A stretch of DNA of 64,000 nt. Source: Poseidonia sp. (GTDB lineage: Archaea > Thermoplasmatota > Poseidoniia > Poseidoniales > Poseidoniaceae). A program made the position numbers and the translations under genes. The stretch is taken from NCBI GenBank assembly GCA_965661285.1, contig CBFIDD010000001.1, positions 372,852 through 436,851 of the forward strand. Reading direction: 5' to 3'. Below the pieces are notes generated by a model. That model saw only the letters and a program-made list of their open reading frames with translations, did not search any database and was not told the DNA's origin. Positions 1 to 64,000 of the stretch are shown in pieces (position 1 is the first letter of the stretch; each line of letters opens with the position of its first letter).

Positions 1-1
1 G

Positions 2-640
<639 letters not shown>

Positions 641-698
641 AAAGACCTTCAACAGCCTCAAGCGCTTGCCTTATGGGGAAGCGACCGGTGGATGAACC

Positions 699-2291
699 AT
701 GAGCGAAGTCCCCATTCTCAAGGAGACCACGCGCTCAACAGGGCGTGAAGCGCTTCGAAACAACATCGCCGCCGCCATGGCACTGGCAGGCGCTGTTCGC
801 AGCACGCTGGGTCCGCTCGGTCAAGACAAATTGCTCATCGACGATGAAGGCCGCACCATGGTCACCAACGACGGGGTCACCGTTCTCGAGTCGGCCAAGG
901 TGGAACACCCCGTAGCCAACATGCTCATCAACGCTTCAACCACCCAAGACCGCATCGCCCGAGACGGAACGACCAGCGCCGTCTTGCTGTCGGCTGAACT
1001 TCTGCAAAACGCTTGGGAACTCGTCCTTCAGGGCATCCACCCTTCGGCCATCGCACGAGGGTACCGTCAAGCCGAAGAAGCCTGCAGGACGCACTTTGAA
1101 CACCTCGTTATCGAAGCCACCGACGACCACATGTTGGCTGCAGCCACCACATCACTTTCGGGGAAAATTCACCAAGCGATGCAGCACCACCTATCCGCTC
1201 TCGCCGTTACAGCCGCCCAAGCGGTGGTCGAACAACGGCCGTCTGGCCCCGTCGCCGACCCCACCCGAGTGAAAATTCTGACCCAAACGGGTGGGAGCAT
1301 GGCCGATTCCTCCCTTGTCACCGGACTCGTTCTGGCCAAGAAACGCATTTCAGATCGCATGCCAAAGCAACTTTCCTCCGGCAAAATCGCCCTGGTCGAT
1401 GGAGGCTTGGAGCGACGTGAACTGATGAGCAACGTCAAACTCAACGTGTCCAATACCGGCGTCCTCGAAGGTTTTCGCCAAAAAGAGAGGGCCGTCTTGT
1501 TAGAGCAGATCAATCACCTTGTGGACCTCGGCGTGACGCTCCTCGCTTGCAAAGAAGGGATTGATGACGACCTCCACGCTGCACTGACCGAAGCAGGCAT
1601 CCAAGCCTATCGTCGCGTCTCGCGAGCAGATCTTGACCTGCTGGCCCGTGGCACCAACGCCACACTCAACAAGGACATCAAAGGCCTCACATCGGACGAC
1701 ATCGGGGTCTTCATTCAAAGCCGAAACGAACGATGGAACGGCGTCATGCATTGGATTGTTGAAACCGAAGAGGGGGGAGCGACCTTCATCGCCAAAGGGT
1801 CCACCAACGAAACGGTGGGAGAAGTCGAGCGATGCTTTGCTGATGCCTTGGGCGTCGCCTGTCAATTGCTGGAAGAACCCGTTCTTTTACCGGGCGGTGG
1901 TGCAACACAAATCGCCCTTGCTCGACACCTGCGTCGCTTTGCAGAGGGCTTTGCGGGGCGGGAACAACTGGCGATTGAAGCCTTTGCTGATGCGCTTGAA
2001 ATCATCCCCCGAACACTGGCACAAAACGCCGGATTGGACCCGCTTGACACGTTGCTTCAAACCGTCGCTCAGCAGACGACCGATGGAGGAGAAAACGCTC
2101 ACTTCATCGGTCTAAATGTCGAGAAGAAACACCCTGCCAATATGGTCGAAGACGGCGTTGTCGAACCGCTCCGCATCACGCGCCAAGTCCTTGCCGGTGC
2201 AACGGAAGCGGCGTTGTCCGTTCTGAGAATCGACGATGTGTTGTGGGCCAAACAAGACCCTACGGTCCCAGAAATTGATAGTGAGGATTGA
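699..2291 (+). CDS. Group II chaperonin (thermosome) subunit, divergent paralog
   Basis: STLGPLGQDKLL, VTNDGVTVL, EHPVA, RDGTTS (normally GDGTT), PGGGA, FADALEIIP, VVEP, LRIDD; 530 aa. Confidence 0.92.
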   Translation: MSEVPILKETTRSTGREALRNNIAAAMALAGAVRSTLGPLGQDKLLIDDEGRTMVTNDGVTVLESAKVEHPVANMLINASTTQDRIARDGTTSAVLLSAELLQNAWELVLQGIHPSAIARGYRQAEEACRTHFEHLVIEATDDHMLAAATTSLSGKIHQAMQHHLSALAVTAAQAVVEQRPSGPVADPTRVKILTQTGGSMADSSLVTGLVLAKKRISDRMPKQLSSGKIALVDGGLERRELMSNVKLNVSNTGVLEGFRQKERAVLLEQINHLVDLGVTLLACKEGIDDDLHAALTEAGIQAYRRVSRADLDLLARGTNATLNKDIKGLTSDDIGVFIQSRNERWNGVMHWIVETEEGGATFIAKGSTNETVGEVERCFADALGVACQLLEEPVLLPGGGATQIALARHLRRFAEGFAGREQLAIEAFADALEIIPRTLAQNAGLDPLDTLLQTVAQQTTDGGENAHFIGLNVEKKHPANMVEDGVVEPLRITRQVLAGATEAALSVLRIDDVLWAKQDPTVPEIDSED

Positions 2292-2319
2292 GAAAAAGTA
2301 CCTTGGCTGAAACCAGCCC

Positions 2320-2327
2320 TTGATATA
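2320..2327 (+). promoter_or_regulatory. Putative archaeal TATA box
   Basis: TTGATATA about 25 nt upstream of the GTG start at 2349, consistent with a leaderless transcript. Confidence 0.4.
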
Positions 2328-2348
2328 GCGGATGACTGAGGGCTGACG

Positions 2349-3920
2349 GTGCCCCCTCAAGATGAAAACCCCGTTGGCATTGATGATATCGCCATCCATT
2401 TTCCTCGTCTCTACATGGACATGAGGGACTTTGCAGACCTTCGTGGAGCAGACTACGGCAAACTGAACAAAGGGCTCGGCCTCGAAGCCATGGCCATCCC
2501 TGACGTGCATGAAGACACGGCCACCATGGGCGCCATGGCCGTGATGCAACTCATCGACCGCAATGGATTGGACCCTCGCACCATCGGACGCATGTACTTG
2601 GGAACCGAGTCGGCTCTTGACGGGGCAAAACCAACGGCCACCTACATCGTCGACATGTTAACGCAACGCTATGCTAAACGCTTCGGAGAAGACTGTTTCC
2701 AGACGTGTGACGTGGTCGACATGACCTTTGCTTGCATCGGTGCCGTCGATGCGCTCCACACCACGCTTGACTGGGTGGCCCGTTCAAACGAAAACGACGA
2801 GCGAATCGGTATCGTCATCTTCTCTGACAACGCAAAATACGCGCTCGAATCCTCCGGTGAATACACCCAAGGAGCGGGCGGCGGCGCCCTCTTGATTCGC
2901 CGAAATCCCAGGCTTCTTGAAATCCCTGACTGCATCGGTGTTTCAACCACACCGGTTCATGATTTCTTCAAACCCCGCCGGGAAGTCTCGATACGCTCGG
3001 TCATTTCCAATGTCATGCAGCTTGCCCAAGAAGCGGGTCAAACGGTCAAAAAGGGCCTTATTGAACGCATGATCCGCCATCTTCCAAAATCCACGGTTCG
3101 GAAACTTGGTATTTTTGCCCACGGCGAGGAAAAGGTCAGTGTCCATCGAGACGACCCTGTCTTTGACGGCCAGTTCTCCAACCGTTGCTACCAGAACGCA
3201 GTCCGACAGGCTTTCTACGATTTCAGTCAGAAAGCCGAGCGAGGTGGGCGCATCAACCCAAAGACCGATGAGCCGTTCACCGAGCAGTGGTCTCGCATCA
3301 TCATGCACCTCCCCTACGCCTACCAAGCCAAGCGCATGTTCCCCGACGTGTTCCGCCATGACCGAGAACACACGGCGATGTGGGAGGACGTGGTTGCCGC
3401 CATTGGGCCCATGCCCGAACAGCCAGAATTGAAGAGCAGTGCGGCTTTGGAAACATGGGAAAAAGAGAAGGATGCCTACCGACGCATGATTTCCAAAACA
3501 CCGCAGTATGCCGAATTCCACGCTGCACGCATCGAAAAAGGGCAGCGGGCGAGCAGCCTGATTGGAAACCAATACACGGGTTCAATCTTCCTTGCCTTGA
3601 TGTCCACTTTCGAATCCGACCTCGAAGACAATTCCAACCTAGACAACATGCTGTTTGGTATGTGCGGGTACGGCTCGGGAGCCAAGGCGAAGGTGTTTGA
3701 AGGAAAGGTGAACCCCCGCTGGCGAGAAGTCGTGGCCACCTGGCGTCTGTTTGAACGCCTTGCTGGACGCATGGCCATCGACCACGTCACCTACGAAAAT
3801 CTCCACAAAGGCACCCAAGACAGCAGCGTCATCGAGCCCAAGGGCGAATTTGCGCTGGTCGATATCGGAGAAGAAGGTGTGGACGAGGGCGCTCGTCGCT
3901 ACCGATGGATCAAGGCCTGA
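2349..3920 (+). CDS. Hydroxymethylglutaryl-CoA synthase (bacterial-like, with insertion)
   Basis: VGIDDI, GTESALD (catalytic Glu), FACIGA (catalytic Cys), GEYTQGAG, HDFFKP, MHLPY (His), GNQYTGS, GYGSG. Confidence 0.88.
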   Translation: MPPQDENPVGIDDIAIHFPRLYMDMRDFADLRGADYGKLNKGLGLEAMAIPDVHEDTATMGAMAVMQLIDRNGLDPRTIGRMYLGTESALDGAKPTATYIVDMLTQRYAKRFGEDCFQTCDVVDMTFACIGAVDALHTTLDWVARSNENDERIGIVIFSDNAKYALESSGEYTQGAGGGALLIRRNPRLLEIPDCIGVSTTPVHDFFKPRREVSIRSVISNVMQLAQEAGQTVKKGLIERMIRHLPKSTVRKLGIFAHGEEKVSVHRDDPVFDGQFSNRCYQNAVRQAFYDFSQKAERGGRINPKTDEPFTEQWSRIIMHLPYAYQAKRMFPDVFRHDREHTAMWEDVVAAIGPMPEQPELKSSAALETWEKEKDAYRRMISKTPQYAEFHAARIEKGQRASSLIGNQYTGSIFLALMSTFESDLEDNSNLDNMLFGMCGYGSGAKAKVFEGKVNPRWREVVATWRLFERLAGRMAIDHVTYENLHKGTQDSSVIEPKGEFALVDIGEEGVDEGARRYRWIKA

Positions 3921-3923
3921 CCA

Positions 3924-4976
3924 TCAGAAATCCAGAACGACCTTGCCGCAGTTGCCTCTCATCGCCAACTGCACGGCGTCTTCAAACGCATCAATGCCCA
4001 TACGATGCGTGAGAACCTTGTCGACATCAATGGCACCTCGCCCGAGAAGATCGTGCATGGTTTCCCATGTTGACCACATTTTCCGGCCGTTGATACCTTT
4101 GAGGTGAAGATAGCGGAACACCACCTCGTTCATTGGGACCTCGGGCATGGATTGGCCATACACGGAAAGAATGTTCACGTAACCGCCCATTCGAGTGGAA
4201 TGGATGGCGTTTGAGAGCGCCGAAGCCGCCCCTGAAAATTCGCAGCTGTTGTCCACGCCCCGGCCCTCGGTCGCCTCGAGGATAGAAGCGACCACGTCGT
4301 CGTCCTTCCCGAGGACGAGGTCGGCGCCAAGTTCCTTGGCGAGGTTCATTCGGTAGGCGTTGTCCCAATCCACCGCAATGACAAGGCTGGCGCCCATGGC
4401 CTTTGCGGCGTTAACGGCGAACAAGCCGATCGGACCCAACCCGTGCACCGCCACCGTCGCCCCATCAACCGGCCCACCGGTCAACGTATGGATGGCGTTT
4501 CCAAGCGGGTCTTGGATAGAGGCATGGCCGGGGTCAAGACCTTCAGGAACATGTCGCGCGTTGACGGCTGGAATCACGAAAAAAGGAGCGAACGCCCCGT
4601 TTCCGTGAACGCCGAAAATAGAGCCGTTCTCACACACATGAGCGTTCCCTTCGTCGCAACGAGGGCAGTCCCAACAAGCCAAATGGCATTCAATGGCCAC
4701 ATGGTCGCCCAAGGCGTGGGTGGAGACACCGTCGCCCAAGGCCACAATCCGGCCGCTCGTCTCGTGCCCGGTCACGGTTCCCAACGGGACATTGGCTCGG
4801 CTCCATTCGTCCCACTTCCAGATGTGAAGGTCCGTCCCGCACACGGAGGTTGACTGTGTTTGAACAAGCACTTCTCCCGGACCAGGGCTCGGCACGGTGT
4901 GCTCTTCGAGCGTGAACCCTCCGACCTCTGGACATGTTTTTGTCCACGCCATCATGGTCGTCGGTACCTCGCTCAT
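3924..4976 (-). CDS. tdh: L-threonine 3-dehydrogenase (Zn-dependent MDR)
   Basis: CGTDLHIWKWDEW, GHE, structural Zn motif C-x2-C-x2-C-x7-C, DPLGNAIHT, GLGPIG, GINGRKMWSTW, CGKVVL. Confidence 0.9.
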   Translation of the reverse strand: MSEVPTTMMAWTKTCPEVGGFTLEEHTVPSPGPGEVLVQTQSTSVCGTDLHIWKWDEWSRANVPLGTVTGHETSGRIVALGDGVSTHALGDHVAIECHLACWDCPRCDEGNAHVCENGSIFGVHGNGAFAPFFVIPAVNARHVPEGLDPGHASIQDPLGNAIHTLTGGPVDGATVAVHGLGPIGLFAVNAAKAMGASLVIAVDWDNAYRMNLAKELGADLVLGKDDDVVASILEATEGRGVDNSCEFSGAASALSNAIHSTRMGGYVNILSVYGQSMPEVPMNEVVFRYLHLKGINGRKMWSTWETMHDLLGRGAIDVDKVLTHRMGIDAFEDAVQLAMRGNCGKVVLDF

Positions 4977-5090
4977 CCCTCGCCCTCGTGATGGTCTTCC
5001 TTGGGCACCTTTTCATCCTTCGGTCATCTCAGTTTGAGGCGCGATTGTGGAACTTGTTCGGTATGTTGATTAGGTAGGCGCGAGGCCTAA

Positions 5091-6734
<1,644 letters not shown>

Positions 6735-6739
6735 TGCGT

Positions 6740-7456
6740 TCAATCGGCTTTTTCCTTCACCCAGCCATCCACCAGTTGTGGAAGGAGTTCCCCTGCTTTA
6801 CCCAAATGAATCTCATCAAAGGCATCCACGTTCATCGGTGCCTCGGCATTCACCAATACGGTATGCGCCCCGTTGGCTCGAGCGATGTGGACGAGGTCGG
6901 CAGCAGGGTAGACATGGCCTGAACTGCCCACCACAATGAACACCTTGCAGGCATCAACCGCGGCATAAATCTCCGCCATGAACATCGGTTGTTCACCAAA
7001 CCATACGATATCGGGGCGAACGCGCTGAGGCTCCGCACAGCAGGTGCAGGTGAGAAAATCATCGCCGAGGTCGCTGTCCTCCATGCGAACCTCGCTGCGC
7101 CCGCTGACTTCACAGCGTAGGGTTTGCAATTGCCCGTGCATGTGAATGACATCCTCGCTGCCACCTCGTTCGTGCAAATCGTCGACGTTTTGCGTGATGA
7201 GAAGCACGTGGTCCAAGCCTTGTTCCAACGCTGCCAGTGCGACATGGGCCGGATTCGGTTCCACCTCGTTCAATTGACGGCGGCGGGCCTGGTAGAACCT
7301 CCAAACCAATTCGGGGTCGGCACGCCATGCTTGTGGGGTCGCGACGTCTTCGATGCGGTGCTCGTCCCACAAGCCGTCGTTATCCCTGAAGGTTCGAATC
7401 CCCGATTCCGCCGATACACCTGCGCCTGTCAGCACCACCACACGTTTTCCTTGCAT
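6740..7456 (-). CDS. cobB: NAD-dependent protein deacylase (sirtuin, CobB/class III)
   Basis: LTGAGVSAESGIRTFRD, VWRFYQARR (Tyr/Arg succinyl-pocket motif), PNPAH, TQNVDDLHE, HMHG, RPDIVWFGE, VGSSGHVYPAA; start could be 7456-7465. Confidence 0.93.
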   Translation of the reverse strand: MQGKRVVVLTGAGVSAESGIRTFRDNDGLWDEHRIEDVATPQAWRADPELVWRFYQARRRQLNEVEPNPAHVALAALEQGLDHVLLITQNVDDLHERGGSEDVIHMHGQLQTLRCEVSGRSEVRMEDSDLGDDFLTCTCCAEPQRVRPDIVWFGEQPMFMAEIYAAVDACKVFIVVGSSGHVYPAADLVHIARANGAHTVLVNAEAPMNVDAFDEIHLGKAGELLPQLVDGWVKEKAD

Positions 7457-7549
7457 GACCATCACACCGTGTTGAGAATATCTGAACCAAACATGAGGGC
7501 TTCATGGTGCGAATTTTTCACAAAATCGGCCGAGATCACGAAACGAGGT

Positions 7550-8734
7550 TCACAGTTCTGCGACACGAATGAGACGCGTCGTCCGGAAACCCTGCAGGAT
7601 TTTGATGAACCGCTTGGCTTGGAACTCAGCGTCGAGGTGCTCGTCTCCGGTGTCAATACGGACGGCATCGAGGCCGATCAGCTTTGACGGCGTGGCCACC
7701 CCGAGGATGTTTCCGTGTCCAATGCGCCGAAGCACCTCGGGAGAAAGCTGCAGATTCCCACGTCCGATGAGGAAGCCCTGTCCGCCCATGGGGGAGAGAA
7801 GTAGGAGAAGAGGGCGCTGCCCGTCTTCGTTTTCATGTCCGCCGATCACCTCGAGAAGACCGTCTTCGTTGAGGTCCTGATGCAGCGTATCGCCGTGTTG
7901 AACGTCAATACCGAGGAGGGTCAAGTCCTGATCCAGATGCTCACCCATGCGTCGTAGCGTGCCGCCGCTGCCCCACACAACCATCAAATCAGGTTCATCC
8001 TCAAGGAGACTCGAAACGTGGTGTGCCAATCCTTCAATCGTGTCTTCTTCACTGACACGTTCGACCTGTTCCTTGGCACCTTGCATGAAGCGCGGAGAGG
8101 AAGGCGTCCAGGCCTCACCGTACATTCGCACTTTCCATTCCCCTTTGGCGTAGACCGTCTCGTCAAGGTCCATGACCTCGGTGATGGCCGTGCGCAAATC
8201 GCCCAGGGCAAAGGAAAGCACAACCTCTGCTGCCGCCTTTGGCGTCGTGGCAAAACAGCCCGAATGCATTTTCACGCCACCGGGTACACCGATGAGGGCG
8301 ATTTTTTGGGCCTCTGCGCCCATGGTTTCGAGGGTGTTGACGATGTCGCGAGTGGTTCCATCGCCACCGGCGTAGACCAAGGCCTCCACCCCACCCTCTA
8401 CCAAATCACGAACAAGGCTTGCCGTATCTTCGGGTGATGTGGTTGAAGGCGTTTGCCCGAGAACGTCGACCGAAAACGGGGCATCATCGCTGAATTCGGG
8501 CAACCATGTCCCGCCCATGCGACCCTCCCAAACCAGCAGGTCGAGTGTGACATCACTTCGATTCAAGGAGGACGATGCGAGGGCAACGAGATGTTCAAGG
8601 CATTGTTGCATGCGAGGGCCAGCACGATCTACGGCACCCGCCGCCCGCGCCTCCTCGGCACGACCGTCGCTGCCTTTGAAGCCCAATTTACCCCCTAAAC
8701 CTGCGTCGGGGTTGACTACGATGCCAAGGCGCAT
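7550..8734 (-). CDS. ATP-NAD kinase family protein (COG3199-like)
   Basis: MRLGIVVNPDAGLGG..KGSDG, AGGDGTTRD, GVPGGVKMHSG, MGGQGFLIGRGNLQLS, IDTGD; start reassigned to the ATG at 8734. Confidence 0.85.
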   Translation of the reverse strand: MRLGIVVNPDAGLGGKLGFKGSDGRAEEARAAGAVDRAGPRMQQCLEHLVALASSSLNRSDVTLDLLVWEGRMGGTWLPEFSDDAPFSVDVLGQTPSTTSPEDTASLVRDLVEGGVEALVYAGGDGTTRDIVNTLETMGAEAQKIALIGVPGGVKMHSGCFATTPKAAAEVVLSFALGDLRTAITEVMDLDETVYAKGEWKVRMYGEAWTPSSPRFMQGAKEQVERVSEEDTIEGLAHHVSSLLEDEPDLMVVWGSGGTLRRMGEHLDQDLTLLGIDVQHGDTLHQDLNEDGLLEVIGGHENEDGQRPLLLLLSPMGGQGFLIGRGNLQLSPEVLRRIGHGNILGVATPSKLIGLDAVRIDTGDEHLDAEFQAKRFIKILQGFRTTRLIRVAEL

Positions 8735-8842
8735 GGCGATGCGTGGCGGCCCCCCCTCAAATAGACCTGCATGCTCACACTTCACACCCTTCATGGTCCA
8801 AACCACCCGAGCCTTCATGTGCATGAGGCGGGATGGAACATC

Positions 8843-9160
8843 ATGAAACGAGCCCCGGCGGACAGGCCCAACCTCGATGATGTGCTCGCACGAGATTTCG
8901 CAGAACTCAAGGTCGGAGAAGCCAACATCACGACCGAAGAAACGCCTGCCGTAGAGAAAAAAACAGCCCCCGAAGTCGCGCAGGCCCCCAGTACCCCGAA
9001 GGTCTACAACCAACGCATCGATGCCGTTGAGGACCGAGAAGCGTTCGTGGTGCGTGCTCCTGCATCAGAAGCACCCGCTGAGAAAACGGAACGCCCCGAG
9101 CGAACGGTGCTTAAAGCCCCCTCAACACAACCAGGCGATGACTTTGACGTGGACTGGTAG
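8843..9160 (+). CDS. Small disordered hypothetical protein with acidic C-terminus
   Basis: 105-aa ORF filling the gap, P/E/A/T-rich, ends GDDFDVDW; codon usage resembles neighbouring genes. Confidence 0.6.
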   Translation: MKRAPADRPNLDDVLARDFAELKVGEANITTEETPAVEKKTAPEVAQAPSTPKVYNQRIDAVEDREAFVVRAPASEAPAEKTERPERTVLKAPSTQPGDDFDVDW

Positions 9161-9241
9161 AACCCTCCGCAAGGGCGCGGAGAGAGCGCGGGATTCATAG
9201 CGAAGATTCAACCCCGTAGGGGCTGAGGAGACTTCGAAATC

Positions 9242-11266
9242 ATGAGCATGATTCACATCACGCTGCCGGATGGAACCGTGAATGAGTATGCAGCAGGCAT
9301 CTCCTGTGGCGAAGTCATCACCGACGCCATGGGCAAGAAACACGGATGCATTGCAGCGAAGGTTGACGGTTCCGAATGCGATTTGTCCAAGATTCTGGAC
9401 ATCAACTGCTCGGTTGAAGGCATTCCTGCCGACTCGGATGAAGGAATCCACATCCTGCGCCATTCTGCAGCCCACCTTCTTGCGCAGGCCGTGATGGAAC
9501 TCTATCCGGGCGCTTTGCCAACCATCGGGCCGGCCATCGACCGTGGATTCTACTACGATTTCGCCATGGAACCCATCACGCAGGGCGACCTCAAGGCCAT
9601 TGAGAAGAAAATGCACGAATTGGCTCGGCGCAACCTCAGCGTGGAACGTGTTGAACTGGACCAAACCACCCTGCGAGAGCACTTTGAAAGCAACCCGTAT
9701 AAGTTGGAAATCATCGATGATAAACTCGAGGCGGGCGACGGTTCAACCATCTACAAACAAGGCGAGTGGTACGACCTTTGCCTTGGACCGCACGTTCCGA
9801 GCACTGCGAAACTGATGTTCGTGCGTTTGACCTCGGTGTCGACCGCCTACTGGCGCGGCGACCAGGAACGAGAACAGTTGGTTCGAATTTACGGGCTTGT
9901 GGAGCCGTCCAAGCAAGCGCTGAAAGCTACCCTCACGCGCATTGAGGAAGCCAAAAAGCGAGACCATCGAAAACTTGGCAAGGACTTGCAGCTGTTTCAC
10001 ATCGACGAAGAAGTCGGCCAAGGGCTCATTCTCTGGACGCCTCGTGGAGCCGTGGTTCGTCAAGAACTGCAGGATTTCATCTCCCATCACCTTCGCCGCC
10101 AAGGGTATTCCCAGGTGTTCACACCCCACATCGGGAAGTTGGACTTATACAGGACATCCGGTCATTTCCCCTACTACCAAGATTCGCAATACCCGCCCAT
10201 CATCGAGCGGGACTTGATGAAGAGCTTGGCCGACGAAGGGTGCACCTGCGGCGACCTGTCGAACATGATGAAATCCGGTGAAATTGACGGCTACATGCTC
10301 AAACCGATGAACTGCCCTCATCACGTGAAAATCTACGCCAGTCAACCGCGTTCCTATCGGAACCTGCCCCTTCGGCTCGCTGAATTTGGAACCGTTTACC
10401 GGTGGGAGCAATCGGGGGAAATCTCGGGCATGACACGAGTTCGAGGCTTCACCCAAGACGATGCACACCTGTTTGTGACCGAAGAACAACTCGCTCAGGA
10501 AGTGCTCGGTTGCATTGAGTTGGTCCAGATCATCTTTGACAAACTCGGTATGGAAGAGTACCGGGTTCGCGTTGGTCTTCGAGACCCGGATTCAACAAAA
10601 TATGTGGGCGACCCAAAGCGCTGGGACAAGGCCGAGGAGGCCTGTCGGGCGGCAGCAGAATCGCTTGGCGTTCCTTGGTCTGAAGAGCATGGAGAAGCGG
10701 CCTTCTACGGACCGAAAATTGACTTCGTCGTGAAGGATGTCATCGGCCGAGAATGGCAACTTGGGACGGTACAAGTGGACTACAACCTTCCTGAGCGGTT
10801 CGATTTGACCTACAAGGGCAGCGATGGCGAACTCCACCGGCCGGTGATGATTCACCGCGCTCCGTTCGGATCGATGGAACGGTTCTGTGGCGTGCTCATC
10901 GAACACTTCGCCGGCCGGTTTCCAACCTGGCTCACCCCAACGCAGTGCCATGTCATCACGATTCGAGAGGAGCACAAGGCCTATGCCGCCAAGGTCGCCG
11001 ATGCGCTTCGAGCAGAGGACGTGCGCGTGGAGGTTGACGACTCCGGCAACAACATCATGAAGAAAATTCGTAACCATCGCAAATTGCAACCCGCCTACCT
11101 CATCATCCTCGGTGATGATGAAATGGGCAACAACACCGTGAGTCTGCGCGCCCGAAACGGCGACCAAATCGCTGGGATACCCCTGGAAAACTTCGTGGCT
11201 GACATCAAAAACGAAATCGACGAAAAGGTGAGTCAGCCATCGCTTGTCCCGCCGACAACAGAGTGA
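9242..11266 (+). CDS. thrS: Threonine--tRNA ligase, bacterial type (TGS + editing + catalytic + anticodon domains)
   Basis: ITLPDG, RHSAAHLL, GFYYDF, DLCLGPHV, RDHRKLGK, KPMNCPHH, RVRGFTQDDAH, AAFYGPKID, MIHRAPFGSMERF. Confidence 0.98.
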   Translation: MSMIHITLPDGTVNEYAAGISCGEVITDAMGKKHGCIAAKVDGSECDLSKILDINCSVEGIPADSDEGIHILRHSAAHLLAQAVMELYPGALPTIGPAIDRGFYYDFAMEPITQGDLKAIEKKMHELARRNLSVERVELDQTTLREHFESNPYKLEIIDDKLEAGDGSTIYKQGEWYDLCLGPHVPSTAKLMFVRLTSVSTAYWRGDQEREQLVRIYGLVEPSKQALKATLTRIEEAKKRDHRKLGKDLQLFHIDEEVGQGLILWTPRGAVVRQELQDFISHHLRRQGYSQVFTPHIGKLDLYRTSGHFPYYQDSQYPPIIERDLMKSLADEGCTCGDLSNMMKSGEIDGYMLKPMNCPHHVKIYASQPRSYRNLPLRLAEFGTVYRWEQSGEISGMTRVRGFTQDDAHLFVTEEQLAQEVLGCIELVQIIFDKLGMEEYRVRVGLRDPDSTKYVGDPKRWDKAEEACRAAAESLGVPWSEEHGEAAFYGPKIDFVVKDVIGREWQLGTVQVDYNLPERFDLTYKGSDGELHRPVMIHRAPFGSMERFCGVLIEHFAGRFPTWLTPTQCHVITIREEHKAYAAKVADALRAEDVRVEVDDSGNNIMKKIRNHRKLQPAYLIILGDDEMGNNTVSLRARNGDQIAGIPLENFVADIKNEIDEKVSQPSLVPPTTE

Positions 11267-11272
11267 TCGACA

Positions 11273-13798
11273 ATGAGTTCACCGGCCATCATTCAAGGGT
11301 TCTCTTTGGACATGGTCGGTCCGCTTTTGCTGGCATTTTTGGCGTCTTGGTTCTTTTGGCACAACGTGGTTCCCCGCCAACTCAAAGGCTTGCAGGTCGC
11401 CTTTCCCACGGGAGAAAAAACCTACGAAGTTCACAAAGTAACCAACAGTGTCGAAGATGTACGCTTGCTCCTGGGACGAAAGGGGACACGCCTCGGCGTC
11501 GTTTCCTACCTCATGGCCCTCACGGGAAGCCTCGTGCTGTTGTTTGAATTTTTCAACTTCCGCGGTGGCGGCTCGGACGGTTATCATGCACCCTCGGTGG
11601 CCTTCGCTTTGATCCTCATCATCGCTCCCGCCATCGTCTCAAGCGGTACATCATTGGGTGCTCAGGTCATCAAGCCGCTGGGGGTAAGTCGAGCCACCTT
11701 GCAAAGCAATTCGAGTTCACGAAACGCATCCTATGTCGCACTCACCGTTGCGTGGTTGGCCCTCGCCATGGCTGTTGGCGAGGTGCTCAAAGCGTTTGGA
11801 GCGTCCACCACCACACAATACAGCATGGTGGCCATGGTGGCGTTTAGCCCCGCCGTTCTCGCTTACGGGCGAATCTTGGGGTCCGCCTGGCACGCCCTCA
11901 AGCAATCTTCAGCCCAAATCGCGCAGGGAGGGGCATCACCGTTTCACAACCACCGTCCCAACGCACGTCAACAATTCATCGCCCAAGTGGTCCACTTGAA
12001 CTTGGTCGCCATGCCCTATGTGGCCGTCAACACCTTGATTTCACTCGTCCTTCTTCTCTACAACCCCGATATGTTCGTGCATTCAGACCGGGTGTTGGAA
12101 CTCCCGGAATATCGAATCCAATCGACCTACATGGAGGAAGGTGGGTTGCTCGGGTTTGGACTGATCGAGGTGTTCTCCCACATCCCCCAAGCGGGCATTC
12201 GAGTGCCCATCGTGACCACACTTCTGCTGTTTTTGTTGCTGAACGTGGCCGCCATCGGCTTCCTCTTTGTCTATGAAGTGGCTCGTATCTTGTTCTTGGA
12301 CGTCCAAGACGTGTCCGGATGGGGCGGAATTCGTCTCGCTGACAGTCGCTTGCTGCGAGCTGAACCCATTCAACAAGCCAACGTCCTGAACTTCTGTTTC
12401 ACCGGTTTCGCAGGTCAATCCATGCTCTTGCTGGCCCTTGCGATGGTGACGTTCTGGGATTCGAGTTTCCTCCCGCAGGGCGAAGCCTGCGGTGCTTGGG
12501 AAAGCAGCGTGTGTTCCGTACTGGAAAAAGACATGCTGGAACAGCTGACGTGGATGCTCGCATCGGGAGGCCAGGTGGCATTTTTGCTGGTGTGGGCGGT
12601 CTCGAGGCGACGCTCCACCCAACTCAGCGAGATCACCTTCGACGCCTCGATGGACGAAGACCGTACCCGCCTGCGCGGCATGAGCGATATGATTTACCTC
12701 AAACAACGACCAACCAACGAACTGCTCGGCAAGGACGACTGGAACACCGCCATCGAACGGTTTGATGATGCCACCATAAACCGTGAGGCTACCCTGGTCG
12801 GTCTCGACATGATTCGCCACACACAGGCCAAGATGTTGCTCCATTGCGGCCTCGGTCGGTGGGATGAGGCCGAAGAATTAGCGGTTGACCTGTTGGCCCT
12901 GCAAGGAGGACGGGATTCTCAAATCGCGAGGCTCGTGCTGTGCGCCACGAGCCTTGCCCAGCGAGACTACAAAGAAGCAACACCCCGCCTGGCGCTGCTC
13001 GACAACGATGATGTTGAGGCGGTTCGCATTCGCTGGGCTGCGAGCCTCTTGAGCGGGCATAAGCACATGAATCAACAGGGCGTATCCATGCTCAGTGTTG
13101 ACCCCCTGCGCAAAGAAAACATCCGCATGCTCCAAGCGTTTGAACGCGGCGAGCCAACCCTTCGAACCACACCACCGCGCCAGCCCGCTCAGCGAGCGAT
13201 GTACCTGTCCCAGTTGGCCCGGATGCGGATGAGCGGGGAAAGCGAACGCGCCCTGAATCATCTTGAACGAACGCTTAGCCAGTTGGAGGGGGAGACGTGG
13301 GTCCACGGCCAACTCGTGGCCGCTTTGCTCAACCACGACAGCGGTCGCACGCTTTCTGCGGTCAACGCCCTGAACACCTTGTCCAACGACCATCCACGCC
13401 ATCCCCATGTTCGTGCCGTGATGCACCAGTTCGCTCGTTTGGGACAAACAAAGCGTCCGCCCTCCGAACCGACCGGCATTCAATGGGTCTTGGAGAACGA
13501 GGGGGATTGGAAGGCCTCGTGGAACCTCCACAATGTAGCCGTTCCCCCTGTGATGGACAACACGATGCTCAAGAAACACGCTGTCCAAGCGAACGCATGG
13601 TCGTTGATGCTCGGAAGTGAGGTGGCGTTGCACGGAAAGAAAAACATCCATTCCAAACTCCAGGACGAGGTCCCACTGGGACTCTTCACCCATCTCCAAG
13701 GCATCACGGTGACCATCGGTGGCATGCCCGTTGACCTCGGTCTTCCTGCGGGTATCGACCTCAAGAGCGCCGAGAAGAACGGTTTGCTCGACCTGTGA
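11273..13798 (+). CDS. Hypothetical polytopic membrane protein with helical (TPR-like) C-terminal domain
   Basis: About 9 hydrophobic segments in the first ~440 aa, then amphipathic helical repeats (LGRWDEAEELA, QRDYKEA); 6 nt after thrS. Confidence 0.8.
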   Translation: MSSPAIIQGFSLDMVGPLLLAFLASWFFWHNVVPRQLKGLQVAFPTGEKTYEVHKVTNSVEDVRLLLGRKGTRLGVVSYLMALTGSLVLLFEFFNFRGGGSDGYHAPSVAFALILIIAPAIVSSGTSLGAQVIKPLGVSRATLQSNSSSRNASYVALTVAWLALAMAVGEVLKAFGASTTTQYSMVAMVAFSPAVLAYGRILGSAWHALKQSSAQIAQGGASPFHNHRPNARQQFIAQVVHLNLVAMPYVAVNTLISLVLLLYNPDMFVHSDRVLELPEYRIQSTYMEEGGLLGFGLIEVFSHIPQAGIRVPIVTTLLLFLLLNVAAIGFLFVYEVARILFLDVQDVSGWGGIRLADSRLLRAEPIQQANVLNFCFTGFAGQSMLLLALAMVTFWDSSFLPQGEACGAWESSVCSVLEKDMLEQLTWMLASGGQVAFLLVWAVSRRRSTQLSEITFDASMDEDRTRLRGMSDMIYLKQRPTNELLGKDDWNTAIERFDDATINREATLVGLDMIRHTQAKMLLHCGLGRWDEAEELAVDLLALQGGRDSQIARLVLCATSLAQRDYKEATPRLALLDNDDVEAVRIRWAASLLSGHKHMNQQGVSMLSVDPLRKENIRMLQAFERGEPTLRTTPPRQPAQRAMYLSQLARMRMSGESERALNHLERTLSQLEGETWVHGQLVAALLNHDSGRTLSAVNALNTLSNDHPRHPHVRAVMHQFARLGQTKRPPSEPTGIQWVLENEGDWKASWNLHNVAVPPVMDNTMLKKHAVQANAWSLMLGSEVALHGKKNIHSKLQDEVPLGLFTHLQGITVTIGGMPVDLGLPAGIDLKSAEKNGLLDL

Positions 13799-15583
13799 TC
13801 AAATTCGTCGACGCAATCGCTCCATGGCGGCATCGGCTTGACCCAACGCTTCGAGGGTGGCCTCCACGCGCCCCCCATCGAGGGCGCTCTGCGCCTCGGC
13901 AATCGCTTCCTCACAGGCCCGGCGGTCCTCATCCACGACCTTGATGCTGGCTGCTTCGCATTGATTGCGCAGGACCTTCCACTGGTCGATGACGAAATCG
14001 TAGAGTTCCCTTGCTTCCTCACCGGCACGACCTTCCTTGTCCAAGGCTGAAGTCATGCGTTCCAGCAGCATGCCCGCATGCGACCACAGGCGCTGGTCTG
14101 CGGCCTCAACGATTTCCTGAAGCATGGCGTTCCATGTCTCGCGGTCGTCTCGGCTCTTGTAGCGCTTGGTGAGTTGCTTCTTTTGTTTCAGCGCACGAAG
14201 CACATCGTCCATCGCTGCCCGTTCTCGCTCAACCGTGCGAACCACGCCGTCAGCCAGGCCGATGGCTTGGCTGGCGTTACCAGCCTCAAGCGCCTGTTCT
14301 GCTTGGTCCAGACGCTCTTCAAATTCATCAATGTCCAAACCGTCACTCTGCGAGACCGTTCGCCTTGCTTCCACCAGGGAGGTTTCTGCCCGCTCAAGCG
14401 CACCTGCATCGGCTTCCAACTGTGGTAGAATGGCCGTGGCAAATTCGTACGCCTCCTTCGGTAGTTCCTTGGCCAATTTGGACTTCGCATCCTTGAGCAA
14501 TTCACGAAGATGAGCAACGCCGGCGCCCGTTTTTCCGTCGAGCGCTCGGGTGGCTTCCTGAATGACCTGTTCGGCTTTTGCCCACCACGTGATGATATCG
14601 CCCGCTCGCTTTTTGGCTTGGCGAAAAAGAAGTTCACCCTCTCGCAAGGAACCGAGGTTCACCTCACGCTCCCCCATGTCGTAGGCCTTGCGCGGTCGCT
14701 GGGCCGTAGGGGCGATGGCTTCGGCTGCAACAACCGCATCCAGCGCGTCATTTCGAATGATTTCAACATCGTCAGCCAGAGAAAGGGCCCGTTCCATGTC
14801 CTCCTCACTTTCGTCCAAAAGGCGCATCCCGTACTCGGGGTCGAGATGACCTTCCTCTTTGGCCGTGGTGAGCAGACTTGCTGCCTGTGCGACCGCAGCG
14901 CCTTGGGCTTTGAGCTCCAAAAGACGTGTTTCAAGACCATCGAGGCGCTTCTTGAAGCGTTTTCGCTCAGCCTTTTGGTCGTCGCCCACCGTCCACGTGT
15001 AGATAGCGTCCACGACGGCGATGGCCGAAACAAGTGCAGCCACCCCACCAGCCAGTGACTGGAACGCCTCGGTTTGTGTCAGCGTCAAGGCCACCGCCGA
15101 GGCTGAACCAATGCCGGTCAGGATGGCTCGGTAGCGAAGCACGCCGAAATTCCCGCGCATGGTTCGCTGCGAGAGTTGACGGCAAGCGACACCGGAGGAC
15201 ATGATGAGAACGCTGCCGATGATTTCAGAGCGAGTTCCGTCCAGGCCCAAGGCGCCTAAACAGAGCAATACGGGCCATGCGATGCTGGTGGCGGAGGCGA
15301 CGCGTGACCGAGCCACGGCGTCGTCGAGGGTCAAATCTTGAACGAAAATCCCCCACACCAAGAGAACGAGCGGAGCACCAAAACTGGACAATACAACACC
15401 ATCGCCTTCCATGAGACCATTGATGGAGGGCCATGCGAGCCACACAGCACACACCAACAGCGATAGCGCCGTCAACAACGTGGCGTTCTCAACGCGTTTC
15501 GTTCGTCGAAGACGCTCGGCCTCCACGGCTGCATCTGCATCCGCCCAGGTGACCATGGTGTGTGGCTTACCGGTGTTGCCCAT
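13799..15583 (-). CDS. Hypothetical membrane protein with long helical/coiled-coil C-terminus
   Basis: About 6 TM segments followed by ~390 aa of A/E/L/R-rich helices; start uncertain (15583 or 15556). Confidence 0.8.
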   Translation of the reverse strand: MGNTGKPHTMVTWADADAAVEAERLRRTKRVENATLLTALSLLVCAVWLAWPSINGLMEGDGVVLSSFGAPLVLLVWGIFVQDLTLDDAVARSRVASATSIAWPVLLCLGALGLDGTRSEIIGSVLIMSSGVACRQLSQRTMRGNFGVLRYRAILTGIGSASAVALTLTQTEAFQSLAGGVAALVSAIAVVDAIYTWTVGDDQKAERKRFKKRLDGLETRLLELKAQGAAVAQAASLLTTAKEEGHLDPEYGMRLLDESEEDMERALSLADDVEIIRNDALDAVVAAEAIAPTAQRPRKAYDMGEREVNLGSLREGELLFRQAKKRAGDIITWWAKAEQVIQEATRALDGKTGAGVAHLRELLKDAKSKLAKELPKEAYEFATAILPQLEADAGALERAETSLVEARRTVSQSDGLDIDEFEERLDQAEQALEAGNASQAIGLADGVVRTVERERAAMDDVLRALKQKKQLTKRYKSRDDRETWNAMLQEIVEAADQRLWSHAGMLLERMTSALDKEGRAGEEARELYDFVIDQWKVLRNQCEAASIKVVDEDRRACEEAIAEAQSALDGGRVEATLEALGQADAAMERLRRRI

Positions 15584-15685
15584 AATCACTCCGATTGGTT
15601 GCACAAGTGCGCACAGATGAGCGAACCGTTTGAGCGGCAATGTTCAAGGGTGTTATCGGAGTGTGAAGAGTTACGAGGGAACACC

Positions 15686-16627
15686 ATGCCGGGACTCATT
15701 ACCATGGATGATTTATCCAACGAAGATATTCTGAGTATTTTGGACGATGCGCAGCGCCTGCTCCCCGTGGCTGAGGGCAAAACCTACCTTCCACTCCTGC
15801 AGGGGAAAATCCTCGGGAACCTGTTTTTTGAACCGAGCACCCGAACCCGAATGTCGTTTGAAACCGCCATGAAACGTCTTGGCGGCGATGTGGTGAACCT
15901 CGGCGATGTCAAGACGTCGTCGGTTGTGAAGGGCGAAACCTTGTTTGACACCATCCAAATGGTCGATGGCTACACCGACATCATCGCCATGCGCCACCCC
16001 CGACAGGGTGCAGCTCAGTACGCACAGGATGCGGCCAGGGTGCCCATCCTCAACGGCGGGGACGGCGCAGGCCACCACCCCACGCAAACGATGCTCGACC
16101 TGTTCACCATCCGCCAAGCCCACGGTCGACTGGATGGACTCAAGGTGATTCTTGCCGGAGACCTTCGCTACGGACGCACCGTCCATTCCTTGAGCCACGC
16201 CCTCACGCGATTTGGATGCGAACTGATTTTGGCCAGTCCAGCCCTGCTCAAAATGCCCGCAGAAATCGTAGCCGACCTGAATGCTCACGGAGCGAAGATC
16301 ACCGAGACAGAAGACCTGCTCGGTTCAATCCAATCCGCCGACGTGGTATACATGACCAGAATCCAAAAAGAACGCTTTGCGGACGAAGACGAGTACGCCA
16401 AGGTTGCTGGCGCCTACAAACTCAACGCTTCCAGCCTTGACGGCGCCAAAGAGGATATGATCATCATGCACCCGCTCCCGCGGGTCGACGAAATCCACCC
16501 GTCGGTGGACAGTACACGACATGCCCGCTACTTCGAGCAAGCTTTCAACGGCGTTGTCGCCAGAATGGCCCTGTTGTGCCGCCTGCTGAATGTTGAGGTC
16601 CCCGCCGATGTTGGAGGTGATGCTTGA
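15686..16627 (+). CDS. pyrB: Aspartate carbamoyltransferase catalytic subunit
   Basis: FFEPSTRTRMSF, KGETL, MRHP, HPTQ, GDLRYGRTVHS, RIQKER, MHPLPR. Confidence 0.97.
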   Translation: MPGLITMDDLSNEDILSILDDAQRLLPVAEGKTYLPLLQGKILGNLFFEPSTRTRMSFETAMKRLGGDVVNLGDVKTSSVVKGETLFDTIQMVDGYTDIIAMRHPRQGAAQYAQDAARVPILNGGDGAGHHPTQTMLDLFTIRQAHGRLDGLKVILAGDLRYGRTVHSLSHALTRFGCELILASPALLKMPAEIVADLNAHGAKITETEDLLGSIQSADVVYMTRIQKERFADEDEYAKVAGAYKLNASSLDGAKEDMIIMHPLPRVDEIHPSVDSTRHARYFEQAFNGVVARMALLCRLLNVEVPADVGGDA

Positions 16628-17103
16628 TGTCAAATGAACACAACATGCGAAGAGTGACCGCCATCCGGAATGGAACCGTCATCGACCACATTCCCGCAGG
16701 TCATGCCATGCGAGTATTGGAAATGCTTGGCATCAACAAATCCTCATCGGTTCCCGTGTCCATGGTCATGAACGTGCCCTCGAAGAAAATGGGGACGAAG
16801 GACATCATCAAAGTCGAAGACCGTGAACTCGACCAAGACGAATTGAATCGTCTTGCACTGGTGGCCCCTGACGCCCGAGTGGCGATCATTCGGGCCTACA
16901 GCGTTGCCGAAAAGTTGACCATTGAACTGGGCGATGAAATTGTCAATGTGGTTCGGTGCACGTTTTCCAACTGCATCACGACCAATCCCCGAGAACCACT
17001 GGCTCACCGTCTCAAGGTCCTGACAACCGCGCCGCTTGAACTGCGATGCCATTACTGCGGCCGCCCGCAAGACCTTGACGAACTGGTCAACAACGTCATC
17101 TAA
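16627..17103 (+). CDS. pyrI: Aspartate carbamoyltransferase regulatory subunit
   Basis: IRNGTVIDHIPAG, KDIIKVE, Zn ligands CxxxNCIT...CHYC; TGATG stop/start coupling with pyrB. Confidence 0.96.
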   Translation: MSNEHNMRRVTAIRNGTVIDHIPAGHAMRVLEMLGINKSSSVPVSMVMNVPSKKMGTKDIIKVEDRELDQDELNRLALVAPDARVAIIRAYSVAEKLTIELGDEIVNVVRCTFSNCITTNPREPLAHRLKVLTTAPLELRCHYCGRPQDLDELVNNVI

Positions 17104-18113
17104 TCGTGCTCTACACCGAGCAAGTCGCGCATATCGCAGGCTTTGCACTGTTTTCCAGAACTCGGGCTTCCGCATCGCGGGCAGGGTGTGGGAGGGGCGG
17201 GCCGTTGGCTTTGGCCACCCAATTCCACCACTTGGTCTCGAAGTCCCTTGATTTGGTCGGCCATGCGCACCAGTCCGTGACGTGTTCCGGGTACATCGGC
17301 TTCCATCTGTGCGACCATCTCTCGATGCCGCCAGCGCAGTGCGCCCCGAGCGTTTGGGCATTCCTCGTGATGTAACGGCAAGTTGCGATGAAGGGCGTAG
17401 AGGTGGATTTCCTGCTCTGGCACCCAGCGGAGCGGGACGATTCGCGGCGAGAGCCCATCGACGGGCGTGGCCGTGTGCGGGGCGAGGCGGAGGGTTCGCT
17501 CGATGTCGGCGTTGACCATGTTCATCAGCACGGTCTGTGCCATGTCGTCGAGGTTGTGCCCCAAGGCGATGACATCTGCACCCACGCGCTCGGCGAGGTG
17601 GTTGATGCCCTGGCGGCGAAAAACACCGCAGTAGGAGCAGGCCATGCGAGGGGCATCGTTGTCCTTCTCCATCACCATCGGCAACCGCTGCACCACCTCG
17701 TCCATTTCGATGAACGAAAGCTCAGGGTAGGTGACAACGTGGTGCTCAACACCCAATCGCTCACACAACGAGGCCGCGCATTCGATCGACGGCGGACGGT
17801 ACCCCTCTATGCCTTCGTCAACCGTGCCTGCGACGATGGTCACGTCCTTTCGTTTGCCGATGAGGTCAACCAGAGCATCCAGCAGTACGGCTGAGTCTTT
17901 GCCTCCAGAAACGGCCACCAGCACGGTGGTGTGCTCACCTTTTTTCAGCGGCAGTTGCATACGAAGTTCTCTGCTGATTTTCTTCCGTACGGATTTGGCC
18001 AGATGCTTTCCGCAGAGGATACGGCCGGAATAGGCTTGTTCGACCACAGCGGGTTTCTCACATGCATCGCATGTTGGAACGATGAAAAGCCCCGTTGAAC
18101 CCTCGTCCCCCAT
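17100..18113 (-). CDS. tRNA 2-thiolation protein (NcsA/TtuA/Ctu1, TIGR00269-like)
   Basis: N-terminal CDAC...C-x2-H finger, PP-loop SGGKDS, DEGIEGYR, CSYCGVFRR, GHNLDD, C-terminal CPRC...CKAC. Confidence 0.92.
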   Translation of the reverse strand: MGDEGSTGLFIVPTCDACEKPAVVEQAYSGRILCGKHLAKSVRKKISRELRMQLPLKKGEHTTVLVAVSGGKDSAVLLDALVDLIGKRKDVTIVAGTVDEGIEGYRPPSIECAASLCERLGVEHHVVTYPELSFIEMDEVVQRLPMVMEKDNDAPRMACSYCGVFRRQGINHLAERVGADVIALGHNLDDMAQTVLMNMVNADIERTLRLAPHTATPVDGLSPRIVPLRWVPEQEIHLYALHRNLPLHHEECPNARGALRWRHREMVAQMEADVPGTRHGLVRMADQIKGLRDQVVELGGQSQRPAPPTPCPRCGSPSSGKQCKACDMRDLLGVEHD

Positions 18114-18185
18114 GGTGAGGTCTCAACGCCGCTATGGTTTCAATTCAGCGGACTCCCAGTGACACAAACGATGAAGATGTGTTGG

Positions 18186-18230
18186 AATTTTTCAATTGAA
18201 ATTTTGAATATTCAATTGAAATTTATTTTA
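18186..18230. repeat. AT-rich tract with two direct copies of the palindrome TTCAATTGAA
   Basis: TTCAATTGAAATTT at 18191-18204 and 18211-18224 (20-bp period); a further palindrome TTGAATATTCAA at 18204-18215. Confidence 0.9.
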
Positions 18231-18434
18231 GACTCGCCGGCGAGACCGAGGGCACGAGGAGGTGATTATCGGTGCTGTTCACAGGACGGCGAGGGTTTGC
18301 TTCGGGTGGTCATCGGAGTGAGAAAATGCATTTTCCAGTTGGAAAAAAGCAAAAGGTGCCCAAATCGCCTTATTTCTTCAGCCGAGCGCAAAACTTCTTG
18401 AAGGCTACAGCGCTGTCAATCAGGTTGAGCAGGC

Positions 18435-18776
18435 ATGTTGCAGCGTCTACTGAGGGAGTTTCTCAACGTTGATGGCGTGCAGCAGGCCATGATGATCGAC
18501 GACCGTGGAAAACTTCTGTCCAGTGTTTGTTTGGAAGGCCAACGTCCGCAGGTTGACCGTGCCGTATCCCTCACCGTCGCCGCTTTGGATGCGGTTCAAA
18601 AGCATGACCAAGGAGACATGCATGAACTTTGGATCGAAGGCGATGATCAAGTGCTCATCGACATCCTTACCCCGTACCGAATTGTCATGTTGAGCGGCAC
18701 AAACGCCAACATTGCACGATGGAGGCATTCCATAGACCACCTCCGTCCACAATTGGCAACAACCCAAGAAATCTAG
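18435..18776 (+). CDS. Roadblock/LC7 (MglB-like) domain protein
   Basis: Pattern LLREFLNVDGVQQAMMIDDRGKLLS...GDMHELWIEG...ANIARWR is typical of the Roadblock fold; 113 aa. Confidence 0.75.
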   Translation: MLQRLLREFLNVDGVQQAMMIDDRGKLLSSVCLEGQRPQVDRAVSLTVAALDAVQKHDQGDMHELWIEGDDQVLIDILTPYRIVMLSGTNANIARWRHSIDHLRPQLATTQEI

Positions 18777-18786
18777 GTGAACGCAC

Positions 18787-21700
18787 ATGTTTGAACTACC
18801 ATCAGGAACGCCCATCAACGAGACCATCACGTTGGAAGAAGGGGTGCTGCAGCCCTTCGCCCACGGCGCCATCTCCACCTACCTCGGGCGCCGAAAAACC
18901 CCCGCAGGCCATCGCCTTGTTCGTGGAGGCCGCATCGTGGGCTACCTCGCTGACGCCGAGGAAAAGAACACCCTTTTGGGTGGCGTGGAAGCGAAACTTC
19001 GACTGGAGCGGTTGGAAGGCGAGCAAAGATTCCGACATTATGCCTCATCTTACAGCATCGCTGAGCTGGGGAGTCTGGCAGAACTCGTACCCGAAGCCTT
19101 CGTTCACCAGGCTGACCGCCAGGGTCTGAAATCATCGACCAATGCCGTTGAACGCCTGCTTTCTCGCGACCTCTCAACGGTCATCCGCACGCTTGAGACC
19201 AACACCACGGTTCGAGGGGCGATGGCCATTGACAGCGGGATGCTCATCGACCATGTGGGCGACCTCCCCGGATTGGGTGAAGAGGAGCGCTTGGCCAGTG
19301 AACTTCACGAGATGATGACCGCCATGGGCGGACAGGACCTCCACAGCCAATGGGGCATGCAAGGGCAGAGCCACTGGACGCTCCACACCGAAAACGGCGC
19401 CCTGCTTCTCGCTCGCAGTGGCGAGATATCGCTCGCTGTTTGGACTGAAAAAGATGCGAACCACGCGCGCTTGCTCTCCTCCGCCTCCATCGCTTTGGAA
19501 GGCGACATCGTTGCAGCCGGCGCTCACGGCTCGAAGATGCCTGAAGGGTTCACACTGCGTGATGGCCGTGGCGGCCCTGACGCCGTCATTTCAATGTTGA
19601 AAGCCGGTCTTGAGGAGGCCGTGACCGGACATGTCCAGTCGGGCTCCTCCAGCAAAGCCGTATCGTTGGTGCTCTCACGAGGCGTCCCTGTGGCGCTCTG
19701 GTCTCCTGCTTTCAACACCGAAGAAGAAGCGATGATGGCACTGACCGAAGCCAAGCGTAAGGTCCAACTCATCCGATTCCCGGCAGGAACCATCGTATCC
19801 GCCGCCTCGGGCACCGTGGAATCGTTCACACTCGCTGGCTTCATCAAGTCGCTTGCCACCGTCCGAACACGTTCTGAAGCGCGTCAAGCCTCCCTCAAGA
19901 GCCTCCTCGATGACATGCTGGGTTTCCACGCAGGGCTCGAAACGTTGCAAAAGGAACGCGTGAAGATGGCGTTCAAGTCCGACGGAGCCGATGTCGCTGA
20001 GGCATTGCCCGTCATGCGGGACGAAGCGGTTGCAGCGGTCGACGCTGGCCTTCGACGGAAGTTGGAAAAAGCCGAGCACACCATCGACGAACTCAACAAG
20101 ACAAAAGCGGTGTTGGAAGGGCAACTCAAAGCGCTCGAGAAGAAGAAAGACGCTGCCCAAATCGTGGCTCGTGAAGCAGCCGAATCCCGGCAGGAAAACA
20201 CCACGGCACTGGAAGAGGCGCACGCTCAGTTGAACGCCATGCAGGTTGACCTTGCCCAAGCAAGAGGTCAATCGGAAGAAGCCGAAGCCCGTGCTGAACG
20301 GTTGGTTCGCCGTGTGAACGAGTTGGAGCATCAGGTCAGCGAACGTGCAGCTGAACTTGCCAGAGCGATCGGCGATGCCGAAAGCAGCGCCGAGTTGAAG
20401 CAAGCCATCGAAGCGTTGGCGCTGAAGGAAGCCGAATTGCAGGCCAATCTCGCTGAGGGAAGCGAACGTCTCGACACAATTCGAAAGCAAAGCGATGACG
20501 AAGAACGTCGATTGCGCGTGCTGAGCGAACAGGTGAACACCAGCCGAGAACGGCATGCTCGGGTTCAGGCCGACCTCATGACCGCGCAGGAACAGGTTCA
20601 CGTGAGCAATTTGGAACTCGAAGCCATCCGGACCGAAGAGAAACACGCTCGTCAACGCACCGAGGAAGACCGTGTGCGACGAGCGGAAGATGAGTCCCGT
20701 CGCGCAAATATTCAGGCTGAACTCCGAGAACTGATGGACGAACGCCGCCTAGTGCTTCGTGAGTTGGGTGATTTAGGTGCACGACGCGGTCATGCCGAAG
20801 CCGAACTTGCCTCGCTGGTCGACAAAGCCACGTCCCTGGCCGAAGCTCACGAAGAAGCGCTCGCCGACATTCAAGAAGCCGAGCGATTGCGAGCACGACT
20901 TGCTGAAGAGCCGCTTGCGCAAGCCTTGCTGGACGACAACAACACCTTCCAGGGTCTTGGGCCTGTGCTCGAACGGCTCGAACACGCTCGGGGCCTTGGC
21001 TATTCGGTCACCATGCTTGACCGGGCCGTTGAACGCGCGCTCCAGGTGATACAGAGCACGGTCGACCATGTGGCAGCGACACCCCGCCACCTCCTCTCCT
21101 CAGAAGTCATGACGCTGCTTGAGCGGCAGGTGCCCCAAACAGCGGGTGCCGTGCGGGGATTGGCCCGTTGGTCCGTGCAACAGCGTCTTGAGCAACAGCT
21201 TGGGGAAACCGTCAACCACGTGGTTGTTGATTTGGAGCATCTTCTCGAGGACTTTGACCGCTCCATCACCATGCTGCGACGCATTCGAAACGTGTTGGAA
21301 CAGGTTGAGCGCCTCGGTGCACCGTCCCACGAAGTGCACGCCCTGCTGGCCAATTGTCAGCGGCCTGAAGCCCTTCCGAGTTTGGCGCAGGGCACGAGAA
21401 AACTGATTCAAGTGGCCCTCGATGACATCTACCTTGAAGCCGACCAGCGTGATGCTGGCGAGGCCATCGGTTTGGAGGAAACGGCTCGGGTGCTCGAGGA
21501 ACTCATCACCCAATTGGACGCATCAGGCTTGACCGACGGTCGACCGAGCGGCATGATGTGGGACTTCCAACGTGATGGTTTGCTCCCCTTCGAGCGCGAA
21601 TCGATTCCTGCTGAGCAGCGGATACCCGTCAATGAAGCGATGCTCAACGACCTTGAACCGCACCTCGTCCACACCGAGGAAGTCTCGGTGGTCGACAACG

Positions 21701-21963
21701 TCAGCGAAACCGTGGACGACGAAGGGTGGGCTCCCCTGCCTCCGCCAGCGGACGATGATGAGCACCAGCACGAAGCAACGACCACCCCCTTCACACCCAG
21801 TTCAACCCCCGATGTGGACGATGAGCGAGCCGTGCTGGAAGCAGAACTGGCGCGTTTGGACGCCGAACGCAGCCATCGCATTGCCCACAACCCCGTTGAA
21901 GCACCCTCCAAAGACACGGCTCTCGCCGATTTGGAATCCAAACTTTCCGACCTTGACTTCTGA
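18787..21963 (+). CDS. Large multidomain protein: DUF2226-like, Roadblock/LC7, second DUF2226-like, long coiled coil, acidic tail
   Basis: 1058-aa ORF with SD-like AGGTGA upstream; Roadblock-like segment VRGAMAIDSGMLI...WTLHTENGALLLARSGEISLAVWTEKDAN; heptad-rich from about aa 350 to 720; DUF2226 call is tentative. Confidence 0.8.
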   Translation: MFELPSGTPINETITLEEGVLQPFAHGAISTYLGRRKTPAGHRLVRGGRIVGYLADAEEKNTLLGGVEAKLRLERLEGEQRFRHYASSYSIAELGSLAELVPEAFVHQADRQGLKSSTNAVERLLSRDLSTVIRTLETNTTVRGAMAIDSGMLIDHVGDLPGLGEEERLASELHEMMTAMGGQDLHSQWGMQGQSHWTLHTENGALLLARSGEISLAVWTEKDANHARLLSSASIALEGDIVAAGAHGSKMPEGFTLRDGRGGPDAVISMLKAGLEEAVTGHVQSGSSSKAVSLVLSRGVPVALWSPAFNTEEEAMMALTEAKRKVQLIRFPAGTIVSAASGTVESFTLAGFIKSLATVRTRSEARQASLKSLLDDMLGFHAGLETLQKERVKMAFKSDGADVAEALPVMRDEAVAAVDAGLRRKLEKAEHTIDELNKTKAVLEGQLKALEKKKDAAQIVAREAAESRQENTTALEEAHAQLNAMQVDLAQARGQSEEAEARAERLVRRVNELEHQVSERAAELARAIGDAESSAELKQAIEALALKEAELQANLAEGSERLDTIRKQSDDEERRLRVLSEQVNTSRERHARVQADLMTAQEQVHVSNLELEAIRTEEKHARQRTEEDRVRRAEDESRRANIQAELRELMDERRLVLRELGDLGARRGHAEAELASLVDKATSLAEAHEEALADIQEAERLRARLAEEPLAQALLDDNNTFQGLGPVLERLEHARGLGYSVTMLDRAVERALQVIQSTVDHVAATPRHLLSSEVMTLLERQVPQTAGAVRGLARWSVQQRLEQQLGETVNHVVVDLEHLLEDFDRSITMLRRIRNVLEQVERLGAPSHEVHALLANCQRPEALPSLAQGTRKLIQVALDDIYLEADQRDAGEAIGLEETARVLEELITQLDASGLTDGRPSGMMWDFQRDGLLPFERESIPAEQRIPVNEAMLNDLEPHLVHTEEVSVVDNVSETVDDEGWAPLPPPADDDEHQHEATTTPFTPSSTPDVDDERAVLEAELARLDAERSHRIAHNPVEAPSKDTALADLESKLSDLDF

Positions 21964-22217
21964 TGATCGGTATGTCAGACGAGACGACCACACTCATGGG
22001 GCGTGAAGAAGTGCCCGGAAAACCGTATCCATTATGGATGGAACGCGTGTTTCTGCTGGCGGCTGTGGTGGCCTTTGTGTACACCCACTCGAGTGTAAAC
22101 GAAACGATGGCCCATGATGTGTTGGGCCCTCTTGTGGCCTACGTCCTCTATCCGCTGGCGTTGCTGGGTGCCGTTGAGATGGCTGGACGCTTGCTTCAAC
22201 GAAGCAGAACCTCATAG
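21963..22217 (+). CDS. Small two-TM membrane protein
   Basis: TGATG overlap with the upstream gene; two hydrophobic helices (VFLLAAVVAFVY; LVAYVLYPLALLGAV). Confidence 0.7.
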   Translation: MIGMSDETTTLMGREEVPGKPYPLWMERVFLLAAVVAFVYTHSSVNETMAHDVLGPLVAYVLYPLALLGAVEMAGRLLQRSRTS

Positions 22218-23429
22218 TTGGGTGAAGTCCTTTGTCTCCGGCTCGGGCGGGAGACGACTGGTGCGAGATTGAATGAACCCAATGACGCGCTGCCAGGGGA
22301 TGAAAAAGCGCAAAACCGCCATGATGCTCAAGAAGAGCAAGGCCGAAATCACGAGGCCGTAGGTGAGCGTCAGTTCGATCGATTCCGAGACCTGCCCCGC
22401 CCATTGGCTTCCGGTTGTATCCGATACGATGGTCAGTAACACCTTGTGGAAGCCCAAAGCAACCATGGTGGCGACGCCTGTCAACCCCAAGAACATGAAG
22501 GTGTGGCGAAGGTGCGTGTTGAGCACGTTGTCCATCTGGCGAACGTATTCCGGGTCTCGCTTGCACGATTCTGGCAGGCGGAAGGCATACTCGAGGTTGC
22601 GAATAACGCCGTAGCTCGCTTCTTGGAAGACCATGATGAGCACGGCGATGAGGATGAGATTGAACTGTTCCTGCGTCACGAGGTTAAGTCCAAACAAACC
22701 AATGGTCGGGTCCGAGGTTTGACTTTCCAACGTGGCAAGCGTCCCCCCGTAGGCACCCAGTTGAGACTTGATGAGCGGGAAGGTGAGAATGGCGTGGATA
22801 CCGAGGAACAACAGGGTGAAGCCGATGGCCCAGGCGATGGATCTGCGAGAAAGGCCCCAGATACCTCGTGTTCCCATGATAACAGGAAGGAGATAGATGA
22901 AGAGAATCATCAACGACATGATCATCAGAAGCGGCCACTGAAGCGTCTCCAATTCTGCGTCGGTAGGAAGGCGTAAGTCAAAGGAAAACAGCATGCCGGC
23001 GAACCACGAAAGGACGAGGCGCCCGACGAGCAACACGATGAGGCCCACGATGAAACCCAGTTTGATGCGCTGTTGCACCTTTGGGGATTGGAAGGCGATG
23101 AGCGCCATCGTGCCTCCGAGGCTCAATCCCAAAACGAGCGGGACGAAGAAGCGAGCCATGCCGCTGCGCCCTTCACCGGTCAACCAGTCGCCCAACGGGA
23201 GCTGGTCGGAGATCAACAACTCAATGGAATCGAACACAATGGTGTGGTCAATGGAGCCGACAACGTAGGTGGAGACCACCTCAAGGTACATCCCGATAAG
23301 GGCGACCGTGGCGATGACCTGAAGGGCGAGAATTTGCCACTGGCGTCGAAGGTTCTTCAGATGGAGCGTGCGTGGTTTCGCCGCCCCGTCGAGGTAGACG
23401 TCCGATTGGAGACCGACTTCGCCTGCCAT
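22212..23429 (-). CDS. Hypothetical polytopic membrane protein
   Basis: About 8 hydrophobic segments; starts 1 nt after the DUF58 gene stop. Confidence 0.8.
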   Translation of the reverse strand: MAGEVGLQSDVYLDGAAKPRTLHLKNLRRQWQILALQVIATVALIGMYLEVVSTYVVGSIDHTIVFDSIELLISDQLPLGDWLTGEGRSGMARFFVPLVLGLSLGGTMALIAFQSPKVQQRIKLGFIVGLIVLLVGRLVLSWFAGMLFSFDLRLPTDAELETLQWPLLMIMSLMILFIYLLPVIMGTRGIWGLSRRSIAWAIGFTLLFLGIHAILTFPLIKSQLGAYGGTLATLESQTSDPTIGLFGLNLVTQEQFNLILIAVLIMVFQEASYGVIRNLEYAFRLPESCKRDPEYVRQMDNVLNTHLRHTFMFLGLTGVATMVALGFHKVLLTIVSDTTGSQWAGQVSESIELTLTYGLVISALLFLSIMAVLRFFIPWQRVIGFIQSRTSRLPPEPETKDFTQL

Positions 23430-23430
23430 C

Positions 23431-24684
23431 TCAATACCCCCTCACCTGCATCAACGCTTGCGACAAATCCATGTCCGGCATCCAATCAATCACCTGAGCA
23501 CCCGAGCCCGCCAAGGTCGTCAAACGGTTTTGTCGCTCAAGTTTCAACACCTCATAGGACATGCGTGGGATGCGGCTGACGAGGCGCTCGAAATCAACAC
23601 TTGAGGGCGAAAGGACGGTGACCTCATGCCCTCGGCCAACCAAGTCTCGAACGGCTGCGGGAACGGTACCGTCGCCCTCACACGAGGAGATGATGAACAC
23701 GGGGCTGCCCCGACTAAAACGCCCGCTTAGCGAATTGGTCACGGCCTGCAGCGGCATGGCGCCTTGGGGGCGAACGCCAGCAAGCGCACTGAGGATCTTG
23801 AAGTACTGCTTGTCCCCGGTGTCGGGAGGCAAATACGAGAGTTTCTCATCGTAAATGGCCAGCGCTACCGAATCTCGTCGCTTCAAGAAAAAGGCAGCAA
23901 GGCTGGCGGCAGAAACCGTACCCATCTCGAGGGGATTCTTCAGCACGGTTCCGATTCGGGCCAAGTCTCGACTGTCAAGAATGAGGTAGAGGTCGGTGAC
24001 AGCATCGCGACATTTCTCGTTGACCATGAGGTCGCCGGTCCTTGCGAAGGCTTTCCAATTGATGTTCTTGAAGGGGTCACCGGGAACATATTCTCGCAGA
24101 GAATAGAATTCAGACCCCTGGCCGGGCGTGCGCAAGGTGGTTGCGCCCGTGTACATCTTGGGCGTTCGACTTCGCAGGAAGGCTTCCTCAATGTCCTTGA
24201 TTTGGGGGAAGATGACGATGTCGCTGTGGTGGTCGACGTACATCTCCTCAACGCCGAGATTGAAGGTGTTGCGAGCACGCAGGGAGACCGGGCCGATGGA
24301 ATAGTGGCCTCGTAGCGGGCAGCGCAACACGTAGCGGATACGTGCACTTTCCCCTGGCTTGAGATTCAATTGCATTTGGTTCAGTCCGCTGCGCAATTTC
24401 ATCTCGTGAGGAATGTTATCATAGATGTCGAGCATCTGTGTTTTACGATTGCTTCGGTTGGTCACCAGCAATTCGACGTACAGGTCGTCGCCCTTGTACA
24501 GGTTGTCAGCAGACAGCGTGCGCTGCACCTCGACATCGCCGTGGCCAGAAATCCACGAATTCACCACGATGAAGGCGATGAGCGTGAGACCGAGGATCAT
24601 CATTTGTTGATTGGAAATCATCATTCCAATCAGCACCAACGCAATGCCGCCGGTGAACGTGAACGCTGCCTTACGTGTCCACAT
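23431..24684 (-). CDS. DUF58 domain protein (vWA-like, MoxR-associated)
   Basis: RGHYSIGP, GQGSEFYSLREYVPGDPFKNINWKAFAR..LMV, ILDSR; two N-terminal TM helices. Confidence 0.9.
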   Translation of the reverse strand: MWTRKAAFTFTGGIALVLIGMMISNQQMMILGLTLIAFIVVNSWISGHGDVEVQRTLSADNLYKGDDLYVELLVTNRSNRKTQMLDIYDNIPHEMKLRSGLNQMQLNLKPGESARIRYVLRCPLRGHYSIGPVSLRARNTFNLGVEEMYVDHHSDIVIFPQIKDIEEAFLRSRTPKMYTGATTLRTPGQGSEFYSLREYVPGDPFKNINWKAFARTGDLMVNEKCRDAVTDLYLILDSRDLARIGTVLKNPLEMGTVSAASLAAFFLKRRDSVALAIYDEKLSYLPPDTGDKQYFKILSALAGVRPQGAMPLQAVTNSLSGRFSRGSPVFIISSCEGDGTVPAAVRDLVGRGHEVTVLSPSSVDFERLVSRIPRMSYEVLKLERQNRLTTLAGSGAQVIDWMPDMDLSQALMQVRGY

Positions 24685-24693
24685 CTTCTCACC

Positions 24694-26307
24694 TCACTGG
24701 CGTCCCCACGCCTTGATGCGTTTTACCAGCGCCACGGTTTGTTCAAGCGTGTATTTATTGCTGGATTCAACGGCAAACTTTGCAAGCACGGGGTCGTTGA
24801 TCATCGACACCAACTCATTGGCCTTCATCGCTTGGAATTCTTCCCTGTTCAATCCGTTTTGATTGCGAACCTTTGACAGGAAGACTTGACGAATCTTTTC
24901 CACTTTGGAGTAGTACGCATAGCGATTTGCGTCCCCGAATCCGTAGTAAATGATGCTGAAGACATGGCGCCACGGTTCCGGGTCTCGTTTCTTGATGAGC
25001 ACCGCTTCAAACGTGATGAAGAGAATGAGGAACAGCACGAGCATGGCCAAGCCTTCGCCGGTGAAATAGACCAGGAGGAAATACACCATGTTGTACGAAT
25101 CGGCGGCAAGAGCGCTTTGTGGATGGCGAGATTCGTCAAAAATGACCATGGCGTTCTCGGCCGGTTCACCCACTTCATCCACACGTTCACTCATCAGCGC
25201 CTCTGCGACGAAATCAAGCGCCCACTTTCGGTTATCATTGGCCGGCATGAGGGTGTCGGTCGGCCCGTAATTGCCCTCGTTGAACCCTTCGTAGTCGTAC
25301 ATGGCGTTGATGAGCGCCGACCCGTCGGCCACGAAGACGATGCGTCCACCGTCAGCGGGTGAACAGCTCGCTCGAGCGCAGGCTTCGATACTGAGATTGA
25401 ATTGCCCCCATCGGTCGGGTGTTTCCGGGGTAATCTCGTTGCCAACCCAGATTTCACCGTCGCCGTTGACGTCAACCGTCGCCTCGTTGCTGGTCAAGGC
25501 ACGAACGGCGATTTCAGAGAGCGGGCCACGGACGCCGGGAATGACCTCCAGTCCGGTGATGTTGTTGAGCAGGAGTTGGTAGGTGCCGTTGTAGTCAACG
25601 CGTCCGTTGATCATGTGTTGCTCACAAAGCGGTGCTTCTCCGGGAACAAAGTTTTGCTCGTCGAGTTTTGAACAGGGATGTTCTCCGGGGCCACCAACCT
25701 GAGCCCAACGTTCGTGCGTTGAGAGCGTGGACGGGTCAAGTTGGGTCCCGTTCATCCCGCACGGATTGTTCTGGATACACATCCAGACGTAATTGAAATC
25801 CAACTCGGTCGCATAGGTGGTGTCGTACACTTGCTCGCCGGTGTATCGGATGCCAAAGGCTTCGGCGATGGTGTTGGCGTAACCGTAATCTTCGAAGACC
25901 ATGGCCGTCCCCCCAGCCTCCACAAACTCAACGATGGCGTTGATTTCCGAAGGTGAATAGCCTGCTCCTGAGGCGACGGTGATGAAGCCATCATCGTCAA
26001 ACTGGGGCAAAGAAAGGGTGTCCCGCTCAACGCCTGCCAGCACGTACGTCGTGTTGCGTGGGTCCTCAATATCAGCGAGGAGAAGCGGACTGCTGACCAG
26101 CGAACGGGTTTCGATGCCCATGGCCTTGATGTCGTCCCGGAAGGCCGACATGTCGTTCCAATCATCGTCGTAGGCCGAAAGTTGGTTGGTGGCGCTGAGG
26201 TTGATAAAGTTCAGGAGAATCGTCATCAGCAAAATGAGCATGACCGCCCAGAACGACGCTTGAAGGGCCAGCCTTCGAGCATTGAAATTGGCGGGGAGGC
26301 CCAACAT
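24694..26307 (-). CDS. Membrane-anchored extracellular protein, DUF4350/GATase-like
   Basis: N-terminal TM, SAYDDDWNDMS, EFVEAGGTAMVFED, GRIVFVADGSALIN, VIFDESRH, C-terminal TM. Confidence 0.72.
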   Translation of the reverse strand: MLGLPANFNARRLALQASFWAVMLILLMTILLNFINLSATNQLSAYDDDWNDMSAFRDDIKAMGIETRSLVSSPLLLADIEDPRNTTYVLAGVERDTLSLPQFDDDGFITVASGAGYSPSEINAIVEFVEAGGTAMVFEDYGYANTIAEAFGIRYTGEQVYDTTYATELDFNYVWMCIQNNPCGMNGTQLDPSTLSTHERWAQVGGPGEHPCSKLDEQNFVPGEAPLCEQHMINGRVDYNGTYQLLLNNITGLEVIPGVRGPLSEIAVRALTSNEATVDVNGDGEIWVGNEITPETPDRWGQFNLSIEACARASCSPADGGRIVFVADGSALINAMYDYEGFNEGNYGPTDTLMPANDNRKWALDFVAEALMSERVDEVGEPAENAMVIFDESRHPQSALAADSYNMVYFLLVYFTGEGLAMLVLFLILFITFEAVLIKKRDPEPWRHVFSIIYYGFGDANRYAYYSKVEKIRQVFLSKVRNQNGLNREEFQAMKANELVSMINDPVLAKFAVESSNKYTLEQTVALVKRIKAWGRQ

Positions 26308-26409
26308 AGGAATCACTGGGAAAGGTTTCCCAGCCTTCCACGGCCCATGATGACTTTAGAAGGTTGTCCACTCCAGTTGGGAAAATGCTCATGCCAGCAT
26401 CGCGTGAAC

Positions 26410-26658
26410 TCACGTATTGAGATGTATTTTTTCAGCGATACGGGCGACGGCTGTGCTGGGAATGTTCACGAGTCTGCCAACGTGGTCAAACGGAAGGATG
26501 CTGGGGTCGATATCGGCTTCAACTTGAACCACCAATTCGCTGAGAAGACCGGTGTTCAGGTCAACGTGCATGTCGGTGAGCACGCCCATGGGGACACCGG
26601 CTTTGTCAACGACCGTGTTTCCGAGGATTTCTCGACCAAAAATCGCCACGGCACCCAA
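26410..26658 (-). CDS. PRC-barrel domain protein (CdpB-like)
   Basis: ILGNTVVDKAGVPMGVLTDMHVDLNTGLLSELVV...VNIPSTAVARIAEKIHL fits the stand-alone archaeal PRC-barrel pattern. Confidence 0.82.
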   Translation of the reverse strand: MGAVAIFGREILGNTVVDKAGVPMGVLTDMHVDLNTGLLSELVVQVEADIDPSILPFDHVGRLVNIPSTAVARIAEKIHLNT

Positions 26659-26716
26659 CTCCTTGTTGCCCTTGGAGGGCTGGAATCACATCAATGCGTC
26701 GGTGGCTTGGAGGGCC

Positions 26717-28945
26717 TCACATCGTTTCGATGCCGCGGCTGAAGTCTCGGTTTCGCTTGATGTTGGTCAAGCCCGAAGTCAGGCGAGTTTCCATCTTTTG
26801 GTAGTACTCCAGCATGTCAGGCGTGACGGTGGGTCGTACCCTCGAGATGGCCTCTTCAAAGTGGGACTTGTTGACCTTCTTCTTGCCAGCACGCATGCAG
26901 ATAAGCGCCGCTTCTCGGCAGACGGCTTCGATATCGGCACCGGTGAACCCGTCCATACCTGTCAGGATATCCTTGAAGGAGAATTTACCCAACGGCATAC
27001 CTTCACTGTGGATTTTGAAAATCGATTCCCGTGCACCAGCATCGGGCGGTGGGACGTGAAGAACACGCTCAAAGCGACCGCTTCGCAGCAGTGCAGGGTC
27101 GATCATCTCGGGTCGGTTCGTCGCCGCAACGATGATGACGCCATCGAGCGATTCAACGCCGTCCATGCTCGCCAGCAACTGGTTCACGACACGGTTGCCG
27201 ACGTCGCTGCCCTCGGAAGCGCTTCCGCCACTGCGCATCGACGCAATGGACTCGAATTCATCCAGGAAAATAATCGAAGGGGCGGATTGCTTGGCCTTCT
27301 TGAAAATCTCTCGAATGGCCCGCTCGGATTCTCCGACCCATTTGGAGATGAGTTCAGGTCCTTTGATGCTGATGAAATTGGCTTGAGCCTCATTTGCGAT
27401 GGCTTTGGCGAGGAGGGTCTTCCCCGTACCGGGCGCACCGAACAGGACGATGCCTCGGGGGGGCTTGATGCCGAAGTGCTCGAAGAGTTCAGGTTTGGTC
27501 AACGGCCACTCAACCGACTCCTTGAGCCTGTCTTTCACCTCTTGGAGGCCGCCAACTTCGGACCAGCCAACTTCGGGAACCTCGACGTAAATTTCGCGCA
27601 GGGCTGAGGGCTCGATGTCTCGAATAGCCTCCTTGAAATCATCCATGCAGACTTCCATCTTTTCCAGCACTTCGGGAGGAAGGGTTTCCTCGTCGAGGTC
27701 AATTTCGGGCAGATAGCGCCGTAGAGCACGCATGGCCGCTTCTCGAACGAGCGCTGCAAGGTCGGCACCGACAAACCCGTAGGTGTTGTCAAGCACCCAA
27801 GCGATGTCGAAATCGTCCGCAATGGGCATCTGGCGAGTGTGAACGTCCATGATTTCGCTGCGACCTTCACGGTCAGGAACGCCGATCTCAATTTCACGGT
27901 CAAAGCGGCCAGGTCGTCGAAGCGCAGGGTCAAGGGCGTCTCGTCGGTTGGTGGCGCCGATGACGACGACATTGTCGCGCCCCTGCATCCCGTCCATCAG
28001 CGTCAGCATCTGAGCGACAACACGACGTTCAACTTCTCCTGTCACATCTTCACGTTTGGGACATATCGAATCGATTTCGTCGATGAACACGATGGCTGGG
28101 GCATTATCAGCGGCTTCGTCAAAAATTTCGCGGAGCTGCTTTTCGGATTCTCCGTAGTACTTCGAGATGATTTCCGGCCCGTTGATGCTCTTGAAGTGAG
28201 CGTTGACTTCGGTGGCGACCGCTTTGGCGATCATCGTCTTTCCCGTTCCCGGAGGCCCGTGGAGCAGAACACCTTTGGGCGGGTCAATGCCCAGTCTTCG
28301 GAACAACTCTGGGTGCTTGAGCGGCAGCTCAATCATCTCACGAACCTTCAGCAATTGCTGACCGATACCGCCCACGTCTTCGTAGGTGATGCCTTCCGAC
28401 TGACCCACGTCCTCTTCGGCGACCGCCTCGTCTTTGATGACAATCTCCGTATCGGTGGTTACGACAACGATGCCTTTGGGCACCGTTTGGACGACGGCAA
28501 AGGGCAACGCTTCAGCAAAGAGGGTCATGCCGGGAATGAAAATTCGGTCGCCTGCGACCACAGGTCGCTTGGCGAGGCCTCGCTTCGCGAAGCCCTCGAT
28601 GCCCGGCCCAAACTTGACTTTCTGCTTGTTGGCCATCACCGGGGAGATGGTCAATTTCTTGCACTCCTGGGCCTTGACTTTTCGCACCGTGACTCGGTCG
28701 CCAAGACTGACGCCAGCGTTTTTTCTGATGATGCCGTCCATTCTAATGATGTCCATTTTTGCATCTTCAGGGCGACTGCGCCAGTAAATGGCGGCGGTTG
28801 AACGCTCCTCTCCGCTGATTTCAACGAAGTCGCCTGGCTTCAGGTCAAGGCCCATTTCCGAGGAAATTCGAGCCCTGCCAAACCCCACGTCTGAGGGGAT
28901 GGCCTTGGATACGCGTAGTTCAATGGTGTCGTCTTTGTCTGCCAT
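26717..28945 (-). CDS. cdc48: AAA+ ATPase Cdc48/VAT (p97 family)
   Basis: N-domain DVGFGRARI...[14 protein letters not shown]; D1 [22 protein letters not shown]; D2 [20 protein letters not shown]. Confidence 0.96.
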
Positions 28946-28980
28946 GGTGCTCCCTCTCGTTATCAATGAACATTCAACGG

Positions 28981-28987
28981 TATATAA
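28981..28987 (-). promoter_or_regulatory. Putative TATA box of the cdc48 transcription unit
   Basis: TTATATA on the minus strand about 36-42 nt upstream of the ATG at 28945. Confidence 0.5.
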
Positions 28988-29133
28988 TGAAATTCAACCC
29001 GTCCCTTGACTTGCTTGCAAGGTCCAATAGGGCAGGGCCATTTTAAACCCGTTCCACCACCTTCTTGAACCTCGAAAACACATCCAATCTTCGAGTCCAT
29101 CACATTCAAGAGACGCCTTTTGTTGGCCAAACC

Positions 29134-30762
29134 ATGACTCATGTCCTCGAAACCGGCTTGGAATACATGGAAATCAAGAACCCCACGGGTAAACCCGCTG
29201 TGCGCGGCTACAACATCATCAACGGTCAACTCACAGTGGCCAGCGACAACGCAACCTTCCGCTCGAACAACCCCGCCCACCTCGCAGATTGCCTCGGGGA
29301 ATTCCCGCTCTCGACACGAGACGATGTTCGCGAAGCCCTCCACGCTGCTCGCACCGCCTTCCCCGAATGGGCTGCAACCCCCGCACCAACCCGAGGTCAA
29401 ATCATTGGCAACATGGGTCGTCTGTTGATGGAACACAAGGAGGCCCTCGTCGCGCTCGAAACTCGTGAAATCGGAAAGACCCTCAAGGAGTCCGGCGGCG
29501 AAATCCAAGAGGCCATTGATACCTGCCTCTTCTTCCAATCCGAGGGTCGTCGGCTCTACGGCCAAACGGTCAACTCTGAACTCCCCGACAAGGAATTGTT
29601 CACCTACCGACGGCCGCTTGGCGTTTGCGGCATCATCAACGCCTGCAACTTCCCGTCAGCTGTCCCCTTCTGGAAGATGATCCCCGCCATTATGTGCGGG
29701 AACACCTGCGTGTGGAAGAGTCCACAGGACGCCCCTTTGCTCTCGTTTGCCTTGGCCCGCATCATGCACGAGGCCGGCCTTCCTAACGGCGTCATCAACC
29801 TCGTTCACGGCAAGGGCAGCGGTGCAGGCCAATACCTCGTCGACGCCGTTGATGAGGGACTGGTGAACAAAATCTCCTTCACCGGTTCGACCGGCGTTGG
29901 CAAGATGATCGGCGAGGTTTGCGGACGCAACCTCGTCTCGTGTTCATTGGAGTTGGGCGGTAAGAACCCCTTGGTGGTCATGCCTTCGGCGGACCTCGAA
30001 AACGCCGTGGAGGGCGCGTATTGGGGCGGCTTCGGCACCGCCGGTCAACGCTGCACCAGCCTGGGCAACCTCATCGTCCACGAGAGCATCTACGACGCGT
30101 TCATGGAGAAATTCATGGCCAAGGTAAAATCAACCCGCATCGGAAATTCCCTGGTCCACAAAGATGTCCTGTACGGCCCGATGCTGTCCGAGAAGTACGG
30201 CAAAGACTTCCTCGCTGGCATCGAGATGGCCAAAGCCAGCGGCGCCACCCACATCTGGGGCGAGGGACCCATCACCGCTGAAAGCGCTCCTGAGAACTTC
30301 CTCGGCGACGCCAGTGAAGGCGTGTTCATGTGGCCGCATGTCTTTGTTGATGTCACCGAAGACATGGAGTGCTTCCACGAGGAAATCTTCGGCCCGGTGG
30401 TCACCGTGGTCAAGGCGAAGGATTTCGACCACGCACTTCACCTGGCGAACGCCAGCCCCTACGGACTATCATCAGCCATCTACACCAACGACCGCCTCGA
30501 AGCCTACCGCTTCAAGACGGGCATCAAGGCCGGCATGACGGGCATCAACAACTCCACGAGCGGGGCTGAGGCTCACCTGCCGTTTGGCGGCGTCAAAGGC
30601 TCCGGAAACGGTACACGAGAATCCGGAATCTGGGTTCTCGAGGCCTACTCCTACTGGCACGCCGTGAACGATGAGCTCTCGGGCAAACTCCAACTCGCTC
30701 AGATGGACGTTGACGAAATTGAAATGGTCGAGGCCGAAGTCAATTGGTCGGAATTGGCCTGA
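29134..30762 (+). CDS. NAD(P)-dependent aldehyde dehydrogenase
   Basis: CNFP, FTGSTGVG, LELGGKNP (Glu), AGQRCT (Cys), EEIFGPV, PFGGVKGSG; start reassigned to 29134. Confidence 0.95.
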   Translation: MTHVLETGLEYMEIKNPTGKPAVRGYNIINGQLTVASDNATFRSNNPAHLADCLGEFPLSTRDDVREALHAARTAFPEWAATPAPTRGQIIGNMGRLLMEHKEALVALETREIGKTLKESGGEIQEAIDTCLFFQSEGRRLYGQTVNSELPDKELFTYRRPLGVCGIINACNFPSAVPFWKMIPAIMCGNTCVWKSPQDAPLLSFALARIMHEAGLPNGVINLVHGKGSGAGQYLVDAVDEGLVNKISFTGSTGVGKMIGEVCGRNLVSCSLELGGKNPLVVMPSADLENAVEGAYWGGFGTAGQRCTSLGNLIVHESIYDAFMEKFMAKVKSTRIGNSLVHKDVLYGPMLSEKYGKDFLAGIEMAKASGATHIWGEGPITAESAPENFLGDASEGVFMWPHVFVDVTEDMECFHEEIFGPVVTVVKAKDFDHALHLANASPYGLSSAIYTNDRLEAYRFKTGIKAGMTGINNSTSGAEAHLPFGGVKGSGNGTRESGIWVLEAYSYWHAVNDELSGKLQLAQMDVDEIEMVEAEVNWSELA

Positions 30763-30829
30763 ATTTCTTTCAAAAACGGCATACGCCTCAATGGTGAACC
30801 TCAAAGACCCTGCCCTTCTCGGATAGAAC

Positions 30830-30850
30830 GTTCCCAGTGGGAACAGGGGG
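30830..30850. promoter_or_regulatory. Perfect inverted repeat plus G-run upstream of the sdh operon
   Basis: GTTCCCA-G-TGGGAAC followed by AGGGGG, ending 7 nt before the start at 30858. Confidence 0.45.
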
Positions 30851-30857
30851 ATTTTGA

Positions 30858-31676
30858 ATGGGTGAAGGCATCAAACTCCCGGTCCTAAACGGGCTGGGGC
30901 GCACAAACCGAATTGACAACTGGTGGAGTCAGCCACTGGCCATGGCCATCGGGTTGACCGCCGCGCTCCTCTACACCTTCTGGCGCCTCTTCCTCTACGA
31001 CGCCGACATCTCCTACGCCCTGCACGGCAGCACGGTCATGTCGCCCATTTTTTCACCCAACGTCCTTGAATGGAGTCTGTTCGGCCTGAACGAGTGGAAT
31101 CACCCCGAATGGGTCAACGCCGCTATTCTCGTGCTGTGGATTCCCTTTGGCTTCCGTGGCACCTGCTACTACATGCGCCGCGTCTACTACCGCACCTTCT
31201 TCGCCAGCCCAACCGCATGCTGGGTTGACGAGCCCGACATCAACAAGGCCATTGGCTACAAAGGCGAGAAGCGCTTGTTCATCTTCAACAACTTGCACCG
31301 CTACTTCCTCTATGCGGCCATGATCATCCTGGTCATCAAGTGGTGGGATGTCACCCACACCATGCACTTTCACTCCGCCACCTACGATGGGTATGGCGTC
31401 TCCCTTGGGACCTTCGTGATGGGCATTGAGGCCTTCCTGCTCACGATGTACGTCACCTCCTGCCACGCCCTGCGCCACCTGGCCGGCGGCATGCTCGACC
31501 GCTGGACCACCGGCATCAGCCGTGTTCGTGGCGTGTTGTTCGGAAAAATCAGCGTGCTGAACCGCTCGCACGGATTTTGGTTCTGGACATCATTGATTTT
31601 CGTCTTCCTCGGGGACCTCTGGGTTCTCGCCGTGGCTGAGGGTCGGTTGAGCGACATGGTGCTCTTTGTTGTTTGA
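30858..31676 (+). CDS. Succinate dehydrogenase membrane anchor, mycobacterial Sdh1 (Rv0249c-like) type
   Basis: About 5 TM helices; FRGTCYYMRRVYYRTF, PTAC, NLHRYF, SCHALRH motifs; directly upstream of sdhAB. Confidence 0.8.
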   Translation: MGEGIKLPVLNGLGRTNRIDNWWSQPLAMAIGLTAALLYTFWRLFLYDADISYALHGSTVMSPIFSPNVLEWSLFGLNEWNHPEWVNAAILVLWIPFGFRGTCYYMRRVYYRTFFASPTACWVDEPDINKAIGYKGEKRLFIFNNLHRYFLYAAMIILVIKWWDVTHTMHFHSATYDGYGVSLGTFVMGIEAFLLTMYVTSCHALRHLAGGMLDRWTTGISRVRGVLFGKISVLNRSHGFWFWTSLIFVFLGDLWVLAVAEGRLSDMVLFVV

Positions 31677-31682
31677 GGTGAG

Positions 31683-33539
31683 ATGATGAGCGAGAAGATT
31701 ACCGAACACGAATACGACGTCATTGTCATCGGTGCCGGCGGAGCCGGTCTCCGTGCCGCCATCGAAGCCGCTCGTAGCGGTGCCAAGACGGCCATCATCA
31801 CCAAATCCCTGCTGGGCAAAGCCCACACCGTCATGGCCGAAGGTGGTTGCGCAGCAGCCCTCCAAAACGCCGACCCCCGCGACGGCTGGAAGGTCCATTT
31901 CCACGACACGATGAAAGGAAGCAAGTGGCTTGCCAACTGGCGCATGGCCGAATTCCACGCCAAGGAAGCCCCCGACCGTGTTCGTGAACTCGAGCAGTGG
32001 GGCGCCGTGTTTGACCGCACACCAAAGAACCTCATCAATCAGCGAAACTTCGGAGGCCACACCTTCCCTCGCCTCGCCCACGTCGGCGACGCTACAGGTC
32101 TCGAGATCATTCGCACCCTCCAAGAACGTGGCATTCACGAAGGCATTGACATCTTCATGGAGTACACCGTTCGCAGCCTCCTCAAGGAAGGCGACCGGGT
32201 CACCGGCTGTGTGGCCTACACCCGTGTGGACGGTGAATTCCATGCCTTCTCCGCCAAGTCTGTCGTGCTCGCCACCGGCGGCATCACCCGTTGCTGGTCC
32301 GTATGCTCCGGTTCTTGGGAGTACACCGGCGACGGTCACGCACTCGCCCTTTGGGCCGGTGCCGAACTTCGCGACATGGAGTTCGTCCAGTTCCACCCCA
32401 CCGGCATGGTATGGCCTCCATCCGTTCGAGGCATCCTCGTGACCGAGGGCGTACGCGGTGAAGGCGGCCGCCTCACCAACAGCGAAGGCAGCCGTTTCAT
32501 GTTCGACTACGTGCCTGAGATGTTTGCTGGCGACCACGCTGATACCATTGAGGAAGCCGACCAGTGGGTCGAAGAAGTCGTCAGTGGCAAGCTGGCGACG
32601 GTCCGCCGACCACCTGAACTGTTGACCCGAGACGTCGTGGCCAAGGCCATCAACGAAGAGGTCAAAGCAGGCCGTGGCTCGCCCCACGGCGGGGCCTTCC
32701 TCGACATCTCTCACCGCGGTGAGGAAGCCATCATGAAGAAACTCCCGTCCATGCACCACCAATTCAAGGAACTCGCTGGCGTTGACATCAGCAAGGAACC
32801 CATGGAAGTGGGCCCCACGGCGCACTACGTGATGGGTGGGGTCATCGTTGACGCCGAATCCCAAGAAACAACGGTCCCCGGTCTGTTCGCCTGCGGCGAG
32901 GTGGCATCAGGACTTCACGGCGCCAACCGCCTTGGCGGAAACTCCCTTTCCGATCTCATCGTGTTCGGCAAGCGAGCCGGCGAATTTGCCGCCAAGCGCG
33001 CCAAGGACTTGGCACAGCCTTCCATCGATGAAGACCAGGTTGGCCAAGCCATCGACGACATGCTGGCCCCGCTCCAGCGAGAAGGCGGAGAAAACCCCGG
33101 CGCCATTTACGACGAGATGCGCGACATGATGCAGGCCAAGGTCGGTATCATCCGAACCAAGAACGAACTTGAAGAAGCCCTTGACGACCTCAAAGCGTTC
33201 AAGGAGCGCGCACTCGCCTGTTCTTCCGGCACCTCGCGGAAGTACAACTCCGGCTGGCACCAGGCGCTTGACCTGCTCAACATGGCCGATGTCTCCCACG
33301 CCGCAACACTCGCCGCCATCACCCGAGAGGAGAGCCGAGGCGGCCACACACGCGACGACTTCCCAACGCCCGAGGATGACTACTGGGGCAACACCATCAA
33401 CATCATTTGGATGGACGAAGGCGAGATGAAAATTCGACAAGAGCCTGTTGAGGAGATGCGCGACGACCTCAAAGACGCCCTCAAGGAAGTGAAGGCGATG
33501 ATCGCTGAACGCGCAGCGGAAGCAGGAGGTGGAAATTGA
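31683..33539 (+). CDS. sdhA: Succinate dehydrogenase/fumarate reductase flavoprotein
   Basis: GAGGAG, AHTVMAEGG (covalent-FAD His), QFHPTG, EGVRGEGG, HYVMGG, HGANRLGGNSL, ESRGGH. Confidence 0.96.
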   Translation: MMSEKITEHEYDVIVIGAGGAGLRAAIEAARSGAKTAIITKSLLGKAHTVMAEGGCAAALQNADPRDGWKVHFHDTMKGSKWLANWRMAEFHAKEAPDRVRELEQWGAVFDRTPKNLINQRNFGGHTFPRLAHVGDATGLEIIRTLQERGIHEGIDIFMEYTVRSLLKEGDRVTGCVAYTRVDGEFHAFSAKSVVLATGGITRCWSVCSGSWEYTGDGHALALWAGAELRDMEFVQFHPTGMVWPPSVRGILVTEGVRGEGGRLTNSEGSRFMFDYVPEMFAGDHADTIEEADQWVEEVVSGKLATVRRPPELLTRDVVAKAINEEVKAGRGSPHGGAFLDISHRGEEAIMKKLPSMHHQFKELAGVDISKEPMEVGPTAHYVMGGVIVDAESQETTVPGLFACGEVASGLHGANRLGGNSLSDLIVFGKRAGEFAAKRAKDLAQPSIDEDQVGQAIDDMLAPLQREGGENPGAIYDEMRDMMQAKVGIIRTKNELEEALDDLKAFKERALACSSGTSRKYNSGWHQALDLLNMADVSHAATLAAITREESRGGHTRDDFPTPEDDYWGNTINIIWMDEGEMKIRQEPVEEMRDDLKDALKEVKAMIAERAAEAGGGN

Positions 33540-34306
33540 TGTCTCTCAAAGGTACCAAACAATCGTTCAACATTCTACGCGGTGAGGGCGACGACGCCAA
33601 ACTTCAGGCCTACGAACTGGAACTTGACGAGGGCATGGTCGTTCTCGACTGCCTGCATCGCATCCAGCACGACCAGGAGCCCGACATGGCGGTTCGGTGG
33701 AACTGCAAAGCCGGAAAATGCGGTTCATGTTCGGCTGAGATCAATGGACGTCCACGCCTGATGTGCATGACACGCATGAGCGATGTGGTTGCCGAAACAC
33801 CTGCCGGTCAACCGATCGAAATCCGTCCGATGAAAACCTTCCCGCACGTCAAAGACCTGGTGACCGACGTGAGTTGGAACTACGAGGTGGCCCAACGTAT
33901 TGCCCCCATCAACGGGCCTGAGGAAATGGACTGGGAGTTCAATCAAATGGAAGCCGACCGTGTGCAGCACTTCCGAGAATGCATCGAATGTTTCCTCTGT
34001 GTGAACACCTGCCACGTGCTTCGAGACCACGAGCTGTTCGACGATTTCGCCGGGCCACGCAACCTTGTTCGCTTGGCGCAATACGAAATGCACCCGCTCG
34101 ATACCGAGGATCGCGTGCCCGAAATCAAGAAGGAATTTGGCGTCGAATACTGCAACATCACCCGATGTTGCACCGAAGTTTGTCCTGCAGGTATCGAAAT
34201 TACCGACGACGCCATTATCCAACTCAAGGAACGTGTCGTTGACCGCTACTATGACCCACTGCAGCGGATTTGGCGCACCTTGACTCGCAAGAACGTTCGG
34301 TATTGA
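33539..34306 (+). CDS. sdhB: Succinate dehydrogenase iron-sulfur subunit
   Basis: CKAGKCGSC, CIECFLCVNTC, CNITRCCTEVCP; TGATG coupling with sdhA. Confidence 0.95.
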   Translation: MSLKGTKQSFNILRGEGDDAKLQAYELELDEGMVVLDCLHRIQHDQEPDMAVRWNCKAGKCGSCSAEINGRPRLMCMTRMSDVVAETPAGQPIEIRPMKTFPHVKDLVTDVSWNYEVAQRIAPINGPEEMDWEFNQMEADRVQHFRECIECFLCVNTCHVLRDHELFDDFAGPRNLVRLAQYEMHPLDTEDRVPEIKKEFGVEYCNITRCCTEVCPAGIEITDDAIIQLKERVVDRYYDPLQRIWRTLTRKNVRY

Positions 34307-34335
34307 GCATCAAGCATGGGACAAGGCGAACGACC

Positions 34336-35223
34336 TCATCCCCGAGCGATGAGCCACTCTCGAATCCAAGATTCCCCAATACCGTCGTAATCCACGTTGG
34401 GTGGCTGAAGTGGTCGAACGATGACCAGGATATCCAACTCACCGCCCCACGAAGCCTTCGCAACCACCACAACTTCACCCACCTTCGTGCCTTCGGGGTG
34501 AGAACCAAAGGCGGTGGTGTTGATGTTGTAGTTCCTGAAGACCACCGTTTCGACATCGCCAGCGTCCCAGCTTCCGATGATGATGTCCAAGGTGGGCGGC
34601 CCAGGAACAGGTCGCAGCGTGATTTCTTCAGGATTGAGTCTGACGAAGGGCACTTCCTCGTCAATCAATTCAATCGCTTGATGCAGCCGACCCGTTTCCA
34701 TGTCCATGAGCGAAGCCAAGGTCAGAGCAACCGTCTCAGCGCCCATCACGCCCGGTTGATGCGGGAGGCGAAGGGTCAGCGACTGCAGCACCACCACATC
34801 CGTGGTGACCCATGTGTATTGCTGGCCGGCAGGGTAAATCGGTGAATGCGGGTTTTCGGTGAACAAGGGCTGGCCCCAATCATCGGGCGAAACGGGTTGG
34901 GAAACCGGAAGAAAACCGGTTGCACTCATGCAAAGAACCGCCACACTCAGCGCCACCAATCGTGGTGTTCGCTGTTCGGACCATTCTTGACGGCCAGCTG
35001 GACTGAGCACAGAAAGCAACAACAGCAGGGGGAGCGCCAACAGCGCACCCGCGGGTACAATCCAGATGAGGACGGCAAAGAGGAAGGCCATGCGCACGCC
35101 GTTGGGACCGATGGAGACGGTCCAGTGGCCCTCCTCAGATTCGTTGTTTCGTCGATGGTAGAGGTACAAGGCAAGTCCACCCCCTGCCAAGGGGGCCAAG
35201 GATTGGAGAACACCCTGCCACAT
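34336..35223 (-). CDS. Hypothetical membrane protein
   Basis: 3-4 N-terminal hydrophobic segments plus a soluble domain; fills the gap, divergent from the ABC genes. Confidence 0.7.
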   Translation of the reverse strand: MWQGVLQSLAPLAGGGLALYLYHRRNNESEEGHWTVSIGPNGVRMAFLFAVLIWIVPAGALLALPLLLLLSVLSPAGRQEWSEQRTPRLVALSVAVLCMSATGFLPVSQPVSPDDWGQPLFTENPHSPIYPAGQQYTWVTTDVVVLQSLTLRLPHQPGVMGAETVALTLASLMDMETGRLHQAIELIDEEVPFVRLNPEEITLRPVPGPPTLDIIIGSWDAGDVETVVFRNYNINTTAFGSHPEGTKVGEVVVVAKASWGGELDILVIVRPLQPPNVDYDGIGESWIREWLIARG

Positions 35224-35313
35224 GGACAATACCTGTGGGAAAGCGGACGATGTCCGTCATAGAGGTTCGCCTCCCACCAAGGGTTGATGCGAGGGTTTCC
35301 CTTCGCTATGGGC

Positions 35314-36336
35314 ATGGCGGAGGCGGTGCTTTCCTTCAAGTCGGTCCAACACCGACACGTCCTCGCCGCTCCAACCCTGTTCAAGCCGTGGGCCAAACGC
35401 CCTGGGCCAGGGATCGTTGGATTGTCTCTTGACCTCTACGAAGGGTCTGTTCTGGGCCTCATCGGACCAAACGGCGCTGGGAAAACAACCCTGCTGAGAA
35501 TCATGGCGGGGGTCTTACCCGTTCAGGAGGGAAGTGTAGAATCCCGCTTTGACAGCGAAGAATGGCGTCCGGTGAATGACCTTCGCCAATGGGTAGGCCA
35601 CATGCCCGAACAAGTGCGCTGGCAAGGCAAGACCACGGTGTGCGAAGCGCTCAGCCAACTCGGGGACATGCGTGGAACGTCCGAGAAGAAAATCCAGCGT
35701 TTGCTCTCTCTGGTAGGCCTTCGGAGTCGACAGCACGAAGCGTTGGACAACCTCAGTCAAGGCATGCGTCAACGCCTTTCCATCGCTTCTGCCTTGTTGG
35801 GCTCGCCAAAGGTGCTCGTGCTCGACGAACCGTTCAACGGTTTGGACCCCGTAGCAGCCGAAGCCTTCTCCGCATTGGTACGTACGCTTGCCTCCAAAGG
35901 TGTGAGCGTTGTCATTTCCTCCCACATGGTTGGCCACCTTGAGGGGCTGGTCGACCGCATCGGTCTTTTGCACCGAGGCCAGTTGCTGGACGAGGGACCG
36001 CTGGAAGACGTTGAGCGTCGCCTCGGCCTACAAGGACGCTACACCATGAAAGGTCACGGCGATGTCGACTTCACAGCGTTAGCGCCTAACGAGGATATTC
36101 TTGACACGCATTACGACGGGGAGGCATGGTCATTGACGGTGAAACAACACCCAAAATCGGTTCTCTCTGCTGCGGTTAAGGCCAACGTTAACATCACGTC
36201 GTGGGCACCTGTGCGACCCAACTTGGTCGAGTGGTTGTGTGCCGCTACGGGCATGAGCGTGGATGACATCTCTCTCGAAGTGGCTTCATCGGCCATGCTC
36301 CCCATGCGTTCGGTAGAGGTGAGCGAAGATGAGTGA
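35314..36336 (+). CDS. ABC transporter ATP-binding protein (ABC-2/DrrA-like)
   Basis: GPNGAGKTT, LSQGMRQR, VLDEPFNGLDP, ISSH; start uncertain (35308 or 35314). Confidence 0.93.
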   Translation: MAEAVLSFKSVQHRHVLAAPTLFKPWAKRPGPGIVGLSLDLYEGSVLGLIGPNGAGKTTLLRIMAGVLPVQEGSVESRFDSEEWRPVNDLRQWVGHMPEQVRWQGKTTVCEALSQLGDMRGTSEKKIQRLLSLVGLRSRQHEALDNLSQGMRQRLSIASALLGSPKVLVLDEPFNGLDPVAAEAFSALVRTLASKGVSVVISSHMVGHLEGLVDRIGLLHRGQLLDEGPLEDVERRLGLQGRYTMKGHGDVDFTALAPNEDILDTHYDGEAWSLTVKQHPKSVLSAAVKANVNITSWAPVRPNLVEWLCAATGMSVDDISLEVASSAMLPMRSVEVSEDE

Positions 36337-37159
36337 CATCAAGCGCATCATGAAGGTCGCTGCTCGTATCCGAAAGGAACGCCTGGCCGGCATTCGGCTG
36401 AAGATCATGCTCCCCATCCTTCTGCTGTTCCTGCCCGGGATGGCGTGGGGGTTCTCCGACCCCAACATCGTGTTACCGGGTGGCCACCAGCCCGATACGG
36501 CGATGGAGGTGCTGTTTTACGCCTCGCTCGGGGTGGTGTTTGGCGCCACGATGTGCGCCGTTCTCATGGCCTTTGACGGCGTGAGCAAAAACCGGGCCAG
36601 CGGCATGTTGGAAGTCCGCCTCGCGCAGCCCATGCCTCGGCAGCACCAAGCCACGGCCTTGATTTTAGGACATGCTCAGAGCATTCTTCTGCCCGTTTAC
36701 GCCCTGCTCTTGGCATCAATCCTGGTCGTTCGCGTCCGATTGGGGGAATGGCCGACGTTGAGCGAGATGCTGGTGTACGGACTCTCGACCGGACTGGTCG
36801 TGTTATGGTACACGCTCTTCGCACTGCTGGCTTCGACCTCGGCCAGAGAACAGGGCACGGCCATCGCCTTTGGTATCGGCGTCTGGTTCTTCTTCACCTT
36901 CCTTTGGGCCCTCGTAACGACCATGGTCGCCTACGCCTCGGGCGTAGCGGTCGGTGAAGCCAACGACCCCGCATGGGTCACACTCGAGGGCATGCTCGAC
37001 CTGCTTTCACCCAACGGCGTGTATCACCACCTCCTTGAGACCCAACTTCCGACGGTGGACAGGGGGGTCGCTGCTTGGCAGTCTTGGCTGGCAGCGTTGC
37101 TTTGGACGGCTTTCCCTTGGTGGGCCCTCCATCGCCGCATGGAACGGCTCGTACCATGA
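36329..37159 (+). CDS. ABC-2 type permease (NosY-like)
   Basis: About 6 TM helices; AFDGVSKNRASGMLEVRLAQPMPR motif; overlaps the ATPase gene. Confidence 0.85.
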   Translation: MSDIKRIMKVAARIRKERLAGIRLKIMLPILLLFLPGMAWGFSDPNIVLPGGHQPDTAMEVLFYASLGVVFGATMCAVLMAFDGVSKNRASGMLEVRLAQPMPRQHQATALILGHAQSILLPVYALLLASILVVRVRLGEWPTLSEMLVYGLSTGLVVLWYTLFALLASTSAREQGTAIAFGIGVWFFFTFLWALVTTMVAYASGVAVGEANDPAWVTLEGMLDLLSPNGVYHHLLETQLPTVDRGVAAWQSWLAALLWTAFPWWALHRRMERLVP

Positions 37160-37204
37160 CGGTTTCAACCAATTCTTCATGAAGGCGAAAGACCACCGGG
37201 TGTT

Positions 37205-39157
37205 ATGACACCCCGCATGCCAGCGCCCATCCTCTCCATCCTACTCGCTCTCTTGATGGTGGGTGTGACATCCACGCCTGTCCTCACCGATGTCGACGAT
37301 GCACCCATCGTCTCCTCAACAGAAGGTCGACAGGATACGCTGGACGTGGACTGCAGCGGCTATTCCTTTGAAGACCTCTTTGAGTACGATTTTGCCTTGT
37401 TTGAGCTGAATGTACTCGACGACTGGGCAACCGGTGACATGTACGCTAACGCATGGGTAAACGGGTCAAACTCCGCCATTGTTCGGGACAACCTTGACGG
37501 CCTGTTTGAGGGCCTGCCGGGTGGCGACAACGAATGGATCAGCACCGACGAGCGAGATGCTGTTCGCAGCATCGGACCGAAGTGCATCGCCGATATGGAA
37601 ACCCGTCTTGGCATGCGAGAGGGCATCCCACATTCGGGTGGCGTGGACTGGAACGATTTCGAATTCGTTGAGGACGGTATCGGTCTTGACGAAGTCAACC
37701 TCGTTCCTGACGGTCATCAAGACGCACGAACCTGCACGAATTTCGGGGCTGCCGCAGACTGTCAAGAGGTCCCCACATCCACCACCGACGACATGGAAAT
37801 CAGTCTCTTTGTCGCCGACGGGCAAACCAACAACGTTCGTTGGGACCAACTGCCCAACAGCGGCGTCTCAAATTTCACGCTCGCCATGAACATCAGCAAC
37901 ATGAGCGATGCAGCCCTCGTGGTCACCTTCCCCGTGCTTCAGGGGCTGCGCATGTACGACTTCCGTGTGCTCGACAACCAACCCGAAAGCGGACAGACCT
38001 GCGACCACATCGGGGAGCCATCGTTCACCTACCTGCCCGATGGCGCGCTCAGGGTGACCCAACTCGTCTCGTTCGACCGAACGCAGTGGGATTTGGTGTG
38101 CAACATGTTCATGGATTTCACAACCGAAGAACCCGCCACCAATGATGCACCGACGTGGACATCCCTCGCGCCCACCAACGGTACCAAAATTTCCACCTCC
38201 GGTGCCGGAACCTGGGGCTTCGCTACTGCAGAGACCGGGAACGCTTGGGCCACCGACGAGAACGGATGGTCACTTCAATGCGACTTTGATGAAGACGGAT
38301 GGAGTGTTTCAACCGATGTGCTCGGCGATTTCTTCGTCACCCAACCCGAGAGTTCGAGCCAAACGACCGCCACCTGCCACGCGGTTGACCCGCTTGGAGC
38401 CGTCGACGAAAACGATTCGAGAGTCTGGACCTTCGGAACGCTCTACACGGCGACGGCGACCGTTGATGAAGATGGGAAGAACGCCCGATTGACCATCACC
38501 TCAGCAGGGCTCGTTGACGAGTTTTTGTTCAGCGCACGAGCGCTCCAAAACGGCCAGCTGGGTGGAGAAGGTGAGACCATCACCGTAGCCTCATCACCCG
38601 CCACGACCGCCGTTTCTCTGACCAACATCAGGCCAGGTGCCTTTGTGTTTAGCGTGTCGGCCGAAGCGTCCAACATGCTGGCTCACACTGCGGACCTCGC
38701 ACTCGGATTGACCAAACCAAATTCCCCACCTGCCGTTTCGGTCGCCGTGAATTTCGATGGTGAAAATGCGACATGGGACGAAAGTCAACTCAAATTCGAA
38801 ATGTTTGGATTGGTCTCCGACCCCGACCTCGAAGCGGTCACGATGAGTTTGACCATTTGCGGAGCCGACTACCAAGGTTTCACCATCGATGGCATCAACT
38901 GGGTGGTTGAGGTTTCAACCGCCATTTGCCTTGCCAACGGATTAACCAACTACGACGTACTCATCACCGCCATGGATGAATCGGGAGCTAAAACCGAACT
39001 CGCTGTTGGTATTCCCGCACCGGTATCGGACACCGGAGGGGATGTTGCACCGCCCGTTACCGAAGAAGAGGCGGGGGCGCTTCCATCCCTCTCCTTCCTC
39101 GCAACAATTTCGATGCTTGGAGCAGCCCTCTTGCTTCAGCGACGAAAGCACGAGTAA
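37205..39157 (+). CDS. Secreted acidic cell-surface protein with C-terminal anchor
   Basis: Signal peptide, D/T/S-rich beta-domains, several N-x-S/T sequons, tail LPSLSFLATISMLGAALLLQRRKHE (TM plus basic cluster). Confidence 0.85.
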   Translation: MTPRMPAPILSILLALLMVGVTSTPVLTDVDDAPIVSSTEGRQDTLDVDCSGYSFEDLFEYDFALFELNVLDDWATGDMYANAWVNGSNSAIVRDNLDGLFEGLPGGDNEWISTDERDAVRSIGPKCIADMETRLGMREGIPHSGGVDWNDFEFVEDGIGLDEVNLVPDGHQDARTCTNFGAAADCQEVPTSTTDDMEISLFVADGQTNNVRWDQLPNSGVSNFTLAMNISNMSDAALVVTFPVLQGLRMYDFRVLDNQPESGQTCDHIGEPSFTYLPDGALRVTQLVSFDRTQWDLVCNMFMDFTTEEPATNDAPTWTSLAPTNGTKISTSGAGTWGFATAETGNAWATDENGWSLQCDFDEDGWSVSTDVLGDFFVTQPESSSQTTATCHAVDPLGAVDENDSRVWTFGTLYTATATVDEDGKNARLTITSAGLVDEFLFSARALQNGQLGGEGETITVASSPATTAVSLTNIRPGAFVFSVSAEASNMLAHTADLALGLTKPNSPPAVSVAVNFDGENATWDESQLKFEMFGLVSDPDLEAVTMSLTICGADYQGFTIDGINWVVEVSTAICLANGLTNYDVLITAMDESGAKTELAVGIPAPVSDTGGDVAPPVTEEEAGALPSLSFLATISMLGAALLLQRRKHE

Positions 39158-39206
39158 AACCGACAACACCAAAAGCACTTGACCGCAGGAAGCAACAGGT
39201 CTTGAG

Positions 39207-40229
39207 ATGTTTACTGGCACCGTTGAAGCACGAAGCCACGAGGGTGGTTTGCTGGTGCATTTTGAAGGCTCATCCCCTGCGCTCAACGCCATCATGATTC
39301 GAGCCGACGACGGCACCTACATCGGAAAGGTCGACGGGGTCATCGGAAGCACCAACCATCCGCTCGCTCACGTGGCGCACATCGACCGCTCCCTCGACAT
39401 GGACACGCTCATCGGCGTGAGCGTGACCGTCCGGGCAAAACAGAAGCCCAGAGAACAGCGAAACGATCGGCGGACCCGCCGAGATGACGGACGTCATGAC
39501 CGGAGGGGACGAGACGACAACCGGGGTTTCCGAAACGATCGGGACGGCGGACGTCAGCAACGCGGCACGTTCAACGATAACGACTGGACGTGCCCGGAGT
39601 GCAAGAACTCCAATTTCGCTTTCAGAAACGTCTGCAACCGGTGCGAAGCACCACGACCGGGTGGCGGTGGTGGACGACGGGACGACCGAAGAGGACGAGA
39701 CAACAACCGAGGATTCCGAAACGACAGAGGCGGAAGACGGGACGACCGAGGATTCCGAAACGACAGAGGCGGACGACGGGACAACCGTCAAGGACGGGAC
39801 AACAACCGAGGATTCCGAAACGATCGGAACGGCGGGAGCCAACAACGCGGTACGTACAACGACAACGACTGGACATGCGCCGAGTGCAAGAACTCCAATT
39901 TCGCCTTCAGAAAGGTCTGCAACCGATGCGAAGCACCGCGACCGGGTGGCGGCGGTGGCGGTGGAGGAGGACAATACCGAAACGACCGTCGCACAGGAAG
40001 CTACGGAAATCAGCGGAGAGACCACCGCGGAGGAAGCTACGGAAATCAGCGGAGAGATGGCGAACGAGGACGCCAACAGGGCGGTCGAGGCGGCGGTGGT
40101 CGCTTCCAAAATCGCCGTTCATCCGATGTTCAACCCCGCAGAGCCAAAGGAAAGCGTTCTGGTCATGCTCACAATCAACCTCCCCGAGACTTCAGATCTC
40201 CGCGGAAATTTGAACGCAGAGACGACTGA
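39207..40229 (+). CDS. Gar1/Naf1-like domain fused to RG/RD-rich low-complexity region with two RanBP2-type zinc fingers
   Basis: N-terminal GTV...GLLV...PALN...IGKVDGVIGSTNHPLAHV resembles the archaeal Gar1 core; two copies of DWTCxECKNSNFAFRxVCNRCEAPRP. Confidence 0.82.
   Translation: MFTGTVEARSHEGGLLVHFEGSSPALNAIMIRADDGTYIGKVDGVIGSTNHPLAHVAHIDRSLDMDTLIGVSVTVRAKQKPREQRNDRRTRRDDGRHDRRGRDDNRGFRNDRDGGRQQRGTFNDNDWTCPECKNSNFAFRNVCNRCEAPRPGGGGGRRDDRRGRDNNRGFRNDRGGRRDDRGFRNDRGGRRDNRQGRDNNRGFRNDRNGGSQQRGTYNDNDWTCAECKNSNFAFRKVCNRCEAPRPGGGGGGGGGQYRNDRRTGSYGNQRRDHRGGSYGNQRRDGERGRQQGGRGGGGRFQNRRSSDVQPRRAKGKRSGHAHNQPPRDFRSPRKFERRDD
39520..40060 (+). repeat. Intragenic duplications and short tandem repeats
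   Basis: Zinc-finger block duplicated with a 285-nt offset (39582, 39867); RGFRNDR x4; GSYGNQRRD x2. Confidence 0.9.
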
Positions 40230-40243
40230 ACGGATGTGTGCAG

Positions 40244-41275
40244 ATGAGTGCTGAATCGCATTACCTCAATGCGCTCCAAGCCCTGGACGAAGGGGACCGA
40301 GACCGTGCAAAAGATGAGGCCAAGAAATCAACCTCGCTCGACCCCGAACACATTGAGGCATGGTCGGTTTATGTCGACGCTTGTTTGCCCTCTACCGGTG
40401 CTGCAGCGTCCATGGCCCAGGCGGCACAGGCCCTCTCTGCGGTCAAGAAGATCATCGCGCTTGACGAGACGAGAATGGACATGTGGGTCCGTGGTGGCCG
40501 GTTGATGGCCGACGACCTCGGTATGCTTCACGACGCCCTTCACTGGTGGCAGGCCTGTCGAGAGGTTGCGCCCCGCGAAGTTACACCTGTGGTTGAAATG
40601 GCGTCAATCCTCGCTGACATGGGTGAATACGACGAGGCGCAAAAGCGACTCCAGTCCATCTTGGACGACAACATGGACGTCGGCATGACGCAATTTCGTA
40701 AAATCAACAGTTTGCTTCAACTTGTTCGGGCTGCGGCTGCTCAACAGCAACAAGACATCTTCAAGCCCTATGAGAAACACCACGACGGATGGGAGGCGAT
40801 CCGGCAAAAAATGCGAAAACCTCCCATGTCGGAGAATTTCATTTTCCTCATCACGGCCGTGCCAATCCTGTTGATCTTGGTCGTGATGCTGCAGGGGATC
40901 GGCCAGCCTTCCATCGCCACGCTTTGCCTAAACACCATTGTGATTTTGATCGTCATCATGGTCTGTATGCGGAATGCAAAACGGTGGTTCCAAATCATCA
41001 ATCGACCGGCGTTTAATCTCCTCCGTGCCATGAATTTTGAAGCCGCAACAGGTTACACCGTCCTCGATGAGGACATTCGAACTTCGGTACTCTACATGTA
41101 CATCATGCAGCGCAAACCCATGTCTTGGCAGGAACGGACGCTGAAAATTATCGACAACGGTGCCTCGCTTCCAAACAACTGGCGACTTCGACTCCCCGAT
41201 TTTGAGTCTCATCTCAGCGAATCTGACATGGAAGTCGACGAAGAACCCTCACTCGAACCCTACGAAGAAGAGTGA
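40244..41275 (+). CDS. TPR-like repeat protein with two TM helices
   Basis: A..LDPEH..AW style helical repeats in the N-half; TM pair FIFLITAVPILLILVVML / TIVILIVIMVC; acidic tail. Confidence 0.8.
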   Translation: MSAESHYLNALQALDEGDRDRAKDEAKKSTSLDPEHIEAWSVYVDACLPSTGAAASMAQAAQALSAVKKIIALDETRMDMWVRGGRLMADDLGMLHDALHWWQACREVAPREVTPVVEMASILADMGEYDEAQKRLQSILDDNMDVGMTQFRKINSLLQLVRAAAAQQQQDIFKPYEKHHDGWEAIRQKMRKPPMSENFIFLITAVPILLILVVMLQGIGQPSIATLCLNTIVILIVIMVCMRNAKRWFQIINRPAFNLLRAMNFEAATGYTVLDEDIRTSVLYMYIMQRKPMSWQERTLKIIDNGASLPNNWRLRLPDFESHLSESDMEVDEEPSLEPYEEE

Positions 41276-41611
41276 AATCCATCACGGCAAGGCGTCCTTG
41301 GATCCATGGTCAAAGCGCACGCCCACATTCCGTACGTTCATCGCCACGAGGCGTCAATGGACATGCAGTAGACCGGAATGCCGGTGAGGCTCATGACCCA
41401 GGAACCTACCTTTGCTCCCCCGCATAGCCTACAGACCTGCCCCTACTTCTTCCACATGACCGTCGAGCCAGCCCTTGCTCCCTCACGTGAAGGAGGAAGG
41501 CCCACAAAGGCTCCATGCCATAACGAAACCGATTTGGTCAAACGATGCGATTGCTACGCACGGTCAGACCCCTCGGGCGCCAGCCGCCACAACGGTCCTC
41601 AAGCGTTCAAT

Positions 41612-44600
41612 CTACTGTTGTGATTGAGCGTATTGAATGGCGTACTGCTGCGCATAGGCTGCCGCTGTTGCGGCATCGTAGCCTTGGCCGACGAACTGCT
41701 GGTAGTACTGTTCGTAAATCGCTTGATCGAAGGCCGCCGCTGCGGGTTGGGCCGCCGCTGCGGGTTGGGCCGCCGCTGCGGGTTGGGCTGCCGCTGCGGG
41801 TTGAGCCTCAGCTCCGCTGACGTATTGCGCTGCGAACGCTCGTGCGGTTTCCTCGGGGTAGCCCTGAGCGATCAACTGCTGCACATACTGTTCGGTGGGG
41901 TCCAGAGCATCGGCGCCGAACGCACCTTCCATACCGCCAAAGGCGTCTTCTTTGTCGCCGCCACGGCGCATGAACATCATGGAGCCCAGGACGATGAGCA
42001 AGAGTACGGCGCCGCCGATGATGAGCATCGTCGAGTCAAGACCGCTGGAGGTTTCTTCACCGCCGTTGTTGGTCTGCGTGTTGTCGGTCCATTCCCCGGT
42101 GGTCGGGTCGTAAGACCAAGCACCGCTCCACTGGCAATCCCCGTTGGCGTCGAGAATGAATTCGCCACCGGCGTCAATCGCTTGCGGGTCGGCTTCCAAG
42201 CCCTGACAGGCTGGAAGGTTCAACTCAATCCATTTGATGGTGACCCATCGCTCGTTGGGGTAGTCACCCTCGTAGTACTTGATGTAGACACGTTGTGAAC
42301 GGGACTCGTTGGAGTACAGATTGCTCATGTCCAAGGTGATGTCAAAGCGGTCGCCATCGCCAAGAGCCGCACTCTTGCCCCAGAGGTTCAAAACGCTCAT
42401 GTTGTACTTCATCACGGAGGAAGCGGAAAAGTTCTCTTCAAAGAACGCTGCCTCAACGTAGACTTCACCGGTTTCTGCACCGGAGAGAACGCTACCGGAG
42501 ATGGTCAACGTATCTTCTTGGAACTTTGAGGCGTTCAACTGAACGTTATCCCATTGAATCGCTGGTTCTTCATCGCCGAACCCTTCAGGTACGATGACGA
42601 AGTACATTCTGTGCTTTTCGGAGAACTTGCCCGCGCTGTCGTAGACGATCAACTCGATGCGAATTTGGTTCTCGGTCGTGCCGGTGCTGTCCACGGTGAC
42701 GTTCTTGAATTTGTACGACCATTCACCACCGCTGGCTGCGGTCTGCGTGAACGTGTGTCCGTCCAAGTCAAAGGAATCGTCGCCATAGGGTGCGTCGAAC
42801 AAGACCTTCCATTCGTAGGTCTCGATACCGTTGCCGTCAAGCGCATCCTGATCGCTGGAGTTGCTGGCATCGAAGTGAATCACCAGCTCTGCGTCGTCGC
42901 CCTCACCTTCAAGGATGATGCGGTGAACATCCCACTCGACGTTGGAAACGGTCTTGGTGCCAATGAACTCAACGTTGTCTTCGTAGTCGGTACGCATGTC
43001 AATGACTGCATCGGCTTCAGGTCGGAATTCGTCAGCGTAGACATCGTTGGTCTCGACGACCACGTCAATGGTTCGAGCGTGGCCGTTGTCGTCATGGAGC
43101 ATCAGTGTGATATGCCACTGTTCACCTTGTGCGCACCCTGTTTGCGAGGCGAGGTCTGCCTTGCAGAACATCATGCTTGGAGCATCTTCGGTGGAGTGTC
43201 CGGTGACACCGCTCGCGAGCGTGGTGCCGTCCCAGTTCGTCGGACCGTCGATGATCCAATCAGCATGCAACGTTTCCGTTGTAGAGGTGGTGTAGCCGAA
43301 GTTCAGCGTGGCATCGCTCTTCATGTAGCGCAGTGCGTACTTGCCGGTGCTCGGGTCGATGCTTGGGACTTCGCCGTTGATGGTCAAATCAAGACCGTTG
43401 CCGAGCGTACCGAAGCCGTCGGGGTACGGGTTGACCTGATACTTCAGGAGGTTGCCCATCAGCGGGAAGGTGGTGCTGTCGGCTCGCTCTGAGTGCGTGG
43501 CAACGTCGATGGTCGAGATGATCATACCACCGGAGAAGTAGCTGCACACACCAAGCACGGTATCCTGAATGTCTTCCGAGGAACGGATGAGGCGCTGGAA
43601 GTACCCGCCGTCCTCCATGTACCCATCACACGTCTCCGGGACATTGTTGGTGCTGACCGACTTGGTGTTGAGGACGGCCTGAGCAACGCCCGAGTTGGCA
43701 TCGAAGCCCTGGAAGGCGTTCACGTCGACGTTGTCCATCACGGGGTGGTAAGGGTCGGCGAGATCCATCGTGTTGTAGGTGACTTGCGTCTCTGCGGTGT
43801 CGCGGCTTTGGATGTCCAAGCCGAACGGCAGGCGTCCAGAGAGACCTTGGTCAACACCGTAGATTTGGCTTCCGAGTGGACCCAAGTGCGCCTGGACGGT
43901 TCCGCCGGCGGACATGAAGTTCTCCAAGACAGTGCGTCGGGCGGGTTCACCGAGTTTCTGGTAGTATCCGTCGCCGCCGAACTGCGTGTCCTTGGCCACC
44001 AAAACCTCCTGCCATGGGAGCACGATCTTGTCGTAGTGGGTGAACCAACCTGCGTCAAAGTACGTGCTCCAGTCGTTGATCTCGTACTGGGTGTAGGTCA
44101 TGCCGAGAAGGGCAAGGTCTTGCTTGATGGCGGTGGTTCGCGACGAGGTGTCCGAGAGGATGGCGATGTCAACATGGTCGGCAAAGCTGGCATGGAAGTA
44201 GCGAACGTTGCCCGTTTCGGTGCCGTCAGCCAATTTTCCGTAAAAACTGATGTTGTAGGTCTTGCCGTCCATCCAACCATTCCATGGCGTAAATGACACC
44301 GAGGTCTTCTGTTGGCTTTGGAGAGTGACCGCTGGTCCCGAGTCAACGATGTGCGCTTGGCTTCCATCGGCCATATCGGTGACTTCCATGTAGAACACGT
44401 AATCTCCGGCGAGCACGCCGTTGGTGGCCTGAATGTCCCACGAGTGCGTCAGGGCACTGTCAATGGGGAGCACGCATTCGAGCGTTTGGTCGTCATGGCA
44501 GGCCAAAATATCGGGCTTTCCAATGGAGATGTCCACCGATTCAACGTTGAAAATCACACGTTCAATGTTGTTCGCTTCTGAAAGTTCGTTATCGTTGTAC

Positions 44601-47600
44601 CACGGCTTGCCGATGGTGGTGTTGTCAAAGATGGTCTGGATGTCCAACCGATAAACGCCGGCAAAGAACTCGTGGCTTGCGATAGTGGTCACGGCGGATT
44701 CCTCTGCATCGACGTTGGTTCGAGAATCCGTGTATACAGCATCCTGGACGAAGGTGTACTCCGAGAGCGAGATGTTGTTGAAACCGACGCCTCTGAAGCC
44801 GTCATTGATGCCGTTGCGGCCATCGTCATCCGATTGGAATTCGAAGTGGACGTCCACGGTGGAGCCTTGCAAGGACATGCATTCTGCTGTCCACTGGCTT
44901 GTATCCTGTGATGAACGGTTCTGGATGTACAAGTGCGTGAGATCAATACTGGTGGTCTTTACCAATTCCTCGGAATTGAAGAACACGTTGTAATTGCCGC
45001 TACCGTCGGTGTTTGCGGGGTCGCCAATGTAGGTGAGCTCCGTGAAGTCAATCGATTCTGTTGCGTTCACGATACCGTTGCCGTCGTCGTCGTTCTGGCA
45101 GGTGCCGTCTTCGTTGTAGTCGTTCCATTGAGCGAACACAAGACCGGTGTAATTCGCACCGTCCTTTGCGTAATCAACGGTCATGGTAGCGTAGTCACTG
45201 GGATCCACATTGCCGCTTTGGTCAATGGTGTAGAAGGTGTCAGCGTAATACTCAAAGTTGAGGGAGACGAAGTCGCCACTCATGCTGGTCAGGTCGATGT
45301 CCGGGATGGTGAGGGTTTCGTTGGCCCAAGCATCGTCATAACCCAAAGTTCCGGTGTCACAGGGGTGGCCGAACCAGTAGGCGTTGTTGTTGAAGATCTT
45401 GGTGGAACAGCTGTTCTCGTTGTAAATCGCACCCTTCGGTTGTTGGTTCTCCTCGTATCGGTAGCCTTGCGTGCCACCCTCAAACGTCTCTTCGCAAACA
45501 GCAGAGGGGGTACCGCAGTACACGTCGGAAGGCGTGGCGGAATAGACCGTCGCTTCGATATCAAAGTCCACTGGCGTGTTTCCGTAGTTATTGGTGACCA
45601 CTGCAATGTCGAAGGTGCCCTCGGCATAAAGACCGCCGGTGTTGAAGTAATCGATGGATTCCACCGTCGGGTCGTAAAGGTTGAACGGCGTGACATAACC
45701 CACGGCGTCATCGTTGATACCTTGCTCGTCCCACGCATTGTTGGAAATGGTGGCTGAAATCCGGTAGGTTGTGTCGTTCAGCAAATTGGCCGAGATGGAC
45801 GTCGTGTATTCCTGCCCGGGTTGAAGGTTGCTGAGCGGACCAATGGTGGTGGATTGCGTCTGTGGGTTGGGGAAGAAGGCTGTGTTCTGTTTCCAGATGG
45901 TTAAATTGTCAACAGCAAAGCCGTCTCGGCCGCTCCAACGGCTTTCGTTGTCATCGGCTGTTGAGCCTTCAAAGCCGGTGCGGAAGCGGAAACGAAGGTC
46001 CACGGTTTCGCCAGCCCATGCGGACAGGTCAAAGGCGCCGAGGTCTTCCTCGGTGAAGTTGTCCCAGCCGTAGTAAGTTCCGGATGCAAACAGGCCGTAA
46101 TAGACGATGTTTTCGGGTGCGGCGCCCCAAGCGTTCTGCTTGAAGCCCCGGTCGTTGTCGAAGCCTCCCCAAATACTGGCGCCAGAAGGACAGGCGCCGT
46201 CAAGAGCGGCCTGTTGCGGACAGCCAATGAGGCTCCATCCGGTTTCTTCACTTCCGACCTCGACGATGGCCAGGTCGTCCCAAACATCGCCGACGATGAA
46301 GCCTGAACCGTCAGAACTGCCCAAGGCACCAAGGCCGAGGTGTCGGAAGAGCTCAACGCTCATGAAGGCACGGTCGGCTCCGGTAAGGTCGACGTCGTTG
46401 AGGGTCATCGCATCGTCCCAATTCTTACCGTAACCGCTCCATTCATCACCTGAACTGTTGGTTTTCATGTTGCCAGCCCACATGAAGTCGGTCGGGTTGA
46501 GGTAGTTTGCAGAGATGTTCTCGTCGTTGTTTCCGCCGCCGGTAGCGCCGGTTGAGTGGTTGGTTTCAAGGTGCCAATTGGTCGCACCGTCCACGAACTC
46601 TTCGAACGTCCACGAACAGCCCGATCCACAGCCGGTCTTGTCCTCCGGAGAATCCCAGTCGTTCGCGTAGACCGTGGTGTTGCTGGAGTTGGCTTCGTCA
46701 ACGATCTTCAGTTCGACATCCAAATCGGCTGTTTGCCCGTTGAGGGTGTCCATGCCTGTGTTGGTTACGGTGACATTGATGTTGCGGGTTCCCTCGCCAA
46801 CAACGCCAAAGAAGCGGTCCGTTGGTGAAATTTCGAGGCCGGTAACAGCCAGGTCCTTGTTGTCCATTTCTACCACGGTGAGGGTGTCGTATTGTCCGGC
46901 CCATCCGAAGTTGTCTCGCCATCCGCCAAAGTTGTAGTTGGTGTGGCCGACAACGAGGTCGGGGGCTGAGCTGCTGCTGCCCTGCAATTGGCCAATAGCG
47001 ACGGCTGAAGGCCGACGACCAGCAGGGTAAGAGAGCGGGCTCACGTGGCCGCCGTTTCCGTCAGAAAGGGTCACTTGGACGGTGGTCGGGAAGTTGAGGA
47101 AGAAACTCGAGGTGCTTCCTCCTGCAGAGTCAGAGGTGTTTTGCTGGAAAGCGATGGTCGGGTTGACAAAGTCGGGCTCGCCATCGCCGTTCAAGTCAGT
47201 AACTTGGATGGTCCACGAGATGTAGGGTCCGAAATAGGCCAACTGCGAGTTTCCAAAGGTTCCCTGAGCGGTGGCTTGCTTGTAGCTCACGTTTTCGAGG
47301 TTGCTGTCCATGACGGCGATGGTGTCAATGTAGCCGCTCCCGCCAACGTCAGCGATGGAAAAATCTTCGGTCAGGTCGACGCCCATGTTGATGATGTGGG
47401 TGTTGGCTTGGTTGGTCCCGTAGGAGTAGGTAGCAGGATAGTTCTGGAGTTGACAGTCGTATTCGATGATGGTGATGTTATCGTCGTTTCCTGGGTTGGT
47501 GGTTTGGCCTGTGGTGTAATCCAAACCTTCGCTACGAAGCAAGAAGATATCATCGTCGGTGCAGGCGCCGGTCAGTCCGCTCTGAGACTCGCCGTAATCG

Positions 47601-48307
47601 CCAACTTCAATCGAGCGGTAGGTGTTTTGTTGCGACGAACCCAAGGTGGTTGGAAGACCGTTGGTGGCTGAGGTGATGGGGCTGCGATAGGTGACAACAC
47701 GCTGTGTGGTAACATCGTTCAGGAGGTCAAGAACATAGATGTCGTCGTTGCCGTCTTGGTCAGCATCACCGACGGTCATGTCCCACACCCAAAAGTGAGT
47801 GTACCGTTCGCCGATGGTCCAATCACGGTTGCCGCAGCCGTCGTTTTGGATGATGGTGACGTTTCCAGGTTCACCCGCTGGTGCGCCCTGGTCATTGGTC
47901 TTGAAGGGGTTGTTTTTCTGATAAATGACGATATCGATGGCGTTGTCTCCAGTGAATTCACCCACTTCCACCTGCTCAACGTTTGCAAACTCGTCCCAGT
48001 CTGCGTTGCGGCTTTGGTTGCCAGCCACCCAAATGTCTTGACGGTCATTGAAATTACCCAAACCGTCGTTGTACAGGATGGTCATGGAGTGCGTCCCGTC
48101 CGTGGCAACAGCCATGTCGTTGTGGCCATCGCAGTCGAAATCGCCAATAGCGACGTCCATCGGGTCGCGGTTCGTGATGTAGGTTCGTGCAACCGAGGCG
48201 CTGGCCGTGGTGGCGAGGGCAGCGGTGGTGCTCAGCACCATCAGCACGGTCAAGAAAATACTACGCATTCGGGCCTTAGAGAGGTCGTTTTGGGTAAACA
48301 TGGACAT
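41612..48307 (-). CDS. Giant (~2230 aa) type I membrane-anchored surface protein: FG-GAP repeats, Ig/PKD-like and jelly-roll-like domains
   Basis: Signal peptide; GDFDCDGHND, GDADQDGNDD, TDLNGDGEPD repeats; FDLSAWAGETVDLRFRF...GFAVDNL; FDASNSSD..IETYEW; C-terminal TM followed by RRGG; start 48307 or 48301. Confidence 0.9.
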   Translation of the reverse strand: MSMFTQNDLSKARMRSIFLTVLMVLSTTAALATTASASVARTYITNRDPMDVAIGDFDCDGHNDMAVATDGTHSMTILYNDGLGNFNDRQDIWVAGNQSRNADWDEFANVEQVEVGEFTGDNAIDIVIYQKNNPFKTNDQGAPAGEPGNVTIIQNDGCGNRDWTIGERYTHFWVWDMTVGDADQDGNDDIYVLDLLNDVTTQRVVTYRSPITSATNGLPTTLGSSQQNTYRSIEVGDYGESQSGLTGACTDDDIFLLRSEGLDYTTGQTTNPGNDDNITIIEYDCQLQNYPATYSYGTNQANTHIINMGVDLTEDFSIADVGGSGYIDTIAVMDSNLENVSYKQATAQGTFGNSQLAYFGPYISWTIQVTDLNGDGEPDFVNPTIAFQQNTSDSAGGSTSSFFLNFPTTVQVTLSDGNGGHVSPLSYPAGRRPSAVAIGQLQGSSSSAPDLVVGHTNYNFGGWRDNFGWAGQYDTLTVVEMDNKDLAVTGLEISPTDRFFGVVGEGTRNINVTVTNTGMDTLNGQTADLDVELKIVDEANSSNTTVYANDWDSPEDKTGCGSGCSWTFEEFVDGATNWHLETNHSTGATGGGNNDENISANYLNPTDFMWAGNMKTNSSGDEWSGYGKNWDDAMTLNDVDLTGADRAFMSVELFRHLGLGALGSSDGSGFIVGDVWDDLAIVEVGSEETGWSLIGCPQQAALDGACPSGASIWGGFDNDRGFKQNAWGAAPENIVYYGLFASGTYYGWDNFTEEDLGAFDLSAWAGETVDLRFRFRTGFEGSTADDNESRWSGRDGFAVDNLTIWKQNTAFFPNPQTQSTTIGPLSNLQPGQEYTTSISANLLNDTTYRISATISNNAWDEQGINDDAVGYVTPFNLYDPTVESIDYFNTGGLYAEGTFDIAVVTNNYGNTPVDFDIEATVYSATPSDVYCGTPSAVCEETFEGGTQGYRYEENQQPKGAIYNENSCSTKIFNNNAYWFGHPCDTGTLGYDDAWANETLTIPDIDLTSMSGDFVSLNFEYYADTFYTIDQSGNVDPSDYATMTVDYAKDGANYTGLVFAQWNDYNEDGTCQNDDDGNGIVNATESIDFTELTYIGDPANTDGSGNYNVFFNSEELVKTTSIDLTHLYIQNRSSQDTSQWTAECMSLQGSTVDVHFEFQSDDDGRNGINDGFRGVGFNNISLSEYTFVQDAVYTDSRTNVDAEESAVTTIASHEFFAGVYRLDIQTIFDNTTIGKPWYNDNELSEANNIERVIFNVESVDISIGKPDILACHDDQTLECVLPIDSALTHSWDIQATNGVLAGDYVFYMEVTDMADGSQAHIVDSGPAVTLQSQQKTSVSFTPWNGWMDGKTYNISFYGKLADGTETGNVRYFHASFADHVDIAILSDTSSRTTAIKQDLALLGMTYTQYEINDWSTYFDAGWFTHYDKIVLPWQEVLVAKDTQFGGDGYYQKLGEPARRTVLENFMSAGGTVQAHLGPLGSQIYGVDQGLSGRLPFGLDIQSRDTAETQVTYNTMDLADPYHPVMDNVDVNAFQGFDANSGVAQAVLNTKSVSTNNVPETCDGYMEDGGYFQRLIRSSEDIQDTVLGVCSYFSGGMIISTIDVATHSERADSTTFPLMGNLLKYQVNPYPDGFGTLGNGLDLTINGEVPSIDPSTGKYALRYMKSDATLNFGYTTSTTETLHADWIIDGPTNWDGTTLASGVTGHSTEDAPSMMFCKADLASQTGCAQGEQWHITLMLHDDNGHARTIDVVVETNDVYADEFRPEADAVIDMRTDYEDNVEFIGTKTVSNVEWDVHRIILEGEGDDAELVIHFDASNSSDQDALDGNGIETYEWKVLFDAPYGDDSFDLDGHTFTQTAASGGEWSYKFKNVTVDSTGTTENQIRIELIVYDSAGKFSEKHRMYFVIVPEGFGDEEPAIQWDNVQLNASKFQEDTLTISGSVLSGAETGEVYVEAAFFEENFSASSVMKYNMSVLNLWGKSAALGDGDRFDITLDMSNLYSNESRSQRVYIKYYEGDYPNERWVTIKWIELNLPACQGLEADPQAIDAGGEFILDANGDCQWSGAWSYDPTTGEWTDNTQTNNGGEETSSGLDSTMLIIGGAVLLLIVLGSMMFMRRGGDKEDAFGGMEGAFGADALDPTEQYVQQLIAQGYPEETARAFAAQYVSGAEAQPAAAAQPAAAAQPAAAAQPAAAAFDQAIYEQYYQQFVGQGYDAATAAAYAQQYAIQYAQSQQ
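41732..41803 (-). repeat. 18-bp tandem repeat x4 encoding QPAAAA
   Basis: GGCCGCCGCTGCGGGTTG three exact copies plus one copy with a single mismatch. Confidence 0.95.
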
Positions 48308-48334
48308 CACTTGGTCATCGGATGGCCTGTTCGG

Positions 48335-48340
48335 ATATAA
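48335..48340 (-). promoter_or_regulatory. Putative TATA box of the giant surface protein gene
   Basis: TTATAT on the minus strand about 28-33 nt upstream of the ATG at 48307. Confidence 0.5.
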
Positions 48341-48441
48341 TGCCTTTGTACTCAAGTTCCCCGAGACCATGGGCGCAAGCCCTCGTTTTTGTTCAAAATC
48401 GCCCGGATTTTCTCCCGCTGAATTTAGGCCGGATAGCCCTG

Positions 48442-49164
48442 TTAAAATCGTCCAGCAAGCCACTTCGGCGAAGGACCCCAACCGGTGGCGTCACCGCCGT
48501 GGATTTTGACGAGTTTACCAGCAGAAAACAGGGATTCCAACCAAACATCGAGCGTCGTTCCTTCCCTGCCCCCGAGTTTTTTGCTGGCGATTTCCTCGAT
48601 GTCCTCGGTGCGCAATCCGGTGATGCCGTGATCGCGAACGACCAATTGAAGCAATTCCCTCAACCACGCCTCGGCCATCGGATCAACGCTGGTTGAACCT
48701 TGAACCGGGTGAGGCGGGTCCATGTCGTCAAGGAGTTCCATCAACTCAATGACATCGGGACGTTCGGCGGGAGCCATGCCCGCTTGGTCCAGTTTCTCTT
48801 GAAGATTCAATTCGCCGATGGGGCGACGAACGACAGGGATGCGACTCGGGTCTGGCTCAGGACCCATGTCCGCCGGCCGAGAGGATTCTGGAGCGTCCTC
48901 CATTTCGATGTTGATGCCGGATTGTTGCCGTTCAACACTGACCTTTGACAAGTTGCTGGCTTGCACCTCCGTCCCCGTCGGCATGGTCCATCCAACACCG
49001 GTCAGCCCCAAGTCTTCAACATGTTTCTGAACCCATCCAGCCTCGCCTTCAATGACGATGTTAAGGTCGTGGTCGTCCGCCCGGAAACGGTATCGAACGT
49101 TCCCACGAAACTGACGCATCAAACCGGCCTGCGAGTCGTTAGATTTTGAATCTGCTGGATTCAT
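48442..49164 (-). CDS. Hypothetical protein (possible C-terminal winged helix)
   Basis: 240-aa ORF with ATGA overlap to the acnA stop; C-terminal helices followed by LFSAGKLVKIHGG...W. Confidence 0.75.
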   Translation of the reverse strand: MNPADSKSNDSQAGLMRQFRGNVRYRFRADDHDLNIVIEGEAGWVQKHVEDLGLTGVGWTMPTGTEVQASNLSKVSVERQQSGINIEMEDAPESSRPADMGPEPDPSRIPVVRRPIGELNLQEKLDQAGMAPAERPDVIELMELLDDMDPPHPVQGSTSVDPMAEAWLRELLQLVVRDHGITGLRTEDIEEIASKKLGGREGTTLDVWLESLFSAGKLVKIHGGDATGWGPSPKWLAGRF

Positions 49165-51830
49165 GCGGGGGATTGCGCCATCTCACGCAAGACGGTGTGG
49201 AGAATGCCGCCGTTTCGATAGTATTCAACCTCCACGGGCGTGTCCAAGCGAATCTGTGCCTCAAAGGAAGACGATCCTCCGTCAGGGTGTTCCACATGGA
49301 CGGTGATCCACTGGAGGGGCTGCACATCGTCGGTAAGTGGAATGGTGTAGGATTCATGTCCCGTCAAGCCCAGCGACTCGTGCGATTCGCCTACCTTGAA
49401 CGTCAACGGGAGCACGCCCATGCCGACGAGGTTGGAGCGGTGAATGCGTTCAAACGAGGTGGCGATGACTGCTTTCACGCCGAGCAGATAGGTGCCCTTG
49501 GCCGCCCAGTCTCTCGAGGAGCCCGTGCCGTATTGGCTCCCGGCAAGCACAACCTTCGGCGCCTGAATTTGTGCGGCATCGAACACCGACATGACCTCGC
49601 CCGTTTCGTGGTTGAGGGCGTAACCACCCTCGGTTCCTGGTGCCATTTGGTTCCTGATACGGACGTTGGCAAAGGTCCCTCGCATCATGATCTCATGATT
49701 GCCGCGCCGGCTTCCAAAGGAGTTGAAGTCGCCCTGCTCGACGCCACGCTCAACAAGCCACTGACCGGCGGGGCCGCTGGCTGGGAAGGACCCCGCCGGC
49801 GAGATGTGGTCGGTCGTGATGGAATCGCCAAGCTTGAGCAACACCTTCGCGCCCTCCACAGGCGTGATCGGTTCGGGCGTGGCCGAAAGTCCACTGAAGA
49901 ACGTCGGAAGGCGAATGTACGTGGAGGCATCGGCCCACGGGTAGAGCGGCGATGCTTCGGCGGGGATGCTGTTCCATCGAGGTTCGTTCATCGCATCGGC
50001 GTAGCGCTGGCGGAACATATCGGGCGTGATGACCTTCATCGCTTCGTTGACCTCGTCCTCACTCGGCCAAATTTCGGACAGCATGACGGGCGTGCCCTTC
50101 GAATCGTAGCCAATGGGCTCGCTGGTCAAGTCAACATCCAAATTTCCGGCGATGGCGTAAGCCACCACCAGTGGAGGGCTGGCGAGATAGGAGGCCTTGA
50201 CCTTCCCGTGGACACGTCCTTCGAAATTCCGGTTGCCGGAGAGAACCGAGCCCACGATGAGTCCCGCTTCGTCGATGGCAGCCTCGATGGGTTCGTCAAG
50301 CGGCCCCGAGTTTCCGATGCATGTCGTGCAGCCATAGCCGACCGTGTGGAAGCCCATGGCGTTGAGGTCGTCTTGCAGCCCGGTCGCTTCGTAGTACTCG
50401 GTCACCACGCGACTCCCCGGGGCAAGCGAGGTGCGGACCCAAGGTTTGACGGTCAACCCTCGCTGACGGGCTTTACGTGCAACCAAACCTGCGGCCATCA
50501 TGACGCCGGGATTGGAGGTGTTGGTGCAGGATGTGATGGCGGCGATGACCACATCGCCGTGATTCAGGTCAAAAATCTCACCGTTCATCTCAACGATGGC
50601 ACTCTTCGAGAGGTCTTCCGGGGCAAGCCCGTGGCCCTGATGGCCAAGTTCGTGCGTCAAACTGTCTGCAAAATGCGACTTCATGTTGTTGAGGTCAACA
50701 CGGTCTTGAGGACGCTTTGGCCCGGCAAGGGCAGGCACGACATCGTTGAGGTTGAGTTCCAGGACGGCCGTGTAGGATTTTTCCGCTTCGTCCTCACCGT
50801 ACCACAGTCCTTGAGCCTTGGCGTAGGCTTCAACACCGGCGATGGCATCGTCTTCACGTCCAGTAAGACGGAGGTAATCGAGCGTCCGCTCGTCAACGGG
50901 GAAAAAGCCGCAGGTTGCGCCGTATTCGGGCGCCATGTTGGCGATGGTCGCCCGGTCGGCCAGCGTGAGGGCTTTCATGCCGGGTCCAAAGAATTCAACG
51001 AACTTGCCAACCACACCGTGCTCACGCAGCATCTCAACGATGCGCAAGGTCATGTCCGTTGCGGTAACGGCCGGTTGAAGGCTGCCAGTGAGGCGAACGC
51101 CCACGACATCGGGTGCGAGCATGTAAATCGGCTGACCAAGCATGACGGCTTCGGCTTCAATGCCGCCAACACCCCAGCCGAGCACGCCAAGGCCGTTGAC
51201 CATCGTCGTATGGGAATCCGTTCCGACCAGCGTATCGGCCAGCCATACACCGTCTTCCTGACGGGCGACGCTGGCCAAGAATTCGAGGTTCACCTGGTGG
51301 ACAATGCCTCGGGAAGGAGGTACTGCTTGGAAATTGGCCAGCGATTGCTGACCCCACTTGAGGAAGGTGTAGCGCTCCATATTTCGGTGGTATTCGATGT
51401 CGAGGTTCATATCAAGCGCATCGCTGTGAGCGCCAGAAACATCGACTTGAACCGAATGGTCAATGACAAGGTCGACGGGAACCTGCGGGTTCACCTTTTC
51501 AGGGTCACCGCCCATTTCCACCATGGCGTCTCGAAGTGCTGCCAAGTCCACCACGGCTGGCACGCCGGTGAAGTCTTGGAGAATCACCCGAGAGGGGCGG
51601 AAAGGAATTTCGCCGCGCTCGCCGTTTGGAGCCCATGCTGCAATCTTGCGAATGTCGTCCTCGGTGATGAGAAAACCATCGTGGGCTCGGAGCGCACCCT
51701 CGAGGAGAATACGAACGGAGTAAGGGAGGTGAGCGGTGGAAATCCCGTTCGCATCAAGGGCATCAAGAGCAAAGTAGTCGCCACCAACGCTGAGAGTTTG
51801 ACGTGCGTTAAAGGGGTCCAAGGTCGCCAT
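49161..51830 (-). CDS. acnA: Aconitate hydratase A
   Basis: QDFTGVP, VIDHSVQVD, GTDSHT, ITSCTNTSN, GYGCTTCIGNSG, GNRNFEGR, TTDHISP, GSSRDWAAKG. Confidence 0.98.
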   Translation of the reverse strand: MATLDPFNARQTLSVGGDYFALDALDANGISTAHLPYSVRILLEGALRAHDGFLITEDDIRKIAAWAPNGERGEIPFRPSRVILQDFTGVPAVVDLAALRDAMVEMGGDPEKVNPQVPVDLVIDHSVQVDVSGAHSDALDMNLDIEYHRNMERYTFLKWGQQSLANFQAVPPSRGIVHQVNLEFLASVARQEDGVWLADTLVGTDSHTTMVNGLGVLGWGVGGIEAEAVMLGQPIYMLAPDVVGVRLTGSLQPAVTATDMTLRIVEMLREHGVVGKFVEFFGPGMKALTLADRATIANMAPEYGATCGFFPVDERTLDYLRLTGREDDAIAGVEAYAKAQGLWYGEDEAEKSYTAVLELNLNDVVPALAGPKRPQDRVDLNNMKSHFADSLTHELGHQGHGLAPEDLSKSAIVEMNGEIFDLNHGDVVIAAITSCTNTSNPGVMMAAGLVARKARQRGLTVKPWVRTSLAPGSRVVTEYYEATGLQDDLNAMGFHTVGYGCTTCIGNSGPLDEPIEAAIDEAGLIVGSVLSGNRNFEGRVHGKVKASYLASPPLVVAYAIAGNLDVDLTSEPIGYDSKGTPVMLSEIWPSEDEVNEAMKVITPDMFRQRYADAMNEPRWNSIPAEASPLYPWADASTYIRLPTFFSGLSATPEPITPVEGAKVLLKLGDSITTDHISPAGSFPASGPAGQWLVERGVEQGDFNSFGSRRGNHEIMMRGTFANVRIRNQMAPGTEGGYALNHETGEVMSVFDAAQIQAPKVVLAGSQYGTGSSRDWAAKGTYLLGVKAVIATSFERIHRSNLVGMGVLPLTFKVGESHESLGLTGHESYTIPLTDDVQPLQWITVHVEHPDGGSSSFEAQIRLDTPVEVEYYRNGGILHTVLREMAQSPA

Positions 51831-51931
51831 GTTTCAAGCGAGAAGCCAGCCGTCTATGAAGAAAACCCTTCACGCCTCAGGTTGAGTTAAACGCCCCAGT
51901 ATCGAGGTAGGGTGCACGCACGATGGTGCCA

Positions 51932-52936
51932 TCACCAGAACTGGTACCACGGCTTGGTTTCTGAACCCACAAAGGTCGCCGAAACCAATTCAACATTCTG
52001 GGTTGGTCGGTCGTTTTGTCCAGTATCGGTTGCCGAGATCGCCGTGACGTGGTTGCAGCCGCTGGTGATTTCGCCGAACACGGTGTGTTCGCCGTCCAAC
52101 CAATTTGGCGTGCTGTCGTTTGGAATCAAGAAGAACTGGCTACCACCGGTGTTGGCGGCGCTGGTCTTGGCCATCGAGATGGTGCACGGCTCGTGGTTGC
52201 GGCCGTTGTCGGCTTCGTCGGGGATGGTGTAAGAGGTCTTGCCGGCGCACTCCGCTTCGGATGTTTCGGCGCCGTTGCAGTAGCCGAACCACTTGGCAGC
52301 GTGTCCACCGGTACCGTCGCCGTTGGTGAAGTCGCCACCTTGGATCATGAAATCATCGATGACACGGTGGAAGATGGTGCCGTCGTAGTCGCCGTTCTCA
52401 ACGAGGAGTTTGAAGTTCTCCACGTGAATCGGTGCATCGTCCGGGTAGAGCTCAATGGTGACCGTCCCGCTGTTCGCGCCACCGTTCCACGTCAACTCGA
52501 GGTCGACAATGTCCGTCGTGGTGTCGGACCGGTTGGCGACGTTGATCATCGCCAACACAAGCACGCCTGCAAGGAAGATGGCCATGATGCCGGCGGGCGT
52601 TGGCGTGCCGTCGTTGAGAAGACGGGGGAAGGAGGTCTCGCTGATGCCTTTGTCCTGCATTTCGTTGAGCAGGTCGTTGTAGAGGCGGTCAGCCTTCTTG
52701 TCCCGAGGATTCTTTTTGGTGGCTTCACGAAGAAGGGAGGCGGCTCGTCGATATTGGGAGCGGTCGTTGCCGCCCTTCGCCTCAAGCCAGGTGGCGTGGC
52801 CGGCCAACATGAGCGTTGTAGGTTCCTTGCCATCGGGGTCCATATCCCTGAGAATTTTCAGGGCGGCGTCGCCTTTTCCTTTCGTGATGGCTTTCTCAGC
52901 CTTTTCCCAGCCGGTTCGCATCGCTTCGTCCGCCAT
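51932..52936 (-). CDS. Membrane-anchored cyclophilin-type peptidyl-prolyl isomerase with N-terminal TPR-like domain
   Basis: FHRVIDDFMIQGGD, ISMAK, GSQFF, WLDGEHTVFG; one TM (IMAIFLAGVLVLAMI); helical N-terminus. Confidence 0.9.
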   Translation of the reverse strand: MADEAMRTGWEKAEKAITKGKGDAALKILRDMDPDGKEPTTLMLAGHATWLEAKGGNDRSQYRRAASLLREATKKNPRDKKADRLYNDLLNEMQDKGISETSFPRLLNDGTPTPAGIMAIFLAGVLVLAMINVANRSDTTTDIVDLELTWNGGANSGTVTIELYPDDAPIHVENFKLLVENGDYDGTIFHRVIDDFMIQGGDFTNGDGTGGHAAKWFGYCNGAETSEAECAGKTSYTIPDEADNGRNHEPCTISMAKTSAANTGGSQFFLIPNDSTPNWLDGEHTVFGEITSGCNHVTAISATDTGQNDRPTQNVELVSATFVGSETKPWYQFW

Positions 52937-53089
52937 GCTCACGCCCAGTCCTCGTGTGGTTTTGAGTCTCACGCTTCACGGCTCCGCCGTTCTGCCGAGG
53001 CACTGGACCGGGGGAATGGACCGGCAACATGTTGAAAGAGTGCTTGAGAAACCGGCGAACAGGACGGGTCAACCGCCAGCCCTCGAGGG

Positions 53090-54889
53090 ATGTTTTCCAT
53101 GGACCACATCATCAACGACTTCACCATCAACATCGCCACCGCCAACGGAACCGGGTCCCAATCTGCGAACCTCATTCTCTTGCAATCGCTTTTCGACATG
53201 GGCGTCCCCGTCAGCGGAAAGAACCTGTTTCCCTCCAACATCTCCGGCCTCCCCACCTGGTACATCGTACGCCTTTCGGACAAAGGATACCAAGCACCGG
53301 GCGACCGCACGCACATCCAGGTGCTCGTCAACCCTGCCACTTGGGACGACGACCTGGCGGCCCTCGAACCCGGCTCCGTGGTCATTTGGAACAGCGACAC
53401 GAAGAAGAAAACCGTTGAGCGAGACGACATTATCTCCTATCCCGTTCCAATGAGTTCCCTGGCTCGCAAAATCAATCCAAAAATCGCCAAACTCGTTACC
53501 AACATCATCTACGTTGGCGTCCTCGCAGAACTTCTAGGCATTGACCAAACGTGCCTCGAGTCCGCCGTAGCCAAGCAATTCAAAGGTAAGGCCACCGCTG
53601 TGGAACTCAACATCACCGCCCTCGGTTTGGGTCGCGACTACTGCAAGGAACACCTGACCAAAGAAGATGCATACGCCGTTGAGCCTCGCGAGGTCGAGAA
53701 GCCTCAATTCTTCATCGAAGGCAACGAAGCGGCCGCTCTTGGTGCTCATTACGGTGGCGTTCAACTGCTGGCGTGGTACCCTATCACACCCTCGTCCTCG
53801 CTAGCTGAAGGCATCATCAATTACATCCCAAGGCTGCGAACCGACGATGACGGAAACGCCAAGATGGCTGTCATCCAAGCCGAAGACGAACTGGCCGCCG
53901 CCGGCATGGTGCTCGGTGCTGGTTGGGCCGGTGGCCGTGGCATGACCGCCACCTCCGGACCCGGTATCTCGCTGATGCAGGAGTTTATCGGACTGGCCTA
54001 CTTCGCAGAAATCCCCTCTGTGTTCTGGGACGTGACCCGTGTGGGTCCCTCAACCGGGCTGCCAACACGCACCCAACAATCCGACATCGCCATGCTCTAC
54101 GAAGGCAGCCACGGCGACACCCAGCACATCGTGCTCATCCCCGGTACGGTGGAGGAGTGCTTTGAGTACGGCTGGCGCGCCTTTGACTACGCTGAACGCT
54201 TCCAAACGCCAATTTTCGGCATGAGTGACCTCGATTTGGGCATGAACCGTTGGGCATGTGAAGGCTTCACCTACCCCGACCAGCCCATGGACCGTGGCAA
54301 GGTCGTGCGCGAGCAAGACGTCTTCGAAGCATTCGAAACCTTTGGCCGCTACCTGGATGTGGACGGCGACGGCATTCCCTACCGAACCCTTCCCGGTTCA
54401 GGCATGGCCCCCATCCTCTACCGAGGAACAGGACACAACCCGATGGGCGGTTACTCCGAGAAACCCGAGGACTACTACAACCTCATGCAGCGCTTGCGCA
54501 TGAAGATCGATAACGCTCGAGACGAACTCCCCGCACCTATTTTGCGAGAAGAAGAAGAATGCGAAGTTGGGATTGTTTTCCTCGGCAGCATGGAAAACTC
54601 AATTCAAGAAATCGATGACATCCTTGAAGAAACCGGCATGAAAGTCAGCCAGTGCCGCGTTCGCGCCCTGCCGTTCCATTCGGAAGTAGAGGCCTTCGTC
54701 CGCCGACACGAAACGGTCATCGTTTTGGAAATCAACCGAGACGGTCAACTCTATGGCATCCTACGACGAGAACTCCCCAACGACTTGGTCACCAAGGTGC
54801 ACTCGGTCGCCTACAGCGACGGTATGCCACCGCGTGCTCGCATCTACGCAGAGCGTATTTTGAAAACCCTTGAGGAGGTGAACCAATGA
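53090..54889 (+). CDS. korA: 2-oxoacid:ferredoxin oxidoreductase subunit alpha
   Basis: NGTGSQS, YPITPSS, QAEDELAA, TSGPGISL, RVGPSTGLPT; substrate specificity not determinable. Confidence 0.92.
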   Translation: MFSMDHIINDFTINIATANGTGSQSANLILLQSLFDMGVPVSGKNLFPSNISGLPTWYIVRLSDKGYQAPGDRTHIQVLVNPATWDDDLAALEPGSVVIWNSDTKKKTVERDDIISYPVPMSSLARKINPKIAKLVTNIIYVGVLAELLGIDQTCLESAVAKQFKGKATAVELNITALGLGRDYCKEHLTKEDAYAVEPREVEKPQFFIEGNEAAALGAHYGGVQLLAWYPITPSSSLAEGIINYIPRLRTDDDGNAKMAVIQAEDELAAAGMVLGAGWAGGRGMTATSGPGISLMQEFIGLAYFAEIPSVFWDVTRVGPSTGLPTRTQQSDIAMLYEGSHGDTQHIVLIPGTVEECFEYGWRAFDYAERFQTPIFGMSDLDLGMNRWACEGFTYPDQPMDRGKVVREQDVFEAFETFGRYLDVDGDGIPYRTLPGSGMAPILYRGTGHNPMGGYSEKPEDYYNLMQRLRMKIDNARDELPAPILREEEECEVGIVFLGSMENSIQEIDDILEETGMKVSQCRVRALPFHSEVEAFVRRHETVIVLEINRDGQLYGILRRELPNDLVTKVHSVAYSDGMPPRARIYAERILKTLEEVNQ

Positions 54890-55932
54890 GCGACCGACCC
54901 GCACGAGCCATCAAACTCAACGTCATCAACGAGCCCAAAGACAGTTACACAGGCGGGCCGTCCTCCCTGTGTCCTGGTTGCGGTCACGACCAAATCTCCA
55001 ACGTCATCGTCACGGCTGCATGGGAAAACGGCATTGAGCCTCACCGCATCGCCAAGATGTCCGGCATTGGCTGCTCCTCGAAAACCCCAGCCTACTACCT
55101 CGGGCAGTCCCACGGGTTCAACACCGTTCACGGCCGCATGCCCTCGGTGACCACCGGTGCCTACGCCATCAACAAGGACCTGCTTTACCTTGGTGTTTCA
55201 GGCGACGGCGACTCCGCTTCCATTGGCATCGGACAACTTATCCACGCCATTCGCCGAAACATGGACATGGTCTACATCGTGGAAAACAACGGTGTTTACG
55301 GTCTAACCAAGGGCCAGTACTCCGCTACCGCTGACGTCGGCTCCAAGAAGAAGAAAGGGCCAGCTAACGAAACGCAGCCCATCGATTTGTGTGCCTTGGC
55401 CATCAACCTCGGTTGCACCTTCGTGGCCCGCTCCTTTTCGGGCTCCAAGAAACAACTGACCTCGCTGCTCAAGGCAGCGATGTCCCACAAAGGCTTCGCC
55501 CTCATCGACGTGATTTCACCGTGTGTGACCTTCAACAATAACGACGAGTCCATGCGTTCTTACGGCTACGTGAAGGAGAACGAAATCACGCTCCACATGG
55601 CCGACTACATCCCTCATTTCAACCCGGTTGAGGAAATTGAAGTGCCCGAAGGCCACTTCCGCGACATCACCCTCCACGACGGGTCGACCATCCGATTGGA
55701 AACCATCTCTGCCGAGCACGATCCTGGCGACACCATGGCGGCACTCAAAGCCCTTCACGAAGCTGAAACCGGGAAGAAACACGTCACAGGACTGCTGTAC
55801 TTCGATGCTAGCAAACCCTCGCTTGCCGAAGACCTCGGCTTGGTGGAGGAACCCCTGCTCGATGTCCCTGATGAAGCACTCCGCCCTGACAAGGCTTCGC
55901 TGGACGCCCTGAACGCAGAATTCCTTTCGTGA
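54886..55932 (+). CDS. korB: 2-oxoacid:ferredoxin oxidoreductase subunit beta
   Basis: LCPGCGH, SGIGCS, HGR, GDGD...ENNGVYGLTKGQ (TPP motif), SPCVTFN; ATGA overlap. Confidence 0.93.
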   Translation: MSDRPARAIKLNVINEPKDSYTGGPSSLCPGCGHDQISNVIVTAAWENGIEPHRIAKMSGIGCSSKTPAYYLGQSHGFNTVHGRMPSVTTGAYAINKDLLYLGVSGDGDSASIGIGQLIHAIRRNMDMVYIVENNGVYGLTKGQYSATADVGSKKKKGPANETQPIDLCALAINLGCTFVARSFSGSKKQLTSLLKAAMSHKGFALIDVISPCVTFNNNDESMRSYGYVKENEITLHMADYIPHFNPVEEIEVPEGHFRDITLHDGSTIRLETISAEHDPGDTMAALKALHEAETGKKHVTGLLYFDASKPSLAEDLGLVEEPLLDVPDEALRPDKASLDALNAEFLS

Positions 55933-55981
55933 AGGAATTTCATCGCGCCTTCTATTAAGGACCGGGGACAAATAAAGCGAC

Positions 55982-56863
55982 ATGGTTGACCCCATTACCC
56001 TCGGCTCAAGCCTTGCGTTGACGGGTTTTGGCGTCTATCTTCTGAATCGTTATTGGAAACAACGACAAGCTCGGCTTCGAGCCTTGGCCCTGCTCCAAAA
56101 ATACAGCACCTCCTCGCGCATTGCGCTTCATCAAGGGCGAATGCGACTGCTGGTCAGCATGCCGCAAGTGGACCAACTTCCCGAGCAGGAGCAGCAAGCG
56201 TGGAGAGAGCGAGACGAGCGAAGAGACCGGAATTACATGGAACTCGACTTGATTCAACCGCTGGCTGATAGCGAGGAGGATGAACCGCCTGCAGAAGACG
56301 AGCGACAAACCGAATTGGAGGCTCGAACCCAGTGGATGGAGGAGAACGCACCGCCCATGCAAGAACACGCCACCTTGGTGGCAGAGGAACACATCGGCAG
56401 TGGCGTGATCGTGGCAACAGAGGCCGATGAAGAGCACGAAGTCAACATCGACGAACGTTTGGAGCGAGAGGGTGGTGCTTCAGGACAAGTGCAAATTTCA
56501 CTCGCTTGGGACGATTACAACGACCTCGATTTGCATCTTTTCTGTCCTTCGGGAGAACGCATTTACTTCAACAACAAGCGAAGCGAATGCGGCGGGGAAC
56601 TCGACGTCGACATGAACGTTCGTCCAATCTCCAACACGCCGGTTGAAAACGTCGTGTGGAAGGGCGATGCTCCGCTTGGAACCTACAAGGTCGGCGTGCA
56701 TTTCTACAAGCATCATCGAAAACGACGCACGAAACGGGTGTGTCGCTATCGCCTTCGGGTGATCACGCACGGCCAAACCAAGGAATACCTCGGGAAGATC
56801 AAGTACGGTCAAGCCATGCAGATGGTCACGTCGTTTTCCTTGACTGACGCCTACAAAGGATGA
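55982..56863 (+). CDS. Membrane-anchored protein with YfaP/DUF2135-like C-terminal domain
   Basis: N-terminal TM, acidic linker, VQISLAWDDYNDLDLHLFCPSGERIYF...GGELDVDMN...VENV. Confidence 0.75.
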   Translation: MVDPITLGSSLALTGFGVYLLNRYWKQRQARLRALALLQKYSTSSRIALHQGRMRLLVSMPQVDQLPEQEQQAWRERDERRDRNYMELDLIQPLADSEEDEPPAEDERQTELEARTQWMEENAPPMQEHATLVAEEHIGSGVIVATEADEEHEVNIDERLEREGGASGQVQISLAWDDYNDLDLHLFCPSGERIYFNNKRSECGGELDVDMNVRPISNTPVENVVWKGDAPLGTYKVGVHFYKHHRKRRTKRVCRYRLRVITHGQTKEYLGKIKYGQAMQMVTSFSLTDAYKG

Positions 56864-57603
56864 ACATGGCTCGCTGCGAACAACGCAGACCCCAACGGCC
56901 CTGCCGTGTCTGCAAGAAGCGAGGGGACCAGTTCAGCCTCCGTTTTGAGCAGGGGTTGAATCTTCTCCCAGTGCTCCATGAGCCCGCCGTAGAGGATGAT
57001 TCGGGTAGGACGAACCTTCTGTTCAAGATAGGTCAGACCTTCTTGAAAACGAACGGCCCACTGCTCCAAGGTCCACCCGTGCTGTGTTCGCGCAGCGCCC
57101 GAGAGGTGGTGTTCAAGGTACCCTTCTCTGGATGGATGGGGTAAGCGACCGTACTCAAGATTTGGAAGCAGTGCGCCGTTTTGGTGCACTGTGGTTCCCA
57201 GCCCGGTACCGATGGTCAGGGTGAGGACACACGAATGTTCATCGTGCCCTGCACCGAATCGTTCCTCAGCCACAGCCACAGCATCCGCGTCGTTGAGCAT
57301 CGAAAATTGGCCTCCGTGGAAGTTGTGCAAAACAGATGCAACCTCCGTCTCCAACCACGACTCGCCAAGGTTGGGCGCCGTGATGGGTTTTGAGGCCTCG
57401 ACGGCGCCGGGGAAGCCAAGCCCAATGGGGCCCCGCCAACCCAGCCCCTCGATGGCTTGAACCAATGAAGGAAGTACCTCGTTTGGAGCGGTTGACGAAC
57501 CGTGGCGGCAGGCGTGCAGTGAGCCTTCCAGCGCCCCCGTTCGAGTATCAAACACACCGAGACGAAAACCGCTCCCGCCAAGGTCGATGCCCAGGGCCTT
57601 CAA
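56851..57603 (-). CDS. ROK family sugar kinase, polyphosphate glucokinase-like
   Basis: GIDLGGSG, GLGFPG, LNDADAVAVAE..FGAG, LTIGTGLGT, LLPNLEYG, ILYGG. Confidence 0.85.
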   Translation of the reverse strand: MKALGIDLGGSGFRLGVFDTRTGALEGSLHACRHGSSTAPNEVLPSLVQAIEGLGWRGPIGLGFPGAVEASKPITAPNLGESWLETEVASVLHNFHGGQFSMLNDADAVAVAEERFGAGHDEHSCVLTLTIGTGLGTTVHQNGALLPNLEYGRLPHPSREGYLEHHLSGAARTQHGWTLEQWAVRFQEGLTYLEQKVRPTRIILYGGLMEHWEKIQPLLKTEAELVPSLLADTAGPLGSALFAASHVHPL

Positions 57604-58334
57604 CGTCCATCACCCGAATGTCGGGACAAAATAGCATCAACAAGCGGCGGGAAGGTCAAACCGTGTGGATGCGGCGAGACGACGCTGGCTGCTTCTTCAA
57701 CAGCTGGAAAGGCCCCGCCAACGGCAACGGACCAGTGAAGAAATTCAAACATCGACAAATCATTGGGTGCATCACCGACACACAGCGCCTCCTCGGGAGA
57801 CCACCCCATGCGCTCAAACAAGAACCGAAGCCCCTCGCCCTTGCTTATATGAGGCTCCATGAGGTGAACGGCGAACCCGGTCCTCACCACGCTGAGATGG
57901 GACCATGGACTGCTGGCGACCGCAGCGGTGACGGCCTCGAGAGGTTCGTTTGGAAAGAGACACCACTCGCTCTCCCGCCATCGATTCGAGGCGATTCCCT
58001 CAGCATCCAAGCCCTCGATTTGCGTGGCAAGCCACCTTGCGGCTTCCTTGGCTTCGTCGGCTTTGGCTCGAAGGACTGGCTCGTCCCATGCGGGGTGCCA
58101 AAGAACACCACCGTTCTCACAACACATCGGCGCTGACAGTCCAAGAAATCGCCAGAGGCCGTAGGTCACGGGGCGAACATTGCCGGTGGCGAGCACCACG
58201 GGAATTCCTGCCTCCTCCAAACGCCTGACGGCCTGCACCGCTTCGGTAGAGAGGTGCTTCTTTTCGTCGGTGATGGTGCCGTCAATATCAATGACGACCA
58301 CCCGAGGACACCATTCCTCCGGCAGCCACTGCAT
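57600..58334 (-). CDS. HAD IIB phosphoglycolate phosphatase (archaeal TA0175-type)
   Basis: DIDGTIT, ATGN, ENGG, SKGEGL, GDAPND. Confidence 0.88.
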   Translation of the reverse strand: MQWLPEEWCPRVVVIDIDGTITDEKKHLSTEAVQAVRRLEEAGIPVVLATGNVRPVTYGLWRFLGLSAPMCCENGGVLWHPAWDEPVLRAKADEAKEAARWLATQIEGLDAEGIASNRWRESEWCLFPNEPLEAVTAAVASSPWSHLSVVRTGFAVHLMEPHISKGEGLRFLFERMGWSPEEALCVGDAPNDLSMFEFLHWSVAVGGAFPAVEEAASVVSPHPHGLTFPPLVDAILSRHSGDGR

Positions 58335-58420
58335 GTGGATAGCCAGCAGGAGGAAAATCAAGAACATTCCCTTGATGAGAGCCCGAGAACGAGAATCATG
58401 AAAGGTTTCATGAGGGGTCT

Positions 58421-61132
58421 ATGGCTCGCAAAGTCATGGGAGAAGACGGTGAGGGGGAAGCCTTTCTTTCCCTCGAAGATGACGAACCTGTTTCGCCATC
58501 GCCGTCAACAGAAGAGGTGGTACAGGCTCCCGATACGAAAGAAGAACCCCTTGACATCCTGGTACCCGAAATGGTTGATGCCATCGTTGTTGAAGATGCC
58601 AGCGGATCGTATGATGTGAGTTGGCCGCTTATCGGCATGGACTGCCCGGATTGTGCCTCAAAAGCAATGGGCGCGCTCGGCCATATGAAACAGGTCATGC
58701 AATCCAATGTCTCTGCGACATCCGGTGAAGTCAAACTCAGCATTAACCTCGAAAACGGGTCGCTTTCCGAAGTATCCGCTGTGTTGCGCTCCCTCGGCCA
58801 CGCTCCTGACATCGACCATTACGAGGTGGTCGGCGTGCGAGCCAAAGCCGTGGCTCATAGAAACGGCGTGCCGGTGCAAAAACTTGAGCGCGTGCTTCGC
58901 CGACAACCAGGTATTCTGGACGCTGAGATTTCAGACGATGACCGAATTCTCGTCCAGCTTGTAGTGACCAATGAAAAGGCGCTTCTCGATGCACGCAAGC
59001 GCGCTTTGGAACATGTGTTGGGCGTGGAACCAACGTTCGTCGTGGCCCAATCGAACCGGTTGCGCCCCGACCAGTGGCGACTGATTGGTGGCGGCATTGC
59101 GTTTCCCATCCTGGTCATCATCATGCTCGCCGAACTCTTCGGCTATCACGGGATACTGATTCCCATCTTGGCCCTCCCCGGCGTGGCCATTGGTGGCGTC
59201 CAGATGTTCAAGGAGGCGTTCGCTTCGCTTCGAAACCTGCAGGTGGGGTTCCAAGTCCTCACGAGCCTTGCCGTCATCGGCGCATGCATCCTCGGCATGT
59301 GGGAAGAGGCGCTCATCGTCACCATCCTGGTCGCCTTCACGATCCACCTCGAAGGGGACGCCCTGGTCAAAGCACGTCAAGCCATGCAGGGCGGATTGGA
59401 CCGACTCCCACGAACGGCTCGAAAGGTCAACAAGAGCAAGGCTATTTCCCTTTCATCCGACATGACGTACACGGCGCCCGCAGGAGGCGTTGCCCTCCCC
59501 ATGGGAAGCGGCCCCAGCCTCGCCAGCCACTCCGGCGCCGTTCCTGAAACGGAGAATGTCCCCATCGACCTTATTCGTCCTGGCGACACCATCGAAATCC
59601 GTAGCGGAGAACTGATTCCTACAGACGGGCGAATCATCGAAGGCAAGGGTGCCCTGAACAAAGCACCGCTCACCGGCGAATCCGTTCCTGTGGATGTTGG
59701 CGAAGGGGATACCATCGAAGCCGGTCTCGTTCTTTCGAAAGGTCCGGTGTTGTGCGAAGTGCTCGCGGTGGGCGATGAAACGCGACTCGCAGGACTCATC
59801 GATGCCGTCCACACCTTCCGTGATGTGCCGCCAAGACTCCACAGCAGCATTGAGAAATTTACCGCCATATGGGTGCCGACGGTTTTGTTCGGAGCCTTGG
59901 CCGTGTGGTATTTTTTCTTCCCCGAGGACTGGAAAATTATCCTCTTGCTGTGGGTGGTCTCCTGTCCATGCGCCCTCTTGCTCGCAACGCCCGTACCCCA
60001 CGCTGCAGCGCTTTCCAACGCCGCCCAGAACGGGGTGATCGTTCGTGGCGGTGATGCACTTGAGCGCATGGCGCACGTCAATCACATTCTCTTGGACAAA
60101 ACGGGCACGCTGACATCGGGCCGCCCCACCGTCGGCGAAGTCGTCCTCGGGAAAGGGCGACGGAAGAAGGCGGCACTGCAACTCATGATGGGACTGGAGG
60201 CACGCTCCTCTCACCCCTACGCATTGGCGATGATGGATTACTGCAGCGCAGAAGACATCAAGCCCGCCGCTATCAAAGGACTCAGCGATATCGATGCGGG
60301 GGTCTCCGGCCAGCACGGCAGCACCGAAGTGGCGTTTATTCGGCCCGATAAGGCCGGTTCCATGGGCGTTGAGGTTGAGGAGAAATTGAGTGAAGCCTTC
60401 GATCAAGCAAAGGCTGAGGGCCACGGGGCAAGTCTGCTGGTAAAGGCCGGAAAGGCCGTCGCTTTGGCCACCTTCGTCCACGACGACACGCGCGACGGTA
60501 CGGACACCCTCATCGCTGCCCTGCAAAAGCGCAACATCAACATCGAAATTATCTCGGGCGACCACCAAAACGCGGTATCGGAATTCGCCCGAACGGTTGG
60601 CCTGCCCGAAAGTGCAGCCCATGGTGGATTGAGCCCAGAAGAAAAGGTGCGGTGGGTGAAGGCGCGATCCAGTTCGCACGTCACCATGATGGTTGGCGAC
60701 GGCTTCAACGATGCTGCAGCCCTGGCCGTCGCCGATGTCGGGGTCGCCATCGGGACCGGGGAGTCCGTCAATCTTGAAGCGGCCGACGTGCTGGTTCCCG
60801 GAGACGACCCTCGCATGATCACGGAGATGATCGACCTTGCTCGTCAGGCCCAACGAACCTTGATGCAGAATCTCTTTTTCTCCGTGTTCATCACTGTCAC
60901 GCTCGTGTTTGCCGTGGTTCAACAGTGGTACGACCAACTCTGGGTCGGCGTTCTCATCCACGAACTCTCGGTTGTGATCGTGATCCTCAACGGTGCCCGG
61001 TTGGCACAGAACGGACAATCGCTCGAATTGTTGAAAGCCACGCTCACATCCGTCGTTGCAGATACCAGAATCGCATTTTCAACGCTGAGAGCGAGGTTTC
61101 TTCCCGCTCGTTGGTGGGAGAAATCTTCGTGA
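58421..61132 (+). CDS. Heavy-metal translocating P1B-type ATPase
   Basis: GMDCPDC metal-binding domain, TGES, SCPCAL, DKTGTLT, SSHP, SGD, GDGFNDA. Confidence 0.95.
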   Translation: MARKVMGEDGEGEAFLSLEDDEPVSPSPSTEEVVQAPDTKEEPLDILVPEMVDAIVVEDASGSYDVSWPLIGMDCPDCASKAMGALGHMKQVMQSNVSATSGEVKLSINLENGSLSEVSAVLRSLGHAPDIDHYEVVGVRAKAVAHRNGVPVQKLERVLRRQPGILDAEISDDDRILVQLVVTNEKALLDARKRALEHVLGVEPTFVVAQSNRLRPDQWRLIGGGIAFPILVIIMLAELFGYHGILIPILALPGVAIGGVQMFKEAFASLRNLQVGFQVLTSLAVIGACILGMWEEALIVTILVAFTIHLEGDALVKARQAMQGGLDRLPRTARKVNKSKAISLSSDMTYTAPAGGVALPMGSGPSLASHSGAVPETENVPIDLIRPGDTIEIRSGELIPTDGRIIEGKGALNKAPLTGESVPVDVGEGDTIEAGLVLSKGPVLCEVLAVGDETRLAGLIDAVHTFRDVPPRLHSSIEKFTAIWVPTVLFGALAVWYFFFPEDWKIILLLWVVSCPCALLLATPVPHAAALSNAAQNGVIVRGGDALERMAHVNHILLDKTGTLTSGRPTVGEVVLGKGRRKKAALQLMMGLEARSSHPYALAMMDYCSAEDIKPAAIKGLSDIDAGVSGQHGSTEVAFIRPDKAGSMGVEVEEKLSEAFDQAKAEGHGASLLVKAGKAVALATFVHDDTRDGTDTLIAALQKRNINIEIISGDHQNAVSEFARTVGLPESAAHGGLSPEEKVRWVKARSSSHVTMMVGDGFNDAAALAVADVGVAIGTGESVNLEAADVLVPGDDPRMITEMIDLARQAQRTLMQNLFFSVFITVTLVFAVVQQWYDQLWVGVLIHELSVVIVILNGARLAQNGQSLELLKATLTSVVADTRIAFSTLRARFLPARWWEKSS

Positions 61133-61184
61133 TTGACGCGACATCTTCAAACCCTATGGGCCTGTCTTCCCGATAGGTGGGAGA

Positions 61185-61700
61185 ATGGGACGAGTACGAG
61201 GCGACCCCATCACCACCGCTTTGGCCCACCCGACACGGCGTGCGGCATATGTGGCGCTTGCTCAATGCGAAGAGATGAGCACGGTCCAACTCCAGAAGGA
61301 GGTCGGCGTTGACCGGTACAACCTCTACCACCACCTCAAGAAACTCGCATCGCTTTCCCTCATTGAGAACCATCGAGATGAGGGCCGAGCACGCTGGTGG
61401 AGAAAGGAGCAGCACGTTGATTTGCCCGAACTGCTCCAAACCAGCGATGCCCCTGTGGCAATGTCCCAAGCCGCACCTTCACAACCTGAACCTTCTCATG
61501 CACGCCCAACAACAACCCTTGCGTCCTTGGCCGTGGACAAGGAAGGCAGGGATGTGATCGTGCTTGACCTTCATGGTTCACGGGACCAAGTCAGCGCCAA
61601 ACAACTGATCGTCCGTCTGTCTGAGGAATTCGGCCTGACGCTTGATGTGCCTTGGAACTTCATCCCCGAACAGCTCGTTCTGTACTCGAAAAAGAAGTGA
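61185..61700 (+). CDS. ArsR-like winged-helix transcription regulator with C-terminal extension
   Basis: ALAHPTRR...LYHHLKKLASLSLIE. Confidence 0.8.
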   Translation: MGRVRGDPITTALAHPTRRAAYVALAQCEEMSTVQLQKEVGVDRYNLYHHLKKLASLSLIENHRDEGRARWWRKEQHVDLPELLQTSDAPVAMSQAAPSQPEPSHARPTTTLASLAVDKEGRDVIVLDLHGSRDQVSAKQLIVRLSEEFGLTLDVPWNFIPEQLVLYSKKK

Positions 61701-61704
61701 TTCC

Positions 61705-62097
61705 ATGTCCGAAGAGTTGAGCGTGGAATCAAAAGTGGCCCCGCCACCGCTCTCCTGTCCCAAGTGCAAGGGCATGTTGCCCATTGGCCTGGGAGAACTC
61801 AATTGCACCCTTTGCGATGCTCGCGTTCGAGTTGACCATCCGTTGACCCGACGAAAATGGAAGGAAGAGAAGCTCTCCTGCCCGTCCTGTTCGAAGGTTT
61901 TGGTCGCAGGCGTAGACCATCGCCCAGCTGACTTGAAATGCGGGAGTTGTGAAACGTATTTTACACTCAAGCGACAGACACCCCGGGTGGAAATTGAGTG
62001 CCCCGGTTGCCACCGAAACTTGAGGATGAAGCGTCGCCCCGGAACCAGGAACATCGAGTGCCCTGCCTGCGATACGGAATTCACCGTCAAATTTTGA
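61705..62097 (+). CDS. Triple zinc-ribbon protein
   Basis: Six CxxC motifs: CPKC, CTLC, CPSC, CGSC, CPGC, CPAC; 130 aa. Confidence 0.82.
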   Translation: MSEELSVESKVAPPPLSCPKCKGMLPIGLGELNCTLCDARVRVDHPLTRRKWKEEKLSCPSCSKVLVAGVDHRPADLKCGSCETYFTLKRQTPRVEIECPGCHRNLRMKRRPGTRNIECPACDTEFTVKF

Positions 62098-62202
62098 CCC
62101 ACGGGGCGCCGAAAAGGGTCAAAAAAAACCCTGCACGGCGCTTTGATTCGTCGCGCTCCTTATCTATGAAGAGAAGCCCATGAAGAAGTGGATGGGATTC
62201 CA

Positions 62203-64000
62203 ATGGGTATGAGCGAAAGCCATGATGTGGAGGCACATGATGGGGGCCACGCCGGTCACGATACGACCGAGCGGGTGACCCTCGCTTCACTTCGTTCCCA
62301 GTTCACCTCAGCAGATACCACATCGCTGGATGAGGCGATGGGAACACGAGCCCGGTTCAGGCAAGAGGAGCGATTGCGCGCCGACCTGCGGCGAGAGCGT
62401 CGACTTCGCCAACAGGCCATCACCGAACGTGTCAACGCCATGAAGGCCAACATCGCCAAGGACCTCGCAACCCAACACGAGTTGACGTTGGACGCCCTCG
62501 AAAACGAACTTCGCACGTCCATGGAGGCCGAATTGGAAACCATGGAACGGGATGCACTTGCCGCTGAAGAGGCTCGGGTCCGCCACGAATTGGACCTCCG
62601 ACTTGAGCGAGAGATTCAGGCCATGCACGAGCAGCACGGTGTCGAACAGCACAAGCGGCTGGAAGAGCGAAAGGCCGAGATGAAGGTCTCGATTGAACGA
62701 CAATTGCACGAGGAATACGAACGCCGGCTTGCGATTCAAAAGGAACGACTGAAACTCGATTACAATCAAACCTTGCAAGAGCGACTCCGCGAGGTTGAAG
62801 CCAATCTCGAACACGAGATGGAACAACGGTTCGTTGAGATGGAACAATTGGAGATCGGTCGCCTGGAAGAGGGCCATGAAGCCTTGTTGGCTGAGCGTGA
62901 AGACCAACTCCGCCGGGGCATTCGAACCCGACTCGAGCAACAGCTTCGTCAGCGACTCAAGCAACGTGAGGCACGCCTCAAAGTTGAATTTGAGCGACGC
63001 AGCCTTCGCCTTGAAGAAGACATTGCGCAACAGTTACAGGTTGACATTGAACAGCAACTTCGACGAGAGACCAACGAACTTGAGGACCGCATGCGTGAGG
63101 ATGTGGAATTGGCCATCGCCAAACGCCGTGATGAGTTGCGCGTCCAAATTGAGCAACAACTCAACGAACAACAAGCCGAACGCATGGCCGAGCGCAAGGC
63201 TCGCTTGAAGTCAAAGTACGACCTGACCTTCAGCAAAGCCATCGACGACATCTCAAGAAGCCTGCAAACCGAAATTGAAGCAGAACTCGAGCACCGTATG
63301 GAGAACGAATTTAGTTCGTACCGACACGCTCGTGAGGCCGAGATTCAAAACCGCCTTTCCCGCTATCGCTACGAGCGTGAGGCCGAACTCCGCGAGCAAT
63401 TGGAAGCGCAATACGCCGCCAATAAGCAGGATTGGGCCGAACGACTTGACCTTGAATTCCAATCCCGTGAGGCCGCCGCACGAAAGGCGATCATGTCAGA
63501 GGTCGATGCTCATCTTCGCAACGAGCGGTTGACCCACGAAACCGACCTGGACCTCCTGAAGGAAGAGACGGCACTCGAGCTCGAAGTGGAAATGGAAGAA
63601 CGACTCCGAGATTTCAAGACTCGAAAGGAAGAGGAAGTCGCCACGCAACTTGAACGCCAACTGGACAAACGAGAAGAGATCATGCGCAACAAAGCGCTCA
63701 TCGATGTTCGCAAGCGTGAGGCACAAATCCGAGCCGAGATTGAAGCCCAGCTTGGCCTCAAGCGCGCCGAGATACGCGACCGTTTGAAGGGCCTCGCCGA
63801 AAAAATGGATTCGTTCAAGGAAATGGCCGAGGAGAAGATGCGGGAGGCCGTTTCGCAACAAATCCAGGGCGAAGTCGATGCCGACGAATCCGAACTTCGT
63901 GCACGGGAGCAAGAATTCAGTTCACTCCAGGCCACAGATACGCGAGCCGAAAAGCGTCAGAAGTGGATGCAATCCATTTCCGGCCAGGCACCCGCCGCCT
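62203..64000 (+). CDS. Very long E/R/Q/L-rich helical or coiled-coil protein (3' truncated by window)
   Basis: Open frame from ATG 62203 to the window end with no stop: MGMSESHDVE...RQEERLRADLRRERRLRQQAITERV...; absent from the ORF track, presumably because it has no stop codon in the window. Confidence 0.9.
   Translation, partial: MGMSESHDVEAHDGGHAGHDTTERVTLASLRSQFTSADTTSLDEAMGTRARFRQEERLRADLRRERRLRQQAITERVNAMKANIAKDLATQHELTLDALENELRTSMEAELETMERDALAAEEARVRHELDLRLEREIQAMHEQHGVEQHKRLEERKAEMKVSIERQLHEEYERRLAIQKERLKLDYNQTLQERLREVEANLEHEMEQRFVEMEQLEIGRLEEGHEALLAEREDQLRRGIRTRLEQQLRQRLKQREARLKVEFERRSLRLEEDIAQQLQVDIEQQLRRETNELEDRMREDVELAIAKRRDELRVQIEQQLNEQQAERMAERKARLKSKYDLTFSKAIDDISRSLQTEIEAELEHRMENEFSSYRHAREAEIQNRLSRYRYEREAELREQLEAQYAANKQDWAERLDLEFQSREAAARKAIMSEVDAHLRNERLTHETDLDLLKEETALELEVEMEERLRDFKTRKEEEVATQLERQLDKREEIMRNKALIDVRKREAQIRAEIEAQLGLKRAEIRDRLKGLAEKMDSFKEMAEEKMREAVSQQIQGEVDADESELRAREQEFSSLQATDTRAEKRQKWMQSISGQAPAA

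Follow-up and report, generated by a model that had tools for sequence, protein, structure and literature searches.

At positions 18435-22217 of the window, i.e. the whole 64,000-nt stretch of Poseidonia sp. DNA analysed here, the earlier note had placed three tightly coupled plus-strand genes, and open reading frames were found exactly there (Table 1; genes A, B, and C). The junctions match its description as well. The TAG stop of gene A lies inside AGGTGA and is separated from the ATG of gene B by 10 nt, and the stop of B overlaps the start of C in TGATG. A-like reading frames end between 10 nt before and 8 nt after the start of B in 30/30 loci, and they are present in 17/17 further loci from 16 genera. 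A C-like frame follows B in 15/17 loci; one of the two loci lacking it ends inside B, and the other contains runs of N. Each of the 47 loci examined has gene A immediately 5' of B, and the synteny comparison suggested by the earlier note, once run, revealed a strict A-B-C order across relatives.

Table 1. Features of the three-gene cassette and of its upstream region (positions in the window; aa, residues of protein B)
Feature	Positions	Strand	Description	Basis
Gene A	18435..18776	+	113 aa	ORF list
Gene B	18787..21963	+	1058 aa	ORF list
Gene C	21963..22217	+	84 aa	ORF list
TTCAATTGAAATTT, two copies	18191..18224	.	each with 10-bp palindrome TTCAATTGAA; copies spaced 20 nt
B aa 1-118 (d1)	18787..19140	+	N-terminal beta-rich domain	AF2
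B aa 119-246 (d2)	19141..19524	+	internal Roadblock-fold domain (predicted)	AF2, Foldseek, profiles
B aa 247-345 (d3)	19525..19821	+	small alpha/beta domain	AF2
B aa 346-420	19822..20046	+	helix (aa 364-392) and low-confidence linker into stalk	AF2
B aa 421-705	20047..20901	+	heptad-periodic coiled-coil stalk, about 285-290 aa	periodicity
B aa 706-940	20902..21606	+	all-helical domain, most conserved part of B	conservation, AF2
B aa 941-1012	21607..21822	+	acidic proline-rich linker, predicted disordered	composition, AF2
B aa 1013-1058	21823..21960	+	two short C-terminal helices	AF2, alignment

The B family was detected in 125 of 201 Poseidoniales genomes and was absent from the remaining 76. 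Because full-length, intact reading frames are kept in these 125/201 genomes, the three-gene arrangement is not a chance observation, although the conservation counts overstate the support, since related genomes are not independent. Of 151 genomes from across the phylum, 20 were matched by a profile of the C-terminal part of B; these were all Poseidoniales, compared to 0/126 genomes of other Thermoplasmatota. Among 1.84 billion proteins, the B family yielded only 64 representatives (E <= 0.001), which are 1020-1089 aa long or else shorter pieces. The cassette was seen only in Marine Group II archaea (order Poseidoniales). In 4/4 genomes without B (3 genera), the whole cassette is gone from between the same flanking genes, and the TtuA-like gene adjoins the gene for a 405-aa membrane protein with 293-434 nt in between. 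A, B, and C are translationally coupled, co-conserved, and lost together.

The TTCAATTGAAATTT pair lies between the divergently oriented TtuA-like gene and gene A. The window contains 2 exact copies compared to 0.03 expected. In 33 of 46 related loci, the 350 nt preceding A include a site with at most one mismatch, and the background in other parts of these loci is 0.072 per kb. The pair is a candidate operator or promoter element.

Gene A was described earlier as encoding a stand-alone Roadblock protein, and sequence comparison supports this identity. The protein scored 26.1 bits against Pfam Robl_LC7 (gathering cut-off 23), and a profile built from 16 orthologues matched the Roadblock structures 7f8m_A (E 1.7e-11) and 7yh1_D (E 2e-9) in the PDB, followed at some distance by MglB (E 0.04) and MglC (7ct3_A, E 0.073). 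We therefore assign A to the Roadblock/LC7 proteins at the level of sequence.

The head of B (aa 1-420) was modelled with AF2 at a pLDDT of 81.8 and a pTM of 0.70; the model predicts a compact three-domain unit with a Roadblock fold in the middle. In the central domain, d2, the secondary-structure elements of aa 120-240 follow the order alpha-beta-beta-alpha-beta-beta-beta-alpha. A Foldseek search of the PDB with the head model returned 99 matches at E <= 0.001, and the best 30 of these were all Roadblock, LAMTOR, MglB, or dynein LC7 chains; the top match to d2 was 7f8m_B (E 7.4e-6, probability 1.00). The B head profile retrieved cvnB5 (3leq_A, E 0.0025, aa 141-233) from the PDB, and d2 aligned with A in hhalign at E 0.0029 over 94 columns. 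Robl_LC7 was found in 6/18 B orthologues with a best E of 2e-5, and the window's own B did not reach the score for the Pfam Roadblock families. The internal Roadblock-like domain postulated in the earlier note is thus borne out, and d2 is, according to the model, a Roadblock domain at the level of fold.

The two domains flanking d2 had been considered related, which the comparison does not support: hhalign of d1 with d3 gave E 0.15 over 10 columns. Domain d1 begins with invariant alignment columns (M1, F2, and P5) and is predicted to contain strands at aa 26-33, 41-46, 49-56, 62-65, and 82-88 and helices at 66-79 and 91-100, with pLDDT blocks of 84-93; it showed no match to known families. Domain d3 has the predicted order beta-alpha-beta-beta-beta-alpha-beta (pLDDT blocks 89-94). 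It had no Pfam match in 18 orthologues, and its profile search returned only fragments of B's own family. Beyond d3, AF2 placed helices at aa 349-358 and 364-392, and the pLDDT drops below 50 from aa 400.

The rod that follows is real but shorter than the ~370-aa coiled coil initially proposed, comprising ~290 aa (aa 421-705). Its 3.5-residue hydrophobic periodicity amounted to 2.77 compared to a shuffle mean of 0.17, a value reached by 0/500 shuffles. The sole proline of aa 401-700, at 408, lies ahead of the stalk, and aa 641-707 were modelled as one continuous helix (pLDDT 90-94). With the textbook rise per residue, the stalk would measure ~42 nm if continuous. The region from aa 706 on is a separate conserved helical domain and not a continuation of the coiled coil. 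Mean column identity per 20-aa block is 0.54-0.87 in aa 706-940, compared to 0.31-0.62 in the head, and AF2 predicted helices only, mostly at pLDDT 66-90. No PDB structure was matched by Foldseek at E <= 0.001, the profile search against PDB and Pfam returned nothing significant, and the Atlas search gave no usable match; this domain is novel, without detectable relatives. The subsequent linker contains 26% D+E, 1% K+R, and 10 prolines, with a pLDDT below 50 at aa 963-1007 (model residues 324-368). The C-terminal helices correspond to model residues 369-395 and 405-415. They carry the consensus motif ALxxLExxLSDLDL, in which L1049 and L1053 are near-invariant; the window's copy ends in LESKLSDLDF. 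The segment aa 1013-1058 has a net charge of -5, and the terminal helix is acidic, unlike a typical membrane-binding helix.

Protein C, noted earlier as a small partner with two transmembrane segments, indeed contains two hydrophobic 19-residue windows, with hydropathy spans at aa 23-41 and 52-75, and is co-conserved with B in the 15/17 loci mentioned above. Its N-terminal motif, TLxGRxExxGxxYPxWLER, is conserved among 13 aligned orthologues.

The earlier note had also remarked on the missing GTPase and suggested a genome search, and the outcome agrees with it. None of the neighbouring genes encodes a GTPase, and Ras and Roc HMMs together with a Walker-A scan found no Ras- or MglA-like GTPase in the genome, which is 93% complete, so that such a gene could sit in the missing part. 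The Walker-A candidates named by Pfam were NOG1-like, MeaB, and GPN-loop (ATP_bind_1) proteins, kinases, and others. Across the order, the Ras HMM gave hits at E <= 1e-6 in 1/201 Poseidoniales genomes, in which the hits on one contig are fragmented and one has internal stops; since the HMM at this threshold fails to detect the control, Thermus MglA, the order-wide absence is valid for Ras-like proteins only. Passages of PMC4316618 list 328 of 749 MglB homologues as "orphans", none of them characterised by 2014 according to the same passages. The absence of a GTPase is therefore less unusual than the earlier note implied.

The Roadblock heterodimer proposed there was examined by predicting a complex of A with B aa 1-400. 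Three runs scored 0.55, 0.59, and 0.45 (median 0.55), compared to 0.00 for the best of 3 controls, with a contact agreement of at least 68% and a partner pLDDT of at least 78; the tool returned the verdict "weak support" and no interface. In its calibration, the mark was reached by 58/80 solved complexes and 2/110 mismatched pairs, and the passes at <=0.60 comprised only 7 of the 80 solved complexes and both mismatches. The pass may also reflect likeness, because Roadblock dimers have already been solved. A pairing of A with the B head is thus consistent with the prediction, at the strength of the tool's verdict. Should B form homodimers, the Roadblock domains of its two copies could instead pair with one another, and A would then have another role.

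Most likely, the cassette encodes a structural scaffold and not an enzyme. On balance, at odds slightly better than even, we favour a lineage-specific, membrane-anchored scaffold built on a Roadblock heterodimer that operates without a GTPase partner. Parts of PMC10933270 describe Roadblock proteins as dimeric platforms. By analogy with every solved member, A and d2 would pair into a two-protomer Roadblock platform. B would dimerise via its coiled coil into a ~40 nm rod, the conserved C-terminal domain or the tail of B would provide the docking end, and C would serve as the membrane anchor of the assembly. As the genome yielded no Ras- or MglA-like GTPase, the platform would probably act as an adaptor, comparable to dynein LC7, MglC, or the LAMTOR subunits, rather than as an MglB-type GAP.

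Alternatively, the A-B platform might be a true NTPase regulator of the GAP or GEF kind, like MglB or Ragulator, with a non-Ras-like partner encoded elsewhere, e.g. a GPN-loop GTPase, a NOG1-like GTPase, or another P-loop protein. Passages of PMC10933270 state that Roadblock/longin dimers often bind small GTPases, and a proposal that the superfamily comprises general NTPase regulators (Koonin and Aravind 2000) is cited in passages of PMC4316618. GPN-loop (ATP_bind_1), NOG1-like, and MeaB GTPases are indeed encoded in the genome, but all away from the cassette. GPN-loop and NOG1-type GTPases are widespread archaeal housekeeping proteins, whereas the cassette is missing in 76/201 Poseidoniales genomes; we consider such a regulator unlikely. 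Somewhat less credit still goes to B as a PATAN-Roadblock-PATAN signalling protein, i.e. a divergent member of PATAN/DUF4388 or DUF2226. The strand and helix order of d3 would suit this assignment, MglB homologues are reported near PATAN proteins (passages of PMC4316618, citing Makarova 2006), and the Atlas search with aa 246-345 led, at 0.82, to clusters bearing DUF2226 (in 47% of members) and PatA_N (51%). This value is, however, sub-threshold and below the level of a third of shuffled proteins, and no relationship between d1 and d3 was detected. Moreover, the family comparison proposed in the earlier note gave no membership: DUF4388 and DUF2226 were unmatched in 18 orthologues (E <= 5) and in the genome itself (E <= 10), and neither exceeded its cut-off in any of 151 genomes from across the phylum.

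The polarity idea of the earlier note was evaluated as a coupling to the archaellum, i.e. as a module that positions or regulates this organelle by analogy with MglAB. In one family (f1), both are near-universal (cassette 95/99, archaellin 97/99), and both are absent in several small-genome genera (g14-g17, g23). The patterns nevertheless conflict in five genera: g12, g13, and g21 have B in 15/15 genomes and archaellin in 0/15, and g19 and g24 have archaellin in 17/18 and B in 0/18. The genome's own archaellin genes (C1:160162) lie ~230 kb from the cassette (C1:391286). The phyletic pattern thus disagrees with this version of the idea, which appears very improbable. Fainter still is the prospect of a joint function with the cluster that faces the cassette from downstream (405-aa membrane protein, DUF58, DUF4350) and resembles a MoxR/vWA-type system. 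The DUF58 and 405-aa genes lie beyond the 3' end of the cassette in 14/17 loci (16 genera), the other 3 stretches not showing them, and d3 gave weak VMAP-C matches (E 0.1-0.13 in 2/18 orthologues), which are far below the 27-bit cut-off. The orientation is convergent, the cluster is unchanged in 4/4 genomes without the cassette, and the DUF58 gene occurs in 201/201 genomes (67-100% identity among the matches listed) compared to 125/201 for B. A role of B as an SMC/Rad50-like chromosome protein would accord with weak NCBIfam matches to SMC and Rad50 (27 and 21 bits), PADLOC matches to JetC, and some public records in which fragments are labelled "SbcCD ATPase subunit" or "myosin heavy subunit". 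Yet the 27 bits compare with cut-offs of 567-1087 and cover the coiled coil only (aa 408-847), B matched no ATPase-head family, and it was not among the genome's Walker-A plus G3/G4 hits, in a scan that included proteins of its size. With the ATPase head absent, this reading is effectively refuted.

The proposed scaffold shares features with several known systems. In the Streptomyces conservon (CvnA-D), which passages of PMC4316618 describe as a membrane-associated multi-protein complex, CvnB is a Roadblock protein, and no PDB entry matches d2 better in sequence than cvnB5 (3leq); the histidine-kinase-like CvnA, CvnC, and the GTPase CvnD are not found at the cassette. A and d2 are matched best, in sequence and in fold, by the Asgard proteins Thor-RB (7f8m) and MKD1-RB (7yh1). 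According to passages of PMC10933270, Asgard Roadblock proteins are homodimers and proposed scaffolds or membrane-interacting modules. Unlike the cassette, Thor-RB and MKD1-RB are single-domain proteins from small-GTPase-rich genomes, without a rod fusion and outside this gene arrangement. Ragulator (LAMTOR1-5) likewise presents Roadblock heterodimers on a membrane-anchored scaffold. LAMTOR chains 5y3a, 5x6v, and 6b9x are among the best fold matches (E 2e-5 to 6e-5), and LAMTOR4 was matched by the B head profile (E 0.05). Ragulator, however, docks Roadblock-bearing Rag GTPases, none of which accompany the cassette, and its anchor is lipidated LAMTOR1 instead of the proposed two-TM protein C; Ragulator also lacks an equivalent of the long coiled coil.

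A and, by prediction, d2 share the Roadblock fold of MglB from the MglB/MglA module of Myxococcus and Thermus (6hjm, 6izw, 6h5b, and 1j3w in the Foldseek matches to the B head, E about 5e-5 to 1e-4), and a dimeric platform would be expected for A and B too. In contrast to that module, no MglA- or Ras-like GTPase was found adjacent to the cassette or in the genome, one of the Roadblock domains forms part of a coiled-coil protein of 1058 aa, and a heterodimer is expected instead of a homodimer. The orphan MglB homologues and MglC, which passages in the literature present as a Roadblock paralogue acting as an adaptor in a polarity module, resemble the cassette in being Roadblock proteins without a coupled GTPase gene. 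The cassette differs from them in its restriction to one archaeal order and in joining a membrane protein to a fixed pair, of which one Roadblock protein stands alone and the other is a domain within a rod.

Three tightly coupled open reading frames on one strand, as described in the earlier note, were recovered at the same coordinates, on the + strand. Gene A encodes a small Roadblock protein, gene B a large rod protein, and gene C a small membrane protein. The stop codon TAG of A falls within AGGTGA, 10 nt ahead of the ATG of B, and the TGA of B overlaps the ATG of C as TGATG; both junctions agree with the earlier reading. An AT-rich intergenic region of 321 nt separates A from a divergent TtuA-like gene upstream, whose product contains PP-loop and TtuA LIM domains according to Pfam. 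On the other side, the 3′ end of C overlaps that of the convergent gene for a 405-aa membrane protein, which is followed by genes for DUF58 and DUF4350 proteins. Housekeeping genes in the wider window encode ThrRS, CTP synthase, a pyrB/pyrI-like pair, CDC48, and the succinate dehydrogenase flavoprotein, and the families scanned in the window gave no sign of a mobile element.

Positions of the cassette genes and of other features in the window
Feature	Position	Strand	Length	Remark
TTCAATTGAAATTT, first copy	18191-18204			TtuA/A divergent intergenic region; copies 20 nt apart
TTCAATTGAAATTT, second copy	18211-18224			TtuA/A divergent intergenic region
Gene A	18435..18776	+	113 aa	Roadblock protein
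Gene B	18787..21963	+	1058 aa	rod protein
Gene C	21963..22217	+	84 aa	small 2-TM protein
Helical protein without family match	13799-15640	-	613 aa	hydrophobic N-terminal part, long charged helical region
DUF58 protein	23431-24684	-		
Giant ORF	41612-48481	-	2289 aa	sole Pfam signal, an FG-GAP-like repeat

Three other genes of the window may be described here. By tblastn, 6 of the 17 cassette loci have the 613-aa protein in the vicinity of the cassette, and two of the four loci from cassette-less genomes have it close to pyrB/pyrI. The 2289-aa ORF probably encodes a giant surface protein. The DUF58 protein was matched in all genomes of the order (201/201; 67–100% identity among the matches listed), a conservation far above that of B (24–92% identity for the head). 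Its gene is grouped with those for the DUF4350 protein and the multi-span 405-aa protein, with no MoxR-type ATPase gene adjacent.

The intergenic region upstream of A contains two exact copies of TTCAATTGAAATTT, compared with 0.03 expected by chance, and the core of this site is the palindrome TTCAATTGAA. Of 46 related loci, 33 have a site with at most one mismatch 107–305 nt upstream of A, often paired at the same 20-nt spacing, while the background elsewhere in those 46 loci is 0.072 per kb. The equivalent gap of cassette-less genomes holds a site of this type in one case out of four. The TTCAATTGAA palindrome pair looks like a candidate conserved operator.

The integrity of the cassette was surveyed in 17 loci fetched from 16 genera. 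An A-like frame was present in all 17; 15 of them had been used to build the A profile, which also picked up L040 and L044, the two that had not. A C-like frame was detected in 15 loci, 12 of which had entered the profile and three of which were independent (L035, L043, and L049). The two misses concern L044, where B runs off the contig, and L040, which has runs of N. In 30 of 30 loci examined at the A–B junction (29 from the same genus, the window copy included, and one from genus g2), the A-like ORF ends between 10 nt before and 8 nt after the start of B. The TtuA-like gene lies just past the 5′ end of A in 16 of the 17 loci and about 600 nt off in L043. Past the 3′ end of the cassette, the gene for the 405-aa membrane protein and DUF58 follow in 14; neither was seen in the other three fetched stretches. 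All four genomes without B that we inspected (genera g14, g16 twice, and g23) have the TtuA-like gene abutting the gene for the 405-aa protein, with a gap of 293–434 nt. Thus, the three genes are present or absent jointly at one fixed site, and their synteny in relatives, which the earlier note had proposed as a check, holds.

Two loci deviate in detail. In the single-contig genome containing L035 (G003:C1, ~1852802-1855974), a TGA or a frameshift near the 3′ end of B leaves two ORFs (947 and 111 aa), with A and C intact; the cause is a sequencing error or else a disruption of recent date. In L043 (~8280-9500; G004:C6), from a genome of family f2, the C-like frame (E 4.8e-6) is displaced, and B is separated from it by an additional ORF with aspartate-rich repeats. 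This is the only broken B–C junction among the loci seen.

With B aa 1–400 as the query, a match was obtained in 125 of the 201 genomes of the order Poseidoniales, namely in 95/99, 2/2, and 27/99 genomes of families f1, f2, and f3, respectively. By genus, matches occurred in g1–g9, g11–g13, g18, and g20–g22, and none was obtained in g10, g14–g17, g19, g23, or g24. The smallest genomes (1.2–1.7 Mb) are those of f3 genera without B. Since the cassette occupies the same site in both large families, we infer, as the more parsimonious account, that it was present ancestrally and was probably lost in streamlined genera. A profile of the conserved C-terminal part of B, run against 151 genomes drawn from the whole phylum, matched 20, each of them from Poseidoniales, and none of the 126 others. 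An exhaustive phmmer search with B against 1.84 billion cluster representatives returned 64 matches at E ≤ 0.001, which were 1020–1089 aa long or else shorter pieces. Word-indexed profile searches yielded four proteins for the third head domain, all fragments of the B family, and 178 proteins for the C-terminal domain. The best 120 of the latter all had E ≤ 3e-102 and lengths of 215–793 aa, and the named ones among them were records of Poseidoniales, Thermoplasmatota, or 'Euryarchaeota'; we read these matches as pieces of the B family. As far as these searches reach, B is therefore confined to the order. All named relatives of B are labelled 'hypothetical protein', and their records are those of Candidatus Poseidoniales, Thermoplasmatota, or 'Euryarchaeota'. 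We conclude that the cassette is a real, strongly conserved, and order-specific three-gene unit.

The assignment of A as a stand-alone Roadblock/LC7 protein was borne out. It matched the Pfam family Robl_LC7 (PF03259) with 26.1 bits (cut-off 23, E 7e-6) and scored 25.7 bits in the whole-genome scan. A profile of 16 orthologues, searched against solved structures, found Roadblock proteins of Thorarchaeota (7f8m_A, E 1.7e-11) and MK-D1 (7yh1_D, 2e-9), followed by 9hef_A (2.1e-6) and 7f8f_A (2.2e-4); the E values were 2e-6 for Rv3364c and 0.04 for MglB. Besides A, another free-standing Roadblock-like ORF (121 aa) was observed in the own genome, the source of the window (L002 1438-1803, + strand; G000:C2:307245-307610). 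It scored 16.5 bits in Pfam, which is below the cut-off, and E 9e-4 with the A profile. Its neighbours are a further ORF and two coiled-coil proteins (285 and 291 aa) whose C-terminal ends have similar LLAGExL(T/S)xEE motifs. Considered as a partner that might co-vary with the cassette, this gene was detected by a single-sequence query in 65 genomes out of 201, but its sequence changes so quickly (56% identity between members of one genus) that this count gives no dependable distribution.

The head of B was modelled with AF2 (aa 1–420) on an alignment of 18 orthologues, giving a mean pLDDT of 81.8, a pTM of 0.70, and three domains, d1 to d3. Domain d1 (aa ~26–100) is beta-rich with an invariant N-terminus. 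Domain d2 (aa 120–240) has the order alpha-beta-beta-alpha-beta-beta-beta-alpha, that is, the Roadblock order plus a long-form C-terminal helix, and d3 (aa 255–330) the order beta-alpha-beta-beta-beta-alpha-beta. Foldseek returned 99 PDB matches to the head at E ≤ 0.001, and those listed were all Roadblock, LAMTOR, MglB, or dynein LC7 chains. The top matches had a probability of 1.00 and target-normalised TM-scores of 0.47–0.80, most of them 0.6–0.8. In the predicted structure, d2 has the Roadblock fold, as anticipated for an internal domain of B. The sequence evidence for d2 (domain boundaries aa 119–246) is weaker but consistent: the window's own B had no Pfam match at E ≤ 1, Robl_LC7 matched 6 of 18 orthologues (best E 2e-5), a profile of the B head found cvnB5 (E 0.0025) and LAMTOR4 (0.05) in the PDB, and hhalign aligned A with d2 at E 0.0029 over 94 columns.

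The proposal that the two domains flanking d2 are related to each other was not borne out, as hhalign gave E 0.15 over 10 columns. Neither d1 nor d3 had a Pfam match in 18 orthologues or a paralogue in the own genome. The two families suggested for them fared no better. PATAN/DUF4388 (PF14332) matched 0 of 18 orthologues at E ≤ 5, nothing in the own genome at E ≤ 10, and 0 of 151 genomes of the phylum over the cut-off. DUF2226 (PF09987) matched 0 of 18 orthologues, nothing in the own genome, and 0 of 151 phylum genomes at E ≤ 1e-5. An Atlas search with d3 pointed to DUF2226/PATAN-type clusters at 0.82, which is noise level by Atlas's own statement. The models suggest a beta-beta-beta-alpha-beta core common to d1 and d3.

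A long coiled coil, as proposed for B, was confirmed over a shorter stretch than noted, with a hydrophobic periodicity of 3.5 residues over aa 421–705 that exceeded all 500 shuffles. The only proline of aa 401–700 is at position 408, so the stalk is proline-free. The best conserved part of B is aa 640–940, with a column identity of 0.54–0.87 per 20-aa block versus 0.31–0.62 in the head. The AF2 model of aa 640–1058 (pLDDT 76, pTM 0.51) consists of helices only. For the conserved helical domain, Foldseek found no PDB match at E ≤ 0.001, the best PDB profile match was FliS (E 0.03, not significant), Pfam contained nothing significant, and the Atlas no usable match. By composition and AF2 model, aa 941–1012 form an acidic, proline-rich linker of low confidence, and the C-terminus has two short helices with a conserved final motif (consensus ALxxLExxLSDLDL). 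The acidic tail and terminal helix noted earlier were found; the net charge of −5 does not suggest a lipid-binding helix. We consider a peptide-docking motif more likely. The motif presumably resembles the MIM motif of ESCRT-III; a MIM/MIT reading was rejected, as the best MIT match in the own genome reached 11.5 bits (cut-off 30) and Snf7 had no match. Protein C, said to complete the operon as a small 2-TM protein, indeed has two hydrophobic spans by hydropathy. Its 13 orthologues share an N-terminal TLxGRxExxGxxYPxWLER and a conserved E..GR..Q past the second span.

Roadblock proteins are described as dimeric platforms in the relevant passages of PMC10933270. We predicted the complex of A with B aa 1–400 in three runs and three controls, using our own alignments. 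The runs scored 0.55, 0.59, and 0.45 (median 0.55) and the three controls 0.00; the tool graded this as 'weak support' and gave no interface, and the score may reflect likeness to solved Roadblock dimers. In the calibration of the tool, 58 of 80 complexes with known structures reached the mark, as did 2 of 110 mismatched pairs; among those that passed, 7 solved complexes and both mismatches scored 0.60 or under. Contact agreement across the runs was at least 68% and partner pLDDT at least 78. Taken with the strict co-conservation and the coupling of the genes, the predicted complex makes it fairly probable that A pairs with B.

The absence of a GTPase gene next to the cassette, remarked on earlier, was confirmed: the neighbours are pyrB/pyrI-like, TtuA-like, 405-aa membrane protein, DUF58, and DUF4350 genes. 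Searching the own genome with the HMMs of Ras and Roc (E ≤ 1) gave a single match over the cut-off, a 371-aa NOG1-like protein. All ORFs of at least 100 aa were also scanned for Walker-A motifs, and ten candidates were named with Pfam, namely three known GTPase candidates and seven small ORFs picked by eye from 83 Walker-A matches in ORFs of up to 420 aa. The scan yielded translation factors, SRP-type, NOG1-like, MeaB, and GPN-loop proteins, thymidylate kinase, an NTPase_1 protein, and others, including three small ORFs without family that may be spurious. It revealed no MglA- or Ras-like protein in this 93% complete genome, so that neither approach found the MglA/Rab-like GTPase that the earlier note proposed to look for. 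Across the order, a single genome out of 201 had a match to the Ras HMM at E ≤ 1e-6; because this threshold misses Thermus MglA in controls, the order-wide absence covers Ras-like proteins only. In the one matching genome (G144, contigs C7 and C15, L075 to L077; contamination 2%), one contig has an intact 294-aa frame (113.9 bits) and the other three pieces, one of them with internal stops. As the matches are in pieces and one has stops, they may be foreign, possibly eukaryotic, DNA or contamination.

We weighed several readings of the cassette. The coiled coil recalls SMC and Rad50 proteins, and weak matches to SMC, Rad50, and JetC were indeed obtained. They are confined to the coiled-coil stretch (aa 408–847) at 20–27 bits versus cut-offs of 567–1087 (27.1 versus 567 and 20.8 versus 1087); no ATPase family matched B, and B was not among the GTPase-motif matches in the scan of ORFs of all sizes. 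We therefore rejected B as SMC/Rad50. A defence system was likewise rejected, PADLOC giving only weak coiled-coil matches (JetC and LmuB, E ≥ 0.003). Coupling to the archaellum was rejected on the distribution of five genera, where the two patterns disagree: 15/15 genomes of g12, g13, and g21 have B and 0/15 have archaellin (PF01917), and 17/18 genomes of g19 and g24 have archaellin and 0/18 have B, which makes an obligatory archaellum role unlikely. A tie to the DUF58/DUF4350 cluster was dismissed as well, because DUF58 occurs throughout the order, independently of the cassette, and cassette-less genomes still have the whole cluster.

In the reading that we favour, the cassette encodes a scaffold whose coiled-coil rod is capped by a Roadblock pair (A and d2). 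The novel conserved domain and the tail of the rod would dock to a partner, probably C. A more specific version, which we regard as possible but rather doubtful, is a cytoskeleton-like tether that works without a GTPase and is specific to Marine Group II archaea. Here, A and the Roadblock domain embedded in B would form a heterodimer at the end of a ~40 nm coiled-coil rod, the conserved helical domain would dock on C as a dedicated 2-TM anchor, and streamlined open-ocean genera would have cleanly discarded the cassette. Alternatively, the Roadblock platform may control a non-Ras NTPase. If the tether reading is true, it would show that a Roadblock platform can have a purely structural, adaptor-type function in a prokaryote without Ras-superfamily switches.

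Roadblock is an ancient, eukaryote-relevant module, and Ragulator and the dynein adaptors descend from the Roadblock platform. Poseidoniales count among the most abundant archaea of the plankton; we know of no cultured member, and to our knowledge their cell organisation is almost wholly uncharted. B is among the largest conserved genes of the order without an assigned function. Its entries in public databases are titled 'hypothetical' or, owing to the coiled coil, wrongly carry the names 'myosin heavy subunit' or 'SbcCD'. The clean loss in small-genome genera offers a comparative handle on the function of the cassette. As a Roadblock protein with a rod, a membrane anchor, and no Ras-like GTPase found, the cassette is a test case for Roadblock platforms without canonical partners. 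Among the papers listed by literature searches combining Roadblock with Poseidoniales, Marine Group II, or Thermoplasmatota, no title or opening of an abstract described the B family, the sole co-mention being an Asgard review with one occurrence of each. A search built on orphan MglB and the Roadblock domain, with coiled-coil and archaea as further terms, did not list the family either. The supplementary tables of PMC4316618 list MglB orphans and may include entries from Thermoplasmatota.

According to PMC4316618, 328 of 749 MglB homologues are orphans without a coupled GTPase, none of them characterised by 2014. Thus, the lack of a coupled GTPase is not rare. By the proximity criterion of the same study, a cognate GTPase lies within about four genes (PMC4316618). 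As there is none within this distance of the cassette and none of the MglA/Ras-like kind was found in the own genome, an MglA/MglB-type system was rejected. The Streptomyces conservon differs in that CvnA (kinase-like), CvnC, and CvnD (GTPase) adjoin its Roadblock gene; these domains are absent from the genes flanking the cassette, and a conservon was rejected too. The cassette is Roadblock in kind and new in architecture, standing outside the MglAB, conservon, PATAN, and SMC systems.
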